64,000 bases of DNA from an uncultured bacterium (GTDB lineage Bacteria; Patescibacteriota; Minisyncoccia; Minisyncoccales; UBA5738): NCBI GenBank assembly GCA_903847095.1, contig CAINCQ010000041.1, positions 72,292 to 136,291 of the forward strand, read 5' to 3'. Below are positions 1-64,000 of the stretch, one piece after another. The translations under genes and the position numbers were made by a program. The notes beneath the pieces were generated by a model. That model was not told where the DNA came from, did not search any database, and was given only the letters and a program-made list of their open reading frames with translations. Every line of letters begins with the position of its first letter. The first letter of the stretch is position 1.

Positions 1-32
1 TGATGTTTAAGCCTCTTTTTTTTGTTCCGGAT

Positions 33-719
33 TTAAGCCTGTTGGTTGACCGTTTCGATTTTTTCGATCAACCCGTCTTTCAGCCAGATGACGCGGTTGA
101 CGTACCTCATGTCGTCGGGTTCGTGGGTGACCATGATGACCGTTTGCTTCAGTTCGCGATTCAGCTTTTGAAACAGCTCGAGTACGATTCTGGCCGAGGT
201 CATATCCAGATTAGCGGTCGGTTCATCGGCAAAAAGTATCTTCGGAGCGTTGATCAGCGAGCGCGCAATGGCTACGCGCTGTTGTTCGCCGCCGGATAAT
301 TCCACCGGATAATGAGTTATGCGATCGCCCAAACCAACAAGATCAAGCAGTTCGGAGGCCCGCTTTTTATAAATTTTTGCGGCTGTTCCCTTTGACATTG
401 CCGGTAAATAAACATTCTCCAAGGCCGTCAGTTCGATGATCAAAGCGTATTCCTGGAAAACGTAGCCCAAATCGTTCAACCGGTAGGTTGTTTTGTCGTG
501 GTCCGAAAGGCGCAGAACGTCGGTTCCGTCGATCAAGACGGAGCCCGAGGTTGGCGTATCGATAAGGCTGAGCTGGTGCAGCAGCGTGGACTTGCCCGAA
601 CCGCTTCGTCCCATGATCGCGACGATCTCGCCGTCGTTAATATCGAAAGAGACGCCTTTTAAAGCGGGTGTCGGCACTTTGCCGGGGTAGGTTTTTACAA
701 GATCGGTAACATGGATCAT
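33..719 (-). CDS. ABC transporter ATP-binding protein (MacB/LolD type)
   Basis: 228-aa ORF with Walker A GRSGSGKST, ABC signature LSGGEQQR and Walker B ILFADEPT. First gene of the adaptor-permease-ATPase trio as read on the minus strand. Confidence 0.9.
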   Translation of the reverse strand: MIHVTDLVKTYPGKVPTPALKGVSFDINDGEIVAIMGRSGSGKSTLLHQLSLIDTPTSGSVLIDGTDVLRLSDHDKTTYRLNDLGYVFQEYALIIELTALENVYLPAMSKGTAAKIYKKRASELLDLVGLGDRITHYPVELSGGEQQRVAIARSLINAPKILFADEPTANLDMTSARIVLELFQKLNRELKQTVIMVTHEPDDMRYVNRVIWLKDGLIEKIETVNQQA

Positions 720-757
720 AAAAAATCTTAAATCTTAAAACATAAATTCAGGGCAAT

Positions 758-1987
758 TTATCCCCAGATCGCCTTGAGAATGTCCTGCCGGGCAACCAGG
801 TTGGATGGAATTCTTCCCGCGAAGAATCCGGCGACCAAAAAACTGATTATACCCAATATAACCGGCATCGGGGTATAGACCAAAGTCAAATTCATTAACC
901 CGACAACGACCGGAACGGGATACGCTATCAGCAGTGGTTGCAAAACCCCGAAAACCAGGAACAATCCGGTGAAAACGCCGCAGACGGTGTAAAAAAACGA
1001 TTGAAGGATATAGGCGTTGACGATGATGCTTTTTTTTATCCCGATTGCCTTCAGGATGCCGATCTGACGGCGCTTGTTGATGGCATTCACGTAGATTAAA
1101 ACAAAAATCGTGATAGCAGCAACGATCACGCTGATCGCTCCGACGATCAGTTGTATGAAATTCAACGCTTTCAAAAAAGAGGCGAACGACCCGAGCAAAT
1201 CGTTATAATTTTGAATATGAAGATTGGGAGCCATCGCTACGATCTTCGATTCGTAAACCGCAACAGGTACGCGGTCGATATTCGCTTTTACCAAGATATG
1301 CGAGGCGCTGTCATGGACCGACAGTATTGATTCGGCTTCATTCGACGTGATGAATGTTTCGGCAATTCCCATAATGTCGTTATAAATTCCTTTGACATTG
1401 TAAGTGCGGATGCTGCCGTTCGCGAACGTGATGCGTATTTTGTCCCCGACTTTGACTCCGCCAAGATCGCTTCCCTGGCGCGCTATCGCTCCGTACCCGC
1501 CGGCCAGAGACGAACTTAGCAGGATCTGATCGGTATCTCCGAGAGCCAGATTGCTTCCCCGGATCAGCAACTGATTGAGCGTCAACACCTTCCATTCGCT
1601 TTCGGGATCGATGCCGATAATGGCGCCGGAAACGATCTTGAACTGTCCGGTTTTATCCTTGTCGAAAGACAGGGAGCCGGCCATATTGTAATGCCTTGCC
1701 GTGGCGATTATTCCAGGCAAAGTCTCTATCTGGGCGCGCAATTGCGCTTGGTTGGGAATGTATTGTTTCAACTGGGGAGTTTGCTGGGGCGCGATATTGA
1801 TATCGGCGCTCAAATAATTTCTCAAGGCGTGCATCTGGCTGTCGGTAATGCCGACGAGCACGCCCGAAATAAACATCATGTCGAGGAAAGACAGAGCCAA
1901 AATAAAAATCATTAGGGCAAGCATTGATTTGCTTCCCCGGCTGATAGATTTTCGTGCGATAAAAAATGAAGTTGCGAAGTCGCTCAT
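758..1987 (-). CDS. ABC transporter permease, FtsX/MacB-like
   Basis: 409-aa ORF with an N-terminal TM helix, a large extracytoplasmic loop and a C-terminal multi-TM FtsX-like bundle. Sits between the adaptor and ATPase genes. Confidence 0.85.
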   Translation of the reverse strand: MSDFATSFFIARKSISRGSKSMLALMIFILALSFLDMMFISGVLVGITDSQMHALRNYLSADINIAPQQTPQLKQYIPNQAQLRAQIETLPGIIATARHYNMAGSLSFDKDKTGQFKIVSGAIIGIDPESEWKVLTLNQLLIRGSNLALGDTDQILLSSSLAGGYGAIARQGSDLGGVKVGDKIRITFANGSIRTYNVKGIYNDIMGIAETFITSNEAESILSVHDSASHILVKANIDRVPVAVYESKIVAMAPNLHIQNYNDLLGSFASFLKALNFIQLIVGAISVIVAAITIFVLIYVNAINKRRQIGILKAIGIKKSIIVNAYILQSFFYTVCGVFTGLFLVFGVLQPLLIAYPVPVVVGLMNLTLVYTPMPVILGIISFLVAGFFAGRIPSNLVARQDILKAIWG

Positions 1988-1998
1988 AATCCGATTTT

Positions 1999-3597
1999 TT
2001 ACTGGGTTCCCAGTATCACTTTATCTCCCTCGGTCAGGCCCGAAACAATTTCAATCATGCCGTCGCCGCTTTCGACGCCGGTTTCGACGTTTTTATTGAT
2101 AACATTCTGGGCCTCCAAAACCTGAACAAATTGCGCGCCGCCCGAGGACTGGATGGCGCTGACAGGAACCGTAAGGGCGTTGTCGTGCACCGCGGTTTCG
2201 ATCATCGCGTTGGCGGACATATCGGGCCGGATGAGCGGATTAACTTCGTCAAGCATCACTGTGGTTTGGTAATACACCGCTCCGGAAATTATCGTGCCCG
2301 ATGGTTCTATACTTACGACTTTTCCGGTCAATGGCTGGTTGCCGAGTGCGTCGAGCGTAACAATAACCTTTTGTCCGGCTTTTACTCCGGTTATGGTATC
2401 TTCGGAGACGTTTAACTTGACTTCAAGCGTGCTTTCCGGGATCAGAGAAATAACCGTTGACCCGGGATTTAAGATCTCGCCCGGATTGCCGTTGGTTTTA
2501 GCGACGATTCCCCGGGCCGGCGCAACGATCGACAGATCCTGGATTTCTTGCTCGACCTGCGTTTCGGCCGCCCGGGCCTGGTTGATGCGGGCGATATATA
2601 CTGCGGCATCCGATTGGCGGGCGGGGGCGGCTTGAGCGGCCAGCTGATCCTGTGCGGATTTCAGAGTGCCTTCGGCCGCCTGAACTTTCGCGTCGGCCCC
2701 GGCCAGCGAGCCCTCGGCCCCGGTGATGTTTTCGAGAGCCGCGTTAAGGTTGGTTCTGGCGGTCAGAATGTCCGTTCGATAGTTTTGGTAAACCGCGTCG
2801 TCGGTGATACTTGTCGAATTATAACCGTTCACCACTTCCGCCAAGCTGTTAATCATTTTTTGGATTATTTGCAGGTTTCGGCTGGCGGTGTTCAACGACT
2901 CCGACAAATCGCCGAAATTACCATCCGCTTCGGCCTTCCAAGACTTTAGGATATCTTCAATATTTTTTCTTTCCGAGCCGATCGTTATTTTGGTATCGGT
3001 ATCGGCTTCAATTTTGAATTGGAATGTTTGGCTGGAAACGGTGATGCCGAAAGACGGATTCGGCCCGGTTGGGTCATTGAATAGCCTGTCGGCCCGGTTA
3101 TGGACGGCATCGTCGGCTTTCGCGAGAGCGTCTTTTATCGCGTTTACGGCGCTTTGTTTGACGTTGTCATGGGCTTGTCGCGCGCTTGCCAAAGAGGTCT
3201 GAGCATTGGCCGCAGCGGTTTTGTACACATCGATGTCTTCCGCGGATGCGCCGGCGAGCAGTTGGTCCAGTTGCGCTTGCGCCGCTTTGACCCCGGATTG
3301 GGATTGGGCAAGCGCGGAATCGAATCCCTTCATTTCCTGTTTCGCGAGAACCTGATTGGCCTCGACCGTATCGCCGACGCGTACATCCATATCCGCCAGC
3401 TTGCCGCTGGTTTTAAAATACAAATTGATGGTTGCCGGAGGCTCGACCGATCCCGAGGTCGAAACTTCCTGGATTATCGTTCCCTTTTGTACCGGCACGG
3501 TTATATAAGAAGGAGTTTTGGTGATTAAATAATAATAAATCCCAAAACCGATTGCGGCTAAGAGGATTATTATTAAAAATTTGATTTTTTTGTTCAT
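1999..3597 (-). CDS. HlyD/MacA-family membrane-fusion (periplasmic adaptor) protein
   Basis: 532-aa ORF with an N-terminal TM anchor, a long Ala/Gln-rich coiled-coil hairpin and C-terminal beta-barrel-like segments (GQKVIVTLDA..., VPVSAI...). Ends 11 nt from the permease start. Confidence 0.75.
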   Translation of the reverse strand: MNKKIKFLIIILLAAIGFGIYYYLITKTPSYITVPVQKGTIIQEVSTSGSVEPPATINLYFKTSGKLADMDVRVGDTVEANQVLAKQEMKGFDSALAQSQSGVKAAQAQLDQLLAGASAEDIDVYKTAAANAQTSLASARQAHDNVKQSAVNAIKDALAKADDAVHNRADRLFNDPTGPNPSFGITVSSQTFQFKIEADTDTKITIGSERKNIEDILKSWKAEADGNFGDLSESLNTASRNLQIIQKMINSLAEVVNGYNSTSITDDAVYQNYRTDILTARTNLNAALENITGAEGSLAGADAKVQAAEGTLKSAQDQLAAQAAPARQSDAAVYIARINQARAAETQVEQEIQDLSIVAPARGIVAKTNGNPGEILNPGSTVISLIPESTLEVKLNVSEDTITGVKAGQKVIVTLDALGNQPLTGKVVSIEPSGTIISGAVYYQTTVMLDEVNPLIRPDMSANAMIETAVHDNALTVPVSAIQSSGGAQFVQVLEAQNVINKNVETGVESGDGMIEIVSGLTEGDKVILGTQ

Positions 3598-3730
3598 TGG
3601 TTGTTCAGGTTAAAAAAAATGAATCATTGTTATATGATATCATTTAATTGTTTTCTAAGCACTCGATCACTTATCGGTCAAATACATCAAAGGATCGAAA
3701 AGGGCGGGCCGCTGGGATCGATCCGGAATT

Positions 3731-4366
3731 TCACCGATCGATAATACCGGCCAATTTGGATAAAGAGCTTATGTGATAGCTCGCCTTACTCCATTTTTCA
3801 ACGCCCGGACGCAAGGTTTGGACGGTAGTTATGCCCATGGACTTCGCTATCCCAAGCTCCGACTTTGGATTGTCGCCGACAACCAACACCTCGGCTTTAT
3901 CCCAATTGTTCGATTCCAAAATTTCCTCGAATATTTTTTTCTTACCCTTCCGTGTTTCCGGGTTTTCCATCTCATCAATAATAATTTCGTCGAAAAGCGG
4001 TGCCATTCCGGTTTTGTCGATTTTTGACTGCTGGAACTTTCTATAGCCGGTCGTTACCAAGTATTTTGTCACTGGCAGCTTTTTGATGTAAAACTCGTCT
4101 CCGTAGGTTTTTAACACCATATTTTCCGGAATTGTAATCTGCTGGTAAGCCATTCTCATCGCTTTGGCAATGCCCGGAGGAAGATTAAATTGCACGACAA
4201 GATCTTCAAATCCCGTATACCAAATTGCGCTATTAAATGCGCGTTTAGTTTTTTCCGGCAGGTTGGAGGCGAGCAAGGGGGCAAGTATCGTAATTAAAAT
4301 ATCATTACCCAAAGAACGGGTATCGAGAATTGAATTATCCAAATCGAAAATTATTCCTTTAATCAT
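3731..4366 (-). CDS. HAD-superfamily hydrolase
   Basis: 211-aa ORF with HAD motif I (IIFDLDNSILDT) at the N-terminus and motif IV (VVGDNPKSE) near the C-terminus. Confidence 0.8.
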   Translation of the reverse strand: MIKGIIFDLDNSILDTRSLGNDILITILAPLLASNLPEKTKRAFNSAIWYTGFEDLVVQFNLPPGIAKAMRMAYQQITIPENMVLKTYGDEFYIKKLPVTKYLVTTGYRKFQQSKIDKTGMAPLFDEIIIDEMENPETRKGKKKIFEEILESNNWDKAEVLVVGDNPKSELGIAKSMGITTVQTLRPGVEKWSKASYHISSLSKLAGIIDR

Positions 4367-4436
4367 GTTTGTTTGTTCGCTACTTCGTAGCTTTAGCGAG
4401 GCGCAAAGCGACAGCGGATTGAATTTAGCCTAGCTT

Positions 4437-4997
4437 TTAAAGAAGTTTTACGATATCTGCGGCGATATCGGAAAAATTCATGTTTGAAGTATCATAAATT
4501 TTACAATTAAGCGAGCTATTTTGCGTCAGCTTAAGCAAAAAACGTTGTTGATCGATATAATAATTATTGACTTCCGACTCGCTTCCCTTTTTGTCCGCGT
4601 AATCGTTCCAATCTTTATCTCTATGTTTTCGGGCCAAATTTATCCGTTCCGGAATTTTGGCTTCGTAGATTTTTAGAAGAATTAATATCGCGTTTGTTCT
4701 GATCGAATTTTCTATTTCGAAAAAGTCTTCTATTGCGCAATTTGTCCGGAATATATGCGTAAAAAATAATCGGTCGAAAATTATAAAGTCCTGCTCCTTA
4801 TCCCCGGCTTTTTTCAGGATTGGCTTTAAAAAATCGATACTTTTTCGCTTGTCCTTATTATCCAATAACGGCAGCAAAGTCTCAACTTCCGAGATAACGG
4901 AAAAGCTGGCTTTTTGTTTGGCTAAAGTTTTCGATAGTTCCTTGATTACGGATGTTTTGCCGCTGGTCGCGATTCCTTCCAAGATGATAATTTTCAT
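4437..4997 (-). CDS. P-loop NTPase / small-molecule kinase-like protein
   Basis: Contains MKIIILEGIATSGKTS, the beta-strand plus Walker A layout typical of dNK/thymidylate-kinase-like proteins. I prefer ATG 4997 over the track's TTG 5048. No clear SD for either. Confidence 0.5.
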   Translation of the reverse strand: MKIIILEGIATSGKTSVIKELSKTLAKQKASFSVISEVETLLPLLDNKDKRKSIDFLKPILKKAGDKEQDFIIFDRLFFTHIFRTNCAIEDFFEIENSIRTNAILILLKIYEAKIPERINLARKHRDKDWNDYADKKGSESEVNNYYIDQQRFLLKLTQNSSLNCKIYDTSNMNFSDIAADIVKLL

Positions 4998-5064
4998 AAT
5001 TAAGAATGATTGTCCGATGAAATCGGTCTTTTTATCCGGCGACACCAAAGAGCCAAGCGTAAAA

Positions 5065-6207
5065 TTATTCCGCTTGCGCGAGGGCGCCGACTTTATAAGT
5101 TAATTTCAAAAACGCGGCTGAAGTGATCACGACAACGATGGAAACAAGAATCATTCCAATACCGATCGAAAACATGTCGGAAATTCCGCTTACGATCACC
5201 AGAAGAATAGCATTAAAAACCAGATGTATCTGGCTTTGGATGCTCAAAGCGGTAGCGCGATGCGTCGAGGGAACGATTCTGTTTATAAGATTGCCGATAA
5301 ATACATCTTGGGAACTAAGAGTCAATGAAGATATGATAATGGCGGTAATGACCAAAAATTGCGAGTTGGTCGTAAAAGAAAGAGCCGCAATCAAAGCTAT
5401 GAAAAGATACAAGAATATGATTTTTTGCCAGTCCATGTATTTGCGGATTTTGGGATAAAGGACCAATCCCAAAATACTAAAAGAGCTGGACAGAAAATAA
5501 ACAAACCCGAAGTATGCCACCGGTATTTCCGCCAATTTCATAACCGGTTGAAAGTAGTCGAACAAAAGTTCGTAAATTCCCGCCATCAGGGAAAAAACGA
5601 TTATCGCGTACCAAGTGACCTTATGTCTTAAGAGAAATCCCAGTCCTTCCCTGATCTGACGGAAAGATTTGCTGAGGCTTTTTTCCCTGGGAGGTTCTTT
5701 AAGGGAAAATATCAGCGCAAGGCATATTACGCTTGCGATCGTCGAGAGTAAAAACACCATTCTTGGGTTTATGGAATAGACATAGGCACCAATAACAGAG
5801 GCCATGAGTCGGCCCGTAAAAAAATATTTTTTGACCTTGGACTGCGTTTTCTCGTATTGTTCTTCTTTTCCCGCCGTTAGCAAAGTATCATAGATGAAAG
5901 CGCTGAATATTCCCATCGAAAGCGCGGTTCCTATGCCATTCAAACAAAAAGCGATAAAAAACATCACAAAAGAATGGGTAAACAAATATATAGCGTTCAT
6001 GGACAAAAAAGCGATCCAGCTTAAAATAAGCATGGATTTGCGGGAATATTTATCCGCCCAAAGGCTCGAAGGGATATCGAAGAAAAAGGGCATGATCGAT
6101 GAGCCGGCCAGGATTAGTCCGACTTGGGTCAGATTCATTCCGCTGGCCAAAAGAAAAATAACAAAAACAGGCCCGGGAAACCACATCCCGTCGAAAAAAT
6201 TCATCAA
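5065..6207 (-). CDS. MFS transporter
   Basis: 380-aa ORF with about 11-12 hydrophobic helices and the MFS loop motif WADKYSRK between TM2 and TM3. Confidence 0.8.
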   Translation of the reverse strand: MMNFFDGMWFPGPVFVIFLLASGMNLTQVGLILAGSSIMPFFFDIPSSLWADKYSRKSMLILSWIAFLSMNAIYLFTHSFVMFFIAFCLNGIGTALSMGIFSAFIYDTLLTAGKEEQYEKTQSKVKKYFFTGRLMASVIGAYVYSINPRMVFLLSTIASVICLALIFSLKEPPREKSLSKSFRQIREGLGFLLRHKVTWYAIIVFSLMAGIYELLFDYFQPVMKLAEIPVAYFGFVYFLSSSFSILGLVLYPKIRKYMDWQKIIFLYLFIALIAALSFTTNSQFLVITAIIISSLTLSSQDVFIGNLINRIVPSTHRATALSIQSQIHLVFNAILLVIVSGISDMFSIGIGMILVSIVVVITSAAFLKLTYKVGALAQAE

Positions 6208-6386
6208 GCAGATCTTTTTTAATGTTTCCCTTCAGATTTTTTTGTATCACTTCGTCCATATTATACCAGATAAAATATTATTAGGGCCTATAAGCCTTTT
6301 TTTGACGAAACAGCAAATTATCGATTGCTTGAGACAACGATGAACCGCGTAATTAAAAGCAAAAGCGGGCAATAGTTGAGCGCCCG

Positions 6387-6710
6387 CTATTCGATCTCGA
6401 AGAAATTAAGACTATCGCGATTTTCTTCAATCACCTTTTCGACAAGAGCTTCCTCGCTCTTGGTGAGGGTGATTGAATAATTGGACCTCGCGATAAATGG
6501 CATCCACCCGCTCTCCAGAGTTAAGCCGTCGGGCACGATCTCGTAAGATAAGTGGCTTGTTTCGCCAAATGTATATGTCCGGATCATCACCCTCCAAACT
6601 TCTCCAAGCTCTCTTCTTTTTCTTATTTCCAATACCAAGTTTTTAAGGGCTCTTCCTAGGATTTCGCCCTCTACAACCTTTTCAGCTATCAGACATCTTA
6701 CCCATAACAT
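6387..6710 (-). CDS. hypothetical protein
   Basis: 107-aa ORF. A TTGACA-N16-TATTAT promoter-like site lies upstream at 6732-6759. No motif recognised. Confidence 0.4.
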   Translation of the reverse strand: MLWVRCLIAEKVVEGEILGRALKNLVLEIRKRRELGEVWRVMIRTYTFGETSHLSYEIVPDGLTLESGWMPFIARSNYSITLTKSEEALVEKVIEENRDSLNFFEIE

Positions 6711-6984
6711 AGCACCGGCACCCTTCGGTTATAATAGCACGAATATTTCAGCTGTCAAGATATGGCTAATGTCCACATACCCTTAAAACAACACAATGCA
6801 TTACGACTTAACCGTTAATCAAACTCCCAAACTGTTTATACCGATTAAACATCCATGATTTTTTAATAAACCTTAAGAAAACCGTCAAGTGCGAAAAGAA
6901 ACGTTCAGGAAAAGATTACACTTTCCGCCTTTAATCTTTTTATCCGCTTCCCTGTTTTTTCAAACAAAAAACATGATGTTTCCA

Positions 6985-7665
6985 TCATGTTAAATCTTTT
7001 ATGGCGGCTTCGGCTTCGGCAATGCAGCTTAACACCGAGGCGGTGCCGCCCAATTGGGTATTTTGGTAGATATTACGCGCTATTTGCATATGTTTAAGCG
7101 CGTTATCCTTATCGAGCAAGCCCTCATAGGCCAAGCCAAGGTACCAATGCGCGGCTCCCTGGACTTTCAAGTTTCCGGTTTTTTTTGCGAGGTCAATGGC
7201 CGCTTCCGCGGGTGATATCGCCTCTTGAAATTTCTGCTCTTGGACGAGCATCGCGGCCTGCGCAGCCGGCAAATCGCAATTGCTCTCGTTTAAGCTGATG
7301 GCTTTGGCGATGAGCCGGAAAGCTTCTTCTTTGCGGGAAAGGCCGTACAGAATATGCATATACAAAGAAAGCGAAAAGTAATAATTGCCTTCTAAAACCT
7401 GCTCGCTCTCCGCTCCCAGCCGCACGGCGTTTTCCGCTTCGGTAAGTGCCAGTTCCAGCATTTCCGTATCGTTTCCCGACAACCCTCCGCCAAGGTAAAA
7501 GGCCGCCGCCGCCGCTAATCGGTGGATAATTTCCCAGTCTTTTTTAAGAAACCGGCAATTTCCCGCCGCCTGCGCGATTTCTAGCGCTTTTGCGTATTCG
7601 CCGGCCCTGACCGCTTCTTCAATCGCCTGTGGCGATTTTTCTCTCAACGTTTTGATTTCCGCCAA
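6985..7665 (-). CDS. TPR-repeat protein
   Basis: Repeated A-x-x-x-Y/A-x-x-A helical pairs (AHWYLGLAYEGLLDKDNALKHMQIA...). AAGGAGG followed 8 nt later by TTG at 7665 suggests a start downstream of the track's 7758. A hairpin plus T-run follows the stop. Confidence 0.55.
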   Translation of the reverse strand: MAEIKTLREKSPQAIEEAVRAGEYAKALEIAQAAGNCRFLKKDWEIIHRLAAAAAFYLGGGLSGNDTEMLELALTEAENAVRLGAESEQVLEGNYYFSLSLYMHILYGLSRKEEAFRLIAKAISLNESNCDLPAAQAAMLVQEQKFQEAISPAEAAIDLAKKTGNLKVQGAAHWYLGLAYEGLLDKDNALKHMQIARNIYQNTQLGGTASVLSCIAEAEAAIKDLT

Positions 7666-7860
7666 ACTTATAACCTCCTTTCGCGGTAACAATACCACAA
7701 AAAACGAAAAGTGCAAGCCGCTATGCGCCCGATTGCAGGCCCGGGTTAATCGCATCACCGGAAATACCGAGGTCCGTATTAAAGACGGCCAGAGAAAAGG
7801 TTTTCATTATTTTTTTCTCACGAAGATAAATTATGGTTACAAGGCGACGTCTCTTCAAAT

Positions 7861-8805
7861 TTATATCGTGTCCAGCGGCTTAATCACGCGCTCAAGCCAA
7901 AATTCGCTAAAACGTTCTCCATCGACGCGAGTCGCGACTTTGAAGATTTTTCCCGAATTATCGATCCGTTCAGAGAGAGCGCCGTCAGCTTCATCCATTA
8001 CTAAAGACAGTTTCTCGATTTTTACCCCATCCCAACCTAAAGCAACGGCAACGGCCAGCGGATCATATTGGAAATTAATAATATCTTTTGGTACGTTTCT
8101 ACAGTCTTTGTATTTTTCCGCGAAATTTTGGTCTTTCGCGAATTCTTCGGCTTGTTTTGCCAGGAGTTGTCCCAGGGGTCCGGAATTTCTAAGAGGCTCA
8201 AGGTGCGCTTGCCGTAAAAAAGTTTCACCCGTGATTGAAAGTTGAACCAATGTGATATTGGCAATCGCCAGAACGTGTTTTGCCGATCTCACGTCAATTT
8301 GTTTATTGAAATCCCCCTCGTTTTTCCAGTTGGGAAAACCCGGGCGCGCCGGATGAACATAACCGCCCATAAAAAATATCTCCGTCTGTTCGAGTATTCC
8401 GGGATACTTCATATCAAGCAGGAAAAGGTTTGTGAGCGGGCCGATGGCGACTATGATCGCGCCTTGCTCAATGCTTTGTTTTAAAAGCTCGAGCGCTTCG
8501 TCGAGTGGATTTATCAGCGCCGTTATCGGTTCGGGCCAATACCGTTCTTCGGATGGCAGGCCAAGATGAATAGGATAAAAACCGGAGGCATTATCGGCGC
8601 CGGCCTTAACCGGTAAACCGGTCCGCCCGGAAATTTTTAGGGTATATAGGACCTGGCCCGCTCTTATGCCGCCATTTTCCGCGACCGTTGTGATGCCGGT
8701 AATTTCGACTTCTGGCGATTTTAACAAAAACGCCAAAGCGCAGATATCATCAATATCTCCGCCAAAATCAGTATCGAGATGAATTTTTTTGGATTTTGGA
8801 TTCAT
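7861..8805 (-). CDS. nucleoside hydrolase (inosine/uridine-preferring family)
   Basis: 314-aa ORF with the N-terminal fingerprint DTDFGGDIDD (DxDxxxDD, the Ca-binding site of the IU-NH family). Confidence 0.8.
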   Translation of the reverse strand: MNPKSKKIHLDTDFGGDIDDICALAFLLKSPEVEITGITTVAENGGIRAGQVLYTLKISGRTGLPVKAGADNASGFYPIHLGLPSEERYWPEPITALINPLDEALELLKQSIEQGAIIVAIGPLTNLFLLDMKYPGILEQTEIFFMGGYVHPARPGFPNWKNEGDFNKQIDVRSAKHVLAIANITLVQLSITGETFLRQAHLEPLRNSGPLGQLLAKQAEEFAKDQNFAEKYKDCRNVPKDIINFQYDPLAVAVALGWDGVKIEKLSLVMDEADGALSERIDNSGKIFKVATRVDGERFSEFWLERVIKPLDTI

Positions 8806-8818
8806 TTAAATATGCTCT

Positions 8819-9727
8819 TTACTTTTTGTTTCCGTAGAATTTAACCAGTGCCTTGATGCCGGCTAAATTCTGTTCCCACTCGATGGTTTTATGGGTTTTA
8901 AGCTCCACGCTGAATGCCGGTATGTCAATGGAGGCAAGCCAGTCGGTGGCATCGCCCGAGACCTCATATTGGTCAAAAGTAGTAAGCGCCGGGTATCCCG
9001 ACGCACCCGAATAAGCGTTCATTATAGCCAAGGTTTCCGGAAGCATATCGCCGCCGCACTGCGAGCCATAGATGGCGTTAGCCTGGCTGTGCCAGAAAAT
9101 AACGGCGGCTGGTTTAGTTTCCAAAACAAATTGCTTGATCGCCGCGCTTTCGGGTTCGGAGAACGGCGCGGTTCCTCCGCTAACGGTCTTGTTTTGCCAG
9201 ACACCCTCCGGCTTCCAGCCACAGTCAAAATTGCGGTTGAGGTCGACGGAATGGGCATTGAGCCTTCCGGCCACATTGGAACCGGGCGGAATATCGGTCA
9301 CACTAAAACGGCTTTCCTTGCCAGTTATCTTAAAGTCTCCGTCGGGATTCGCGGACGGAATAATCGTGATAGCCAGATTATTGGGAATGAATTCCGGATT
9401 CTGGTTGAGATAATCAATTAAGTCGTACGCCAGGATCACACTGTTCCACTCATAGCCGCCGTGTATGCCGCCGATAAAAACTAGCTGGGTTGGGCCGTTG
9501 CCAAAGGTAAAAGACTCGATTTCGCGGTTTTCCACGGACAGACCCAATACCTTGCGCATCGGACCCGGGACTTTGGTCTCCGCTGGCGTCTGCGTAGGCG
9601 CAGTGGGCTCGTGAGCGGGTTTTGGCACCTCAACCTTCCATACTCTCTGTGAAGCGAAAAACACGAACAAAGCAGCGCCAAGCGCGGCAAGGCAAAAAAA
9701 AGCGATTATGAGTTGCTTGAATTTCAT
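8819..9727 (-). CDS. M14-family zinc carboxypeptidase, membrane-anchored
   Basis: 302-aa ORF with an N-terminal TM helix, Zn-ligand motif HGGYEWNS (HxxE), substrate motif NRNFDCGW and a distal His in FWHSQ. Paralogue of the next gene. Confidence 0.75.
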   Translation of the reverse strand: MKFKQLIIAFFCLAALGAALFVFFASQRVWKVEVPKPAHEPTAPTQTPAETKVPGPMRKVLGLSVENREIESFTFGNGPTQLVFIGGIHGGYEWNSVILAYDLIDYLNQNPEFIPNNLAITIIPSANPDGDFKITGKESRFSVTDIPPGSNVAGRLNAHSVDLNRNFDCGWKPEGVWQNKTVSGGTAPFSEPESAAIKQFVLETKPAAVIFWHSQANAIYGSQCGGDMLPETLAIMNAYSGASGYPALTTFDQYEVSGDATDWLASIDIPAFSVELKTHKTIEWEQNLAGIKALVKFYGNKK

Positions 9728-10680
9728 TGAGCGTAATGTTCGAAAAGCGCTTTAATGCCCGCTACGTTCTTGTCCCATTCAACATTATTGTCCGTGGAAA
9801 GGAGCACGCCGATCGCGGGAACGCTATTTTTGGCAAACCAGTCGGTCATATCGCCGGATACTTGGTAAGATTCGAAGTTTTTATAGGCTTGGTACCCGGA
9901 GGCTTTGGCGTAAATATCCGTGATCGTTTGAGTTTCAGGCAAAATGCCGTTGCCGCAACTTGATGAATATACGCCGCCGCCGGAGCTATACCAGGCGATT
10001 ACCGCGGTCAGCTTGTGAGCCTGGGCATAATCTCTGATCGCCGCGCTCTCGGGTTCGGAGAACGGCGCGGTTCCGCCGCTGACGGTCTTGTTTTGCCAGG
10101 TTCCGGTTGCTTTCCAGCCGCAGTCGAAATTCCGGTTGATATCCACGGTGTGGTCATTGAAGCGGCCCGACACCTTCGCGGCCGGCGACGATGAAACATC
10201 GGTGGCGCTAAAGCGGCCGGTAACACTTACGACTTTATTCAAGCCGTCCGGGTTCAGTACGGGAATGACCGTTACTTTAATGCTACCGGGGATCACGCTA
10301 GGGTTTGCTTTCAGGTAATCCATTACCTGGTAAGCAAGGAGCGCCGTGTTCCAAGCGTATCCGCCGTGGATGCCGCCGACAAAAAGAATTTCTTTTTCGC
10401 CCGTGCCAAAATGATAGGCGGTGATATCGCGTCCCTCGACCGATTTTCCGATAACCGTTTGTTCTTTATTTTCCGGGGTTTGAGTCTGTGGTTCAACAAC
10501 CGGGTTTTCGTCTTTTGGCGTACTTGTCGGATTATTATTTTGATTCGGGATAGTTTGGGTTTGGGTGTTCTGGGGCGGGATCGCTTCATTGGTTTCGTAC
10601 AGCTTCGGAATATAGAGGCCAATCCCGATTCCAACAACGACAAGGGCCGCCACCGCAAGCACAATGGATATTTTTTTCAT
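9724..10680 (-). CDS. M14-family zinc carboxypeptidase, membrane-anchored (paralogue)
   Basis: 318-aa ORF with HGGYAWNT and NRNFDCGW. Its stop overlaps the downstream paralogue's start by 4 nt. Confidence 0.75.
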   Translation of the reverse strand: MKKISIVLAVAALVVVGIGIGLYIPKLYETNEAIPPQNTQTQTIPNQNNNPTSTPKDENPVVEPQTQTPENKEQTVIGKSVEGRDITAYHFGTGEKEILFVGGIHGGYAWNTALLAYQVMDYLKANPSVIPGSIKVTVIPVLNPDGLNKVVSVTGRFSATDVSSSPAAKVSGRFNDHTVDINRNFDCGWKATGTWQNKTVSGGTAPFSEPESAAIRDYAQAHKLTAVIAWYSSGGGVYSSSCGNGILPETQTITDIYAKASGYQAYKNFESYQVSGDMTDWFAKNSVPAIGVLLSTDNNVEWDKNVAGIKALFEHYAQ

Positions 10681-10844
10681 GGTTATTTTGATATTAATAG
10701 CACCAACATCAGCATAACATAAAATCTATTATTTATGATTAACCCAAAACTCCGAGGCATAACAGGCGGTATATTTCGTTAACAAAAAGCATCGTTTTTA
10801 ACACGATGCGCTTTTCAGGCTAGCGGTATATTTTTTTGGCTGAA

Positions 10845-11420
10845 TTAAACAGAGACGATCGGCAGATCCGTGATATTCAGCGTTCCCTTGAACAATATGT
10901 GCGGGATGCGATGATAAATCAGCGGCCATTGGCCTTTACCGATCATTTTCCGGTAATAATCTATGGTTGCTGGCGGCATCGGCGAAAATTCGGCAATTTC
11001 GGAGGGATCGTAGGCCATAAAATCATTCTCTTCCATTATGTCCCTCTCGTTGTCGAATAAATATACGACGGCATTTCGCGCCTCGATCATTGCCGGGTCG
11101 ATTCGGTAGCAACTAATCGTAAAATTTGGGTCACTCCCGGCTGTGATCAGGGCTTGTTTGATTTTTAACGGACTGACCGGTGATAAATGCAAAACGTCAT
11201 TCCATAGACAACCGAGCCTGGGTATCCGCTGCCGGGTCAGATGCTCGCGGCCGGCATATTTACCGAATTCCTGTTCGTAAATATCCGGAAACTTTTCTTT
11301 CAACGCATTAAGCGGATAAAGAGTATTGCCCCGCAAGGGCCTGGGTAGCAAATGGTAAAGATAGGCCTTTTTGTCCGCTTTTTCCCCGGAAGGGTTTTGA
11401 TTATCGGTATCACGATTCAT
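10845..11420 (-). CDS. conserved hypothetical protein
   Basis: 191-aa ORF with a GAGGT SD upstream of the ATG and its own promoter. No catalytic motif recognised. Confidence 0.5.
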   Translation of the reverse strand: MNRDTDNQNPSGEKADKKAYLYHLLPRPLRGNTLYPLNALKEKFPDIYEQEFGKYAGREHLTRQRIPRLGCLWNDVLHLSPVSPLKIKQALITAGSDPNFTISCYRIDPAMIEARNAVVYLFDNERDIMEENDFMAYDPSEIAEFSPMPPATIDYYRKMIGKGQWPLIYHRIPHILFKGTLNITDLPIVSV

Positions 11421-11463
11421 CTTTTAACCTCTGCCAACGAAGTTTGCTAAAGTCATGGTTAAT

Positions 11464-11493
11464 ATTATAACACTATTATTTATAAATAGTCAA
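11464..11493 (-). promoter_or_regulatory. sigma70-type promoter (TTGACT-N18-TATAAT)
   Basis: The minus strand reads ttgact atttataaataatagtgt tataat, about 40 nt upstream of the 11420 start. Confidence 0.5.
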
Positions 11494-11591
11494 GTTTGAA
11501 TAAAAAAAACCGCCAGATGCCACTTGCTATCCGACGATTAATAAAAATTGTATTTTAAGATTAACTCCGCATCGCGGTATTAAACCCCGAC

Positions 11592-11888
11592 CTAATGGAC
11601 GCGTCCGTGGCAAGACTTATTCGCCCATTCCGTTAGTTCATCTATCGAACCGCAGGGATGGGTTTCGTGAATGATGTGCAACTCCATATCTTCACGATAA
11701 TCATTAAATATTGCCGGGCTAACTTCCCTGAAACACCCCCCTTCTATGGCCAAGAAATATCGATCAGCCTTGTTATATTCACATCCAGCCGGACTTTGCG
11801 CAAGAGTAAAATACTTGCCCCCGCGCTGCCCCGAAAGGACCAATTGGTACGTCTTCTCGCTAATCATGTATTCCACCATGCTTCCCAT
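11592..11888 (-). CDS. hypothetical protein
   Basis: 98-aa ORF. No motif recognised. Confidence 0.4.
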   Translation of the reverse strand: MGSMVEYMISEKTYQLVLSGQRGGKYFTLAQSPAGCEYNKADRYFLAIEGGCFREVSPAIFNDYREDMELHIIHETHPCGSIDELTEWANKSCHGRVH

Positions 11889-11970
11889 AACACTCAGTTA
11901 ATAAATTGTCAAACAGCGACGAGTCCTTAATGGCAAATCAGACAAAGACAAAGTGAGGATATTTATAGGT

Positions 11971-12585
11971 CTATTTTTGAGCGTTTAACGTAACTAATTT
12001 CCAAACAGTTTGTTCTTTCGCACATAATGTCAACGATGTGTTGGCCAGAGAGGTAAAATGAAAAAAACGTCTGAAGATATCGTATGTGAGTTGATCGTCG
12101 AACATCATGGTCGCTATGACTGTTTTTATGAAATATTCATGGGATATGGCCAAAATATTATTTTGAGCCAAACCGGAAACATATTCAACGAAAAGTTGAG
12201 CTCTTTTTTTTACATCGAGAAAATTTTCTTCGTCGGCGTAATGCCAGCTTGGGTCGGAATTATTTTTTTCTTTTAGCAGATCAAAAACTTTTTCAACTTC
12301 CGGATCGTTTAGTAGTTTGCCTTCGATTGAGCTCGGCCATTTTTTTTCGCCCAAAAGAGCAATTTCCCGAATGTTTACGTTAATTTTTTTAGCGACAATT
12401 TCGGACGTTTCTTTTGTCCGTTTATGCGGACTGGCAAGAATTATATCGATACAATTGTCGGAAACCCGTTCGGCTAACTCCTGGGCCTGTTTGCATCCGA
12501 GAGCGGTTAACTGGTCGTTAAAACTTACAACGCTTTTTTGCAGATTACTGTTTGTTTCTCCGTGGCGCGCAAAATATAATTTCAT
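11971..12585 (-). CDS. histidine phosphatase family protein (phosphoglycerate-mutase-like)
   Basis: 204-aa ORF with the N-terminal catalytic motif YFARHGETNSN (RHGE) and a distal SHEYF His. Confidence 0.8.
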   Translation of the reverse strand: MKLYFARHGETNSNLQKSVVSFNDQLTALGCKQAQELAERVSDNCIDIILASPHKRTKETSEIVAKKINVNIREIALLGEKKWPSSIEGKLLNDPEVEKVFDLLKEKNNSDPSWHYADEENFLDVKKRAQLFVEYVSGLAQNNILAISHEYFIKTVIATMMFDDQLTYDIFRRFFHFTSLANTSLTLCAKEQTVWKLVTLNAQK

Positions 12586-12695
12586 AAGATTGATTTTTTC
12601 GTTTTCATAACCCGATAAAATGGGTTGTCTAAGATGATGTTGGAGCGGCCTTGGTAAAGATTTATGTTTAATTTGTTTAAAAAAACCATCGGAAA

Positions 12696-13184
12696 TTAAT
12701 TGCGATGAGTTTTCTCGCCGAGATCGATTTTCAGAACAGTAGCAAGTGTGGGATAAGAGAAGTAAGCAAGAGCCTTATACGACGGATCGATCAGCTCGAT
12801 CATTTCCATTTCTGAACGCTTGATAACTCCGAATCCCGGTTGGCCAAGATATGTCTTCTTAAAACTTTCGTAATTTGCCACCGTAAAATCCGCGTCTCCC
12901 TTTTCCGGGCGCTTCGGATCCGGCCGTCGTATTTTTACCAGCTCCAAAGTGCCGGCCGCAGTTGATAGCGGAGTGATGTGGAACACTGGTCCCATCGCGG
13001 TTTCTTGTACTGTTGGACCGAGCTGATGGGCCAAATTGATCAATTCTTCGTATTCCGTTTCATTCTGCGCGAAAATACACGCGTAGTTAACCGGCGCTTT
13101 CTTATCAGAAGTATGCGCAACGTTTAACCGTTGCGCCTCGGTAACAATTTCCTGTATGAGCTTTTTTAAGTTGGCAATGGTCAT
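12696..13184 (-). CDS. hypothetical protein
   Basis: 162-aa ORF, soluble-looking. No motif recognised. Confidence 0.45.
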   Translation of the reverse strand: MTIANLKKLIQEIVTEAQRLNVAHTSDKKAPVNYACIFAQNETEYEELINLAHQLGPTVQETAMGPVFHITPLSTAAGTLELVKIRRPDPKRPEKGDADFTVANYESFKKTYLGQPGFGVIKRSEMEMIELIDPSYKALAYFSYPTLATVLKIDLGEKTHRN

Positions 13185-13266
13185 ACAAGGCGCATATTAC
13201 CATAAATATCTTGGTTTTTGCATAACTGGGGAATTTTGCTGAAAGCCTTGGACAATGTTGAAACCA

Positions 13267-13713
13267 TTATTTCTCAAGGATCTTCTTAAGCCGATCAATA
13301 ACTGCTTTTTCCCAGTATTTCATCGAATACCAGCGAAGCAGAGGTACGGCGATTATACCTAGCCATTTTTTATGAATGGTGACTTGATAGGTATAGTCAA
13401 TCAAAGTTCCTTTGGCGTGTGGAGATAACAACATCTCTTCATGTCCGGAAGTCCCAAACTGATAACTGTCATTATCCGAAATGAAGCCCTTCCCCGGGAG
13501 AATTTGAGTCTTCATCTTCACCTGAAACCTTTTACCGAATGATCTTACGGTTGCGTCCATCTCTACATAATTTCCAACACGCTTGTTGATCCGTATTGAT
13601 TCAGCGACCTTTGGAAAATGCTCCGGAAATTTTTCAAAGTCGGTCATTATTCCGAATACATCATTTAGGGGAGCCTTAACAACCCATTGTTTGTGAAGTG
13701 TTATTTCGTTCAT
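13267..13713 (-). CDS. SRPBCC/START-like (polyketide-cyclase-fold) protein
   Basis: From ATG 13713 the protein begins MNEITLHKQWVVKAPLNDVFGIMTDFEKFPEHFP, a typical SRPBCC N-terminus. The track's longer start (13779) adds a basic, non-homologous leader. Confidence 0.6.
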   Translation of the reverse strand: MNEITLHKQWVVKAPLNDVFGIMTDFEKFPEHFPKVAESIRINKRVGNYVEMDATVRSFGKRFQVKMKTQILPGKGFISDNDSYQFGTSGHEEMLLSPHAKGTLIDYTYQVTIHKKWLGIIAVPLLRWYSMKYWEKAVIDRLKKILEK

Positions 13714-13818
13714 GTATAGTATTTTGCAATGATGTGCTGGCCGTCTGGGATGTCGTTGGAATTGCATTAGACAATGCAATAGTGATTTGATATTATATCA
13801 CAAAACAATAAAATCATT

Positions 13819-14331
13819 ATGGAAACTCTTCATGAGCTTGCTAAAAAAGAATTAAAAGGTTCTCATGATTATTCTCATGTCGAGAGATCATTAAAATATG
13901 CCAAAGAATTAAACTCTGCGCATAAAGGTAATTGGAAAGTAATAGAGGCTTCAATTTTACTTCATGAATTTAAAAAAAATAATCCTGATAGTGCAAAAGA
14001 ACTCTTAAAAGGCTTTACAGATAAGGAGATTGAAAATGTTGTTCATTGTATAAATACTCATTATTGCTTAAAGATTGATAAACCCGAGACCATCGAAGCG
14101 AAAATTGTTCAAGATTGCGACACTATAGATATGTTAGGAGCCGTAGGTATTGCAAGGGGTTTTATGGCCGCAGGCGAAAAAGGTTTAGGCTTAGCAGAAG
14201 CCAAGGAAGAATATAAAAACAAAAGACTTGGTCTTTATACTAAGCTAAACTTGGAAGAATCTAAAAGAATTGCTGATAAAAAATTCGAATTCACAAAGCT
14301 TTTCTTTGAGACTATCGATAAAGAAATATAG
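13819..14331 (+). CDS. HD-domain phosphohydrolase
   Basis: 170-aa ORF with H...HD-type metal-binding residues (SHDYSHVERS, LLHEF, DCDTIDMLG). Confidence 0.7.
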   Translation: METLHELAKKELKGSHDYSHVERSLKYAKELNSAHKGNWKVIEASILLHEFKKNNPDSAKELLKGFTDKEIENVVHCINTHYCLKIDKPETIEAKIVQDCDTIDMLGAVGIARGFMAAGEKGLGLAEAKEEYKNKRLGLYTKLNLEESKRIADKKFEFTKLFFETIDKEI

Positions 14332-14410
14332 TGTGCGCGGTTTGATTTCGCTCAATACATGCCAAACTATTACAGGGATTGCCAAAAATGAAACGAGCCC
14401 GGAACAAAAA

Positions 14411-14432
14411 ACCGCCGGATACGGCGGTTTTT
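14411..14432 (+). terminator. intrinsic terminator
   Basis: accgccg-gata-cggcggt followed by ttttt, 80 nt after the HD gene stop. Confidence 0.6.
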
Positions 14433-14661
14433 GGCTTTTCTTGAGGCGTCCAAAAATTCGCAATTCGAGAGAAATCGTTTCCCGCCGCTTGCTAGCACTG
14501 GATACTGCGCTTGCCTTCACTCGCTTACTGGCTGCGTGAGACGATGTGGAAACTTTTTTATCGCTAGGCAGAAATAATTAGGATTGCTGTAATATAAAAA
14601 AAGCCGGTGCGGTTTTTTCCGCACAGCCTTCTATCTTCATCGTCTCGGGGTCTCAAGCAAA

Positions 14662-14901
14662 TTAAAATGTGATCCCGTGGCACGAAAGAACTTCCATTCC
14701 CGCCATGTTGGTAGTGTGGATAATGGCATCCTTACTCGGATTCACAGTTTCATCGATATAGGGCTTCAGTCTTTCTTTCGTCAGCATTCCAAAGGTTGCT
14801 TTAATACCGACGTGAAGTACTATTTCATCGTGCGTTAACCCGGGAATACAAACTTGCAATATCTTTAGGTCAACCTTACTAATGTCTCTTTGCTCAACCA
14901 T
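14662..14901 (-). CDS. hypothetical protein
   Basis: GAGGTG SD followed 9 nt later by ATG at 14901. The track's GTG 14913 lies inside the SD itself. A hairpin plus T-run sits downstream (~14596-14624, minus strand). Confidence 0.4.
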   Translation of the reverse strand: MVEQRDISKVDLKILQVCIPGLTHDEIVLHVGIKATFGMLTKERLKPYIDETVNPSKDAIIHTTNMAGMEVLSCHGITF

Positions 14902-15189
14902 TTGCGAATTCACCTCTTTTTGATCTATAGTTGAAAATTTATACTATGTCAACGGCTGCGCAATAAGCCTTCATCAGCCTGCAACTGCTCGGAAAAAAGC
15001 AAAAGAAAAGCGCTCTGCCATGGTTACATTCATCCGCCTGGTTTCTCGTTTTTTTAGGCGGTGGTATCAATTTTGACGAGATCTTTTATTTATTGGTTGT
15101 TTGGTTGAAGCGGCGGCATTTAGACCAAAGAACGATATTGACAATGACGGTAATAAGATTAATAATAATCATCATCATCGAATGGAGGA

Positions 15190-15564
15190 ATGCGATTGCG
15201 AAATGATTTACCCGATACTGACGAGTACATCATTGAACTACGTAAAGAAGAACGAAGAAAAGCACGTGAATTAAAACGGTCGCTCTCACCCAAACCGGAA
15301 CCGAAGCTCAAAGTATCTTCCAAAAACCCGCGCCGCTTAAAGACTGAACTCGCGCCGCCGCCCCCAAAATCAAAATTCATTTACCGGTGGGGCGACCCGA
15401 TTTTGATTGCAGTTTACCTCTGTTATTTGATTATTAGCTTTGCTTGGCTATCTCCAAAGGGGTTGGAAGTTGTCATATATTTGTTCTATATAGCCTTTCT
15501 CGGCGGTATTTGGGTTGTTGCGATCACAGTTTTCCTTATGGGCCGTATCTGGGACTTATCATAA
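15190..15564 (+). CDS. hypothetical membrane protein
   Basis: 124-aa ORF with a basic N-terminal half followed by two TM helices. The start could be TTG 15196, which has better spacing from GGAGG at 15184. Confidence 0.4.
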   Translation: MRLRNDLPDTDEYIIELRKEERRKARELKRSLSPKPEPKLKVSSKNPRRLKTELAPPPPKSKFIYRWGDPILIAVYLCYLIISFAWLSPKGLEVVIYLFYIAFLGGIWVVAITVFLMGRIWDLS

Positions 15565-15738
15565 CCCCCGATCAAATAACGGAGCTTCGCCCGCCTCCGT
15601 TTTTTTATTGGCGAAATTCCCCTTTCGTTTTACATTGCCAAGGCGACTAAATGGGAAGGGCGTCCAAGACGAACGAGGTGAGAACAGAATTAGCTAAATT
15701 AAACTTTGTCGGGAAATACACTTATAGTAATTATAATA

Positions 15739-15767
15739 TTGACATAATTAATATTGCATATTAGAAT
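15739..15767 (+). promoter_or_regulatory. sigma70-type promoter (TTGACA-N17-TAGAAT)
   Basis: Reads ttgaca taattaatattgcatat tagaat, about 15 nt upstream of the GTG start at 15783. Confidence 0.5.
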
Positions 15768-15782
15768 ATAAATGGTGAAAAA

Positions 15783-16094
15783 GTGTCATCTCGAAATAAC
15801 TACGGGCAAGAGCCAACGGCTGAAGAGTCGGAAAGCTTAAGAATAATGTTTGAAACCGCTAAAAGGTTGATTGAGGCGGTTGGTGCTGGTAAAGTAAAAT
15901 TGGAAAAATCAGCCGTGGTAAATGAAAAACTGTTCATATACCATGGGCCTTCCCGGTATAGTATGATTGATCCGGAAAAAGAGGACGTTGGCATAGTCAA
16001 AGATACTAAGGGAACAGGATTCTCTAGCGGAATAGTATCCGCAAATATTATAAAGTGGACAGAAACCATGGAGCAATGGTTGTCCGGTCACTAA
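15783..16094 (+). CDS. hypothetical protein
   Basis: 103-aa ORF with a GTG start after GGTGA. No motif recognised. Confidence 0.4.
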   Translation: MSSRNNYGQEPTAEESESLRIMFETAKRLIEAVGAGKVKLEKSAVVNEKLFIYHGPSRYSMIDPEKEDVGIVKDTKGTGFSSGIVSANIIKWTETMEQWLSGH

Positions 16095-16156
16095 AACTGC
16101 ATGCACTAGCATGCTCTTTTTTTACGATTTTTTAAGCCTAATATTTCCGAAACACT

Positions 16157-16230
16157 TGGCTGCGGGACATGGATTCGAACCATGATAAACGGATTCAAAG
16201 TCCGTTGTCCTACCATTAGACGATCCCGCA
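16157..16230 (-). tRNA. tRNA-Gln (anticodon UUG), CCA encoded
   Basis: The reverse complement folds as a 74-nt cloverleaf: acceptor TGCGGGA/TCCCGCA, anticodon stem ACGGA/TCCGT with loop CTTTGAA, T-arm CATGG-TTCGAAT-CCATG, and a 3' GCCA end. Confidence 0.9.
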
Positions 16231-16453
16231 AAAACTGACGCCATTATCATACTATCAAATTGAGATAAAATCAATGTTATATTTTCCAAATGTTTTTTCG
16301 CCGGGCGTGGTATAAGACCACGCCGGGCGACCAGCGGAAGTATCCTCTGGACTTCTCATTATTTTATGTGCCACGGGTTTACCCGTGGTCTATAAAATAA
16401 TCAACGCTGTTTTTTGGCGGGTATATATCCAACAGTTTGCAACAGCGATTAAT

Positions 16454-16482
16454 TTGACAAAACACGTGCTGTGTGTTATATT
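16454..16482 (+). promoter_or_regulatory. sigma70-type promoter (TTGACA-N17-TATATT)
   Basis: Reads ttgaca aaacacgtgctgtgtgt tatatt. GGAGG and the GTG start at 16518 follow. Confidence 0.5.
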
Positions 16483-16517
16483 ACAGGAGATTGAAACACT
16501 GAAGCGGAGGTTATACT

Positions 16518-16796
16518 GTGCAAGCGATAGAGGAACGGTTCAAATGGTATGAGGGTCGCCCGCCGATGGTTGTCGGAGCGGCGTTCGGGATAGTCTGGAT
16601 GCTGGAATTAACGCTAGGCATGTCGCTTATCGCTGGATTCCACTGGGTTATGCTGGTTTTTTTGACATCGATTCCTTGTGGAATTTGGGTTGGCAGCCAG
16701 CTGGACGCTAAACGCACATTCAGGGTTGGCGTACGTGTCGCCGGCTACGTTTTTCTGCTCTTAACTTATGGCACATTGGTGAATAGGCTGTCTTGA
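16518..16796 (+). CDS. hypothetical membrane protein
   Basis: 92-aa ORF with three hydrophobic helices and a GGAGG SD before the GTG. Confidence 0.45.
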   Translation: MQAIEERFKWYEGRPPMVVGAAFGIVWMLELTLGMSLIAGFHWVMLVFLTSIPCGIWVGSQLDAKRTFRVGVRVAGYVFLLLTYGTLVNRLS

Positions 16797-16883
16797 AACC
16801 GCTGAAACCAGTGGTTTTATTTTACCTGACATTTGTAGCAATTAATGCTAAAATATTGGTAATAAAGCTGATAAGGTGAGATT

Positions 16884-17426
16884 GTGAAAACGAAAGTCAG
16901 TTTGTTTTTAATGGTGATAGCGATGGCAACGGTTTTCCAAGCCGCGGCTGTCGAGAACGGTAGCGACATGAATATAAGCGAGGTTACCTTCGACTTTACA
17001 GGTAACTATCGGATGCCCCAGACTTGGGTTGGGGTGGAGATTACAACGGACCAAGATTATTTCACTGATGATATGTGGAATTACTCTGTGCTCGTTGTTG
17101 GAGAGCTTGGAAATGCATCTCAACGTATCGGTCCGGATGCAAACGAGATCAGGCGGATGAAAGATCCCCGCTACAATCTCTATAATCCGGTGAGCCGTGG
17201 TCCTTTCGAAGTCGAGGTTTGGCTCTGGGAATCGGTAGGCAAAATCCAAAAGATAATGTTGTTCCACAACGAGACGGTTCTGGATGAGGTCGCAGTCAAC
17301 TTTGAATACTCCGAAGAGTATTTCAAAGGGAACGACACGACAATAAAGTTCCAGAAAGAGGCATCAAAAAATGCCTCAATTTTTTTCTTTAAAGCCAAGA
17401 TATCGAAGTTAGCGGTTGTTTATTGA
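16884..17426 (+). CDS. hypothetical secreted protein
   Basis: 180-aa ORF with a signal-peptide-like N-terminus (MKTKVSLFLMVIAMATVFQAAA). Confidence 0.5.
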   Translation: MKTKVSLFLMVIAMATVFQAAAVENGSDMNISEVTFDFTGNYRMPQTWVGVEITTDQDYFTDDMWNYSVLVVGELGNASQRIGPDANEIRRMKDPRYNLYNPVSRGPFEVEVWLWESVGKIQKIMLFHNETVLDEVAVNFEYSEEYFKGNDTTIKFQKEASKNASIFFFKAKISKLAVVY

Positions 17427-17495
17427 CAAACCAAAAAAGCATGATATCGTAATGGTCTCGAAAGTAATTTCGGGAACCAGCGATCGGAGGTAAAA

Positions 17496-17747
17496 ATGGC
17501 GGGTTTATGTCCAACGTGCGGAAGGTTCTTATGCGACCATACCGCAAAAGAAAGGGGCCAAACCGATGGCGAGTTTTTTGAAGACCTGCGGCGCGATATC
17601 ACCAAAGAAGAACTAGAGGCTTGGAATACTGGCGACGATGCCAAAAAAATCGCCGTCGCGCAGGCGATTGCCGAACAACGAAAAGCCGGAACTTTCGTTC
17701 CGACGTTTCAAATCGCCGAGCGTGCTTTACACCTATTGTACGCTTGA
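17496..17747 (+). CDS. small CxxC-containing protein (paralogue 1)
   Basis: 83-aa ORF with a GGAGGT SD. Begins MAGLCPTCGRFLCDHTAKERGQTD... and ends in AIAEQRKAGTF. Paralogous to the next ORF. Confidence 0.55.
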   Translation: MAGLCPTCGRFLCDHTAKERGQTDGEFFEDLRRDITKEELEAWNTGDDAKKIAVAQAIAEQRKAGTFVPTFQIAERALHLLYA

Positions 17748-17769
17748 ATTAAATTGCTTGGAGGTAAAA

Positions 17770-17991
17770 ATGCCTGGATTATGCCCAAATTGCGGCCGCT
17801 ATCTGTGCGACTGCACGACCGGAGAAAGAGGTCAAACCGATGACGAGTTTAATGAGGATATGCGGCGCCAATTTACGCCCGAGGAATTAGCGGCGTTCGA
17901 GTCCGGCGATTCCGAGGCGAAGCTTAAAGCCGCCCGCGCGATTGCCGAACAGCGAAAAGCCGGAACGTTTAAACCGATTTTTCGAAATTAG
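17770..17991 (+). CDS. small CxxC-containing protein (paralogue 2)
   Basis: From ATG 17770, after a GGAGGT SD, it reads MPGLCPNCGRYLCDCTTGERGQTD...AIAEQRKAGTF. The track's longer 17638 start overlaps paralogue 1. Confidence 0.55.
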   Translation: MPGLCPNCGRYLCDCTTGERGQTDDEFNEDMRRQFTPEELAAFESGDSEAKLKAARAIAEQRKAGTFKPIFRN

Positions 17992-18013
17992 GTAAAGACC
18001 GAAGTTATAAACT

Positions 18014-18039
18014 GCCTCGTATCAAACGAGGCTTTTTTT
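18014..18039 (+). terminator. intrinsic terminator
   Basis: gcctcgt-atcaa-acgaggc followed by ttttttt, 23 nt after the paralogue 2 stop. Confidence 0.7.
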
Positions 18040-18060
18040 AAACGATCATAAAATCCGGAA

Positions 18061-19191
18061 TTACACCGCGTCGCAGGCCTCGATAATGGCCAGCTCCAGC
18101 GGCAGTTGGGGTATGGGAGAGTAGCGGATCTTTTCCTGGGCGCCCAGAAACAATTCGATGATTTTTCGCAGTCTTTCGATTTTGAGTTCCGACGCTTGTT
18201 GTTTCAGGCGCGCGAATTCCTCGTTGGTCAGGCCGGAGGCCAAAAGCAGGCCGGCGCTTTCGCTGTCGCTTAATCCAGCCAGGCTCATGATCAATCCGTG
18301 ACGGAGATAATTAAGGGCGCTTTTATTGAATTCCTGGAGGTCAAAACCCTTATCGGTGATTCCGTTTAAAAAAGCAATCGCTTCGGCTGCTTTTTTGGCG
18401 GTCAAAAGATCGATAAAATCACCGATGAATTTAATTTCCACGATACCCAAAAGATCACGGATGTCCCCGGCTTTGATCGTTTCTTTTCCGCCTTTTATTC
18501 CCGAAAAAACCAAAACCTGTCCCAAGAGGCTTTCGGCGTCCCGGACCGACCCCCCCGCGTTGATCGCCACCAGTTCCAGCGCCGCTTTGTCGATCTTAAC
18601 GTTTTCCTTTTCCGCCAATCCCTTCAGCCGGTGCACCAGTTCATCGATCTTTAATTTGCGGAAGTCAAAGCGCTGGCAACGGGAAAGAATGGTCGGCAGC
18701 ATTTTGTGGAGTTCGGTTGTTGCCAGAATGAAGATAGCGTGGGCCGGCGGTTCTTCCAGTGTCTTAAGTAAAGCGTTGGCCGCGTCTTTTGACAATTGGT
18801 GGCATTCATCGATGATGAAAACCTTGTATTTTGATTTTGACGGAACGTATTTAATGCCATCGCGAAGCTCGCGAATATCATCGATTCCCCGGTGCGAGGC
18901 CGCATCGATCTCGATCAAATCCAGGGAATTTCCGTTCGTGATCTCAAGGCAGGAAGAGCATTTGCCGCACGGTTCGCAATTGCCTACTTTCCGATCCTGG
19001 CAGTTTAAAGCTTTGGCCATGATCCGCGCGGTCGTGGTTTTTCCGCAACCCCGAGGCCCGGAAAACAAATAAGCATGCGAAACGCGCCCGCTTTTAATGG
19101 AATTACATAGGGTTTGGATGATGTGATCCTGTCCGGCCACTTCGGCGAAGACTTGGGGACGGTATTTACGGTATAAAACTAGATTTTCCAT
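18061..19191 (-). CDS. dnaX: DNA polymerase III subunit gamma/tau (short form)
   Basis: From ATG 19191 it reads MENLVLYRKYRPQVFAEV. Has Walker A GPRGCGKTT, a Zn module CxxCxxC (CEPCGKCSSC), Walker B/DExx FIIDECHQL and sensor SRCQRF. Only 376 aa. Confidence 0.9.
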   Translation of the reverse strand: MENLVLYRKYRPQVFAEVAGQDHIIQTLCNSIKSGRVSHAYLFSGPRGCGKTTTARIMAKALNCQDRKVGNCEPCGKCSSCLEITNGNSLDLIEIDAASHRGIDDIRELRDGIKYVPSKSKYKVFIIDECHQLSKDAANALLKTLEEPPAHAIFILATTELHKMLPTILSRCQRFDFRKLKIDELVHRLKGLAEKENVKIDKAALELVAINAGGSVRDAESLLGQVLVFSGIKGGKETIKAGDIRDLLGIVEIKFIGDFIDLLTAKKAAEAIAFLNGITDKGFDLQEFNKSALNYLRHGLIMSLAGLSDSESAGLLLASGLTNEEFARLKQQASELKIERLRKIIELFLGAQEKIRYSPIPQLPLELAIIEACDAV

Positions 19192-19204
19192 GTGAATAAA
19201 TTGA

Positions 19205-19300
19205 TAAAGCGGGAACAGCAGGAAAAGTTGGAACAGCAAGAAGAGCGGGAAAGCATTGGATCAAATTCAAGCTATTCTCGCTTTCTTGCCGTTAGCGCTT
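19205..19300 (-). promoter_or_regulatory. GA-rich/CU-rich hairpin leader upstream of dnaX (copy 1 of a two-copy element)
   Basis: Arms 19232-19254 and 19271-19293 pair over about 22 bp (1 mismatch, 2 bulges). In the dnaX sense the sequence is homologous to 28303-28409, upstream of recR. Confidence 0.5.
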
Positions 19301-19307
19301 TTTTTAC

Positions 19308-19919
19308 TTATTTCTTGAATACAAAGAATTTATAACCAACGAAGTTCCACGCGAAGGTAATGATCACCGCTCCAATGCCGCCTAGATTTCCCCACAACGC
19401 CGCCGGCAGGCCGAATTGCGGTCCCAAGACGTTTACGATGAGGTGCGCTATCGATACGTTAATAATCAAGCCCGTAAGGGTTACGGCGAAAAATTGGTAA
19501 AACTCTTTGCTCATTTGCGCAGTTTCAGGCTTTTTAAAAGCCCAAAATTTGTCCGGTATGTATTTTAATACCGTGGCGATCATAAAAGAAACTGCTTTGA
19601 ATGCCAGGTAGGTGACGCCGGAACTAATCCCGAAATAAGCGATAAAAGCGCTAAGCGTACCCAAATCAAAAATCGTGGCCAGTACCCCGATCAGCAAAAA
19701 CTTAGCCAGCTGGAAAATGAACAAGTATTTTTTCCCGATCAGGAAGGCGATCCACAAACATAAGGGAGCCAAAAAAGCAAAAAGCGGGATCAAAAGCCAT
19801 AATAAGCCTTCCAGGCCGCCAAGTTTTTCCACTATTCCGGGCTGACCGAACAAACTCCAGAAATAAACAGCCGTAACGGCGCCAATGCCGGCGGCGATAA
19901 GCAGGTCGATTTTTTTCAT
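19308..19919 (-). CDS. GtrA-family membrane protein
   Basis: 203-aa ORF with extra N-terminal helices, then four TM helices ending in WNFVGYKFFVFKK, the typical GtrA C-terminus. Confidence 0.7.
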   Translation of the reverse strand: MKKIDLLIAAGIGAVTAVYFWSLFGQPGIVEKLGGLEGLLWLLIPLFAFLAPLCLWIAFLIGKKYLFIFQLAKFLLIGVLATIFDLGTLSAFIAYFGISSGVTYLAFKAVSFMIATVLKYIPDKFWAFKKPETAQMSKEFYQFFAVTLTGLIINVSIAHLIVNVLGPQFGLPAALWGNLGGIGAVIITFAWNFVGYKFFVFKK

Positions 19920-19983
19920 ATATTTGTCTTCTTGCCGGTTAAATCGGGAATTATTAAACCTTACGCCATTTTATCACGCGATT

Positions 19984-20018
19984 CTTTGATTGACAATCAA
20001 AGACCGTTTTGATAATTT
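19984..20018 (+). promoter_or_regulatory. cysK promoter (TTGACA-N17-TAATTT) overlapped by a perfect 8-3-8 palindrome
   Basis: The palindrome ctttgatt-gac-aatcaaag (19984-20002) spans the -35 hexamer at 19990-19995. The -10 candidate is at 20013-20018. Confidence 0.45.
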
Positions 20019-20077
20019 ATTATAATCCCATGGGAAATCAACCTGCCGTCATCAATAACCGCTCTAAATACTGTATC

Positions 20078-20144
20078 AGCCTCTTTTAGGCAAGAAGATT
20101 TCTAATTTTAGTTGAAATCTGTTTGCCTCAAAGAGGCTTTTTTA
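20078..20144 (+). terminator. long hairpin plus U-tract in the cysK 5' leader (candidate attenuator)
   Basis: agcctcttttaggcaa (20078-20093) pairs with ttgcctcaaagaggct (20123-20138) with 1 mismatch. There is an inner agatttc/gaaatct stem, then tttttt at 20139-20144. It lies 45 nt before the cysK ATG. Confidence 0.55.
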
Positions 20145-20189
20145 TTGAAGGAAAAAATTGAATTCATTTGAAGCAAGAACAAAAAAATT

Positions 20190-21101
20190 ATGAAAAAGAA
20201 CAACATACTTCAATACATCGGAAAAACACCGTTGATCGAAATAGAAAACGACAACCCCAAAGTCAAAATTTTCGCGAAACTGGAAGGATTCAATCCAACC
20301 GGATCAACCAAGGACCGCATCGCGCTTGCCATGGTGGAAAAAGCGGAACGAGCGGGCGTCCTAACCAAAGGAAAAACCATAATCGAACCGACCAGCGGCA
20401 ATACCGGGATCGCTCTCGCGATGGTGGCGGCTGTCAAAGGATATAAAATCAAGATTGTCATGCCCGAATCAATGAGTATCGAACGGCGCAAAATGATCAA
20501 AGCTTTCGGCGCCGAGCTGATTCTGGTAAAACCCGAGGAATGGCGCGATGCCGCCATCAAGATGACCAAAGCGCTGGTCGAAAAAGACAAAAACCTGGTG
20601 ATGCTCAACCAGTTTGAGAACCAGGAAAACTGCAACGCCCATTATCGGACTACCGGCAAAGAGATCCTGGAGCAAGTCAAAGGAAAGATCGATTATTTCG
20701 TAGGCGGTATTGGAACCGGCGGGACGATCACCGGCATCGGAAAACGCATCAAGGAGAAATTTCCGAAAGCGGTCGTAATCGGAGTTCAACCCGTTCTTGG
20801 CTGCAAGATCGAGGGATTGAAATCAATCAAAGAAGGATACGTCCCTCCGGTCCTTGAACCTAGCCTGCCCTGCGGCAATCACGCGAAATCTCTGATCGAT
20901 GCCATCGTTGAGGTAAGCGATATCGATTCTTTCGAAATGACCAGGGAGCTGGCGAAAAAATCCGGCTTGCTGGTCGGAGCGAGCTCCGGCGCAATGTTTT
21001 TTGTCGCGCGTTCCATTGCCAAAAAAATGAAAAAAGGCACGATCGTTACGATCTTCCCCGATCGCGGTGAAAAATACTTGAGTACGCCGGTTTTCGAATA
21101 G
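20190..21101 (+). CDS. cysK: cysteine synthase (O-acetylserine sulfhydrylase), PLP-dependent
   Basis: 303-aa ORF with PLP-lysine motif GSTKDRIA, SGNTG and the glycine loop GIGTGGTITG. CysK versus CysM not resolved. Confidence 0.9.
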   Translation: MKKNNILQYIGKTPLIEIENDNPKVKIFAKLEGFNPTGSTKDRIALAMVEKAERAGVLTKGKTIIEPTSGNTGIALAMVAAVKGYKIKIVMPESMSIERRKMIKAFGAELILVKPEEWRDAAIKMTKALVEKDKNLVMLNQFENQENCNAHYRTTGKEILEQVKGKIDYFVGGIGTGGTITGIGKRIKEKFPKAVVIGVQPVLGCKIEGLKSIKEGYVPPVLEPSLPCGNHAKSLIDAIVEVSDIDSFEMTRELAKKSGLLVGASSGAMFFVARSIAKKMKKGTIVTIFPDRGEKYLSTPVFE

Positions 21102-21195
21102 GAGTAAAAGCTTTTTTAATTTAAAAACCCCTTCCGGGGCGAACGTTTTTATTTCTTACGGAAATTAAAGGGAAGCTTTAAGCTTCCCTATTGTT

Positions 21196-21480
21196 TTAGG
21201 CGGCTACCAAATATTCATACAAGCCGACCTGCGTGAGGGGCTGCGTGGCTAGAAACCTTTGAACTTTCCCTGGCCCAATGAGCTTTTGGCTTCCGATGTA
21301 TCGGAGCGTAAACCCGCCGTCAAGGATTTGGCGCCGGCATGCGCCTAAAACTTGCCTTAAGGCTGTTATCGCTATAAAGGCAGAATTGCCTGTAAGCGCG
21401 GGTTTGTCGTTTAGCCACAATTCCGGTTCCGTCCGACTGAAATCTATTTCCAGTCCGGTGTAATTAAGTATTGCTTTCAT
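21196..21480 (-). CDS. hypothetical protein
   Basis: 94-aa ORF. A TTGACT-N16-TATTAT promoter-like site lies at ~21535-21562, and a palindromic hairpin gggaagctt-t-aagcttccc lies downstream. Confidence 0.4.
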   Translation of the reverse strand: MKAILNYTGLEIDFSRTEPELWLNDKPALTGNSAFIAITALRQVLGACRRQILDGGFTLRYIGSQKLIGPGKVQRFLATQPLTQVGLYEYLVAA

Positions 21481-21569
21481 TCAATCCCTCTTTGATCAAT
21501 TATCCATTCGCGGGCAAAGCCCGTTTCTAAAAATATAATAACATTTTAAAAATAAAAGTCAACACAGAT

Positions 21570-22208
21570 TTACTCGGTAAGCAATTTTTTTACTTCTTCA
21601 AAATACACCACCTCAACATCTTCATCATTTATCATCTTAGGATTTAGGCTGTTGCGGATCGCGACTACGGAAACGCGTTTGCCGTTATTGGCGGCGCGCC
21701 TCAAATGCTGGTAGAAATCGCCGTCTCCCGACAATAAAATAATATGGCTTACTTCGGGGTCATCGGAGACTATTTCCAGGTTTTGAATGATGAAACGATC
21801 CATGTTGAAATCTTTTTTTCCGTTCTTCTTCACCGGCAAATTGTTTATATCACAGGTCTCGACTTTCACTCCTTTGTCCTGAAGACCGTTTATGAAGCCA
21901 TTTTTGGCTTCCAGTGTCGGAAATTCGGTGGCCGATTTTTCCACTAAAAACATATCGAAATAAATGATCCTCATTCTTTTCGCGACCATTTCTTCGGATT
22001 CTTCTTTGTAAAAGACCTTTGCAAGTTTAAAATAGTCCACCTGGAGATTGGTCCAATTCGGCAATTTATATCGGAAATTCTGCCCATCGATCAGAACAAA
22101 GATCAGTTCCTCTCGCGAATCTACGCTAGGTTTGTTAAAAATCGTGCTAGCTGCCATTTCCTTACCTCGCGATGTTTGATTGTAAAAGTACTTTAAGGCA
22201 TTATCCAC
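21570..22208 (-). CDS. NYN/LabA-like domain protein
   Basis: 212-aa ORF with FVLIDGQNF near the N-terminus and ILLSGDGDFYQHLRRAANNGKRVSVVA, as in NYN/LabA ribonuclease-like domains. Confidence 0.65.
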   Translation of the reverse strand: MDNALKYFYNQTSRGKEMAASTIFNKPSVDSREELIFVLIDGQNFRYKLPNWTNLQVDYFKLAKVFYKEESEEMVAKRMRIIYFDMFLVEKSATEFPTLEAKNGFINGLQDKGVKVETCDINNLPVKKNGKKDFNMDRFIIQNLEIVSDDPEVSHIILLSGDGDFYQHLRRAANNGKRVSVVAIRNSLNPKMINDEDVEVVYFEEVKKLLTE

Positions 22209-22310
22209 TTTTTACTTTTATACGTCAATACTCATTGCGCAAAATTTTCTTTTTGTTAATATTTGTTAATCTGCCTAACGATCAATCATCAATGATCGAT
22301 AATAATAAAA

Positions 22311-23702
22311 ATGATCAAGCTTTATAATAGCCTTACGAGGAAAAAAGAGGAGTTTAAACCGATCAAGCCCGGCGCTGTCTCAATGTACACGTGCGGGCCC
22401 ACGGTTTACTGGTACGCCCATGTCGGGAATTTGCGCACTTACATTTTTGAAGACGTTCTTAAAAGAGTTTTGGAGTACGCGGGTTATAAAGCCAAGCACG
22501 TGATGAATATAACGGATGTGGGACACTTGACCAGCGATGAGAATACGGGCGAGGATAAAATGGAAAAAGGCGCCGCGCGAGAGAACAAATCGGTTTGGGA
22601 GATCGCGAAAATGTATACCGACGCTTTTAAAAAAGACCTTGGAACGCTCAATATCGAAGAGCCCGATGTTTGGGTAAAAGCCACCGATACGATCAAAGAA
22701 CAGATCGATCTCATTAAAAAACTCGAAGAAAAAGGATTTACTTATGTGATCGAGGACGGCGTTTATTTCGATACCGCCAAATTGGAAAATTACGGCCGGC
22801 TTTGGCCGAACAAATTGGATATTAAGACGAGAGCCCGGGTGGAAGTAGTCGCGGGCAAGAAAAACGATCCGGATTTCGCGCTTTGGAAGCTGACTCCGGC
22901 CGGAGTCAAAAGGCAAATGGAATGGGATTCGCCCTGGGGTAAGGGATTTCCGGGTTGGCATACCGAATGTGTCGTGATGTCCTGTGATAATCTGGGCATA
23001 CCTTTCGATATCCATTGCGGCGGCATCGACCATATCCTGATTCACCATACCAACGAGATCGCACAGGCCGAGGCCGTCTACGGCGGTCCGATGTGCAATT
23101 ACTGGTTGCACGGCGAATATCTCAATTTAAAGGGCGAAAAGATTGCCAAGTCTTCGGGTAATATCGTGCTCGTCGATGATCTGGTTAAAAAAGGGATTAA
23201 TCCTTTGGCGTACCGTTATTTATGCTTTACCACCCACTACCGCATTCCTCTTTCCTTTTCCTGGGAATCCATTGAAGCCGCCGATAGCGCGCTAAAATCC
23301 CTGTACGATAAAGTGCGGATGCTGAAAACCGCCGTCAAGGAAATTCCGGCGGAATATTCCGAGCAAGCGCTTGATTACAAGGCGCAATTTACTGCCGCCA
23401 TCGAAGATGACCTCAATATGCCCAAAGCGCTGGCTGTCCTTTGGCAGGCGGCCAAAGACCAGAATTTTGTCCAAGCCGAAAAACTGGCTTTGCTGCTCGA
23501 TTTCGACCGGGTGTTGGGTTTCAAGCTAAATTCGGTTAAGGCCGAAGCGATCCCGGCCGGGATTTTGGAGCTTGCCCGGCAGCGCGAACAGGCGCGCCGG
23601 AATAAAGACTGGGCCAAAAGCGATGAGTTGCGTGGGCAGGCCGGAGCCGCCGGTTATTTAATTGAAGATACGCCTACCGGTTCCAAAATAAAAAAGATTT
23701 GA
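22311..23702 (+). CDS. cysS: cysteine--tRNA ligase
   Basis: 463-aa ORF with class I motifs CGPTVYWYAHVGNLRT (HIGH-like) and KIAKSSGN (KMSKS-like), plus the CysRS Zn/Cys pocket WHTEC. Confidence 0.95.
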   Translation: MIKLYNSLTRKKEEFKPIKPGAVSMYTCGPTVYWYAHVGNLRTYIFEDVLKRVLEYAGYKAKHVMNITDVGHLTSDENTGEDKMEKGAARENKSVWEIAKMYTDAFKKDLGTLNIEEPDVWVKATDTIKEQIDLIKKLEEKGFTYVIEDGVYFDTAKLENYGRLWPNKLDIKTRARVEVVAGKKNDPDFALWKLTPAGVKRQMEWDSPWGKGFPGWHTECVVMSCDNLGIPFDIHCGGIDHILIHHTNEIAQAEAVYGGPMCNYWLHGEYLNLKGEKIAKSSGNIVLVDDLVKKGINPLAYRYLCFTTHYRIPLSFSWESIEAADSALKSLYDKVRMLKTAVKEIPAEYSEQALDYKAQFTAAIEDDLNMPKALAVLWQAAKDQNFVQAEKLALLLDFDRVLGFKLNSVKAEAIPAGILELARQREQARRNKDWAKSDELRGQAGAAGYLIEDTPTGSKIKKI

Positions 23703-23725
23703 CAAATTGAACAAAAAAGCACGGT

Positions 23726-23941
23726 TTAGCCACCGTGCCTGATTTTTTGTATACAGAGATACAATCTTGTGATCGGATTAATGAGCAATATGTCCAAATG
23801 CCATATTAGAAAACCGGCCATTACGATTAAAATCTGGGTGTGTCTGGAAATAACGTGCATTGGCCCGACTGCAAGGCCGATACAGAGTATGAACGCCGCG
23901 ATAATTGCGACTATATAGCCGGACAGATTCTTAACGATCAT
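23726..23941 (-). CDS. small membrane protein
   Basis: 71-aa ORF with two TM helices. Confidence 0.4.
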   Translation of the reverse strand: MIVKNLSGYIVAIIAAFILCIGLAVGPMHVISRHTQILIVMAGFLIWHLDILLINPITRLYLCIQKIRHGG

Positions 23942-24070
23942 TTTTCCGCCTCCGTTTCGTTTAAGGAGCTAATGCCTTTATTGATCTTGCCGTGTTTTCC
24001 GGAAAAAAACAATATTTTGCCAAAAAGCTAAACAAAGAACACCTTATTGCTGTTCGTTTTCGGTAAACAA

Positions 24071-24466
24071 TTAAACCGGCGGATTACGGTCGCACTCTTT
24101 TTTTATCGATCGGAAGCGGTCAAGCATTACCATCAGAAGGGCTATGACTCCAATATTAAGCACGATCAAAAAAGGGCTAGCCGCCGTTTTTATCAGAATT
24201 ATCAAAAACATGGCGATCGAGATACCACACATAATCAAATTGATGTCCAAAATTCCGCCTATTCTTTTCTGCATGCTCAAACCGTTCATCTGGACGCCTG
24301 ATGCTAGCATTATCGCTCCCAAATATCCGATTGAACCGACAAAAAGCAATGCGATCATTGCCGGATCGGTAAAATCAGGCGCAAATTTAAAAGGCATTAT
24401 GCACGTTATAGCGTACAAACTGAACTCGAACATTAAAATAATAAGCGGGTCGACGCGTTTCGACAT
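24071..24466 (-). CDS. membrane protein
   Basis: 131-aa ORF with four TM helices and a GGAGG SD upstream of the ATG. Confidence 0.45.
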   Translation of the reverse strand: MSKRVDPLIILMFEFSLYAITCIMPFKFAPDFTDPAMIALLFVGSIGYLGAIMLASGVQMNGLSMQKRIGGILDINLIMCGISIAMFLIILIKTAASPFLIVLNIGVIALLMVMLDRFRSIKKECDRNPPV

Positions 24467-24812
24467 TAATTCATTCCTCCGAATTTTTAAGAACTGGCGT
24501 TATTATGACTAAAATTCCTAAAAACGCAAGATAAGTAATCAACCAATGGACTTAAGTCCGGTGGCTTTGATTTTTACGGCTACGCCGGCAGTGATGACGC
24601 GGAGTTTTTAGGACGTCGCACTCGTCAGCAACGACGGCCATCCGAGACAATTCAGTATGCCGGATGATTAATTCTTTAACTTGTTGATAGATAATATCCA
24701 ACCTTTTGGAGCTGTTTGGCCAAACGGCTCCAATGTTCGGCCTTGCTTTTAAAAGTATCCCGAGCTTTAGCTGAGGGGTAGAGTAAAAAAAGAACAGCTC
24801 GTTGCCGTTCTT

Positions 24813-25028
24813 TCAGCTTCTGCGTCTTTCAATGAACTTTGCCACTCTTATCACCGGTAGGCCGACAAGGATGGATAATGACCAAAGAATGAACCAAGCG
24901 ACCGCGAAATAGGCGCGGGTTTCGGTGGGCATTCCCCAGTAATAACCGAAAGTCACGATAAGTAAGCAGAGGAAACCAATGAACCAGATACTCCGGTCTG
25001 CATAAAGCAGGATTTTACTATTTTGCAA
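24813..25028 (-). CDS. small membrane protein
   Basis: 71-aa ORF with two TM helices and a basic C-terminus. Confidence 0.4.
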   Translation of the reverse strand: MQNSKILLYADRSIWFIGFLCLLIVTFGYYWGMPTETRAYFAVAWFILWSLSILVGLPVIRVAKFIERRRS

Positions 25029-25141
25029 CTTATTCCTCCGGTCTTCGATCTTGTTGTATGATAAGCGCTTGACGAAAAAAAATCAAGGTAATTTTTTCTC
25101 AAGAAAAAAGCGGTTTTGATTAACCGCTTTGCCTGATATGC

Positions 25142-25810
25142 TCATTCGAAACTTTGGGGCGAGTTTTCGAACTTCGATACACCGATCGAAAGAACCGTTT
25201 TTTTCTTCTTATCCTTGCCCACCTCGAAAATTTTAATTGTTTTGGCGTCTTCGTGGTAAGGAATGGACAGTAAAAAATCGAATCGGTCGGCGCTTTCACA
25301 ATGGTTGGACCGGCCGGATTCTTCCGACTGACAGTCAAAGCACTGGGTGGCTATCGTGAAAGTAAAAGAACACGATAGCAGAAATCCGCCGGTTGAGTTT
25401 TGCATTTCCAGGTAATAATCCCGGTCGCGCGTGCTGCTAAGGCTTTTGCCACAGGTTCCGAACTCCCCGACGTTTTCGAGATAGGTCTCGTCGGGATATT
25501 TACATAGGACCACGGCGATATTCTCCGAATACTTCGAAGGTATCCTATCGGTTCCCGGTTCACTGCATTCGGCGCCCTCTCCTTCATACGTAGCGGCGGT
25601 TGCGGGAAAATTATCCGCCCTTATGTCCTTCAGGGACATTTTACCGCCGTTAAAAGCGATATCGGCCTCGTAATGCAAGTTCGTGGGATAGGTTTGCCCC
25701 AAAGAGACTATTGTTCCATCCGAAAGCTCATTTCCGTTCGAATCGCCTCCGGCTTGACTGCTTGCCGCCAGAAGAAACAATATTGCCCACACGCTAAAAA
25801 TTCTAATCAT
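25142..25810 (-). CDS. hypothetical secreted protein
   Basis: 222-aa ORF with a signal peptide (MIRIFSVWAILFLLAASSQAG) and its own promoter. Confidence 0.5.
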   Translation of the reverse strand: MIRIFSVWAILFLLAASSQAGGDSNGNELSDGTIVSLGQTYPTNLHYEADIAFNGGKMSLKDIRADNFPATAATYEGEGAECSEPGTDRIPSKYSENIAVVLCKYPDETYLENVGEFGTCGKSLSSTRDRDYYLEMQNSTGGFLLSCSFTFTIATQCFDCQSEESGRSNHCESADRFDFLLSIPYHEDAKTIKIFEVGKDKKKKTVLSIGVSKFENSPQSFE

Positions 25811-25840
25811 GCCAACCTCCTAAATTATTGCCGTGCCTAT

Positions 25841-25869
25841 ATTATCTAATATTTTCTACATTTTGTCAA
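25841..25869 (-). promoter_or_regulatory. sigma70-type promoter (TTGACA-N17-GATAAT)
   Basis: The minus strand reads ttgaca aaatgtagaaaatatta gataat, upstream of the 25810 start. Confidence 0.5.
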
Positions 25870-25932
25870 CCTTGATTTTTTTCGGTTATCGTAAAAAGCA
25901 GCTCTGTTTAAGCAGCTGCTTTCATATTCACT

Positions 25933-26445
25933 CTACATACCTCTTACATCGTAGGGCCCGAATCTCACTGTTCCGGTGTCATCATAAACGGTAATATCGG
26001 TACCCAGCTTGTTATAAGGTATTTCCAAATTAAGGGGCGTAGCGCCGGGACTACAACTTCCGGTCCATTCGCCATTCGGTCCGATGGAATCGGAACAAAT
26101 CAGGCCCGTGTACTGGAAGTGTCCTTCTTCAAGAACCCGTTGCTGCTCGTCAATGAGTTGAAAATACCAGTTTCCCCCGCTCTTATAGTCGGGAGCGTTT
26201 CCTTCGATGACGCTGATGCTGTCCAGCGCCATATAAGCTTCTCCATCGACATATCTTAGCGTAAGGAAATACATTGATCCTTGCTCTGCCTGACGGTCAC
26301 AGGTCTGCTGACGGTCGCATGGTCCGTCATTAAGGACCATTGGCATTGCCATCGGCTGGTCTATCGGTCTAAAGGCTATACCTGGCTGGCTTGCTCCAAA
26401 TAAGATCAGAAAAGCCAGTATCAACTTTATGAACGAACCCATCAT
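25933..26445 (-). CDS. hypothetical secreted protein
   Basis: 170-aa ORF with a signal peptide (MMGSFIKLILAFLILFGASQPGIA) and its own promoter. Confidence 0.5.
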   Translation of the reverse strand: MMGSFIKLILAFLILFGASQPGIAFRPIDQPMAMPMVLNDGPCDRQQTCDRQAEQGSMYFLTLRYVDGEAYMALDSISVIEGNAPDYKSGGNWYFQLIDEQQRVLEEGHFQYTGLICSDSIGPNGEWTGSCSPGATPLNLEIPYNKLGTDITVYDDTGTVRFGPYDVRGM

Positions 26446-26467
26446 ATCACTCCATTGAGCTGCCTAG

Positions 26468-26496
26468 ATTATAGCATAAATAAACAAGAAAGTCAA
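26468..26496 (-). promoter_or_regulatory. sigma70-type promoter (TTGACT-N17-TATAAT)
   Basis: The minus strand reads ttgact ttcttgtttatttatgc tataat, upstream of the 26445 start. Confidence 0.55.
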
Positions 26497-26529
26497 CACA
26501 ACAATCACAAAAAAAGCGGGTTTCCCGCT

Positions 26530-26778
26530 TTATATTCTTATCGGCACAAAATATTGGATGACGGCGGATATCGCATAAGCTATGAATGTGCCAAGGGTTA
26601 GCCAGCTGTCAAAATCCACTACTTGCGCGTTTGTGACACTGTAAATGCTTCCCGCTACCAATGAACCGCCTAATAATACTAAAAATATCAATAAAACCAA
26701 TTCGGTCAATCTCAATCTAAAACTCTCACCCTTTTTCGTCAGCTTAGCCCAATTTATGATAAAGGCAATTTTTTTCAA
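26530..26778 (-). CDS. small membrane protein
   Basis: 82-aa ORF with two TM helices. Confidence 0.4.
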   Translation of the reverse strand: MKKIAFIINWAKLTKKGESFRLRLTELVLLIFLVLLGGSLVAGSIYSVTNAQVVDFDSWLTLGTFIAYAISAVIQYFVPIRI

Positions 26779-26895
26779 GCTCCAAGGATGATTTTCGCTT
26801 GTTTTGAGGTGTTATCTTGAGTTTGCCAAAGCAATTTTCCTTTGTTAGTATTGTAATACTAGGCCGGTCATTGGTGTTTTATCTATCATTCCGGA

Positions 26896-28302
26896 ATGAC
26901 CACACCTCAAACCACCATGGACTACAAATACGCGAAAAAAAAGATCGAGGTGCCGCACAATCTGGAGATCCCGCCCCAAAGCGTTGAATTGGAGCAATCG
27001 GTGATCGGTTGTCTGATGATCGATAGGTCGGCGATAATAAAAATCGTTGATTTTTTGGGACCCGAAGATTTTTACAAGCCCGGACACAAAGAGATCTATC
27101 TGGTTTGCCAGGAGCTTTTCGAAAAAGGCGAGCCGATAGATTTTCTTTCGGTATCCAATCGCCTAAAGGAAAAGGGCCTGCTGGGAAAAATCGGCGGCAA
27201 CGCTTATCTCACCGAAACGATCAACCTGGTACCCAGCACCAGTCATGTCGTATCTTACGCCCATAACGTTCAGCGCAAACGGATTTTGCGCGATTTGATC
27301 TCGGCTTCGCAAGAAATAGAACAGCTTGGCTATAACGAGTCCGATGAATTGAGCGAGGTCTTGGACGAAGCGGAAAGAAAAATCTTTGCCATTGCCCAGC
27401 GGGGCGTGGCCCAGAATTTTACCTTGGTCAAAGATACCCTTCCCGAAGCGTTCGAGCGGATCGAAAAACTTTCGCAGGGAAAGGCGACTCGCGGTTTGGC
27501 TACCGGTTATACGGATCTGGATAAATTGCTTTCCGGTCTGCAGAAATCCGACTTGGTTGTTCTGGCCGCCCGTCCCTCCATGGGAAAATCAACCTTGGCT
27601 GTCAATATCGCGCAGAATATCGCCTATAATGAAAAGATAACGGTCGGGATATTCTCTTTGGAAATGTCGAAAGACCAGATCGTCGACCGCTTGATCTCTT
27701 CCATCTCCGGGGTTGATCTTTGGAAGATCAGGACCGGAAAATTGTCCAGCGAAGGCGACGAGAATGATTTTGTCAGGATCCAAAGGGCTTTAGGCGTCCT
27801 TTCGGAACTACCTATCTATATCGACGACGTTGGCTCGCCTTCGGTGCTTCAAATGAAGGCTCTAAGCCGCCGGCTTCAGGCTGAAAAGGGGTTAGGCTTG
27901 CTTGTGATCGACTATTTGCAATTAATGGAGCCGCTTAACCGGCTGGCCAGCCCGGTCCAACAGGTTTCGGAAAATTCAAGGGCTCTCAAAGGGCTCGCCC
28001 GCGAACTGAACATTCCCGTGCTGGTGATCTCCCAGCTGTCCCGCGCTGTGGAACAGCGCGTTCCTTCCATCCCCAAGCTTTCCGACCTCCGCGAATCGGG
28101 CGCTATCGAACAAGATGCCGATGTGGTGATGTTTATTTACCGGGAGGATCGCTACCGGGAGAATTCCGAGAAAAAAGGCATTGCCGAGATCATCGTTGCC
28201 AAGCACCGCAATGGCCCGGTTGGCAAGATCGAGACTTTCTTCGACGATCAAACCGTCAGCTTCAAAAATATCGAGAAACGTTACCAGGAATATGAAACAT
28301 AG
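26896..28302 (+). CDS. dnaB: replicative DNA helicase
   Basis: 468-aa ORF with the DnaB N-terminal domain (PPQSVELEQSVIGCLM), Walker A ARPSMGKST, Walker B LLVIDYLQLM and SQLSRAVE. No intein-sized insertion. Confidence 0.95.
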   Translation: MTTPQTTMDYKYAKKKIEVPHNLEIPPQSVELEQSVIGCLMIDRSAIIKIVDFLGPEDFYKPGHKEIYLVCQELFEKGEPIDFLSVSNRLKEKGLLGKIGGNAYLTETINLVPSTSHVVSYAHNVQRKRILRDLISASQEIEQLGYNESDELSEVLDEAERKIFAIAQRGVAQNFTLVKDTLPEAFERIEKLSQGKATRGLATGYTDLDKLLSGLQKSDLVVLAARPSMGKSTLAVNIAQNIAYNEKITVGIFSLEMSKDQIVDRLISSISGVDLWKIRTGKLSSEGDENDFVRIQRALGVLSELPIYIDDVGSPSVLQMKALSRRLQAEKGLGLLVIDYLQLMEPLNRLASPVQQVSENSRALKGLARELNIPVLVISQLSRAVEQRVPSIPKLSDLRESGAIEQDADVVMFIYREDRYRENSEKKGIAEIIVAKHRNGPVGKIETFFDDQTVSFKNIEKRYQEYET

Positions 28303-28409
28303 CGGGAACGGCGAGAAAAGCGCTAACAGCAAGAAGAGTAAGAATTAGAGCCGATATTTTAGCTTTTCTCGCTGTTCCAGCTTTTCTTGCTTTTCTAGCT
28401 TTCCATTGT
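28303..28409 (+). promoter_or_regulatory. GA-rich/CU-rich hairpin leader upstream of recR (copy 2 of a two-copy element)
   Basis: ggaacggcgagaaaagc (28305-28321) pairs with gcttttctcgctgttcc (28362-28378) over 17 bp including one G-U. The loop segment aacagcaagaagag can alternatively pair with the downstream cttttcttgctttt. It fills the entire dnaB-recR spacer. Confidence 0.5.
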
Positions 28410-29006
28410 ATGTATTCGCCAAGCATTCAAAAACTGATCGAGCAATTTTCCAAACTTCCGACGGTTGGACCGCGAACCGCGGCCCGTTTCGCCTTTTATT
28501 TGATCGGAAAAAGTAAATCAGAAATTGATGAACTGGTTTTAGCGATTTCAAACGTCAAAAAAAACGTCAAATGCTGCCGGCTTTGTTTTAACGTTTACGA
28601 ATCGGAAAAAGAGATTTGCGGTATTTGTTCCGATACCCGGCGCGACAATAGCCTGCTCTGTGTCGTAGCCAACGAGACCGATCTGGCCTCGATCGAAAAG
28701 ATCAAAACATTCAAGGGCCGTTATTTTGTTTTGGGCGCTCCGCTCTCCAGCTTGCGCCGCGAACCAACCGATACCGAACGGATCATGGAATTGGAAAAAC
28801 GGGTAAGCCATAACAAGGCTTTGAAAGAAATCGTTCTGGCCATCAATCCCACTCCCGACGGCCAAGCCGCGATTCTTTATTTGGAAAGAATGCTCAAGCC
28901 CGCCGGGGTAAAAATTACCCGGCTTGGCCTTGGCCTACCCTTTGGCGGAGAGCTGGAATACGCCGATGAAGAGACGCTGTCATCGGCTCTTAACGGGCGG
29001 AAATGA
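28410..29006 (+). CDS. recR: recombination protein RecR
   Basis: 198-aa ORF with an N-terminal HhH (LPTVGPRTAARFAFYL), a C4 zinc finger (CRLC...CGIC) and a Toprim domain (LCVVANETD). Confidence 0.95.
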   Translation: MYSPSIQKLIEQFSKLPTVGPRTAARFAFYLIGKSKSEIDELVLAISNVKKNVKCCRLCFNVYESEKEICGICSDTRRDNSLLCVVANETDLASIEKIKTFKGRYFVLGAPLSSLRREPTDTERIMELEKRVSHNKALKEIVLAINPTPDGQAAILYLERMLKPAGVKITRLGLGLPFGGELEYADEETLSSALNGRK

Positions 29007-29071
29007 TTTAACACCAAGAAAATCCCGATTGGATCAGATCGAATTGCGTTTTTCCGCCTTAAATTTATTCT

Positions 29072-29171
29072 TATAAAGAAAAGCCCGCGAATATTCGTGG
29101 GCTATATCAAGAGAAAAAAACGAAGGAAAGGTACTGGTGCATAATGAACTAAAAAAATAGTAGGTAGGAAC
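29072..29171 (-). ncRNA. candidate small RNA (~100 nt) or tiny-peptide transcript
   Basis: Bounded by a minus-strand promoter (29178-29207) and a minus-strand intrinsic terminator: hairpin gcccacgaatattcgcgggc at 29083-29102, followed by ttttctttat. It contains only an 11-codon ORF (MHQYLSFVFFS). Confidence 0.35.
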
Positions 29172-29177
29172 AATTTC

Positions 29178-29207
29178 ATTTTACTTCCACCGGGTGGTTC
29201 TTGTCAA
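29178..29207 (-). promoter_or_regulatory. sigma70-type promoter (TTGACA-N18-TAAAAT) in the recR-rplU spacer
   Basis: The minus strand reads ttgaca agaaccacccggtggaag taaaat. No annotated gene lies downstream before the terminator at 29072-29102. Confidence 0.45.
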
Positions 29208-29261
29208 GAGGGGCATGTGGATAACCAGGAAATAGCCTTATTCTGGTATTCGGCCTAAAAC

Positions 29262-29290
29262 AAAAAACGCCCTAATTACGGCGTTTTTTG
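29262..29290 (-). terminator. intrinsic terminator after rplU (A/T-flanked, possibly bidirectional)
   Basis: aaaaaacgcc-ctaattac-ggcgtttttt, 25 nt downstream of the rplU stop. Confidence 0.7.
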
Positions 29291-29313
29291 TGTTTTTAAA
29301 ATTGTATTAAGAT

Positions 29314-29628
29314 CTATTTGGTGTCGATCGATTTGATCTCGACTTCCGTGAAGCGTTGGCGATGTCCTTTTTTTCGGTGATAGCGTTTTTTTGCCTTGTA
29401 TTTAAAAGCAATCACTTTAACCCCCTTGCCTTGTTTTAAAATAGCGGCCGTAACGGTCGCTCCCTCAACGGTTGGTTGGCCGATGGCTAATTTTTCGTCG
29501 TTTTGGACGAGCAAAACCTCGGAAAAGGTTATTTCCTTTCCTTCATCCCCTTCGATCTTTTCTACTTTTAACTTTTGTCCAGCCTTAACAATATATTGTT
29601 TTCCGCCGGTTTTGATCACAGCTATCAT
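29314..29628 (-). CDS. rplU: 50S ribosomal protein L21
   Basis: 104-aa ORF reading MIAVIKTGGKQYIVKAGQKLKVEKI...KKRYHRKKGHRQRFTEVEI, the canonical bL21 sequence. Confidence 0.95.
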   Translation of the reverse strand: MIAVIKTGGKQYIVKAGQKLKVEKIEGDEGKEITFSEVLLVQNDEKLAIGQPTVEGATVTAAILKQGKGVKVIAFKYKAKKRYHRKKGHRQRFTEVEIKSIDTK

Positions 29629-29776
29629 AATATTGAGATTTGGTTTAATTTCCTAACCCGTTCATATTATAATACTTCGGCAAAAAAGTCAAACTATTCC
29701 ACGTGATCCGGAGATATGATTCAGGATGAATCAAATTTTTACTTTTTTAGATTTTTCCGTTATTAATAATTAATTT

Positions 29777-30847
29777 TTAATCTACGGTTGGTTTATCGAT
29801 TTGCGTCATTTCGAGCTTTTCGCGCTCGCCGTCGGTGATTTTTAAGACATCCTTGTCGATCTTGGTGAATTCCTTGCAAGCTCCATTATAGGCGTTAACC
29901 GAGGTGGAAAGATGCGTTCCGAGCTTTTGGAGATATTCGGCGTAGGCCAGAAGGTGTTTTTCCAACATTTCGACCCGTTTGCGGATCTCCTTGGCCGATT
30001 CTTCGATCTGCAAAGCCCGCAGCCCCTGAAGAACGGTTTGCAAATAAGCGAGAAACGACGTTGGGGAAACGATGATCACCCGTTTGTCCCGGAAAGCGTA
30101 TTCGACGAGATCTTGGGTGTTGGCTTTAATCGCTCCGACTTGATTCGAGATCAGATCGTAAAAAATTCCTTCGGAGGGTATGAACATAAAAGCGAATTCC
30201 GTGGTATTTTCATTAGGCCTGATGTATTTTGAGGTTTCGTCGATTCGGTTTTTCAGATCCTGTTTAAATAATTTTTCCAGTTCCGTTCTGCGGGCCGCGT
30301 CTTTTTCGCAAACAATCTTGTTGTAATTTTCAAGGGAAAATTTGGAATCAATGGGAATAATCTTGTCCTTGACGAAAACAACCGCGTCGACAATCTCGTC
30401 ATTGGCGAATTTGTATTGCATCTGGAAGGATTTGGGCGGCAGAACATTCTTTAGAACCGTTTCCAAATAGTACTCCCCCAAAATCCCCCGCTGTTTCGGG
30501 TTCTTTAAAATGTTTTCCAAAGATTGAAGCTGTTCGGCAAAACCAACCACCTGTTTGTTGGTATTGTCCAGCTCGGTAAGCTTTTTTGATACGTCCTGGA
30601 TGATCTTGGCGCTTTCCGAGAACTGTTGCTGGAGCATCTGGCTGTTAAATCCCATATGTTCGCGCATGTTTTTGCTCGACTCCGACAATTTATTGTCCAG
30701 TGTTTCGGATATCCGGCCGATCTGTTGCTGCAACATCAAAAGCGCCCCGTCATCCTTCTTTTCCGGCTTTTTGCGCAACAAAAAATAAGTTTGAGCGGCG
30801 ATTGCCGCCAGCAATAACGCGAAAAGGAACAAAGTGGTGTCGTCCAT
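29777..30847 (-). CDS. rmuC: DNA recombination protein RmuC
   Basis: N-terminal TM helix, a long coiled coil and the C-terminal RmuC nuclease-like core (FAFMFIPSEGIFYD, VIIVSPTSFLAYL). ATG 30847 is preferred because the track's 30895 start overlaps the upstream gene. Confidence 0.85.
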   Translation of the reverse strand: MDDTTLFLFALLLAAIAAQTYFLLRKKPEKKDDGALLMLQQQIGRISETLDNKLSESSKNMREHMGFNSQMLQQQFSESAKIIQDVSKKLTELDNTNKQVVGFAEQLQSLENILKNPKQRGILGEYYLETVLKNVLPPKSFQMQYKFANDEIVDAVVFVKDKIIPIDSKFSLENYNKIVCEKDAARRTELEKLFKQDLKNRIDETSKYIRPNENTTEFAFMFIPSEGIFYDLISNQVGAIKANTQDLVEYAFRDKRVIIVSPTSFLAYLQTVLQGLRALQIEESAKEIRKRVEMLEKHLLAYAEYLQKLGTHLSTSVNAYNGACKEFTKIDKDVLKITDGEREKLEMTQIDKPTVD

Positions 30848-30851
30848 TGGT

Positions 30852-32003
30852 TTATGTCTTTGGCGCGGTACTCCGAAGTCTAGCTTGCGGGGCATCGCAC
30901 CAATAAAGATAATTTAAAAAATTGTAGACAAAATCGAAGGAAATTCGTTTTCGGTTGTTATCCCGGAAATTGGTCAAAAAAAATGAAGAATATTTTGCTC
31001 TTTCTTTATTCAGCCTCTCGTTGAATTTATTCATCAATTCCATCTGTGTTACAATGGAAACTTCTTCTTTAAAGATCAAATGAGCCATGTTGCGGGAGCT
31101 TACCTTGCCGACCAGGCCGGATATTCCGTATTGTCTTATGTCTTCAAGCTGGATTTTTTTTCCATTTTTACTGTCGATTGCCCGTAAAGTTAAAATATTG
31201 CGGTTGATTATTCTTTTATTTTCCCCGCTGATCAGTACGGATTTTTTGTCTTTAATGTTTTGAAAAGCCAATTCCGTCTTGACGTCGCCCGATTTTAAAT
31301 AACTTTCGGTCAAACGGAAGACTCCCAGCCGGTTTGGCGAATCTTTTACTTTATTGGTAAAAGCGCCGCCTAATTGCCAATCGTACTTTTTTTCGACGCA
31401 AAAATCCACTTTTTGGTTTTCGGGCAGGATTAAGGCGGTAATTTTATTTTTCTCGCTACGATCGGTTTTTTTTCTGAAATATAAAGAAATTACGTTGTAT
31501 GTCGTATCGTCAAACACTTGTCCGGAAAATATGTTTAATTTAACAATCTTGAATTTGGCAAAAAAAAGGGATCTTATTTTTTTGGAGTTTTTGGCACACA
31601 AAAAATTTAGCGGAACGATCAAAATCCCCTCTTCGCTATTCAAAATGGAAAAAATAGATATTTGATACAAATCCTCAAAGCCGGAGTATGTTCCGTTAAA
31701 AAACCTGTCTTTTATCACCTTACTTGCCTTATTTTTGTGAAGATAGGGAGGATTGGTACAGACAAATTTGTATTTTCCCGGATCATTGATTGAATCACGA
31801 TAACCGACTGCGACATTGTCAACGTATTTTTGATCGCAATCAAAACCCGACGCGAACTTCGCCCGGTTTTTTGACGCCCACCCGATAAGATCCCGATTGC
31901 CTGCGAACGGATCGATTACTTCTTTGCCCGCCACGAATTTCTCCATTCCCTGCAGGATATAATCGGAATTGGTCGTAAAAAATTGCCCGAATTGCTTCTT
32001 CAT
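30852..32003 (-). CDS. N6-adenine DNA methyltransferase (gamma-class motif order), orphan
   Basis: 383-aa ORF with motif X FGQFFTT, motif I-like VIDPFAGNRDL (degenerate glycine loop) and motif IV TNPPYL. About 230 aa of C-terminal region is of unknown function (putative target-recognition domain). Confidence 0.7.
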   Translation of the reverse strand: MKKQFGQFFTTNSDYILQGMEKFVAGKEVIDPFAGNRDLIGWASKNRAKFASGFDCDQKYVDNVAVGYRDSINDPGKYKFVCTNPPYLHKNKASKVIKDRFFNGTYSGFEDLYQISIFSILNSEEGILIVPLNFLCAKNSKKIRSLFFAKFKIVKLNIFSGQVFDDTTYNVISLYFRKKTDRSEKNKITALILPENQKVDFCVEKKYDWQLGGAFTNKVKDSPNRLGVFRLTESYLKSGDVKTELAFQNIKDKKSVLISGENKRIINRNILTLRAIDSKNGKKIQLEDIRQYGISGLVGKVSSRNMAHLIFKEEVSIVTQMELMNKFNERLNKERAKYSSFFLTNFRDNNRKRISFDFVYNFLNYLYWCDAPQARLRSTAPKT

Positions 32004-32125
32004 GCTTTACTTTACCTTAATTATGGCTCAGGTCCGGGATAAATCAAAATACATCTCAATGCGCGGCGATTATTTAAACGAAAAACCGCCCATAAAGCGA
32101 TTTTTCCGATTTCGCGAACCGGAGA

Positions 32126-33112
32126 TCAGTCGGGCACGTTAATGTCTTTTCCCTGCCCTAGCTCTTCCCCGTCGATCCGCTTGTCGCCGTCGGTGTCGGG
32201 ATTGAGCGGGTCGGAATGGTAGTTAAAAAGCTCAACGTAGTCAGACACGCCATCTCTATCCGAATCGTCCGAAAAAGGATCAAGGTTCATTGAGAGCTCG
32301 CGCAGATCGTTAAGGCCGTCATTGTCGGAATCAAAATGCATCGTCGAACCGGATCGGGCGGCTTCAACAATCTTTAAACAAGTTTTTTTGTATGAAACCG
32401 ACTGAATTTTCCCGCAAATGGATGTATCCGCGTTTTCAGCTGCCAGGTTGAGATAATACCAGTCCGCACATACGTACTTATCCTCCGCTTTTTTTATGGC
32501 CTCGCATATCTTGACGCCATTTTTCTCGGCTAGCGTCCAGATGCAAAAATTGCGGAAAACCGATGCTTTGGGAAGCGCCAGGCAAGCATCCATATTGTTG
32601 TTATCTTTGGCCCGTCTTGAATTGATTTGGGCTTTGCATTTTATCTTGGTATAAGGATAATCGATCTGGCCACAAATTGCCGGGTCGTCGCTATTGTAGG
32701 CAATTTCCATGATGCAGACATTTTCCCATTCTTTAGCCGCGATCTGGCGGCAACCGCTTACGTTTTTTTCGGTTTGGCTCACTATTCTAAGGCAGTGGTC
32801 GCGGTATTCGGCGTTGGAAATCCTGTCGCAAGACTGCGTATCGTCATTAGCTATGGCGCGGCCCATTAACTCCATGTTTTGGCAAATCCTTTTTTCGTCC
32901 GGAGCCTCGATATCCTGGCATCCGGATTCGGTGATCAGTGGTGCGATTGTTGCGCCTGTATTTTCGGTTTCTGCCGTCTTATTCTCTAACGTTGTTTTTC
33001 CGGACGGTTCGGTGTTTTCCCGGTTGCCGAAGACCATGATCCAGAAAAAAAATATCAAAAGGAGCACGATGATCGCGATAGATATCAGAACAATTTTTGT
33101 TTTTTTATCCAT
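32126..33112 (-). CDS. membrane-anchored Cys-pair repeat protein with C-terminal thrombospondin type 3-like Ca-binding repeats
   Basis: ATG 33112 lies 2 nt after the upstream stop. Has a TM anchor, about 9 repeats with paired Cys (..C-x8-14-C..), then DSDNDGLND, DSDRDGVSD and DTDGDKRID (DxDxDG) motifs. Confidence 0.65.
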   Translation of the reverse strand: MDKKTKIVLISIAIIVLLLIFFFWIMVFGNRENTEPSGKTTLENKTAETENTGATIAPLITESGCQDIEAPDEKRICQNMELMGRAIANDDTQSCDRISNAEYRDHCLRIVSQTEKNVSGCRQIAAKEWENVCIMEIAYNSDDPAICGQIDYPYTKIKCKAQINSRRAKDNNNMDACLALPKASVFRNFCIWTLAEKNGVKICEAIKKAEDKYVCADWYYLNLAAENADTSICGKIQSVSYKKTCLKIVEAARSGSTMHFDSDNDGLNDLRELSMNLDPFSDDSDRDGVSDYVELFNYHSDPLNPDTDGDKRIDGEELGQGKDINVPD

Positions 33113-33114
33113 GT

Positions 33115-34269
33115 TTAGCGGCAATAGCAAAAAGCCGAACCGGATCGGACTTGATGGACCTTTGAGCAGTTTTTTTCGACAGCTTTGTATTCGCCCTCGT
33201 CGGCGCAGGTGTTCGCCAAATACGTTTCAGCATCGATTTCTGCCTTCATAATTGTTGCGGCTTCGCAACGATTACCAAGAGAAAAAATTGTAAAATCTTT
33301 ATTTTTACAATTCTTAGGAAATAAATCTAGCGATGAATATTCGCAATCTGCGACAGCTTCTGCTTCGTAACTCGGTTTGCAAGGAGGCAGTGGCTCGTTA
33401 TTGTCGTTTTTACATAGCAAATCTTGCCAACAGCAAGGCGGTACCACATAAAGGAAACTGCAATTCAATTCATCATAAGAACCTACGCCGAAACAGGTTT
33501 TTTTTATTTTTTTGCAGGCGTCCAGGCAATTAACGCCTTTTTCCGGCATTATTTTGGTCGCTTTTACCGCTTCCGCATTCGCTTTCTTAAGGTCGCGTTG
33601 ATAGATAGGCAACGCACAATAGTCGAATAAATTTTCATTGTCGCCACCACTGTTCTCATCGTCGGTTATTTCCTCGTCTCCGGCGGCGACCAAGGTGCAG
33701 TCGGGCGAACAGCGGCTTATCATCTTTTCGCATTCATTAACGCTAAAGCCGGACCGGGCTTGGCAATCGGCGACCGACATATTGGGCTCACATTCTTCGC
33801 CGTCCTGAACGATCCCATCCCCGCATGATTCGGCGGCAAGTTCCATCGCTCCGCATTTGGCGCTGATTTTCCACCAGCTTTCATTGAGCTTAAGGCCGTT
33901 CCATTCGGCGATGCCCAGAAAAGCGAAAAACGTGTTCACAAAAACCCATCCGGTAAAAAGGATCACTGTTCCGAATCCTGTCGCCTTAATGAGCTTGCCG
34001 GCGGTTGCCAGCTTCTTCGCGTCACCCTGCGACCCCAGGTAATACATGCCGGCCGCAACCAGCCAAAAAGCGATTAAAGCGGGAACAAGAACGAATACGG
34101 CATATTTCAATGTCGTTTGGGTCAAGGTAAATAGGTCGCAGATCGTGCAGGCGTGCTGGCCCGGCCCGCCACAGGGAACCAAGGCCGCCTGGCAAGTATT
34201 GAAAGCCAAAAATGAAAATAAAAAAATAGCCGCTCCAAATATAAAAGAGTTGGTCTCTGATTTTATCAT
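33115..34269 (-). CDS. pilin-like (LVPCG..C..C, 2-TM) N-domain fused to a Cys-rich CGDG-type extension
   Basis: Residues 1-140 are colinear with residues 1-140 of the 58842-60509 product (LVPCGGPGQHACTICDLF, two TM helices, EWNGLK..WWK..CG). This resembles the CPR 'type IV secretion system pilin' family as I recall it. The C-terminus has SCGDGIVQDGEECEP...VADCQARSG. Confidence 0.5.
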   Translation of the reverse strand: MIKSETNSFIFGAAIFLFSFLAFNTCQAALVPCGGPGQHACTICDLFTLTQTTLKYAVFVLVPALIAFWLVAAGMYYLGSQGDAKKLATAGKLIKATGFGTVILFTGWVFVNTFFAFLGIAEWNGLKLNESWWKISAKCGAMELAAESCGDGIVQDGEECEPNMSVADCQARSGFSVNECEKMISRCSPDCTLVAAGDEEITDDENSGGDNENLFDYCALPIYQRDLKKANAEAVKATKIMPEKGVNCLDACKKIKKTCFGVGSYDELNCSFLYVVPPCCWQDLLCKNDNNEPLPPCKPSYEAEAVADCEYSSLDLFPKNCKNKDFTIFSLGNRCEAATIMKAEIDAETYLANTCADEGEYKAVEKNCSKVHQVRSGSAFCYCR

Positions 34270-34347
34270 TTCACCTGATAGAATATCCTTGACTGATTAT
34301 AACACAAAAAACAATTCGACTGATCCGAAGTCGATCAAGCAAGAAGG

Positions 34348-37242
34348 CTAATCCAAAAACTTGGCGGTCCAGGTTTTGGCGTGTTTCAATTCAGCGGGTG
34401 TACCCTGGAAGACGATCCGGCCTCCGCGATCCCCGCCCTCGGGGCCAAGTTCGACCACCCAATCCCCTTCCATGAGTACTTGCGGATTGTGTTCGATGAT
34501 AACCACCGAGTTTCCCTTTTCGACCAGCCGGCGCAGAATGAACAGCAATTTTTTGGTATCGTCGAAGTGAAGGCCGACTGTCGGCTCATCCAAAATATAA
34601 ATAGTGCGTCCGGTATCGCGCTTGGACAGCTCAAAAGCCAGTTTGATCCTTTGGGCTTCTCCGCCCGAAAGGCTTGGCGCGCTTTGTCCCAGCTGTAAAT
34701 AACCCAGACCGATATCGACCAACAGCTGAAGACGTTCCCGGATCATCGGTATCTCGGAAAAAAAGTTCCGGGATTCCTCGATGCTCATGGCCAAAACATC
34801 CGCGATGCTTTTTTCCCGGTATTTTACGTTCAATACTTCGGAAGTGAACCGTTGTCCTTTGCATTGTTCGCATTCGACGTAAACGTCGGGCAGAAAATAC
34901 ATCTCCACCTTCTGGAAACCTTCACCCTGGCAAACCGGGCACCGGCCAAGCTTGGTATTGAACGAAAAATGACCTGGCGAAAAGCCTTTGATCTGGGCAT
35001 CGCGCGACCGCGCGTAAAGTTCCCGCATATGGTTAAATAATCCGGTGTAGGTCGCGGGGTTGGATCGGGGGGTTTTGCCGATTGGGCTTTGGTCCACCAA
35101 GACCACCTTGTTGATATTCTCGGTGCCTTTCAGCTCTTTATAGGTTCCGGGTTGGGCGCGCGCTCCGTAAAATTCTTTTTGGAGGATCCGGGCCAGGGTT
35201 TCGATAACGAGTGTGCTTTTTCCCGATCCGGATACCCCGCCGACGCAAGTCAATTTTTCCAGAGGGATCTTTAAATCGACATTTTTCAAACTGAATTGAT
35301 CGGCCCCAGTGAGTTCCAGCCATTTTGTATCCTTATCAATCGTTTTTTTGGGAAAACCGGTCCCGATCGTGAGTTCACGCGACAAGTATTTTCCCGTCAG
35401 GGTTTTTGCCTTAAGTAAATGTTGATAAGTGCCTTCAAAAACCACCTTGCCGCCCAATTTTCCGGCTCCTGGTCCGATCTCAATGATCCAGTCGGCATTT
35501 TTCATTACTTGTTCGTCGTGTTCGACGACAATCACGGTATTTTGCAGGTTTTGAAGTTCGCGCAAGGCCTTGATCAGACGTTCAACATCGCGCTGGTGCA
35601 AACCGACGGTCGGCTCGTCGAGAACGTAAATCACGCCCGAAAGGGCCGATCCAAGCTGGCAGGCCAGCCGAATGCGTTGGTTTTCCCCAACCGAAAGCGT
35701 GGTTGCTTCGCGCGCCAGGTCGATATAATCAACGCCAACCTCCACTAAAAAGCTTAGCCTTTTGACAATTTCCTTGATCAATGGCTGGGCGATGTCCCGG
35801 TCCCGTTCGCTTAACTTTGCGTCCAAGTTCTTGAAAAAAGGTATTTCTTCCCGGACAGGCATTGACGATAATTCAAAAATATTCTTGTCGTCGATCTTTA
35901 CTGCCAGCGGTTCCCGGGCCAAGCGCGCTCCATGACAGTCGGGGCAGGATATCTCGGTCATGTACTTTGAGATTTCCGCCCGCAGGAATTCCGACGTTGT
36001 TTCGTGATAGGTCCGTTCCATCCTGGGCACGATTCCTTCGTAGTTAGGATATTTTTCGTTTCCAAAAAGCACCGTGGCCTGAAGTTCCTCGGAAAGAGTT
36101 TTAAACGGTTTATCCAGAGAGAAACCGAGTCGTTCCGCCAGATTCTCCAGCGACCATTTTTGATAAGGAACGGCCAATGAGCGTTGCGACCAGCGGCCGA
36201 GATTGTACCAGGGCAGAATGGCCCCTTCGTTGAGAGAAAGGCCGGAATTGATCATCAGTTCGGGATTGATCTTTAAAAGTTTTCCCAACCCTTGGCAGGT
36301 GCCGCAAGCGCCGAACGGGTTATTGAACGAAAAAATCTTGGGTTCGATCACGGGCAAAGATACTTGGCAGTCATTGCAGGAAAAATGGCTTGAGAATATG
36401 GTTTCTTTTTCCTTATCGCCGGTCTTTGAATAAAGTATGATCCTCCCCTTGCCCATTTCCAACCCCTTTTTAACCGAGAGCAGGATCTTTTCCTTTTCCT
36501 CTTTGACCAAATTCTCAAGCTTTTTTTTCTTGCGGGCCAAGGCTTCGGTTTCGGCTTTGGACATTTTCTTTTTATCTATCTCAACCCCATTAACATAATT
36601 ACGCATGTCGAATTTATCGATCACTACTTCGATGTTATGGGTTTTTTGGCGGTCCAGAATCTTGTCTTTGGCCTCATCGGTCGAGTAAAGGATCCCATCG
36701 ATCCGGATCTTAGGCCATCCGGCGCGATAGATCTCCTCGAGCGTTCCCTGATGCTGACCTTTTTTATGGGCGATAACGGAGGCCATGATCAAAATTTCGG
36801 TTTGCGAAGCTGCCCGAAAAACGTTTTCGGCGATACGGTTAGGGGTTTGCGATACCACGGGTTTTCCGCAATTGGGACAATGCGGTTTTCCGATATGGGC
36901 GTAGATCAAGCGAAGATAGTCATAAATTTCCGTCAGCGTGCCCACCGTAGATCTGGGATTGGAAGTGATGGTTTTTTGATTGACCGCGACCGTCGGGGAT
37001 AGGCCATCGATCCGTTCCACGTCGGGTTTTTTCATGCCGCCCAAAAACTGCCGCGCGTATGAAGACAAGCTTTCGAGATAACGGCGCTGACCTTCCTGGA
37101 AGATCGTGTCGAACGCCAAAGAAGATTTTCCCGAGCCCGAGATCCCGCAGATCACTACCAATTTGTTTTTCGGTATCTTAAGATCGATATTCTTGAGGTT
37201 GTGGACAGCAACGTTTTTAAGTTCAATGAAATTTTTATCCAT
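34348..37242 (-). CDS. uvrA: excinuclease ABC subunit A
   Basis: 964-aa ORF with two ABC modules ([18 protein letters not shown]; [16 protein letters not shown] signatures) and CxxC zinc modules. Confidence 0.97.
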
Positions 37243-37374
37243 GGGAAATGTTTAAAGCAATTTATTATATACTATCCGTCAATATTTTCCAAGGATGCGC
37301 ACGGCAAGCTCCGATACTGCCGATAATTGATGTTTGGAATAAAAAAAGGGACATGGTCTATGTCTCTTTCATCG

Positions 37375-37722
37375 CTACAATACTTGAAACGAACGGGCTT
37401 CATTTACGAGGGTTTCGCTCGGCACGCTCCGTTTCAGCCGTTCCGCGATGGACCGCTGGCTGAACGTAAAATCGGCGGTTTTGACCAAGATGTCGAAATC
37501 TTTTTCAAACTTCACAGCCTCGGCCATAAGGGCTAAAGTCCGCTCAATCAAAGCATTACGCGCGATTTTCTTTACCTCGATTTTTGTCGATCCGATTTCC
37601 TCCGGAATTATTCGATATTGGTCAAGAACGATGATCAGTTTGGCGCTGGCTCCCGGAAGTTGTTTCCTGGCTTCCGGAAGAATCGCAAGCGCTGTTATGA
37701 TGGCCCCTGTCTTTTCACACAT
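37375..37722 (-). CDS. hypothetical protein
   Basis: 115-aa ORF. No motif recognised. Confidence 0.4.
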   Translation of the reverse strand: MCEKTGAIITALAILPEARKQLPGASAKLIIVLDQYRIIPEEIGSTKIEVKKIARNALIERTLALMAEAVKFEKDFDILVKTADFTFSQRSIAERLKRSVPSETLVNEARSFQVL

Positions 37723-37739
37723 AAAATACCTCTAAAGTA

Positions 37740-38309
37740 CTACGCCTTACTTAGCACGCCACGTTTTTTTTGCCAAAAAATCGCCTGTTGATAATATAAT
37801 TGATCAAAAAAAATAAATGCGCCCTCGATTGAGAGCGCTTGTCTGATGCACATTACGGAATCTTTTATCAGTCCGGCTTGAGGCCGGGAAATCTTTTTTT
37901 TCCGATCCGACATCTCAAACGAGATTGCCAGCAAAATACTCCGAATTTCGTTATCCCTTTCGCAGTTATCAGCCGTTCCGTATCGGACCGCTTCCATGAA
38001 AAAATCCAGGGCTAAAAACTCTTCATGCAGCGGGTAACAGTCGCGATACCACATCACGAATTTTTCATACAGCCACTCGAGAGTAGCTTTTTTGTTTCTC
38101 TCGAACTGGAGATATTCGTGTCCTACTATGGTGCTTGGATCAAGTTCACCGTTTTCGACAGCAAGCATGATGCAAAGGGCGGCATTCATGGCGTTTTTTA
38201 CAACGCCATCAATATTTTCGCCTTGCCGGATCATGAGACCAAGAAGACGATATCCTTCCTCCATTATTTTCACGCCTGCTATCCCTTCGTCCATATTCAT
38301 TCCATTCAT
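37740..38309 (-). CDS. hypothetical protein
   Basis: 189-aa ORF with an AAGGTGAG SD and its own promoter. No motif recognised. Confidence 0.45.
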   Translation of the reverse strand: MNGMNMDEGIAGVKIMEEGYRLLGLMIRQGENIDGVVKNAMNAALCIMLAVENGELDPSTIVGHEYLQFERNKKATLEWLYEKFVMWYRDCYPLHEEFLALDFFMEAVRYGTADNCERDNEIRSILLAISFEMSDRKKKISRPQAGLIKDSVMCIRQALSIEGAFIFFDQLYYQQAIFWQKKRGVLSKA

Positions 38310-38329
38310 TTCCGTCTCACCTTAAAAAT

Positions 38330-38358
38330 AGTATAACATGCTATATCAAATATGTCAA
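38330..38358 (-). promoter_or_regulatory. sigma70-type promoter (TTGACA-N17-TATACT)
   Basis: The minus strand reads ttgaca tatttgatatagcatgt tatact, about 20 nt upstream of the 38309 start. Confidence 0.55.
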
Positions 38359-38490
38359 GGAAACTAGCCGGTAAAAAATCCGCCAATGTAAAAGACCCAG
38401 GTTAAGGTCTTTGTGCTGATATTGGCAGAAGCCTTGAAAATAGGATAAATCAAACAAAAAACCGGCTTGGATCAGGCCGGTCAAGATGTT

Positions 38491-38955
38491 TTAGGTATAA
38501 TTCATTCTTAATTTTTTGGCATAGGTATTTCCCATAATAAGCAACGTCATTGTCGCGGTAAAAACTAGGCTGAGCTGCGAATCGGTTAAATGCAGATAGC
38601 TGTGAAGATAGTACGAATACGGAAAACCGAGAGCAATGATGATAAAGGTGAAATCGAACGGATCGTGGCCAGATACCTGGCGCGCCTTTAATCCGTTAAC
38701 CGTTTGCGTTTTTTTGAATTCCGCCAGCTCCCTGATTTCGATTTCGACTCCCCTCTTGTATAAAAAGTAGTAGCCAAAAACCAGTACAAAACCCATTCCG
38801 AGCGGAATACCAAGAAGAGCCAGGCAGATGCAAAAAAACGTCAGCGGTCCGGCCATTCCGACCCAGCTGGGTTTGGTGTCGCGCTTTTCCGCATAAAATC
38901 TTAGCTTTCCTTTTTTACTACCGTCGTCTATGAGCAGCTTAATGCTCGTTTCCAT
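38491..38955 (-). CDS. hypothetical membrane protein
   Basis: 154-aa ORF with four hydrophobic helices. Confidence 0.45.
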   Translation of the reverse strand: METSIKLLIDDGSKKGKLRFYAEKRDTKPSWVGMAGPLTFFCICLALLGIPLGMGFVLVFGYYFLYKRGVEIEIRELAEFKKTQTVNGLKARQVSGHDPFDFTFIIIALGFPYSYYLHSYLHLTDSQLSLVFTATMTLLIMGNTYAKKLRMNYT

Positions 38956-39213
38956 CGCCTCCGGAGCTTTTTATTGCAATTGTCAATGAGCGAAACACTA
39001 GGCAATTAATACTATCTTTTTTTAAAATCGTCAATTAAAAAAGGATCGATGTCATCAATCCTCATGTTTATTTCTTGTAGCGAATAAATGAGCGAGCACA
39101 AGAGCCGCTGCTATGCACGCCAAATAGAATGCCGGAATCGAATCACCTCGTTTCTATCTTTTTAAACCATCGAAAATATTTGTCAAGAATCAAAAAGGAC
39201 CAAATTCTGGTCC

Positions 39214-39669
39214 TTACTGTTTCTTTTCGGCCAGAGTTGCTTTAATCACCCGGCAGACTTTTTGCGATTCTTCTCCGGATAAGCGTCCATCCGGATATAT
39301 TTCCCGTATTTTTGAGGCCAATCGGCGCAAATACGGGAAAACATTGGATTGGATAAATTTCGAGTTAGGCTTGATATCCTGATCAAGAAACTCGTCCATG
39401 GCGTACCTCATGTGTCCGCTCAGCCAGTCGGCCAAGCCAAGATTTAAAAATGGCAGGTACTGGGCCACGAATTCCTCGTTATTGGCCCACCGTCCTTCTG
39501 AAATATTCTGAAGGTCCTCCAGTTTTAGTTGGCCGGAATTAAGGGCATAGCGGTATAAAATATCATATCGTATCACTTTTATGACGCCTTCAGACAGGTC
39601 TATTTTCTGGCCATTCCGGACCGCTTCGCGAATTTGGTTTGCCTGGTCTTTGGTCACGTATTCCTTCAT
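39214..39669 (-). CDS. hypothetical protein
   Basis: 151-aa ORF. Its start overlaps the upstream stop by 4 nt (ATGA). A terminator hairpin aggacca-aattc-tggtcct lies downstream. Confidence 0.45.
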   Translation of the reverse strand: MKEYVTKDQANQIREAVRNGQKIDLSEGVIKVIRYDILYRYALNSGQLKLEDLQNISEGRWANNEEFVAQYLPFLNLGLADWLSGHMRYAMDEFLDQDIKPNSKFIQSNVFPYLRRLASKIREIYPDGRLSGEESQKVCRVIKATLAEKKQ

Positions 39670-39950
39670 GATTTAACCTCCGCTGCCAATAAATAATCTT
39701 CGGGCAGAGGATTACTGGCTTTCGCGTTCGCGTTATCGACATCGTATTCGATGCGTTTTCCGTTCCAGAGGACCCTTCTTATGACAATATCGAAGACGAA
39801 AGTGCTGAATTCTTGCCGGATGGTTAATCTTTGCCTTGGTTTAAATATCGGGCGTGGCCTCTTTTTCTCGCATTGAGCTTGACATGCCAGCGCGGCTGCT
39901 TCGGTATCGTGGTCAAATCCACAGGTGCCGCAAAAATGTAGCGTAAACAT
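39666..39950 (-). CDS. hypothetical small protein with N-terminal Cys cluster
   Basis: 94-aa ORF. CGTCG...C-x3-C near the N-terminus suggests a small zinc-binding module. Confidence 0.4.
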   Translation of the reverse strand: MFTLHFCGTCGFDHDTEAAALACQAQCEKKRPRPIFKPRQRLTIRQEFSTFVFDIVIRRVLWNGKRIEYDVDNANAKASNPLPEDYLLAAEVKS

Positions 39951-40092
39951 TTTGCCTTATCCTCCTTTGAAATTTGCTGACCATATAATAACATAAATAA
40001 TTTTATTGTAAAGGATGGACCCGCCCGATAACACAAGCAATTTCTGCTTGTCGGGATGTTGCCTAATCCAGAATAGTTGTTATAATGATCAG

Positions 40093-41172
40093 ATGCCCGG
40101 CAAAAATTACAAGATATCTATGAGCCTGGATCCTGGTTTAAGAAAACAGATCAACGAGCTTCCGGATCGTTTCGGGGTTTACATTCTTAAAGATGCCAAG
40201 GAAAATATCCTGTATGTCGGAAAGGCCAACAATTTGAAAAAACGGGTAATGTCCCATTTTCAGCGTCCGGAACAGCACGCTTGGGATTTTATGCCGCAAG
40301 TTTTTTGTATCGATTTTATCGAAACGGCGAACGAAAATGAAGCGCTATTGGTCGAATCACAGCTGATCAAAAAATACCAGCCAAAATTCAACGTCATTTG
40401 GAAGGATGATAAGGCCTACTTTTACGTGGTAGCAAGCAAGGAAAAATTCCCCCGGGTATTTATTACCCATCAACCCAAGGATCTTGAATGGGACTACCAA
40501 GCCGGGCCGTTCATGAGAGGCGCGGAATTGAAAACATTAATAAAGGATATCCGTAAATTATTTCCTTATCGAAGTTGCGTTAATTTGGCAAAAAAACCCT
40601 GTCTTTACGAAAGCTTGGGCTTATGTCCCGCTCCGTGCGTGAACAGGCGCGCCAACGTAAAATACCGCTATTCCCTCGATACACTATTTAGCATCCTTTC
40701 TCTTTACCGGGGCGCGCCTTTAAGGATCGAAGGGTATGACATTTCCAACATTTCCGGTACGTTGGCGGTTGGCTCCATGGTCGTGTTCGAGGGAGCGAAA
40801 AGAAAGACCGGCGATTATCGCAAGTTCAAGATCAAAACTATTGAAGGTCAAAACGATGTGGCGTCGCTTAAAGAAGTATTATCGCGGCGCCAGAAACACC
40901 CGGAATGGCTTCAAGCCGACCTAATACTCTTGGACGGTGGAAAAGGCCAGCTGAAGGCCGCCAAAGGCCTTAAATCGCCTGTTATCGCTCTAGCCAAGAT
41001 CAAGCGGTCCTCGGGAAAAGTTTTTTCGCCATTTTCAAAAAGTTATGTTTTGCTCGACAAGCTGCCCAGGGATTTGCGGGACATCTTTTTGCGGGTCCGC
41101 GACGAAGCCCACCGTTTTGCGATCACTTACCACAAACAAAGAAGGAAGAAAATATTTTCCGAAAAAAAATAA
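40093..41172 (+). CDS. uvrC: excinuclease ABC subunit C, compact form
   Basis: From ATG 40093 (359 aa). Has GIY-YIG (FGVYILKDAKENILYVGKANNLKKRV), a Cys motif (PCLYESLGLCPAPCV) and the RNase-H-like endonuclease core (IEGYDISNISG...VGSMVVFEGAKRKTGDYRKFKIK, LILLDGGKGQL, RDEAHRFAITYH). No UVR domain or C-terminal (HhH)2 is visible. Confidence 0.8.
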   Translation: MPGKNYKISMSLDPGLRKQINELPDRFGVYILKDAKENILYVGKANNLKKRVMSHFQRPEQHAWDFMPQVFCIDFIETANENEALLVESQLIKKYQPKFNVIWKDDKAYFYVVASKEKFPRVFITHQPKDLEWDYQAGPFMRGAELKTLIKDIRKLFPYRSCVNLAKKPCLYESLGLCPAPCVNRRANVKYRYSLDTLFSILSLYRGAPLRIEGYDISNISGTLAVGSMVVFEGAKRKTGDYRKFKIKTIEGQNDVASLKEVLSRRQKHPEWLQADLILLDGGKGQLKAAKGLKSPVIALAKIKRSSGKVFSPFSKSYVLLDKLPRDLRDIFLRVRDEAHRFAITYHKQRRKKIFSEKK

Positions 41173-41189
41173 AAGCCTTGAAAGAGGCT

Positions 41190-41486
41190 TTATTCCGGAA
41201 TCGTATAAAAGATTTCACCACACTTCGCGGCAGGGTCGAACGCCGCTCCCAGAAACCACAGGAAGCTGAACGTTAGAACTAAAGGATACGGATCGCCACC
41301 GGAAATCCTGCTTATCGCCAGCGCGAAACCCCAGATCGCTATCCCCGAAGCGGCAAATCCGGCAATTACAACCAGAACGTAAGTTGATAGCCGGGCCGGC
41401 GAACGCCTGCGCGCTTCATAAAACGCAATCGTCGACACAAAACTCAGCAATATATAAGCCGCCCACACGCTAATTTGAAAGATCAT
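41190..41486 (-). CDS. small membrane protein
   Basis: 98-aa ORF with three TM helices. Confidence 0.4.
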   Translation of the reverse strand: MIFQISVWAAYILLSFVSTIAFYEARRRSPARLSTYVLVVIAGFAASGIAIWGFALAISRISGGDPYPLVLTFSFLWFLGAAFDPAAKCGEIFYTIPE

Positions 41487-41565
41487 TTTTTAAAACCTCC
41501 GGCGTACGTATTTGTTAATATTGTACCAAAAAAATAAATTTTGTCAATTAATCACCCTTAAAAAC

Positions 41566-43527
41566 ATGGAAAAAAACTTCAAGGTCGTTTCAAAATTCGA
41601 GCCGCAGGGCGACCAGCCGCAGGCAATCGATAAACTGGTCGCGGGCGTAAAAAAAGGTGTGGAATTCCAAACCCTGCTTGGCGTGACCGGTTCGGGCAAA
41701 ACATTTACCATGGCAAAGCTGGTGGAAGCGGTCCAACGCCCAACCCTGGTGATTTCTCCGAATAAAACCCTGGCCGCCCAGCTGTACGAGGAATTCAAAA
41801 ACTTTTTTCCCGAAAACGCGGTTTCCTATTTTGTTTCTTTTTACGACTATTATCAGCCGGAAGCTTATATCCCCCAAACCGATACTTACATCGAAAAGGA
41901 TTCCAAAATCAATGAGGAGATAGACCGAATGCGGCATGAAACGGTCCAGCATTTGATCACCCGCCGCGATTCGCTGGTCGTAGCCTCGGTTTCCTGTATT
42001 TACAATCTGGGTTCGCCCGAAACTTACAAAAAATACGCGTTGCAACTGGCGCGCGGCCAAAACATGACCGAACACGACCTTTTCGGGCATTTATTGGATT
42101 TGCAATACGAACGAAACGACTACGAACTTTGGCGCGGAAAATTCCGGAAGCGGATGAATTATTGTGACGTCTGGCTATCCGGTGAAGACCGGATCATCAG
42201 GATCGAGATCGAAGGAAGCCGCATCAAGAGTTTGGCTGAAGGGTCGGTTCCCTTCGGCGACTTTAAAAGCGTAGCAAAGGCCGAAATCTGGCCGGCAAAA
42301 TTCTGGCTGTCGGACAAGGAGAAACTGAATATCGCTTTATCGAACATCAGCCTGGAAATGCAAAAAACGCACGAAGATCTAAAGAAAGAAGGCAAAATCA
42401 TCGAGGCCGAGCGCATCAAGCGCCGGACCGAATACGATATTTCCATGATGCGGGAAACCGGATATTGCCATGGTATCGAAAACTATTCCCGCCACATCGA
42501 TTTCCGCCAGCCGGATAGCGCCCCTTATACTCTGCTTGATTATTTTCCCGACGATTATGTGGTCTTGGTTGACGAGTCGCATATTACAATACCGCAGATT
42601 CGTGGCATGCAGGTCGGAGACCGCGCCCGAAAAAAAACACTGATCGATTACGGTTTCCGCTTACCTTCGGCCTACGATAACCGGCCCTTGAAATACGAGG
42701 AATTTTTGTCAAAGCTAAACCAGGCCGTTTTTGTGTCCGCTACGCCGGGCGAGTATGAAAAAGGAGTTTCCAAAACCATCGCCGACCAAATCGTGCGCCC
42801 AACGTTTCTTTTGGACCCGCAAATCGAAATCCGTCCGACCGTTGGTCAGATCGATGATTTTCTTCGCGAAATAGTCATCCGAAAAGCGAAAAACCAGCGG
42901 GTACTCGCCTTAACCATCACCAAAAGGCTTTCGGAAGCTTTAGCCGATCATTTAAAGCAAAAAAAAATCAAGGCCGAATATCTTCATTCCGAGATCAAAA
43001 CCCTGGCGCGCCCCAAAATCCTCGCTGATTTGCGAAAAGGCGTCTACGATGTGCTAGTGGGTATTAATTTGCTGCGCGAAGGCCTCGATCTGCCGGAAGT
43101 ATCCCTGATCGCGATCTTTGACGCCGACAAGGAGGGCTTTTTGCGCGACGAAACTTCCTTGGTACAGATAATCGGCCGTACTTCGCGCCATCCGGAAGGC
43201 AGGATCATCATGTACGCCGACCGAATGACAAAATCAATGATCAGGGCTATCGAGGAAACCAACCGGCGGCGCCAAATTCAAAAAGATTATAATACTGCGC
43301 ATAACGTAGAGCCGACCAAGATCGTTAAGGATATTTACGATTCACTGTCTGCCAAGGACAAACAAATAGAAAAAATTCCTACCGAAGAATTTCTTAAAGA
43401 TTATTTAAAACAGCTTAAATCGCAACTCGACTTGGCCCGGCGCAATCTGCAGTTCGAAAAAGCGGCCACGATCAAGCAAAAGATCGGTGAGATATCCGAT
43501 AAAGTTAAAAACGAAAAATTTACTTAA
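41566..43527 (+). CDS. uvrB: excinuclease ABC subunit B
   Basis: From ATG 41566 it reads MEKNFKVVSKFEPQGDQPQAI. Has helicase motifs GVTGSGKT and DESH, a beta-hairpin region and a C-terminal UVR domain (LQFEKAATIKQKIGEI). Confidence 0.97.
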   Translation: MEKNFKVVSKFEPQGDQPQAIDKLVAGVKKGVEFQTLLGVTGSGKTFTMAKLVEAVQRPTLVISPNKTLAAQLYEEFKNFFPENAVSYFVSFYDYYQPEAYIPQTDTYIEKDSKINEEIDRMRHETVQHLITRRDSLVVASVSCIYNLGSPETYKKYALQLARGQNMTEHDLFGHLLDLQYERNDYELWRGKFRKRMNYCDVWLSGEDRIIRIEIEGSRIKSLAEGSVPFGDFKSVAKAEIWPAKFWLSDKEKLNIALSNISLEMQKTHEDLKKEGKIIEAERIKRRTEYDISMMRETGYCHGIENYSRHIDFRQPDSAPYTLLDYFPDDYVVLVDESHITIPQIRGMQVGDRARKKTLIDYGFRLPSAYDNRPLKYEEFLSKLNQAVFVSATPGEYEKGVSKTIADQIVRPTFLLDPQIEIRPTVGQIDDFLREIVIRKAKNQRVLALTITKRLSEALADHLKQKKIKAEYLHSEIKTLARPKILADLRKGVYDVLVGINLLREGLDLPEVSLIAIFDADKEGFLRDETSLVQIIGRTSRHPEGRIIMYADRMTKSMIRAIEETNRRRQIQKDYNTAHNVEPTKIVKDIYDSLSAKDKQIEKIPTEEFLKDYLKQLKSQLDLARRNLQFEKAATIKQKIGEISDKVKNEKFT

Positions 43528-44479
43528 TGAATATCTCGCAGATAAGAAACGCAATGTAAACAGACAATAAAAGAATCGCTTCTTTTTTGGTAACTTTCCG
43601 GCCGGTCCGGATGAAGACAAAAAACAAGATAGAAGCGGCGATCAAAAAATAGCGCGCTGTCGCGAAGAGAGAAACATCGGCTATGGTTATCGGAGACACG
43701 ATTACCACTAAACCCAGGACCAAAGTGGCGGGCATGATGACGGCACCCATCAGGTCGCCCAAGATCATCCTCGTTTCCCCTCTCCGCGCGGAGGCGATGG
43801 AAAAATAAAGCTCGGGGAATGAATTGCCAAGTCCCACGATCAAAACTCCGACCATGGCTAACGGTAAGTTGTATTCGACAGAGAATCTGCTGGCCGCCAA
43901 AATGATTCCCTGGGCCATGAGTATAAGAAGGACCGTGCCAGCCAAAATTTTTCCAATATCCCTCATAAACAAAGGAAGGCGTTTGGCAAGAGGAACCTGG
44001 TAGTTATTGTAGACTTTTTTAAAACGTTCCTGCTTGGAAAAAAGCCAATAAACATAAGAAAAGAAAAGTCCAAGCAGTAAGACTCCATCGAAACGCGACA
44101 GTCTTCCGTCCATGAAAAGCAGGAGCGGCAAAAGTGCGGATATCACGGTGAAAAGCGAGCTGGTCTGGAAGGTCGCCCCCCGGGCCGGAATCCCATCGCG
44201 CGCGAAAAGCGCGGCCAGCGCGATCACCAATGTCATGTCCACCACGTTGCCGCCCACAACGTCTCCGAAGGAAAGTTCGGGCATTTTATTCGCCAAGGCG
44301 AAAATCGCCAAAAAAAAGTTGGGCAAGGTTCCGGCGAAAGCCATAAGCACGAACGCCACGACGAATTCTTTCCATCCGAGGAATTTGGCGACACGCTCCA
44401 ATCCTTCAATGATCCATTGACCGGCAAAATATATTACAACACAGGTAATGATAAAAAAAAGAATATAGGTAAAAAGCAT
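43520..44479 (-). CDS. Ca2+/cation antiporter (CaCA/YrbG family)
   Basis: 319-aa ORF with about 10 TM helices and alpha-repeat signatures (GTLPNFF..., GLGNSFPELYFSI). Convergent 8-nt overlap with uvrB. Confidence 0.8.
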   Translation of the reverse strand: MLFTYILFFIITCVVIYFAGQWIIEGLERVAKFLGWKEFVVAFVLMAFAGTLPNFFLAIFALANKMPELSFGDVVGGNVVDMTLVIALAALFARDGIPARGATFQTSSLFTVISALLPLLLFMDGRLSRFDGVLLLGLFFSYVYWLFSKQERFKKVYNNYQVPLAKRLPLFMRDIGKILAGTVLLILMAQGIILAASRFSVEYNLPLAMVGVLIVGLGNSFPELYFSIASARRGETRMILGDLMGAVIMPATLVLGLVVIVSPITIADVSLFATARYFLIAASILFFVFIRTGRKVTKKEAILLLSVYIAFLICEIFIK

Positions 44480-44524
44480 ACTGGTGAAAACTCATAACTT
44501 TATTTCATCCGATAAACTTGCATC

Positions 44525-45643
44525 TTATCTGAAAGAATAGGCCAATTCGTAAATTATACCCCCGATAAAAAATATTAGTAAGGGATAAGCGATGAATTTC
44601 CGATCCGGCCAAATTTTTTCATACATCAAAACAATCATTATTCCATCGATACTTAAGAGTATTCCGCCCACAAAGGAGAAGATGGCAATAAAATCCTTGA
44701 TTCCGGCCAGATAGAGCGTAAGCGGAGTAAGAACCGTAACCACCCAAGCCACGCGCTTATCCAGCTTCAAATCGTAAGCCAGGATTTTTTTTAAAGTGAG
44801 ACCAATAATAATGAACGAGGTAAAGCTGGTAATGAATCCGAATAAAAAACAAAGCGCCAGTAAATTACCGCCAAAAAGTGCCCTAAGGCCCATCAATGCC
44901 GATTCGGTCGTGGCTTGGCCGGTGAGGCCAAGGATCATCACGGTAAAGACGGAATAAGCGAAAAGAGATATTGCCGAAGACCAAAAAATAACTGGTTTGA
45001 GAAATTTTTTTCGCTTTTCCCGACCCAGCATTTCTTCAACCTCGGGAATCGATGACGAAGCCCATAAAGCAAAAAGCACGGCCCCGTAAGGCAGAAAAAA
45101 ATCCTTGGGATTCCCTGAATTCGCCGACAGATTGCTTAATTGGAAAAATGGCAGGCCAACGATCGTAATGGCGCCCAAGATCAAAAAAAAGGCGATCAGT
45201 CCCCATAATTCTATTTTTGAAACCAAGTTTATCCCGAAATAGATCAGGATTGATCCGGCTAAAAAATAAACAACGCTAAAAACGCTATCAGGCGCATTCA
45301 CCCAGGGAGAAAGAAAACTTTGCAGGAATTGGCCGCCAATCACCATGAAGGCGATCATCGATGCCAAAAATCCGACAATCGTGCAAACAAGCGCTATTCT
45401 CTCGCCCCACGCGCCCAAATGCACCTTGGCAAATCCGGGAAACCTTTTATAATCGGGTGTTGCCAGCGAGACTTCGGCAAACATCAAATGCACGGCGACC
45501 GCCACGGTACCCAATACCAGGAAATAGGCTGCCATGACCCAAATCCCGACTCGTGAAGCGATATAGGGCAACGCGAAAATTCCGATACCGATGGTGGTAT
45601 TGCAAAGGGTTGCTAACGAGTATATCGGAAATTTTTCTTTCAT
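44525..45643 (-). CDS. amino acid permease
   Basis: About 11 TM helices and the N-terminal motif TIGIGIFALPY typical of amino acid/aromatic amino acid transporters. ATG 45643 lies 1 nt after the upstream stop and is preferred over 45682. Confidence 0.7.
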   Translation of the reverse strand: MKEKFPIYSLATLCNTTIGIGIFALPYIASRVGIWVMAAYFLVLGTVAVAVHLMFAEVSLATPDYKRFPGFAKVHLGAWGERIALVCTIVGFLASMIAFMVIGGQFLQSFLSPWVNAPDSVFSVVYFLAGSILIYFGINLVSKIELWGLIAFFLILGAITIVGLPFFQLSNLSANSGNPKDFFLPYGAVLFALWASSSIPEVEEMLGREKRKKFLKPVIFWSSAISLFAYSVFTVMILGLTGQATTESALMGLRALFGGNLLALCFLFGFITSFTSFIIIGLTLKKILAYDLKLDKRVAWVVTVLTPLTLYLAGIKDFIAIFSFVGGILLSIDGIMIVLMYEKIWPDRKFIAYPLLIFFIGGIIYELAYSFR

Positions 45644-45644
45644 T

Positions 45645-46070
45645 TTATCCGACGTATATTGGTTTTGATTCCCATCCGACATAGCTGTGTTCCAGCTCTA
45701 TGATGTATTTTTCTATAGTCGTGTCCGGATAGGCGGATAAAATGATCGTTTTCGCCTGCTCCAGGATATTTTTGTAATGCTCGATTTCCGTCTCTTTATC
45801 CTTGAAACTCTCCGAACCGCCATAGGCTCCGCAATCCATATGCATTGTGAGGATGATACCCTGACAGTTATGCAATTTTTTTGAAATCTCTATCTGGTTC
45901 AAAAAATATGCGCGCGTCGGCTCTTCTATCAAACCTTTCAACGATCCGGCCGTAATGCAAAGGTCGCAGCCGTCGTGGCGTTCCAAAAAATGATTTTCCA
46001 GCTGCGGATGAAGACGCCAATCAAGACAGTCGAACAAAAGCCAGATTTTTTTATTGGGATCCGATGACAT
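45645..46070 (-). CDS. hypothetical protein
   Basis: From ATG 46070 (MSSDPNKKIWLLFDC...). The track's longer start, 46160, runs through tRNA-Val. Confidence 0.45.
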   Translation of the reverse strand: MSSDPNKKIWLLFDCLDWRLHPQLENHFLERHDGCDLCITAGSLKGLIEEPTRAYFLNQIEISKKLHNCQGIILTMHMDCGAYGGSESFKDKETEIEHYKNILEQAKTIILSAYPDTTIEKYIIELEHSYVGWESKPIYVG

Positions 46071-46103
46071 GGTTATTAAATTATTTTGTTGCTTATTTTC
46101 TGT

Positions 46104-46175
46104 GGACGATACTGGGTTCGAACCAGTGGCCTTTCCGATGTGAACGGAACGCTCTACCACTGAGCTAATCGTCCA
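46104..46175 (-). tRNA. tRNA-Val (anticodon CAC), CCA not encoded
   Basis: The reverse complement folds as a 72-nt cloverleaf: acceptor GGACGAT/ATCGTCC, D-arm GCTC-AGTGGTA-GAGC, anticodon stem TTCCG/CGGAA with loop TTCACAT, T-arm ACTGG-TTCGAAC-CCAGT. Confidence 0.9.
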
Positions 46176-46253
46176 TGCCTAATAACGGCTTGCGCCGGAT
46201 TGCTTATTGTATCATTTTAAAAAAATATTTAAAGATGGAAGGTGGCGTTACCC

Positions 46254-46279
46254 AAAAGGAGGGCGTGCGCCCTCCTTTT
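46254..46279 (-). terminator. intrinsic terminator (A/T-flanked) after the 1012-aa surface-protein gene
   Basis: aaaaggagggcg-tg-cgccctcctttt, a perfect GC-rich stem 20 nt beyond the stop at 46299. Confidence 0.7.
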
Positions 46280-46298
46280 GGTTTGTAAGCCGGCTGGT

Positions 46299-49200
46299 TT
46301 AGACGAACCGGTCGGTAATCTTTTGGGCTTTGAGTTTGGCCCGTTGCAGATCAAGCACTTTCCGGGATTTGTAGACCAGGTAGTTCCGTTTCTTTTGGTC
46401 CAGCCACTCTTCGAACTTGATGAGCTTGGCTTTGAACGCCCAGATCAGGAACAGAGCCACGCCGGCCGGGATCACGAACGAATCAATGAAGGGATTGTTG
46501 GTGAAACCGGTAGATACGGTCGTCGCGCCTTGAACCATGGTCTTGGAAACCGATACGGTTGCCGTGTCGGAGTCCGAGCACGAATTCGTATCGCAGGTGG
46601 CTTTCGCCGTGTTGGTAAGGACAGTCTGTCCGAAGTTGAAATTATCCTTTGAGGCCACATAGGCATTAAAGGTAATCGTCTTGGAATCACCGCTGTCGAT
46701 ATTGCCCAGGTCGATACCCGAGACTAAGTTGTCGGAAATCCTGGTGCCGTCAACGGCAATGCCTTGGGCATTGGAGATGCCATTGGGGAGAATATCTGTC
46801 AAGACTACGTTTTTCAAATTCCCACCCGAGGCTTCAACCTTGATCTTAAAGGAAACCACGTCGCCCGGAGCGGCCGCGACCGAATCGGAGTAAGCGGTAC
46901 CGTTCGAAAGGTTGCTCACCAGCTTATCGATCGAGACATTGCCCTTTTGGGTTGAGCCGCAGCTTTCCACGCTGATCGTAGTGTTATCCTTGACATTGAT
47001 CTCGCCATTGTCGCTTACCACCTTAACGTAAGGTTTGTAGGTGCCGCTCTTGGAATAATCGCAGAGATCCTTGGCGGTATAGGTCTCGGTGCTGACGGTG
47101 ACCGTTTTGTCCCAATCGCCATCGCCATCGCAGGAGAAATAGTAAGTGTATTCGTCGCTATCGTGTCCCCGAGTGCTGAGTTCGGCGTACAGGTCGACGC
47201 CGTTCAACGGCGCGCAACCGTTATCGGGTTTCCCGCTCAGCGAAACCGAAGGCGTGTTGGATCCCCCGCCGCCTCCGCATCTTATCGCGGAAACGATGGC
47301 CGTCGCCGTGTCGGTGAGGCCGAGAGCCGTTGTTTTGACCGCGGCCGTGTAATCACTGGTGGCCGTGTAATCGCAAAGATCGGCAGCCGTGTATTTGCGG
47401 GCGGTGGTCGTTATTGTTTTTTCGTAAGTACCGTCGTTGGTACAATCAAAGTAATAAGTGATCTCGTCGCTCGCGTTCCCGCCCGTTAAGGTAGCTTCGG
47501 CGGTCAGGCTATCCTTTTTAATAGGCGCGCATCCGGTCTTGGTACTGGTCGTTAAAGTCGCGTCCAGCCCGATATCGGCCTTGTTCTTGACCAAGACATT
47601 CATGGTGTCGGTGCCGGATCCGCAGCTATTGGTAACCTTTAGCGTGCAGACGTAATAAGTATCCTGAGTGACCGTAGAGGCCTTGAACGTGGCATTGGCA
47701 CTGGAAGCGTTCTCGACGCTTCCGCCATTGCAAGTCCAGGCATAGGTCAAGTCCGATCCCGTGGCTGATCCGCTAAGGGTCGTTGATCCGGATTCGTAGA
47801 TTTCCAAATCTTGCCCGGCATTGGCCGTGGGCAGATTGCCCGAAACCGTGACCGTCACGCTATCGGTTGCCGATCCGTCTTCGCCGGTACAATTTAAAGT
47901 ATAGGTTTTAGGAGCATCGATCGTTCCCAGGGCCTCCGAGCCGCTCACCGCCTTGACCCCCGACCAGGCGCCTGATGCCGTGCAGGAGGTCGCGTTGGTG
48001 CTAGTCCAGGTAAGAGTGAAACCGGCTTGGCAAACGACAGATGAAGGACCGGTAAGGTCAACAGTCACCGGCTTAGCGGTATGTTCGCAGACTCCGTCGC
48101 CTTGGCAAACCGATCCGGCAGCGCAATTTTGATTTCCGCCCCATTCCAGGCATTCGTCGAGGTCGTAGTTGCCGCAGGTCTGAACCTGACCACTGGAACA
48201 GCGCTTGGCTCCGGCGGTCGAGCATTCGTTGGTACATTTGGTGACGCATTGTGCGCCATCGCATTTTTTATTTGTTAGAGCGCAATTATCCTGGTTTACC
48301 CATTCCCTGGTTTCGGTGCATTGCTGGTAAGAGCATCCCCGATTGATCCTTTCCCTTTGGGTCCAGTCGGCGGAACAGCGGTAATTTTCGGTCCAAAGGC
48401 TTACGCCGCAGTCTTGGTAAAGCTCTTGTTTGTTGTTGCAGGAATCGTACCAATACAGGTTGTTACCATCGCATTGTTTCTTCGTGTGGCTGGTGCAACC
48501 GCATTGGCCGTTTGAGCAGGTCTGGCCGGACGCGCACATCACGGTTCCGCCCCAATCGAGGCAGGAATCGCTGTCAAAATGTCCGCAACCTTCCACTCCG
48601 CCACCACTGGCGCAACGTTTGTCGCCTAAAGAGCATTCGTCGGTGCAGGTCGATATGCACTGTCCGCTGCCGGAGCAAACTTGTCCGGACGGGCAATCGG
48701 CCGCGCAGCCCCACTCGGTGCAGGTGTCGGTGTCGTAGTTACCGCAGGTTTCCACCTTGCCGTTAGCGCAGCGCTTGGCGCCGGAGGTGCATTCGTTATT
48801 ACAAGATGCGACGCATTCCCCGGATTCACATTTTTTACCGGCGCCGCACTCGACCGCTATCCATTGAAAACAAGATTTTCCGTTCAATCCGCAATATTTA
48901 TAAGCCGTGCCGGAAGCGCAGGCTTTCTGGCCAACGGTGCATTCGTTTTGGCATTCGGGCTGACAAGTGCCGAAAGTCGAAGATTTTATCCAATTATCGC
49001 AGACATATCCCCCGGAGCATTTTTTAGGATAACTCCAGGTGTAGCATCCGTTGGAACCTTTAACGCAATCGTTGTAATACACGTCGTCAGCGCATTTGGT
49101 CGTGCCGGGCGTGCAGATGCTGGTGCAGGGTGGTACTATTTTCCGGCAGTAAGTACTGCCGCCTGTTCCGACACATTCATTGCCGGCACCGCAGTCGTCA

Positions 49201-49334
49201 TCAAAACAGCAGGTTCCGCAAGCGGAAACGCCACTGGCGTAAAAAACGCCAACGGCAACTGCGAATATAGACAACGCGATTACCGCTGCCTTTAAAAAAT
49301 AACCGGTTAAACAAGTAATTGATTTGGACATCAT
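46299..49334 (-). CDS. giant Cys-rich repeat surface protein (~1012 aa), paralogue of 49659-55127
   Basis: From ATGATG at 49334 (MMSKSITC..., TM/signal anchor). Has about 7-8 diverged 8-Cys units (48075-49230), an Ig-like module (TVDLTGPSS...TLTWTSTNA), a PKD-like module (AGQDL...LTYAWTCNGG), two CAPxxx-DL modules, a DUF11-like domain and a C-terminal TVSTGF-TM-KAK anchor. Confidence 0.8.
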   Translation of the reverse strand: MMSKSITCLTGYFLKAAVIALSIFAVAVGVFYASGVSACGTCCFDDDCGAGNECVGTGGSTYCRKIVPPCTSICTPGTTKCADDVYYNDCVKGSNGCYTWSYPKKCSGGYVCDNWIKSSTFGTCQPECQNECTVGQKACASGTAYKYCGLNGKSCFQWIAVECGAGKKCESGECVASCNNECTSGAKRCANGKVETCGNYDTDTCTEWGCAADCPSGQVCSGSGQCISTCTDECSLGDKRCASGGGVEGCGHFDSDSCLDWGGTVMCASGQTCSNGQCGCTSHTKKQCDGNNLYWYDSCNNKQELYQDCGVSLWTENYRCSADWTQRERINRGCSYQQCTETREWVNQDNCALTNKKCDGAQCVTKCTNECSTAGAKRCSSGQVQTCGNYDLDECLEWGGNQNCAAGSVCQGDGVCEHTAKPVTVDLTGPSSVVCQAGFTLTWTSTNATSCTASGAWSGVKAVSGSEALGTIDAPKTYTLNCTGEDGSATDSVTVTVSGNLPTANAGQDLEIYESGSTTLSGSATGSDLTYAWTCNGGSVENASSANATFKASTVTQDTYYVCTLKVTNSCGSGTDTMNVLVKNKADIGLDATLTTSTKTGCAPIKKDSLTAEATLTGGNASDEITYYFDCTNDGTYEKTITTTARKYTAADLCDYTATSDYTAAVKTTALGLTDTATAIVSAIRCGGGGGSNTPSVSLSGKPDNGCAPLNGVDLYAELSTRGHDSDEYTYYFSCDGDGDWDKTVTVSTETYTAKDLCDYSKSGTYKPYVKVVSDNGEINVKDNTTISVESCGSTQKGNVSIDKLVSNLSNGTAYSDSVAAAPGDVVSFKIKVEASGGNLKNVVLTDILPNGISNAQGIAVDGTRISDNLVSGIDLGNIDSGDSKTITFNAYVASKDNFNFGQTVLTNTAKATCDTNSCSDSDTATVSVSKTMVQGATTVSTGFTNNPFIDSFVIPAGVALFLIWAFKAKLIKFEEWLDQKKRNYLVYKSRKVLDLQRAKLKAQKITDRFV

Positions 49335-49577
49335 GATATTTTCCGAAGCGATCTTTTCGGGATAACTTCGGCATTTTTTATTATTGTTGCGAACCACGGG
49401 TTTGCCTGTGGACAAAAAGAGTCGCCGGAGGCTAATTACTCTTTTGGAATAAAAAACCGCCGTCTTCCTTACCGCTTTGTCGGAAGGAAGGAAACCCCTG
49501 GTCTCCTGTTTCAATGAAACAGAGAAGGACTTAGGTGCTCCGCCCCGCATAATACGGGATATTATATTACTATCTAT

Positions 49578-49605
49578 ATTATACATTATTTATTTAAAAT
49601 GTCAA
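49578..49605 (-). promoter_or_regulatory. sigma70-type promoter (TTGACA-N16-TATAAT) ~240 nt upstream of the 49334 start
   Basis: The minus strand reads ttgaca ttttaaataaataatg tataat, located between the two giant genes. Confidence 0.5.
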
Positions 49606-49658
49606 GTATGTTTATGTAATCACCTTAAGCTCCGACCGGCAATTCTGAGAAAACGATG

Positions 49659-52600
49659 TCAGTCTATGAAACGGTCTGTTATGCGTTTTACCTTTAATTG
49701 GGCTATTTTGGCCCCAAGCTTTTTTTGCGATTGGAATTTAGTGAATGCAATGCGTCTTAAATCAAGCCAAGCCTCAATAGCTAAAATTTTGGCTTTTAGC
49801 GTCCAAATTAGGAGAAGCGATAGGCTTAGAGGGATCACAAAGGAATCGACAAACGGATTATCGGTAAAGCCGGTTGAGACCGTGGTAATACCTTCGATTT
49901 CCGCCCTTTGGACAACCACATCGGCCGTATCGGAATCGCTGGTACCTTTGCCGCGCGCGGTTGCGGTGTTGGTGATAGTCGTTTGTCCGTAGTTGAACTC
50001 CGACGCTTTGGCCACGGTAGCGGTAAACGAAACGGTTACCGTATCCCCGTTATTAAGATCGTCCAGTGTCAAACCATTCGCCAGATCATTGTTTACCGTC
50101 CGTCCGTCGATTCTGATATCGCGGGGATTGGAGATACCTCTAGGTAAAATATCAGTGATTTTTAATTCTCGTACATTATCCGACACGGCTTCGATCACGA
50201 TTTTGAAATTGACGAAATCGCCGGGTAAGGCGTTCACCGAATCAAAGTATCCGGCCCCGCGGGAAAGATTGCTTACGGTTTTATCAACCTTAATTCTTCC
50301 GTTCACTCCGGCGCAATCATCGGTATTTATTACCAGAGAGTCCTCATCCGACCGGCCGCTATTTTCAACTTTGACCCTGGCGGTATAATTATCAGCGCTA
50401 TCGTAGTCGCACAATCCGCGAGCCGTGTAGGTCGTGGCCGTAGTGGTGATGGTTTTGTCCCATGTTCCGTCATCCTCGCAGTCAAAATAATAGGTATACT
50501 CGTCATCGCTCTGGTTGTCGTAGCCGGTTATATGAGCCGTAAGATCGACGTTGCTCAAAGGCGCGCACCCGTTATCGGGGCGGGCCGTGAGGTCGACATT
50601 AAATTCGGTGCTCGCGCAACTTTTTACCTTCACATCGACGGTATCACTGGCTTCGTTGCCGTTGATCTCGACCGTAACTTTGGCGGTATGGGTTGCCGCC
50701 GTTTTGTAATCGCAAAGGTCTTTGGCAGTATAAGTATCATTGCTTGTGGTAATGGTTTTATCCCAGTTCCCATCGTTATCACAATCGAATCGATAAGTGA
50801 ATTCGTCGGAATTATTACCGGCGCTATCGTAATTAGCGATCGTGGCGATCAGATCTACATTGTTCAAGGGCTTACAACCGCCGGTAGGCTCGGTTTTGAG
50901 CCGGACCGTGAATTCTTGACCGCAATCATTCGCTCCGATCATCACACTGTCGGTTGCTTCCTTGCCGGATTCGGATCCTTCAACCTTCACTTTAGCGCGA
51001 TAATCGTTGGCGGTTTGATAATCACACAAATCGCGAGCCGTGTAGGTCGTGGCCGCAGTAGTGATGGTTTTGTCCCAATTTCCATCGCCTTCGCAAGAGA
51101 AGTAGTAGGTATATTCACTGTCTTGGTCTCCTTGGATGTCGGAAACCTTGGCCGTGAGATCCACATTATTCAAGGGCGCGCAGCCATTGTCGGGGCTCAC
51201 GCTTAGATTCACCGAAAATTGGCCGGTTACTATATTTTTTACAGCTATATTGACCGTGTCGCTATCGATTTTACCGCAATTGTTGGTTACTTTAAGGGTA
51301 CAGGTATAAACCGTGTCGCGTGATATTTCGGCTGCGAAGAAAGTTGGCCGGGCGGTATCGGCGTTATCAAGGGTTCCGCCGTTACAGGTCCAGGTGTAAG
51401 TTAAATCATTGTCATCAGAACCGGAAGTCGAGTTGGAACCATCCAACTGGATATCCTCACTTTCATCGATCTTTAAATCATCTCCGGCATCGGCGTTTGG
51501 GTTGACGGTTTTTACGCTGATAGCAATGTTGTCGGATGTTGATCCGCCTAAACCAGTGCATTTAAGAGTGAAAGTTTTATTGGCTGTAATATTGTCGATC
51601 GTTTCCGATCCGGATGTTTCCTTGGCCCCCGACCATCCGCCGGAAGCAGCGCAAGTTTGGGCATTAGTCGAGGTCCAGGTCAAGGTAGCCGATCCTTGGC
51701 AAGAAACGGAACCGGGACCAGCAAGATCGACTGTCGGTTTATCGGTTCCGCAATCTTTCGAGCAGCTGGTTTTCGTTTCTCCGCAGTCGGAATTGCATTT
51801 TCCGTCTCCACAAAAGTAGCACTGGCCGTTGCACTTATCGTAACCGCTCCACCCGGCGCATGAGTTAGAACCATAGTTTCCGCAGGTACGGCCGGAAGTA
51901 CCAGAGCACTGGTGGTCTCCCAAAGTACACTGGTCGCTGCAGCCCTTAACACAGCCACCATCCTGGCAAGCGTAACCAGTTGAGCAATTTTTAACCGCGG
52001 ACCATTCGTAGCAAGAATCAAGATCATATTTTCCGCAAGTCCTGTATCCGGAATCGCCGGAGCATTCCTTTTCGCCGGGCGAACATTCATCGGAACAAGA
52101 ATTTACGCAGCTGCCATTCTGGCAACCATAGCCAAAGCTACAGTCTTTTGACACACCCCAAACGGAACAACCCTGCGAGTTCTTGGCGCAGATTTGATAA
52201 GCGGAATCTCCGGAGCATTGTTTCTGGCCCAACGAACATTCGTCGGAACAGGATCTTACGCAAACCCCGTCTTGGCAAACATAACTATTGGTACAGTTTT
52301 TTACCGTACCCCATTCCAAACATTTATCGGAATCGTAGTTTCCGCAAATACGATAGCCCGCATCGCCGGAACATTCTTTGGCACCGCTGATACATTCGTC
52401 GGAGCAGGAAGAAACGCAGCTGCCATTCTGGCAGGCGTAACCATTGTTGCAATCAGTGGTAGAACCCCAAACATAACAACCGCTGGAACCTTTCACGCAA
52501 GTTTGGTAGCCGCCGGTTCCCGAACATTGCTTGGATCCGGAAGTACATTCATCGGAGCATGACCTGACACAACTGCCATTCTGGCACGCGTAGCCGGTGG

Positions 52601-55127
52601 AACAGTTTGAGGTCGAACCCCAGACATAGCAACCGCTGGAGTCTTTCACGCAAGTTTGGTAGCCGTTAGTTCCTGAGCATTGTTTGGATCCGGACGTACA
52701 GACATCGGAGCATGACTTGATACACAATCCATTTTGGCAAGCATAGCCGGAAGAACAGTTAGCGGCTGAACCCCAAACATAACAACCTGACGAGTTTTTT
52801 TGACAAGTCTGATATGCGGAATCACCGGAGCATTGTTTCTGGCCCGACAAACATTCGTCGGAACAAGATCGGACACAATTGCCGCCTTGGCATACATAAC
52901 CAGTAGAACAGTTTTTGGGCGTACCCCATTCAGTGCACTTGTCGCTATCATAGTTGCCACAGATACGGTAGCCCGTATCACCGGAGCATTCTTTTTCCCC
53001 GTTCGTACACTCGTCGGAGCAGGAAGACACACAGCTTCCATTCTGGCAGGCGTAACCATTGTTGCAATTATTAATTGAACTCCAAACGTAGCAACCGGAG
53101 CTTGCTTTAGTACAGGTTTGGTAACCATTGGTTCCCGAGCATTGTTTGGATCCGGACGTACAGACATCGGAGCACGATCTGATACAGGAACCATCTTGGC
53201 ATATATAATCAGTCGAACAATTAGTTGCATTACTCCATTGATAGCAACCGTTCGATGCTTTAACACAAACCTGGTAGCCATTGGTCCCCGAACATTGTCT
53301 GGACCCGGAAGAGCATTGATCCGAACATGACCTAACACAGCTGCCATTTTGGCAAGCGTAGCCGGTGGAACAGGAATTGGCCGAGCCCCAGGCAAAACAG
53401 CCACTGGAACTTTTAACACAGGTTTGATAAGCACCTGTTCCCGAGCATTGTTTGGATCCGGAGGTACAGACATCGGAGCATGATCTGACGCAGCTACCAT
53501 TCTGACACGCGTAGCCGGTTGAACAGTTTGAGATAGAACCCCAGACATAGCAACCCGAACTTCCCTTGACGCAAGTTTGATATGCGTTCGTTCCCGAACA
53601 TTGTTTGGATCCGGAAGTACAGACATCGGAGCATGACCTGACACAGCTGCCATTCTGACACGCGTAGCCGGTGGAACAGTTTGAGGTAGAACCCCAGGCA
53701 AAACAACCCGAACTTCCTTTGACACAAGTTTGATAAGCGTTCGTTCCCGAGCATTGCTTTGAGCCAGAAGTGCATATGTCGGAACATGACCTGACACAAC
53801 TGCCATTTTGGCACGCGTAGCCGGTGGAACAGTTTGAAACCGATCCCCAAGCAAAACAGCCCATTGAGTTTTTAACGCAAATTTGATATCCGGCAGTTCC
53901 CGCGCATTGTTTTGACCCAGAACTACAAACATCCGAACAAGATTTAATACACGAGCCGTTTTGGCATTTGTAGCCGGCGGAGCATGAATTTGCCGATCCC
54001 CAAACATAACAACCACCGGAGCCTTTCACGCAAGTTTGATAGGCAGTGGTGGCGGAACATTGCCTGGACCCGGATGTACATATGTCGGAACAGCTCCGTA
54101 CGCAGCTTCCGTTTTGACAAGCGTAGCCGGTGGAACAACTAGAAGTGGAACCCCAAGCATAACACCCATTCGAACCTTTCACGCAGGATTGGTAAGCGTT
54201 GGTACTTGAACATTTCTTCGATCCCGACGTACAAACGTCCGAACATGACTTGACACAGCTGCCATTTTGGCAAGCGTAGCCCGATGAACAGGAGTTGGCC
54301 GAACCCCAGACATAGCAACCGCTGGAGCCTTTCACGCAGGTTTGATAAGCAGTATTACTGGAACATTTCTTGGAACCCGAAGAACACGTATCCGAGCAGG
54401 ACTTAACGCATGAGCCGTTCTGGCATTTGTAGTTGGTGGAACAGTTTGAGGTAGAACCCCAGACATAACAACCACTGGAGCCTTTTACACAAGTTTGGTA
54501 ACCGCTGGTTCCCGAGCATCTTTTGGAACCCGAAGAACACGTATCCGAGCAGGACTTAACGCATGAGCCGTTCTGGCATTTGTAGTTGGTGGAACAAGAG
54601 TTGGTCGATCCCCAGACGTAGCATCCGGACGAGCCTTTCACGCAGGTTTGATATGCGTTTGACGATGAGCATCTTTTGGACCCGGAAGAACATTGATCCG
54701 AACATGACCTAGCACAAGAGCCGTTTTGGCAAGCGTAGCCCGATGAACAAGAGTTGGCCGAACCCCAGACATAGCAACCGCTGGAGCCTTTCACGCAGGT
54801 TTGATAACCGCTTGCTCCTGAACATCTCCGGGCCCCGGAAGAACATTGATCGGAGCATGACCTAACACAAGAGCCGTTTTGGCAAGCGTAGCCGCTAGAA
54901 CAGGCTATGACCGATGACCATTCGTAGCAATAATCGGAATCGTAATTGCCGCAGACTTGATATCCATTACCCGAACAACGTCTTTGGCCGCTGGAACAGG
55001 TATCGGAACAAGACGTTACGGCGCTAACTGTCGATGGTTTTATTAAAACAAAATAAGCCGCCATAACCGCGATCAAAAATATAAATATAATAAAAAATTT
55101 CTTAAAACGCAATGTTTTAATTCGCAT
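49659..55127 (-). CDS. giant Cys-rich tandem-repeat surface protein (1822 aa)
   Basis: N-terminal TM/signal anchor, about 21 tandem 51-aa 8-Cys repeats, an Ig-like module, a PKD-like module, four CAPLNNVDL...YTYYF.C..DG.WDKT modules, a DUF11-like domain (VDKTVSNLS...ITDILPRGIS) and a C-terminal TVSTGF-TM-KAK anchor. Confidence 0.85.
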   Translation of the reverse strand: MRIKTLRFKKFFIIFIFLIAVMAAYFVLIKPSTVSAVTSCSDTCSSGQRRCSGNGYQVCGNYDSDYCYEWSSVIACSSGYACQNGSCVRSCSDQCSSGARRCSGASGYQTCVKGSSGCYVWGSANSCSSGYACQNGSCARSCSDQCSSGSKRCSSSNAYQTCVKGSSGCYVWGSTNSCSTNYKCQNGSCVKSCSDTCSSGSKRCSGTSGYQTCVKGSSGCYVWGSTSNCSTNYKCQNGSCVKSCSDTCSSGSKKCSSNTAYQTCVKGSSGCYVWGSANSCSSGYACQNGSCVKSCSDVCTSGSKKCSSTNAYQSCVKGSNGCYAWGSTSSCSTGYACQNGSCVRSCSDICTSGSRQCSATTAYQTCVKGSGGCYVWGSANSCSAGYKCQNGSCIKSCSDVCSSGSKQCAGTAGYQICVKNSMGCFAWGSVSNCSTGYACQNGSCVRSCSDICTSGSKQCSGTNAYQTCVKGSSGCFAWGSTSNCSTGYACQNGSCVRSCSDVCTSGSKQCSGTNAYQTCVKGSSGCYVWGSISNCSTGYACQNGSCVRSCSDVCTSGSKQCSGTGAYQTCVKSSSGCFAWGSANSCSTGYACQNGSCVRSCSDQCSSGSRQCSGTNGYQVCVKASNGCYQWSNATNCSTDYICQDGSCIRSCSDVCTSGSKQCSGTNGYQTCTKASSGCYVWSSINNCNNGYACQNGSCVSSCSDECTNGEKECSGDTGYRICGNYDSDKCTEWGTPKNCSTGYVCQGGNCVRSCSDECLSGQKQCSGDSAYQTCQKNSSGCYVWGSAANCSSGYACQNGLCIKSCSDVCTSGSKQCSGTNGYQTCVKDSSGCYVWGSTSNCSTGYACQNGSCVRSCSDECTSGSKQCSGTGGYQTCVKGSSGCYVWGSTTDCNNGYACQNGSCVSSCSDECISGAKECSGDAGYRICGNYDSDKCLEWGTVKNCTNSYVCQDGVCVRSCSDECSLGQKQCSGDSAYQICAKNSQGCSVWGVSKDCSFGYGCQNGSCVNSCSDECSPGEKECSGDSGYRTCGKYDLDSCYEWSAVKNCSTGYACQDGGCVKGCSDQCTLGDHQCSGTSGRTCGNYGSNSCAGWSGYDKCNGQCYFCGDGKCNSDCGETKTSCSKDCGTDKPTVDLAGPGSVSCQGSATLTWTSTNAQTCAASGGWSGAKETSGSETIDNITANKTFTLKCTGLGGSTSDNIAISVKTVNPNADAGDDLKIDESEDIQLDGSNSTSGSDDNDLTYTWTCNGGTLDNADTARPTFFAAEISRDTVYTCTLKVTNNCGKIDSDTVNIAVKNIVTGQFSVNLSVSPDNGCAPLNNVDLTAKVSDIQGDQDSEYTYYFSCEGDGNWDKTITTAATTYTARDLCDYQTANDYRAKVKVEGSESGKEATDSVMIGANDCGQEFTVRLKTEPTGGCKPLNNVDLIATIANYDSAGNNSDEFTYRFDCDNDGNWDKTITTSNDTYTAKDLCDYKTAATHTAKVTVEINGNEASDTVDVKVKSCASTEFNVDLTARPDNGCAPLSNVDLTAHITGYDNQSDDEYTYYFDCEDDGTWDKTITTTATTYTARGLCDYDSADNYTARVKVENSGRSDEDSLVINTDDCAGVNGRIKVDKTVSNLSRGAGYFDSVNALPGDFVNFKIVIEAVSDNVRELKITDILPRGISNPRDIRIDGRTVNNDLANGLTLDDLNNGDTVTVSFTATVAKASEFNYGQTTITNTATARGKGTSDSDTADVVVQRAEIEGITTVSTGFTDNPFVDSFVIPLSLSLLLIWTLKAKILAIEAWLDLRRIAFTKFQSQKKLGAKIAQLKVKRITDRFID
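51745..55010 (-). repeat. in-frame tandem coding repeat array, period 153 bp (51 aa), ~21 units
   Basis: Each unit starts with (S/G)CSDxC. A 73-nt exact duplicate occurs at 54371-54443 and 54524-54596 (offset 153). A near-identical ~85-nt block recurs at offset 459 (54271 versus 54730). Confidence 0.9.
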
Positions 55128-55153
55128 AAGTGAAAATATGTCTAATTGCTATT

Positions 55154-55182
55154 GTTATAAATTATAATTAGTAAATTGTCAA
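55154..55182 (-). promoter_or_regulatory. sigma70-type promoter (TTGACA-N17-TATAAC) of the 1822-aa gene
   Basis: The minus strand reads ttgaca atttactaattataatt tataac, about 25 nt upstream of ATG 55127. Confidence 0.45.
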
Positions 55183-55293
55183 GTAGGACTGGTCTTTATT
55201 TTTTTGTTCTTCATGCCGGATTTTAGCTTAATGGTAAGTTTGGCCGACGTCAATTATTTTTTGGATAAAAAAAAGATGCTGTTGTCCAGCATC

Positions 55294-55956
55294 TTAACTG
55301 TCGGATACTTCTACTTGGAAGATCGAGTCGTCGGCTCCGCCTTCCTCAAAAACTACTTCGTATTCGCCAGTTTCCGCATTTTGTCCAAAATGGAATCTGG
55401 CGATCGTGGTGGTCCATTTGGCGTCTTCGCCGGTCTTGGCCTTACCATGATCTATCAGTAATCTGACGGCGAGGAACGAATCATAGTCGGTACCGGGGTT
55501 TGAAGGGGCGCTAAGATAGGCGAAATTATAAGCGTCCGATGCCGATATCGCTTTGCCGACCGGTCCGATCCAGCCCATTCTATGCATCCACGCCATTACC
55601 TCATTGGCTATGGTCGAGGGGGCGGAAAGCCCGTATGTGACATCATCGTTCCAATTCTTCGTCATGAACTGGTTCAACTGCTCTTCCGTATAGGCCGATC
55701 CCCCGTCTTGACGGAAGGTAAAGGTAGCCATGGCCGCCGGAAAGATCGCTCTCGTTGCCGCAGCCGACATTGAGTCGTTGAGCACAAAAGGTGCTCCCCC
55801 AACTTCGGTTGTCGCTTTGTTCAAGGTCGGTTCTATGACCCCCATAGACACTACTCTTGGGTGGGCCCGTTCGACTGCTATTACTGTGCCAAACAAGCAA
55901 CTGCCGATCAGTAAGGTAATCAGCAGACCAATTATCAATTTACTCATTCTATTCAC
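55294..55956 (-). CDS. hypothetical secreted protein
   Basis: 220-aa ORF with a signal peptide or anchor (MNRMSKLIIGLLITLLIGSCLFG) and its own promoter. Confidence 0.5.
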   Translation of the reverse strand: MNRMSKLIIGLLITLLIGSCLFGTVIAVERAHPRVVSMGVIEPTLNKATTEVGGAPFVLNDSMSAAATRAIFPAAMATFTFRQDGGSAYTEEQLNQFMTKNWNDDVTYGLSAPSTIANEVMAWMHRMGWIGPVGKAISASDAYNFAYLSAPSNPGTDYDSFLAVRLLIDHGKAKTGEDAKWTTTIARFHFGQNAETGEYEVVFEEGGADDSIFQVEVSDS

Positions 55957-55983
55957 GCTCCCAAACTATTTTGTACTGCGCTT

Positions 55984-56012
55984 ATTATGTATTGATTATT
56001 ATTTTTTGTCAA
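55984..56012 (-). promoter_or_regulatory. sigma70-type promoter (TTGACA-N17-CATAAT)
   Basis: The minus strand reads ttgaca aaaaataataatcaata cataat, upstream of the 55956 start. Confidence 0.5.
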
Positions 56013-56082
56013 GGGACAAATATCTTTACTCGGTATGGCAATCCTAGGTCCATAAAAAAATAAATGAGTGTCATTAAGACGC

Positions 56083-56568
56083 TCATGGTTTCGCCTCCTT
56101 TTTGGAGACATTTTTTTGGACCTCAATTAATTTGATTGCCCGTGTTTTTTTTGTTTGCACGGTTTCGTTGCCAAAGATCATTGTTACGCCTTGACCAGAG
56201 ATGACCTTGGTCTTTGGTGCGTTGACTGAAGTATTCTCATTGTTCACGATCAAATCCGTTTCCACAGTCCTTATCGTGGTGAGATTCTCCTTCTGACCGG
56301 CCACCTTCACCTTGCTTGGACCACCCAGGGATTCAATGGCCTGGCTAGTGCCGTTGGGCGTAGCCACCGTTCCAGAAGCAATTTTATCCGGGGAGGAAGG
56401 GTTAGGAATCGGCTGGATCACCGTAACTCCGCCAAACAGTAATGAACCCAGAATGAGTCCGATTACGATCAGGGCTAGAGCCAGCACTGCTAATGCCAGC
56501 CAACCTTTTTTGCTCATGCCCTTATCTTTCGCTACTTCTTCTCCCCCATCTTTGTCCGTATCCGTCAT
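56083..56568 (-). CDS. hypothetical membrane-anchored protein
   Basis: 161-aa ORF with an acidic N-terminus, one TM helix (WLALAVLALALIVIGLILGSLLFGG) and an extracytoplasmic Thr/Val-rich domain. Confidence 0.45.
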   Translation of the reverse strand: MTDTDKDGGEEVAKDKGMSKKGWLALAVLALALIVIGLILGSLLFGGVTVIQPIPNPSSPDKIASGTVATPNGTSQAIESLGGPSKVKVAGQKENLTTIRTVETDLIVNNENTSVNAPKTKVISGQGVTMIFGNETVQTKKTRAIKLIEVQKNVSKKEAKP

Positions 56569-56620
56569 TATCCGTCACTCTCCAAACTGCAATGTTGCAG
56601 CGTTTTTTCGATTGAATCTA

Positions 56621-56648
56621 ATTATAAATTATTTATCGGTCTTGTCAA
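56621..56648 (-). promoter_or_regulatory. sigma70-type promoter (TTGACA-N16-TATAAT)
   Basis: The minus strand reads ttgaca agaccgataaataatt tataat, upstream of the 56568 start. Confidence 0.55.
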
Positions 56649-56707
56649 CCTTAAGGCAGTTTTGAAAAAAAACGATGCGCACTTGATCAGCGCGCATTTC
56701 AATTTTT

Positions 56708-56869
56708 TTATAGTATGCCTCTGATTTGCGCCAGTATCGCGCAAATCTCCTTGCCGTACCCCAGGATGGCAAATATCCCGAAGACGACACAACCAACCTT
56801 GATCTGTATTATTTTTACTTCCATGTCGCGGCTATGCCACCGCGAAAATTGCATTTCCTTTAGTCTCAC
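56708..56869 (-). CDS. small membrane protein (~53 aa)
   Basis: The -10 box at 56901-56906 abuts the track's TTG start (56899), so the start must lie downstream. GAGGGA plus GTG at 56869 fits. One TM helix (VGCVVFGIFAILGYG). Confidence 0.3.
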   Translation of the reverse strand: MRLKEMQFSRWHSRDMEVKIIQIKVGCVVFGIFAILGYGKEICAILAQIRGIL

Positions 56870-56900
56870 TTTCTTCCCTCGTTTATTATTGTATGCCAAT

Positions 56901-56928
56901 ATTATAGCATAAATGAAATAAAAGTCAA
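56901..56928 (-). promoter_or_regulatory. sigma70-type promoter (TTGACT-N16-TATAAT)
   Basis: The minus strand reads ttgact tttatttcatttatgc tataat. Confidence 0.5.
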
Positions 56929-56978
56929 TAGTTCAAAAATCAAAACACCCCCGTATTAGGGGGGGTGCCGCAAATTTA

Positions 56979-57713
56979 TCAGTCTTGTAGAACGGTTTCG
57001 ACCACGATGCGTTTGAAATCTTTGCCCGGCGGCCAGCAGCTTACCAAAAATGCGGTATTTTTATTGGGATCCGTGGTTGGCAATTCTTCGCCCGGCATTA
57101 AAAAAACGGTTTTAACGACCTCGTAATTAAAGTTTTGACCATTATATCCCAGCTTTACTATATCCCCGGCTTTCAGGTCGTTGAGACGGCTGAAAACCCA
57201 ATCGTATTTGATTTTTGGCCACCCGGGAGGTGCGCTATGCCCAAGAAGGATCATGTCTCCGTTCTGGCCCGGCATGGTTCCGCCCGGATACATAACAACC
57301 CCGGAATCCAAATATTTATGAATGATAGTGTTGTCGGTGGTATCGGATAGGACGATGGGAGCCTCGATTCCGATCTTCGCGATCGAAATTCCAAAACTTT
57401 TTTTAGCGCCTCCATTTTTTATCGGATCAACCGGCTGTTTTTTAACGGCGGTTGCGCCTGATTCTTCTTTTGGATCTTCCGATCCTTGGGTCGGTTGCAT
57501 TTTAACTTCGGTCGGGGAGTTTTCCACGATGACCGCCGGTTTTTCTTCGGGCTTAAGGTCGCTAATATATTGTCCGGCAACTTTGTAATTGAAAAGCCAA
57601 GAGATGTTTGGCCAATTAAACCCGATGTAAAGTACGGCAAAAAAAATCACAAAGGGTTTCCAGAGGATCTCAATGGTCGAAGGTACGTGCTTTTTGGGTA
57701 ATTTCACTTCCAT
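56979..57713 (-). CDS. sortase-family transpeptidase
   Basis: 244-aa ORF with an N-terminal TM anchor, catalytic His in MILLGHSAPPGW, catalytic Cys in AFLVSCWPPG (TLxTC-like position) and a downstream Arg in FKRIVVETV. Confidence 0.75.
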   Translation of the reverse strand: MEVKLPKKHVPSTIEILWKPFVIFFAVLYIGFNWPNISWLFNYKVAGQYISDLKPEEKPAVIVENSPTEVKMQPTQGSEDPKEESGATAVKKQPVDPIKNGGAKKSFGISIAKIGIEAPIVLSDTTDNTIIHKYLDSGVVMYPGGTMPGQNGDMILLGHSAPPGWPKIKYDWVFSRLNDLKAGDIVKLGYNGQNFNYEVVKTVFLMPGEELPTTDPNKNTAFLVSCWPPGKDFKRIVVETVLQD

Positions 57714-57734
57714 GATCGTTTGTTTTGGTTATGA

Positions 57735-58700
57735 TCAGAATATATTGAGGTCATGCGGAATGAGATCGAGAAGAACGCCTTTGTCGATAGCCACGAATAC
57801 CACGAGAAGGACGACAAAAGCCGCTGCTTTGAAAAATAGATCCTTGTGCTTAAAATCCAGGTTGAGAAGCAAATTAGCCGATAGCAAAAGGATCATGAAC
57901 AGGATCGAAGCATAAATAATGTATTGGAGAAAAACGTAATAGTCTTGGGACACAAAAGACAGAAAATCGAATTTTAATCCTTCGCGCGCGTCCTGGGTTC
58001 CCAAAACCTTTTCATAAGACGGAAGCACTGGCGTTGCCGATGCCGGTTGTCCCGCCGGAACGGTTTTATCAAGCGTTGCCGCGGGTGCCGGCGTCACCGT
58101 CTTTGCGCCCAAAACCTGCTGTTTTGAGCCAAATAGCTGCACCACGACAGTAGTTTCCGCACCCTGGAAGTTCCCGGTCACCACGGCAATACCCACTTCC
58201 CGATATTTATTGTTAAGGATGTTGGCTTTGTGGCTGGGCGAATCGATCCAGGCGTCGTTGACCTCGCTGGAATCGAGGAATCCGATCGCCAGGTTCTCCC
58301 CGGCGTAGTGGTAATTGTACCCGGACAGCTTAAACCAATACCAGGGGCTGACGCCTTTCGGACTGAAATGGGAAAAATAGCCGTTGTTAAGCATATCTTG
58401 AGCTTTAAGATAGGCCGCGCGGTCGAGAACCGGGTTTTCGGTCAAAGTCGTTAAACCGATTTTTTCCCGTTCTTGATTGGTGAGCTGGACCAAGGCTGTT
58501 TTGGTGATATCGGCAAAATAGGAAGACCGGGGAAAATAAAACAGGAACGATGCGGCAAACACTTTCAAAACTAGGATGGCGATCAGAAAATAAGCCAGAA
58601 AAGGGCCCGCGAAAATACCGGCCCGCTGACCGTTTTCCTTACAGGGAAATAAAAAAATCTTGGTTTTTTTAACCGCCGTAGCGGCAAGTTGTAGTAACAT
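57735..58700 (-). CDS. CAP/SCP/PR1-like (YkwD-type) domain protein, membrane-anchored
   Basis: CAP motifs: LDRAAYLKAQDM, YFSHFSPKG, YAGENLA, WIDSPSHKANILNNKYREVGIAV. TM helices sit at both ends. The -10 box at 58710-58715 excludes the track start 58727, so ATG 58700 is preferred (near-leaderless). Confidence 0.7.
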   Translation of the reverse strand: MLLQLAATAVKKTKIFLFPCKENGQRAGIFAGPFLAYFLIAILVLKVFAASFLFYFPRSSYFADITKTALVQLTNQEREKIGLTTLTENPVLDRAAYLKAQDMLNNGYFSHFSPKGVSPWYWFKLSGYNYHYAGENLAIGFLDSSEVNDAWIDSPSHKANILNNKYREVGIAVVTGNFQGAETTVVVQLFGSKQQVLGAKTVTPAPAATLDKTVPAGQPASATPVLPSYEKVLGTQDAREGLKFDFLSFVSQDYYVFLQYIIYASILFMILLLSANLLLNLDFKHKDLFFKAAAFVVLLVVFVAIDKGVLLDLIPHDLNIF

Positions 58701-58709
58701 GATAAACTT

Positions 58710-58737
58710 ATTATACCAGTTATTCATAAAATGTCAA
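58710..58737 (-). promoter_or_regulatory. sigma70-type promoter (TTGACA-N16-TATAAT)
   Basis: The minus strand reads ttgaca ttttatgaataactgg tataat. ATG 58700 lies about 10 nt after the -10. Confidence 0.55.
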
Positions 58738-58782
58738 GGATTAATGAGTTTGGTTTAGCCACTCTGTCCATCGATCGCGGAA

Positions 58783-58815
58783 TAAAAAAATCAAGACGTG
58801 CCGTAAAAACGTCTT
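58783..58815 (-). terminator. intrinsic terminator after the 555-aa pilin-like gene
   Basis: The minus strand reads aagacgt-ttttacggc-acgtctt followed by gattttttta, 27 nt after the stop at 58842. Confidence 0.6.
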
Positions 58816-58841
58816 ACCTTAACTTCAGATCGGTTTCCATT

Positions 58842-60509
58842 TTAATAGCAGTAACAGGCGGTTTCGCCCAAATCGTTGCCGTGGAAAGCGCAGTTATCGG
58901 ATGGATCTTGTTTGTAGTTTGATCCCGTGCAGGTTTCCCCGGCCGCGGCTTTAGGCTTGCAAACACCACAAGAGTCGTCCGGCACTTCCCGCACGAACGC
59001 CGGAGGAATGACCGCACCCCCGGTCATATTGCCGTGATAACTCCGCGGATCGTGCAAGACGCAAAAATACTCGTATTTATCGTAGGCGGTCGACCAGCGT
59101 TGATTGTCATGGCTGTAATAAAGAAAACCAAAATAGGCCTTGCAATTATTGTACGCTTGGTTGCCGCTTATTTGCATCGAGATCACTGCCTCGCCCGCGT
59201 TATTACATTGGGCCGCATTGCCCACAACCCCCATAAGATCATGGACTTCGTACACGCAAGCGTTTTTTGAGGGATCGGTCAAGCCAACACCCACGCAAAG
59301 TTTTCCGTTCTTTTTACAGATCTCGTCGCAATTGAAACCGCCCCGGAGACCGCCCCAGGTATTGTCGTCAAGCGAAACTTCCCCGGCCCAGTCCTGCATC
59401 AGTGTTTTTCCGCCGGTCAGATGCACGTCGGCCGGAGTGGCTCTAACGATCGTAAAAGGTTTATCTCCGATCTTGCCATCCGCATATTCATCCATCAGAT
59501 TCTCGCAACAATAATCGGTAATATAGAAATTGCTCTTGCCGGTATAGTCGTTTTTTGGTTTGTAAAGATCGGTTTGGTATTTATCCTTGGTATATTCAAT
59601 ATCCCCGAATACGTTGACACACTTTAATTTCTTGGTATCGGGCATACAAACGTATTTTCCTTTTTTACATTCGTTATCGTCAACCTTGCCATTGTTGTTT
59701 AAGTCAAGGTAGCAGCCTAAACCGATCTTGTCCTTTTCTTCATTGCATTGATTAACCACCACTTCGTCTTTCAGCTCGCAGGTATCGACGATACAGCGTG
59801 AAAGAATGTCTTCACAGCCGGCCGTGGTATTTCCGGTGCGCGTCTGACAATTAGCCACCGTTTCCTTGGGGTCGCATTTTTCGTCGCCGGTCACTTTTCC
59901 GTCACCACAACTAAGTTTTGGTGTCAGCTCGCAGGTTCCCTCAATACAACGCGAAAAAATGTCTTTGCAACCGGCCACGGTATTTCCGGTCCGCGCCTGG
60001 CAATCGGCCACCGTTTCCTTTGGGTCGCATTTTTCGTCGCCGGTCACCAATCCGTCGCCACAGGTTAATTTTCCGTCTTCGGGCATACCGCAGGTCACCT
60101 TGACCTTCCACCAACCATCTTTTAATCCCGACCACTCGGTGACCCCGATCACCATAAAAAAGGTGTTGATGAACAGCCAACCGGCCATCATTACCAGATA
60201 GCCTTTGAAAACGCTGGTCGCGATCATTTTTCCGGTTTCATAGTAGCTTGGGTTTGATCCCGAAATAAGAAACATGAATCCGGCAATGGCCAAAGCGACG
60301 GCGCCAAAAACGGTTGCCACATTGAAGAGCAGGAAATCCATCGCCAGCCGGAGCATCTCAAAAAACCAGCAGATGTTGCAATCCGGCTGGCCCGGCGCGC
60401 CACAGGGCACGAGGGTGGCGGAATAAACGGGCAAAAGCGGTGTCAGCGCGATCACGCCGGCTAAAAATAAAACCATTATCAATAAGTTTTTGGTTGGATA
60501 AAAACGCAT
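58842..60509 (-). CDS. pilin-like (LVPCG..C..C, 2-TM) N-domain fused to a large Cys-rich extension (555 aa)
   Basis: N-domain at 60090-60509 (LVPCGAPGQPDCNICWFF, two TM helices, EWSGLK..WWK..CG). It is followed by two tandem CGDGxVTGDEKCDPKETVA(D/N)CQ(A/T)RTGNT units, then about 300 aa containing many Cys residues. Confidence 0.55.
   Translation of the reverse strand: MRFYPTKNLLIMVLFLAGVIALTPLLPVYSATLVPCGAPGQPDCNICWFFEMLRLAMDFLLFNVATVFGAVALAIAGFMFLISGSNPSYYETGKMIATSVFKGYLVMMAGWLFINTFFMVIGVTEWSGLKDGWWKVKVTCGMPEDGKLTCGDGLVTGDEKCDPKETVADCQARTGNTVAGCKDIFSRCIEGTCELTPKLSCGDGKVTGDEKCDPKETVANCQTRTGNTTAGCEDILSRCIVDTCELKDEVVVNQCNEEKDKIGLGCYLDLNNNGKVDDNECKKGKYVCMPDTKKLKCVNVFGDIEYTKDKYQTDLYKPKNDYTGKSNFYITDYCCENLMDEYADGKIGDKPFTIVRATPADVHLTGGKTLMQDWAGEVSLDDNTWGGLRGGFNCDEICKKNGKLCVGVGLTDPSKNACVYEVHDLMGVVGNAAQCNNAGEAVISMQISGNQAYNNCKAYFGFLYYSHDNQRWSTAYDKYEYFCVLHDPRSYHGNMTGGAVIPPAFVREVPDDSCGVCKPKAAAGETCTGSNYKQDPSDNCAFHGNDLGETACYCY
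59766..60071 (-). repeat. in-frame tandem duplication, 2 x 153 bp (51 aa CGDG-type unit)
   Basis: ccaccgtttcct(t)tggggtcgcatttttcgtcgccggtcac recurs at 59855 and 60008 (offset 153). Protein residues 147-197 and 198-248 align. Confidence 0.85.
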
Positions 60510-60517
60510 AAATTTGC

Positions 60518-61951
60518 TTACTTTAAGGAGTCAGATCCGCCCATTGCTTCATTCAAATCCGACTTTCCATCGCCATCCGTATCGGCTACGGTTGGATTGG
60601 TGCCCAATTCCTTTTCTTTGAGATCGGTCAGGCCGTCCATATCAAAATCCAGATCTCCCGGACCGGTCGGATTGGATAATTCCTGGATTTCGGTAAGATC
60701 ATCTTTGCCGTCGCCGTCAGTGTCTTTCTTGAAACGATCGGTTCCATAAAATATCTCGTCAATATCGTTTAATCCGTCCTGATCGGTATCATAAAGGCTT
60801 TGGCCCTTTTTAAGAGGATTAAATCCGTTGTTCCATTCGGCTCCGTCGCTCATTCCGTCTCCGTCCGTATCCGGGTTCAGCGGGTCGGTGCCTATCTTTT
60901 TCTCAAGGTCATCGGCCAGACCGTCGCGGTCTTGATCGTTGGAAATAGGATCTTTGCCCAGTTTTACCGCTTCCCCGTCCTTGATCCCATCGTTATCGGA
61001 GTCGGGCTTAGAACATGACGATTTATAGGTCTTAACTTCTTGGTAGTCGCTTAATCCATCATGATCGGTATCGGCAACGGAGGGATCGCATCCCTTGGCT
61101 ATCTCATCATAATCGTTTAATCCGTCACCGTCGGTATCGGCTTTTGACGGATCAGTGCCAAACCAAAGTTCGTTATAATCGGCAATGCCATCCTTATCGT
61201 AGTCAAAATTACCGTCTTTGATCATTGCACTGCAAGCTAGGCGGGCACCCTCGAACTGGATTTTTTGGCAATCGGCCTCGGTTTTCGCGGCCCGATAGGC
61301 CACGTAGGCTTCAAAAGATTGTTTAAAAACCGTTTCTCCGGTTTTTTCCGTAAGTTCAACCCCATTCCTCGACGCGTCCAGTACGCAAAGTTTCCCGTAT
61401 TCGAGGGTTTTTATTTTGGCACAATAATCAAGCGGCAACGATGTATCGCCATTCTTTCCGATATTGGTCGCTTTGACACGGTCAACGCATTCCTGGGATT
61501 CAAAAACGTCACCATCGCTTTCATGGCACAAAGCGGGATTATTGCTGTTGATCGCGACATCCTGGACACACCGAGACCGGTCGCTTTCGCTGGAAAGCTT
61601 GCCACAGTAGCGACCGTCCATTCTTAAGCTCGCCTCCCGGAAAAGGCAATCATTGCGAAAGGTTAAATCATCGAACATCAAACAATCCTTGATGTTTTTG
61701 GTCTTATAAAGAATTTCCGAAAGATGCCGGCGGTTGAAACATTCTTTCCGTTTGGCTCCGTCGCTCATGCTGGCGCAGTCGCCGGGAACGTCGGGCGCGC
61801 CTTCGATGAGCCCGTTTCCGTTCTCAATGACCGGTTTTTGCGCTACCTCCCTTTTTGGTAAAAAAAATGGCACGAATACAATTGCCAAAATGATCATTGA
61901 AAAAAACAGCAAACCGATTCCGATCCAAAAGCTTTTTTTCGATTCTTCCAT
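60518..61951 (-). CDS. membrane-anchored Cys-pair repeat protein with ~10 thrombospondin type 3-like Ca-binding repeats (477 aa)
   Basis: TM anchor, a Cys-pair repeat region similar to 32126-33112, then repeated DxDxDG motifs (DTDGDGLND, DTDHDGLSD, DSDNDGIKD, DQDRDGLAD, DTDGDGMSD, DTDQDGLND, DTDGDGKDD, DFDMDGLTD, DTDGDGKSD). Its stop lies 8 nt before the next start. Confidence 0.7.
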   Translation of the reverse strand: MEESKKSFWIGIGLLFFSMIILAIVFVPFFLPKREVAQKPVIENGNGLIEGAPDVPGDCASMSDGAKRKECFNRRHLSEILYKTKNIKDCLMFDDLTFRNDCLFREASLRMDGRYCGKLSSESDRSRCVQDVAINSNNPALCHESDGDVFESQECVDRVKATNIGKNGDTSLPLDYCAKIKTLEYGKLCVLDASRNGVELTEKTGETVFKQSFEAYVAYRAAKTEADCQKIQFEGARLACSAMIKDGNFDYDKDGIADYNELWFGTDPSKADTDGDGLNDYDEIAKGCDPSVADTDHDGLSDYQEVKTYKSSCSKPDSDNDGIKDGEAVKLGKDPISNDQDRDGLADDLEKKIGTDPLNPDTDGDGMSDGAEWNNGFNPLKKGQSLYDTDQDGLNDIDEIFYGTDRFKKDTDGDGKDDLTEIQELSNPTGPGDLDFDMDGLTDLKEKELGTNPTVADTDGDGKSDLNEAMGGSDSLK

Positions 61952-62100
61952 TCTTTTATCGTCGTTTTAAAATTTAGATGGTTACCTGGTCTGTTAATAT
62001 TATACTTCGACTATTTTGAAAACTCAATTTTCTCTGCTAAAATAAGTAATGGGGTTTTTCTGTATCGTAAAGATAATCAGTAAACATAAAACAAGTATTT

Positions 62101-64000
62101 ATGAAAGCTTTCGAATATAATTTCAATCCGCAAACGCCCGGATATTTTTTTGACAGCTTCTCTTTTGAACCGGAAAGCAGCCACGAAAAAAGCTTGGGCG
62201 GTCTTTATATGGTCGGGATTTTAGGCAAAGCCAAGCAAAACGACGATTTTTTCCTTTCGAACCTGGCCAAAAAAATAAGGGAAAATCACTATCTGTCCAA
62301 GACCAAAGACCCCGAGGTCGCTCTCAATCAGAGCCTTCAGCTGGCCAACCAGTATTTGGAACAATTGGTCAAGAACGATAGCGTGAATTGGATCGGCAAT
62401 CTTGGTTTCGCGGTAATCGAAATCAAAAACCGGGCCATAAATTTCACGAAGACGGGCCCGGTCAAAATTTTGTTGTTACGCCAGGGCACGGTGATCGATT
62501 TGGAAGTTGGTATTGATTTTCCCGAAATGGAAACCTGCCCGCTCCGCGTTTTTGGCAACTTGGCGACCGGAAGATTGGAGGATGGAGACGCGGTAATGGC
62601 TTGTACCCTGGAAATCGCCGATTTCCTGTCCAAACAAAAGATGGACGAAGAGATAGCCCGGCTCATCGCTCCCGAAAACCCAAGCGAAAAAATGGACGAA
62701 AAGAAACTGGAAGATCTTTTTGGCTCCCGTCGCCAGGAACTCGGCCAAATGCCAGGTTCCTGCCTAATCGTCAGTTTGAGGAAAAATGAGGCTGGCATAT
62801 CAGCCGTAAGCTACGTTCCCGCCCCTAATTTAAAGAAAATGGCTCTTCGGGACGCGTTCAAACCTACATCCTTCCTGGGTTCACCGTCAATGAAGAAACC
62901 CAGGCTTTCACTGCCCTCGGTTCCTCGGATACCGTTATTGAAAACCGGAGCCTTGATCTTGGTGGTTGGCGCTATTGCCGCCGGGTTTTTCTTTTTTACC
63001 AATCTTGAATCACAAAAAAAAGCGCGGCTCTCAAACGATGCTTTCTTCGCCATTGAAAACAAGGTTGCTCAAGCCAAAAGCTACCAGCAAAGCGGGCAGA
63101 TCATGGAAGCCGGCAATCTCTTGACAGCCAGCCTGCAGGAATTGGCCACTCTTGACAAACAAGCCTCGCTTACGACGGACTTGAAGGGCCGGATCGGAAC
63201 ACTCCGCGCCCAGATCGGCCAGAATATGGATAGCTTGAACAAAGTAGAAAATACCACCGCTCTGGAAACGGTCTTTGACCTGAAAGACAGCGGTATCGAT
63301 CCGCAAAAGATTCTCCGTTTTTCGGGCGAGTTTTATTTCTTCGACCCGAAAGTCAAAAATCTTTTTTATTTGGATAAAAACAACGCTGGCAAGCTTATCG
63401 TTAACCAGTTCAATTCCGATATTGCTTTAGCCGGGGACGAATCCTTGTTGTTCTTTTCCAAGCCGAATCTGTTCGGTTATTATTCAAAAGGCGTTTTTTC
63501 GAAAGTAGCGCCGCTCAAGGATCCATACGCCAGTTACACTTTTAACAATTTCTTCACTTATAAACAAAACTTGTATTTTGTCGATAAAAATAACGGAAAG
63601 ATCGTAAAATACCCGCACCTTGGCGGCACTTCCTGGGCTCTGCCTCAGGTTTGGCTCAATACCGATCCGTCAAAACTTTCAACGCTGGTTTCAATGGCGT
63701 TTGACAAAAACGCTTGGATTCTGAACGCGGACGGCTCAATCGATAAATATTACCTGGGAAAATTGGAAACCACCTTAAAGCCGGCTTATTACCCCGCCTC
63801 GGGCAAGCTTGATAGCATCATCACCTCCGTTGATAACCCTTATTTGTATGTTTTGGACAAAGATCCGGCCCGGATAATAGTTTTGGACAAGAACGGAGTG
63901 CTGGTTAAACAGATTAGGAACAGCCAGCTCACCGATATCCGTGATTTAAGCATCTCCGACGACGGAAAGTCCATTTGGGTGCTCAACGGAACGGTCTTGT
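62101..64000 (+). CDS. large membrane protein, partial (runs off the window): degenerate PP2C-like N-domain, TM helix, repeat-rich extracytoplasmic region
   Basis: ATG at 62101, then 633 sense codons with no stop to position 64000 (translated by hand). The ORF is absent from the supplied track, presumably because it has no stop. One TM helix (GALILVVGAIAAGFFFF). The C-terminal region has repeated LYFVDKNNGKIVKY / LYVLDKDPARIIVLD blade-like motifs. Confidence 0.6.
   Translation, partial: MKAFEYNFNPQTPGYFFDSFSFEPESSHEKSLGGLYMVGILGKAKQNDDFFLSNLAKKIRENHYLSKTKDPEVALNQSLQLANQYLEQLVKNDSVNWIGNLGFAVIEIKNRAINFTKTGPVKILLLRQGTVIDLEVGIDFPEMETCPLRVFGNLATGRLEDGDAVMACTLEIADFLSKQKMDEEIARLIAPENPSEKMDEKKLEDLFGSRRQELGQMPGSCLIVSLRKNEAGISAVSYVPAPNLKKMALRDAFKPTSFLGSPSMKKPRLSLPSVPRIPLLKTGALILVVGAIAAGFFFFTNLESQKKARLSNDAFFAIENKVAQAKSYQQSGQIMEAGNLLTASLQELATLDKQASLTTDLKGRIGTLRAQIGQNMDSLNKVENTTALETVFDLKDSGIDPQKILRFSGEFYFFDPKVKNLFYLDKNNAGKLIVNQFNSDIALAGDESLLFFSKPNLFGYYSKGVFSKVAPLKDPYASYTFNNFFTYKQNLYFVDKNNGKIVKYPHLGGTSWALPQVWLNTDPSKLSTLVSMAFDKNAWILNADGSIDKYYLGKLETTLKPAYYPASGKLDSIITSVDNPYLYVLDKDPARIIVLDKNGVLVKQIRNSQLTDIRDLSISDDGKSIWVLNGTVL

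Follow-up and report, generated by a model that had tools for sequence, protein, structure and literature searches.

The DNA analysed here, a stretch of 64,000 nucleotides from an uncultured Patescibacteria bacterium that we call the window, encodes on its minus strand a CAP-domain membrane protein, a sortase, two small membrane or secreted proteins and two giant surface proteins (Table 1). The minus-strand location of both giant genes corrects the sequence-only reading made earlier of this DNA. That reading gave the smaller giant about 1012 residues, and we obtain 1011 from its likely true start at 49334, an internal MMSKS with a signal-peptide-like N-terminus (MMSKSITCLTGYFLKAAVIALSIFAVAVGVFYASGVSA). 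The larger giant also begins with a signal peptide (MRIKTLRFKKFFIIFIFLIAVMAAYFVLIKPSTVSA). From the N- to the C-terminus, the smaller giant contains the signal peptide, Cys-rich repeats, PKD-like domains, a DUF11-type domain and a C-terminal tail, and the larger giant contains the signal peptide, about 25 Cys-rich repeats, PKD domains, a DUF11-like domain and the same tail. A protein identical to the smaller giant is present on 15 metagenome contigs.

Table 1. Genes and tail elements of the display locus, in window coordinates.
Feature	Coordinates	Strand	Remarks
Smaller giant surface protein	46299-49586	minus	Maximal ORF 1095 aa; stop 46299-46301
Basic cytoplasmic helix, smaller giant	46302-46433	minus	KAKLIKFEEWLDQKKRNYLVYKSRKVLDLQRAKLKAQKITDRFV; ~42-44 aa
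Post-motif linker and TM, smaller giant	46434-46505	minus	FTNNPFIDSFVIPAGVALFLIWAF
Extended recognition motif, smaller giant	46506-46535	minus	VQGATTVSTG; putative sortase cleavage between T and G
Larger giant surface protein	49659-55127	minus	1822 aa; stop 49659-49661
Whole tail, larger giant	49662-49898	minus	
Cytoplasmic helix, larger giant	49662-49796	minus	
Linker and TM, larger giant	49797-49868	minus	FTDNPFVDSFVIPLSLSLLLIWTL
Motif, larger giant	49869-49898	minus	IEGITTVSTG
Two small membrane/secreted proteins	55294-56568	minus	220 aa, 55294-55956; 161 aa, 56083-56568
Membrane-anchored sortase	56979-57713	minus	244 aa; Patescibacteria clade; putative processing enzyme
CAP/SCP (YkwD-like) membrane protein	57735-58727	minus	330 aa; directly upstream of sortase; PF00188, TIGR02909
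Example peptide for the candidate T/G site			KTMVQGATTVSTGFTNNPF

Minus-strand translation gives VQGATTVSTGFTNNPFIDSFVIPAGVALFLIWAFKAKLIKFEEWLDQKKRNYLVYKSRKVLDLQRAKLKAQKITDRFV as the C-terminus of the smaller giant and IEGITTVSTGFTDNPFVDSFVIPLSLSLLLIWTLKAKILAIEAWLDLRRIAFTKFQSQKKLGAKIAQLKVKRITDRFID as that of the larger giant, reproducing both endings that the sequence-only reading had quoted as almost identical. In each protein, G-x-TTVSTGF-T[ND]NPFxDSFVIP leads into a transmembrane (TM) segment that is followed by a basic helix of ~42 residues. The last 199 residues of the two giants are 48% identical (BLASTP E = 8e-65), and we therefore ascribe the resemblance of their endings to homology rather than to chance.

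Word-index homology searches found almost nothing (nothing with the 92-residue tail, one protein with the last 199 residues), so that an exhaustive profile search was needed. A search of 1.84 billion proteins with the tail profile yielded 292 cluster representatives at E ≤ 1e-3, of which 180 also pass E ≤ 1e-10. The family members come from Patescibacteria (Paceibacterota/Parcubacteria) and are annotated as 'hypothetical protein'. The tail module lies at most 7 residues from the C-terminus in all 150 representatives listed of the 292. It is preceded by DUF11 in 52 of 76 members, and the passengers N-terminal to it are diverse, including PKD, Big_9, DUF4114, bMG10, CBM35 and other domains. The tail is also found on small Fn3-like proteins in which, as judged by reading the sequences, there is no recognisable DUF11-type segment. 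Overall sizes range from about 230 to more than 2000 residues. Among 123 representatives longer than 200 residues and beginning with M, 94 have an N-terminal hydrophobic stretch, as detected by a crude regular expression rather than a predictor.

Across the family the motif has the consensus V-x-G-A-[TS]-x-[VI]-[SP]-T-G, in which the consensus G is conserved at 89% and the V at 82%. Whether the VSTGF singled out by the sequence-only reading is invariant has a divided answer: its T and G are nearly so (99% each), but its F is not (the position after G is L in 68%), its S is replaced by P in part of the family (S 69%, P 15%), and the position before S/P is V or I in 96%. The linker and TM that follow have the consensus [LIF]-T-[ND]-N-x-F-x-D-S-F-x-L-P-L...IW (N 91%, D 92%, S 87%, P 97%, W 88%), with a hydrophobic stretch of ~20 residues after the motif. 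The 'KAK' that had been placed after the TM does not hold for the family, which has [KR]-[SA]-x instead. The cytoplasmic helix has the consensus [KR]Sx-I-I-x-F-E-E-W-L-D-x-R-K-x-x-Y-x-x-Y-K-S-x-K-x-L-x-x-K-I-A-x-I-K-x-x-E (W 93%, L 96%, K 87%), and for the cytoplasmic tail the median is 41 residues in length (parsed range 34-78) and +7 in net charge. Because the cytoplasmic part is a helix of ~41 residues, the T of the motif is located at a median of 68 residues from the C-terminus. Information content per column is highest in the motif and linker (3.12 bits), followed by the cytoplasmic tail (2.08 bits) and the DUF11 part (2.04 bits). The 41-residue cytoplasmic tail is conserved like a folded domain, which is unexpected for a peptide that is merely discarded.

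In the AF2 model, the motif is predicted with low confidence and without secondary structure. It connects a beta-sandwich to one long helix, which runs as a single continuous element from the ID of FIDSF onward and has pLDDT 77-83 in its basic cytoplasmic part. Comparison of the tail with Pfam, NCBIfam and the PDB gave no meaningful match (in NCBIfam only narI and CatA-like, at E > 0.1; in the PDB a single match, at E = 3.9). The LPXTG anchor models PF00746 and TIGR01167 match neither the giants nor their tails (E ≤ 1) nor 76 family members, and no NCBIfam CTERM model matches the tail at E ≤ 1.

On the same strand, 1.85 kb separate the end of the sortase gene from the start of the 1822-residue giant downstream of it, and the start of the other giant is ~7.4 kb from the sortase gene. 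These distances correct the 7 kb given in the sequence-only reading. The sortase matches Pfam PF04203 with 58.3 bits (cutoff 26.6) and falls under the cutoff of every one of the NCBIfam classes A-F (NF033745-NF033748 and others), scoring 39.7 bits for class C (cutoff 160), 39.1 bits for SrtD (140), 26.8 bits for class F (166) and 24.1 bits for class E (160). Its score against the generic TIGR01076 is 34.8 bits (cutoff 39.35). The catalytic residues are invariant in 60 homologues, with the His in LGHSAPxxWP, the Cys in SCWPPGK and an Arg downstream, and the clade has a juxtamembrane NWxx[IV]SWxFNY motif. Block-mean pLDDT exceeds 90 in most of the AF2 catalytic domain, and a Foldseek comparison of the model with known structures returns the sortase fold at E about 1e-11. 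Neither sequence nor structure assigns the enzyme to one sortase class: C, A and D score alike. The FNY of the sortase motif and the TNN-DSF linker of the substrates appear to co-vary in two independent lineages, with one counter-example (L078); we offer true co-variation of the two as a hypothesis only.

Tail and sortase genes are associated in either direction. Seen from the tail, all 13 Patescibacteria genome loci that have room upstream encode there, on the same strand, a sortase homologous to that of the window (E 1e-40 to 1e-61); in five of them it is directly adjacent. For the locus scan, a 38-sequence tail alignment was too diverse and a tighter alignment of 8 sequences worked; because the latter samples only TNNxF[LVF]DSF members, the 16 genome loci under-represent the family. 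Seen from the sortase, 80 sortase-centred metagenome loci contain 32 tail genes. Every one of these lies downstream of the sortase and shares its strand; the chance of such a placement is about 3e-21. Nineteen of these genes begin less than 200 nt past the sortase stop codon. The downstream sequence reaches 4 kb or more in 26 sortase loci: 21 of them have a tail gene, one more has a diverged variant (L078), and four have no substrate nearby. As a rule a locus has a single substrate gene; the three loci L023, L029 and L083 have two tail genes in tandem, one small and one larger. The sequence-only reading had allowed that canonical LPXTG substrates might account for the sortase. A regular expression for LPXTG-type signals found none in the 1494 ORFs of the window and the loci, the ORFs near these sortases. 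Gene adjacency speaks for a functional linkage, not for the chemistry.

The CAP protein consists of an N-terminal TM, an extracellular CAP domain, a Pro/Ala linker and two C-terminal TMs. In 57 of 63 loci, a homologue of it lies right beside the sortase. In loci without the CAP gene (L008, L011, L019), the substrate still comes directly after the sortase. The genes for the 161-residue and 220-residue proteins come after the sortase gene and before that of the first substrate. Homologues were found only in L001, L002 and L020, the closest relatives; these two proteins are variable cargo of the cassette. The proteins between sortase and substrate were also considered as a core component, which we rejected: they are heterogeneous, secreted and Pro/Tyr/Arg-rich, and are kept only in sub-clades. 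In part of the loci we read the ORFs that separate sortase from substrate and those that follow, and noticed no polytopic exosortase- or rhombosortase-like gene there. We also found no sensor kinase or peptidase partner in the cassette.

Several natural variants have a reduced tail. In the L019 substrate the motif, the linker and the TM are kept and the basic tail is short, and the diverged L078 variant, encoded next to a sortase, likewise has a short tail. The L026 protein, a syntenic orthologue of the window protein with 36% identity, keeps only RRAVQGATTVSTGF, the TM and a tail of 25 residues. Variants without the long helix or the post-TG linker thus retain ATxVSTG, a TM and a basic tail.

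We found that the tail is a conserved, modular and strictly C-terminal element with an invariant T-G, and that it is linked to one sortase clade both ways. Because tail genes almost always lie just downstream of that clade, the tail is most likely an extra-long signal for this sortase. We consider it likely that the shared tail is a lineage-specific, extended cell-surface sorting signal read by a dedicated Patescibacteria sortase. The suggestion in the sequence-only reading of a non-LPXTG sorting signal served by the nearby sortase is strongly supported by comparative gene context; the modular, strictly C-terminal nature of the tail, the invariance of T-G, the lack of canonical LPXTG substrates near these sortases and the natural variants speak for it as well. 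An N-terminal signal peptide, a C-terminal tripartite layout and an adjacent cognate sortase are all present; an LPXTG pentapeptide or match to an anchor model is absent, as is a short basic cytoplasmic tail, apart from the rare variants L019 and L078. The two objections that the same reading had raised, a motif that is not LPXTG and a very long cytoplasmic tail, are true as facts. They make the signal atypical rather than refuting its assignment to a sortase.

We envisage that the precursor would be exported through its N-terminal signal peptide and then stay in the membrane by virtue of its C-terminal TM and basic helix, which would place the unstructured V-x-G-A-T-x-[VI]-[SP]-T-G a few residues outside the membrane. 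The membrane-anchored sortase encoded upstream, with its His-Cys-Arg intact, would then cleave the precursor, probably between the invariant T and G, and join the Thr carboxyl of the protein to an acceptor in the envelope, for which a peptidoglycan precursor is the most probable candidate. A G-LTNN...TM...helix fragment of ~68 residues would remain in the membrane. The linker TNNxFxDSFxLPL, which follows the cleavage site, probably docks on the juxtamembrane NWxxISWxFNY of the sortase, and the 41-residue basic helix is probably an element for retention and positioning or for partner binding, possibly of the CAP-domain membrane protein. We infer the cleavage at T|G, the nature of the acceptor and the docking roles of the linker and helix.

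The strong conservation of the cytoplasmic helix (W 93%, L 96%, K 87%) could also mean that the giants are never cleaved. They would then be type I membrane adhesins with a permanent anchor, the basic helix of which docks to a cytoplasmic or inner-leaflet partner, and the sortase would act elsewhere or non-catalytically. A classical sorting signal needs no such conservation of a helix, the helix is continuous with the TM in the AF2 prediction, and conserved D, S and P residues in the TM and linker suggest specific intramembrane contacts. However, a T-G that is nearly absolute and lies in an exposed linker just beyond the membrane is what characterises a sortase site, the catalytic residues of the linked sortase clade are invariant, and there are no other sorting-signal substrates near these sortases. 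The helix-less variants L019, L026 and L078, which keep the motif, the TM and basic residues beside the sortase, argue further against a permanent anchor, and we regard it as unlikely. Separately, we rejected membership in the class of tail-anchored membrane proteins: signal peptides are present, ~41 residues follow the TM, and the bulk of the protein is of extracellular type (PKD, DUF11).

Another view of the chemistry is that the sortase is a pilin polymerase of class C or class B type, joining the Thr to a lysine of another DUF11-tail protein and producing fibres instead of, or before, anchoring to the wall. Class C pilus sortases are the closest matches in sequence and structure, but these matches are far under the cutoffs and the class A and class D structures are nearly as good. 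The [VI][SP]TG resembles the S. pyogenes pilin motifs EVPTG and QVPTG, and the co-encoded CAP membrane protein may loosely recall SipA of the S. pyogenes pilus loci. Tandem tail genes in L023, L029 and L083 fit a polymer as well, yet most loci have a single substrate gene and the substrates range from about 230 to more than 2000 residues. The DUF11-type domain has a fairly conserved Lys at its start (3.06 bits), but conservation of extracellular Lys never reaches 90%. Polymerisation is in our estimate quite improbable. The design of motif, TM and basic cluster is common to all CTERM sorting signals, and the CAP membrane protein adjoins the sortase in 57 of 63 loci. These observations raise the idea of processing by another machine, either an enzyme of the exosortase, archaeosortase or rhombosortase type or the CAP protein itself, with the sortase linkage being incidental. 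But no NCBIfam CTERM model matches the tail, no polytopic exosortase- or rhombosortase-like gene was noticed among the ORFs read in part of the loci, the substrate directly follows the sortase even where the CAP gene is missing (L008, L011, L019), and the invariance of T-G suits sortase chemistry. We give this idea hardly any weight.

Sortase-dependent sorting through an extended signal might also take a more elaborate form. The tail may belong to a three-component Patescibacteria display system, made up of the CAP protein, the sortase and a substrate with a signal of ~75 residues, in which the TM and helix have a function of their own and the acceptor is perhaps not conventional peptidoglycan; we consider this form possible, if somewhat doubtful. 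The TM and 41-residue helix might then recruit the precursor to a CAP-sortase complex or to a specific envelope site. Alternatively, they might be left in the membrane once cleavage has occurred, as a peptide that reports on adhesin display or regulates it.

Patescibacteria (CPR) make up a large share of bacterial diversity, and to our knowledge the mechanism by which they display giant adhesins is essentially not known. All cultivated members are described as living attached to host cells (PMC11623550), and sortases are enriched in CPR (PMC6744442). In the literature on sortases in CPR/Patescibacteria we found no account of their recognition signal or of this cassette. If the assignment proposed here is true, the signal, together with its dedicated sortase and CAP partner, provides a sequence rule by which metagenomes can be searched for the surface proteins that Paceibacterota display through sortase, and it adds a new family of CTERM type that is absent from Pfam and NCBIfam. 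It would also imply a sortase of different specificity (VxGATxVSTG), possibly useful for protein ligation. The conserved cytoplasmic helix poses a specific question for the biology of sorting signals.

The proposed system resembles the LPXTG/class A sortase pathway (PF00746, TIGR01167) in its signal peptide, in the order of a C-terminal T-G motif, hydrophobic segment and positively charged end, and in the membrane-anchored Cys transpeptidase with a His-Cys-Arg triad encoded nearby. It differs in that the motif V-x-G-A-[TS]-x-[VI]-[SP]-T-G has only T-G in common with L-P-x-T-G, and in that 13 more conserved residues (TNNxFxDSFxLPL) follow the T-G. In a classical sorting signal a few basic residues suffice, and the conserved basic helix of ~41 residues stands against the 5-10 basic residues there. 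Furthermore, the window sortase is under every class A-F cutoff, and the curated anchor HMMs miss the tail.

A precedent for a motif outside the LPXTG pattern is found in (E/Q/V)(V/P)PTG motifs, whose T-G bond is cut by a sortase outside class A (PMC3019223); the S. pyogenes FCT pilus system uses the class B sortase Spy0129 and the accessory protein SipA (PMC3019223, PMC4049620). Like that system, the Patescibacteria cassettes have a non-LPXTG motif with V/P before the T-G (some tail members, such as P0012, read EVPTG), a dedicated sortase beside its substrates and an accessory membrane protein in the same gene cluster. Unlike it, they mostly have single large adhesin-like substrates rather than a set of three pilins, and the accessory is a CAP/SCP-domain protein rather than a signal-peptidase homologue; a pilin lysine motif was not identified in the substrates.

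The CTERM sorting domains form a third point of comparison and comprise PEP-CTERM/exosortase, PGF-CTERM/archaeosortase, GlyGly-CTERM/rhombosortase and MYXO-CTERM (Haft, bioRxiv 10.1101/2023.06.07.544157). They too are found as a short C-terminal motif, a TM and a basic cluster on varied secreted proteins, are tied to their processing enzyme by gene context or co-occurrence, and are lineage-restricted. The enzyme linked to the tail is, however, a sortase-fold transpeptidase rather than a polytopic membrane protease, and the conserved region of the tail has ~75 residues instead of 25-35. A membrane fragment left after LPXTG cleavage in streptococci, the C-pep, is reportedly sensed by a two-component system. 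By pure analogy, a circuit of this type would explain the conservation of a TM and cytoplasmic fragment that stays behind after cleavage.

The two giant surface proteins of the window carry the same C-terminal module, here called the tail: a motif ending in T-G, a linker, a transmembrane helix (TM) and a basic cytoplasmic helix. Both C-termini as quoted in the sequence-only reading match the minus-strand translations exactly, and the last 199 residues of the two proteins are 48% identical (E = 8e-65). No other ORF in the 64-kb window ends in this way. The proteins share the order N-terminal signal peptide, Cys-rich repeats, PKD-type domains, DUF11-type domain (TIGR01451/PF01345-like) and, immediately after it, the tail, which went unmatched in Pfam and NCBIfam, even by the LPXTG anchor and CTERM models. 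The smaller giant most likely starts at an internal MMSKS (window 49334), giving 1011 aa, because a signal-peptide-like segment sits there and the syntenic orthologue begins at the equivalent point. In both giants a ~50-aa repeat with six cysteines (CSDxCxxGxxxCSGxxxYQxCxKxSxGCxxWxxxxxCxxGYxCQNGxC) forms long arrays, which span residues ~40-1100 of the larger product and ~120-500 of the smaller ORF; the repeat has no Pfam match and recurs in relatives at loci L021 and L026. The window is ordinary chromosome, with uvrABC, dnaB, cysS and dnaX present.

Features of the sortase cassette and its surroundings (window positions unless a locus from the tail-centred or sortase-centred scans is named)
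Feature	Position	Strand	Description
Smaller giant	46299-49586	minus	maximal ORF 1095 aa
Larger giant	49659-55127	minus	1822 aa
Sortase	56979-57713	minus	PF04203, 58.3 bits; 1.85 kb upstream of the 1822-aa gene, on the substrates' strand
Sortase juxtamembrane motif NWxx[IV]SWxFNY	residues ~33-43, about 57585-57617		compared with linkers in L023, L026, L029, L083, L078
CAP/SCP membrane protein	57735-58727	minus	PF00188, YkwD-like; directly upstream of sortase
Pro_CA_2	45645-46160	minus	PF20393, putative carbonic anhydrase-like; counterpart L026 12763-13242
Paralogous gene pairs	58842-61951; 32126-34269	minus	TSP3-repeat protein plus Cys-rich membrane protein
Intervening secreted protein	L010 1747-2526; L004 3503-4423; L013 686-1528; L017 7429-8193		between sortase and substrate
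Secreted Fn3/PKD-like protein	L013 1537-2214; L017 8276-8953		225 aa; just before tail-bearing gene
Cassettes beside cell-wall genes	L065 5607-7867; L078 9259-12382		motif reading only

A word-indexed homology search returned zero matches to a 92-aa tail query and a single match, family member P0001, to a 199-aa query. When 1.84 billion representatives were instead searched exhaustively by HMMER, a profile built from three tail sequences matched 292 proteins at E <= 1e-3, of which 180 reached E <= 1e-10 and 4 reached E <= 1e-30. The tail is a conserved, modular and strictly C-terminal element. It ends at most 7 residues from the C-terminus in all 150 family members listed, on proteins from <100 aa (fragments) up to 2208 aa. 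Pfam DUF11 lies directly N-terminal to it in 52 of 76 full-length members, among which the N-terminal passengers vary (PKD, Big_9, DUF4114, bMG10, DUF7619, CBM35 and others). The smallest members, of about 233 aa, are signal peptide, DUF11 and tail only, and, judged from sequence reading, some small Fn3-like proteins carry the tail without a recognisable DUF11-type segment. NCBI names the family members 'hypothetical protein [Candidatus Paceibacterota bacterium]'. Scanning a single genome for each GTDB species, which sampled only members with TNNxF[LVF]DSF, gave 16 tail loci. Fifteen carry Patescibacteria-type lineage labels (Nealsonbacteria, Paceibacterota, Parcubacteria, Minisyncoccales, Staskawiczbacteria and 'Saccharibacteria' third-party assemblies); the other lies on a 5-kb contig that was assigned to a 'Syntrophales' bin and is taken to be misbinned.

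The consensus of 149 tails reads A-x-V-x-V-x-[RK]-x-x-V-x-G-x-x-A-[TS]-x-[VI]-[SP]-T-G-[LIF]-T-[ND]-N-x-[FLW]-x-D-S-F-x-L-P-L, then ~8 hydrophobic residues, then I-W-x-F-[KR]-S-x-I-x-x-x-E-E-W-L-D-x-R-K-x-x-Y-x-x-Y-[KR]-S-x-K-x-L-x-x-K-I-A-x-I-K-x-x-E. On the question of whether VSTGF is invariant, T and G are (99% each) and F is not, being usually L (68%); the residue before T is P in 15% of members, as in EVPTG. Further strong positions are P (97%), L (96%), the second W (93%), D (92%) and N (91%). The motif T lies a median of 68 residues from the C-terminus; for the cytoplasmic part, the median length is 41 aa and the median net charge +7. Conservation in the tail-bearing proteins peaks in the exposed motif and linker (3.12 bits per column, against 2.04 in the DUF11 part and 2.51 in the TM), and the cytoplasmic helix (2.08) is conserved to the degree of a folded domain. 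An AF2 model of the last 199 aa, built on an MSA of 3 sequences only (mean pLDDT 65.6), has a beta-sandwich, a low-confidence unstructured stretch holding the motif, and a single helix that runs unbroken from the ID of FIDSF to the C-terminus (pLDDT 77-83).

Tail genes are linked, in both directions, to a sortase clade with intact catalytic residues. A same-strand homologue of the window's sortase lies upstream in 13 of 13 tail-centred loci with enough upstream sequence (phmmer E 1e-40 to 1e-61), a count that leaves out 3 of the 16 loci as having no upstream room; it directly adjoins the tail gene in L008, L009, L011, L015 and L019 and is 0.9-2 kb away in the rest. An alignment scan of metagenome contigs confirmed 386 sortase relatives, and 80 loci were kept. 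These hold 32 tail-HMM-positive genes, all 32 downstream on the sortase's strand and none upstream or on the opposite strand, in loci that contain more upstream than downstream sequence (naive chance estimate about 3e-21). The tail gene starts <200 nt from the sortase stop codon in 19 of the 32. A tail gene is present in 21 of the 26 sortase loci that extend 4 kb or more downstream; four (L057, L065, L070, L087) have housekeeping genes and no tail-bearing substrate gene there. L078 has a diverged tail variant directly 3' of the sortase, ending ...VAGASTDSGFWNF-TM-KRLSSEV and stop. Canonical LPXTG substrates, named in the sequence-only reading as a possible refutation, did not appear: none of the 1494 ORFs (100 aa or longer) from the window and the full set of loci has such a C-terminal signal, a count of neighbourhoods rather than whole genomes, and there are no alternative substrates near the sortases.

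Sixty homologues of the sortase share invariant LGHSAPxxWP (His), SCWPPGK (Cys) and Arg, and in the clade an N-terminal TM anchor precedes a conserved NWxx[IV]SWxFNY motif. Its AF2 model is a sortase barrel (mean pLDDT 80.7; block means >90 over most of the catalytic domain), and among solved structures class C, A and D sortases come closest, by fold and also by sequence, with 20-26% identity. Because its score is under every NCBIfam class cutoff, we treat it as belonging to a Patescibacteria sortase clade outside the known classes. That CPR are enriched in sortases had been reported earlier (PMC6744442); our literature search found no description of the signal on CPR sortase substrates. Two sortase cassettes, in L065 and L078, stand beside FtsW-, MurG-, MurD- and MurI-like genes, which would fit a peptidoglycan-related sortase role.

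The CAP protein combines a CAP/SCP (YkwD-like) domain, placed outside the cell, with two TMs at its C-terminal end. Of 63 loci with 1.1 kb or more upstream, 57 have a same-strand homologue that adjoins or overlaps the sortase start, with conserved FFADIT after TM1, YAGENLA and SPSHK.NIL in the core, and a C-terminal LIPH after the two TMs. The pair looks like a conserved unit, a pairing on which our literature search found nothing. Because of this adjacency we define a cassette with the conserved order CAP-TM protein, sortase, 0-2 variable secreted proteins and tail-bearing substrate(s). Where the CAP gene is missing (L008, L011, L019), the substrate is still downstream of the sortase. The intervening gene of L010, L004, L013 and L017 encodes a conserved secreted protein of no recognised family, absent from the window, with the motifs ..PWLG.I....DL.. 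and ..ECGNLCL.. and a low-complexity Tyr/Arg/Pro-rich end (e.g. ...RPPGVRTR). The Fn3/PKD-like protein of L013 and L017 ends ...KPAIVTY and stop; in L017 the following ORF begins at the very next base. The protein may be a partner in its own right, or its gene may be split or read through. Of the window's two paralogous pairs, both of which include a bacterial protein with TSP3 (thrombospondin type 3, Ca-binding) repeats, one sits immediately upstream of the CAP-sortase cassette. The match of the p555 protein is to 33115-34296 (E = 1e-38) and that of the TSP3 protein to 32126-33226 (E = 3e-16); the N-terminus of the 33115-34269 copy weakly resembles a T4SS pilin (PF18895).

Minimal variants of the tail exist. 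L019 keeps motif, linker and TM and closes with a basic tail of 15-20 aa that lacks the EEWLD helix. L026, syntenic with the window (same Pro_CA_2, permease and Na/Ca-exchanger genes downstream), encodes an 873-aa protein with 36% identity to the smaller giant across most of its length; it ends RRAVQGATTVSTGF-GGNVLAG-TM-AKRKMTSEELLARKISSIKQNNLA, leaving only motif, a TM and a basic tail. Substrates of L023, L029 and L083 differ in the linker but retain ..G-[AV]-AT-x-x-[SPK]-TG together with the EEW helix. These variants point to a common core of [AG]-A-T-x-[VI]-[SP]-T-G, TM and basic tail, an arrangement that follows the logic of sortase signals. The sortase FNY is changed (FHPGY or IANGEV) exactly where substrates have no TNNxFxDSF, in two independent lineages with one counter-example (L078); this hints, as a working hypothesis only, that the juxtamembrane motif and the linker TNNxFxDSFxLPL may be in contact or co-vary. 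The Pro_CA_2, Trp/Tyr-permease-family and Na/Ca-exchanger genes are directly 3' of the substrate genes in the window and in distant L026, a case of conserved synteny.

The two-way linkage and the T-G invariance support the earlier proposal of a non-LPXTG sorting signal served by the nearby sortase. The tail is probably an extended, lineage-specific sortase signal: the co-encoded sortase would cut between the invariant T and G, and the cleaved protein would pass to a presumed envelope acceptor. Putative roles for linker, helix and CAP protein are likewise inferred. There is a non-LPXTG precedent with V or P before T-G, as (E/Q/V)(V/P)PTG is cut between T and G by Spy0129 (PMC3019223). The unusually strong conservation of the helix is what prompts the main rival, in which the tail stays uncleaved as a type I anchor with a cytoplasmic docking helix; we consider this unlikely. 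Sortase-driven polymerisation of the tail proteins, to which the class C-like best sortase matches, the tandem substrate genes and the EVPTG-like motifs of the family would point, seems to us somewhat less likely again, and processing by a non-sortase sorting enzyme highly improbable.

The tail system was not found in Pfam-A, NCBIfam, the PDB or the searchable literature, and a conserved signal of about 75 residues is of unprecedented length. As a sortase signal it would be useful and somewhat surprising for sorting-signal and CPR biology, and mechanistically would extend a known principle. The window's sortase fits none of the curated classes. The tail differs from LPXTG signals in its motif, in matching none of their HMMs and in its long cytoplasmic part, but the tail and sortase would work together as those signals and their sortases do.
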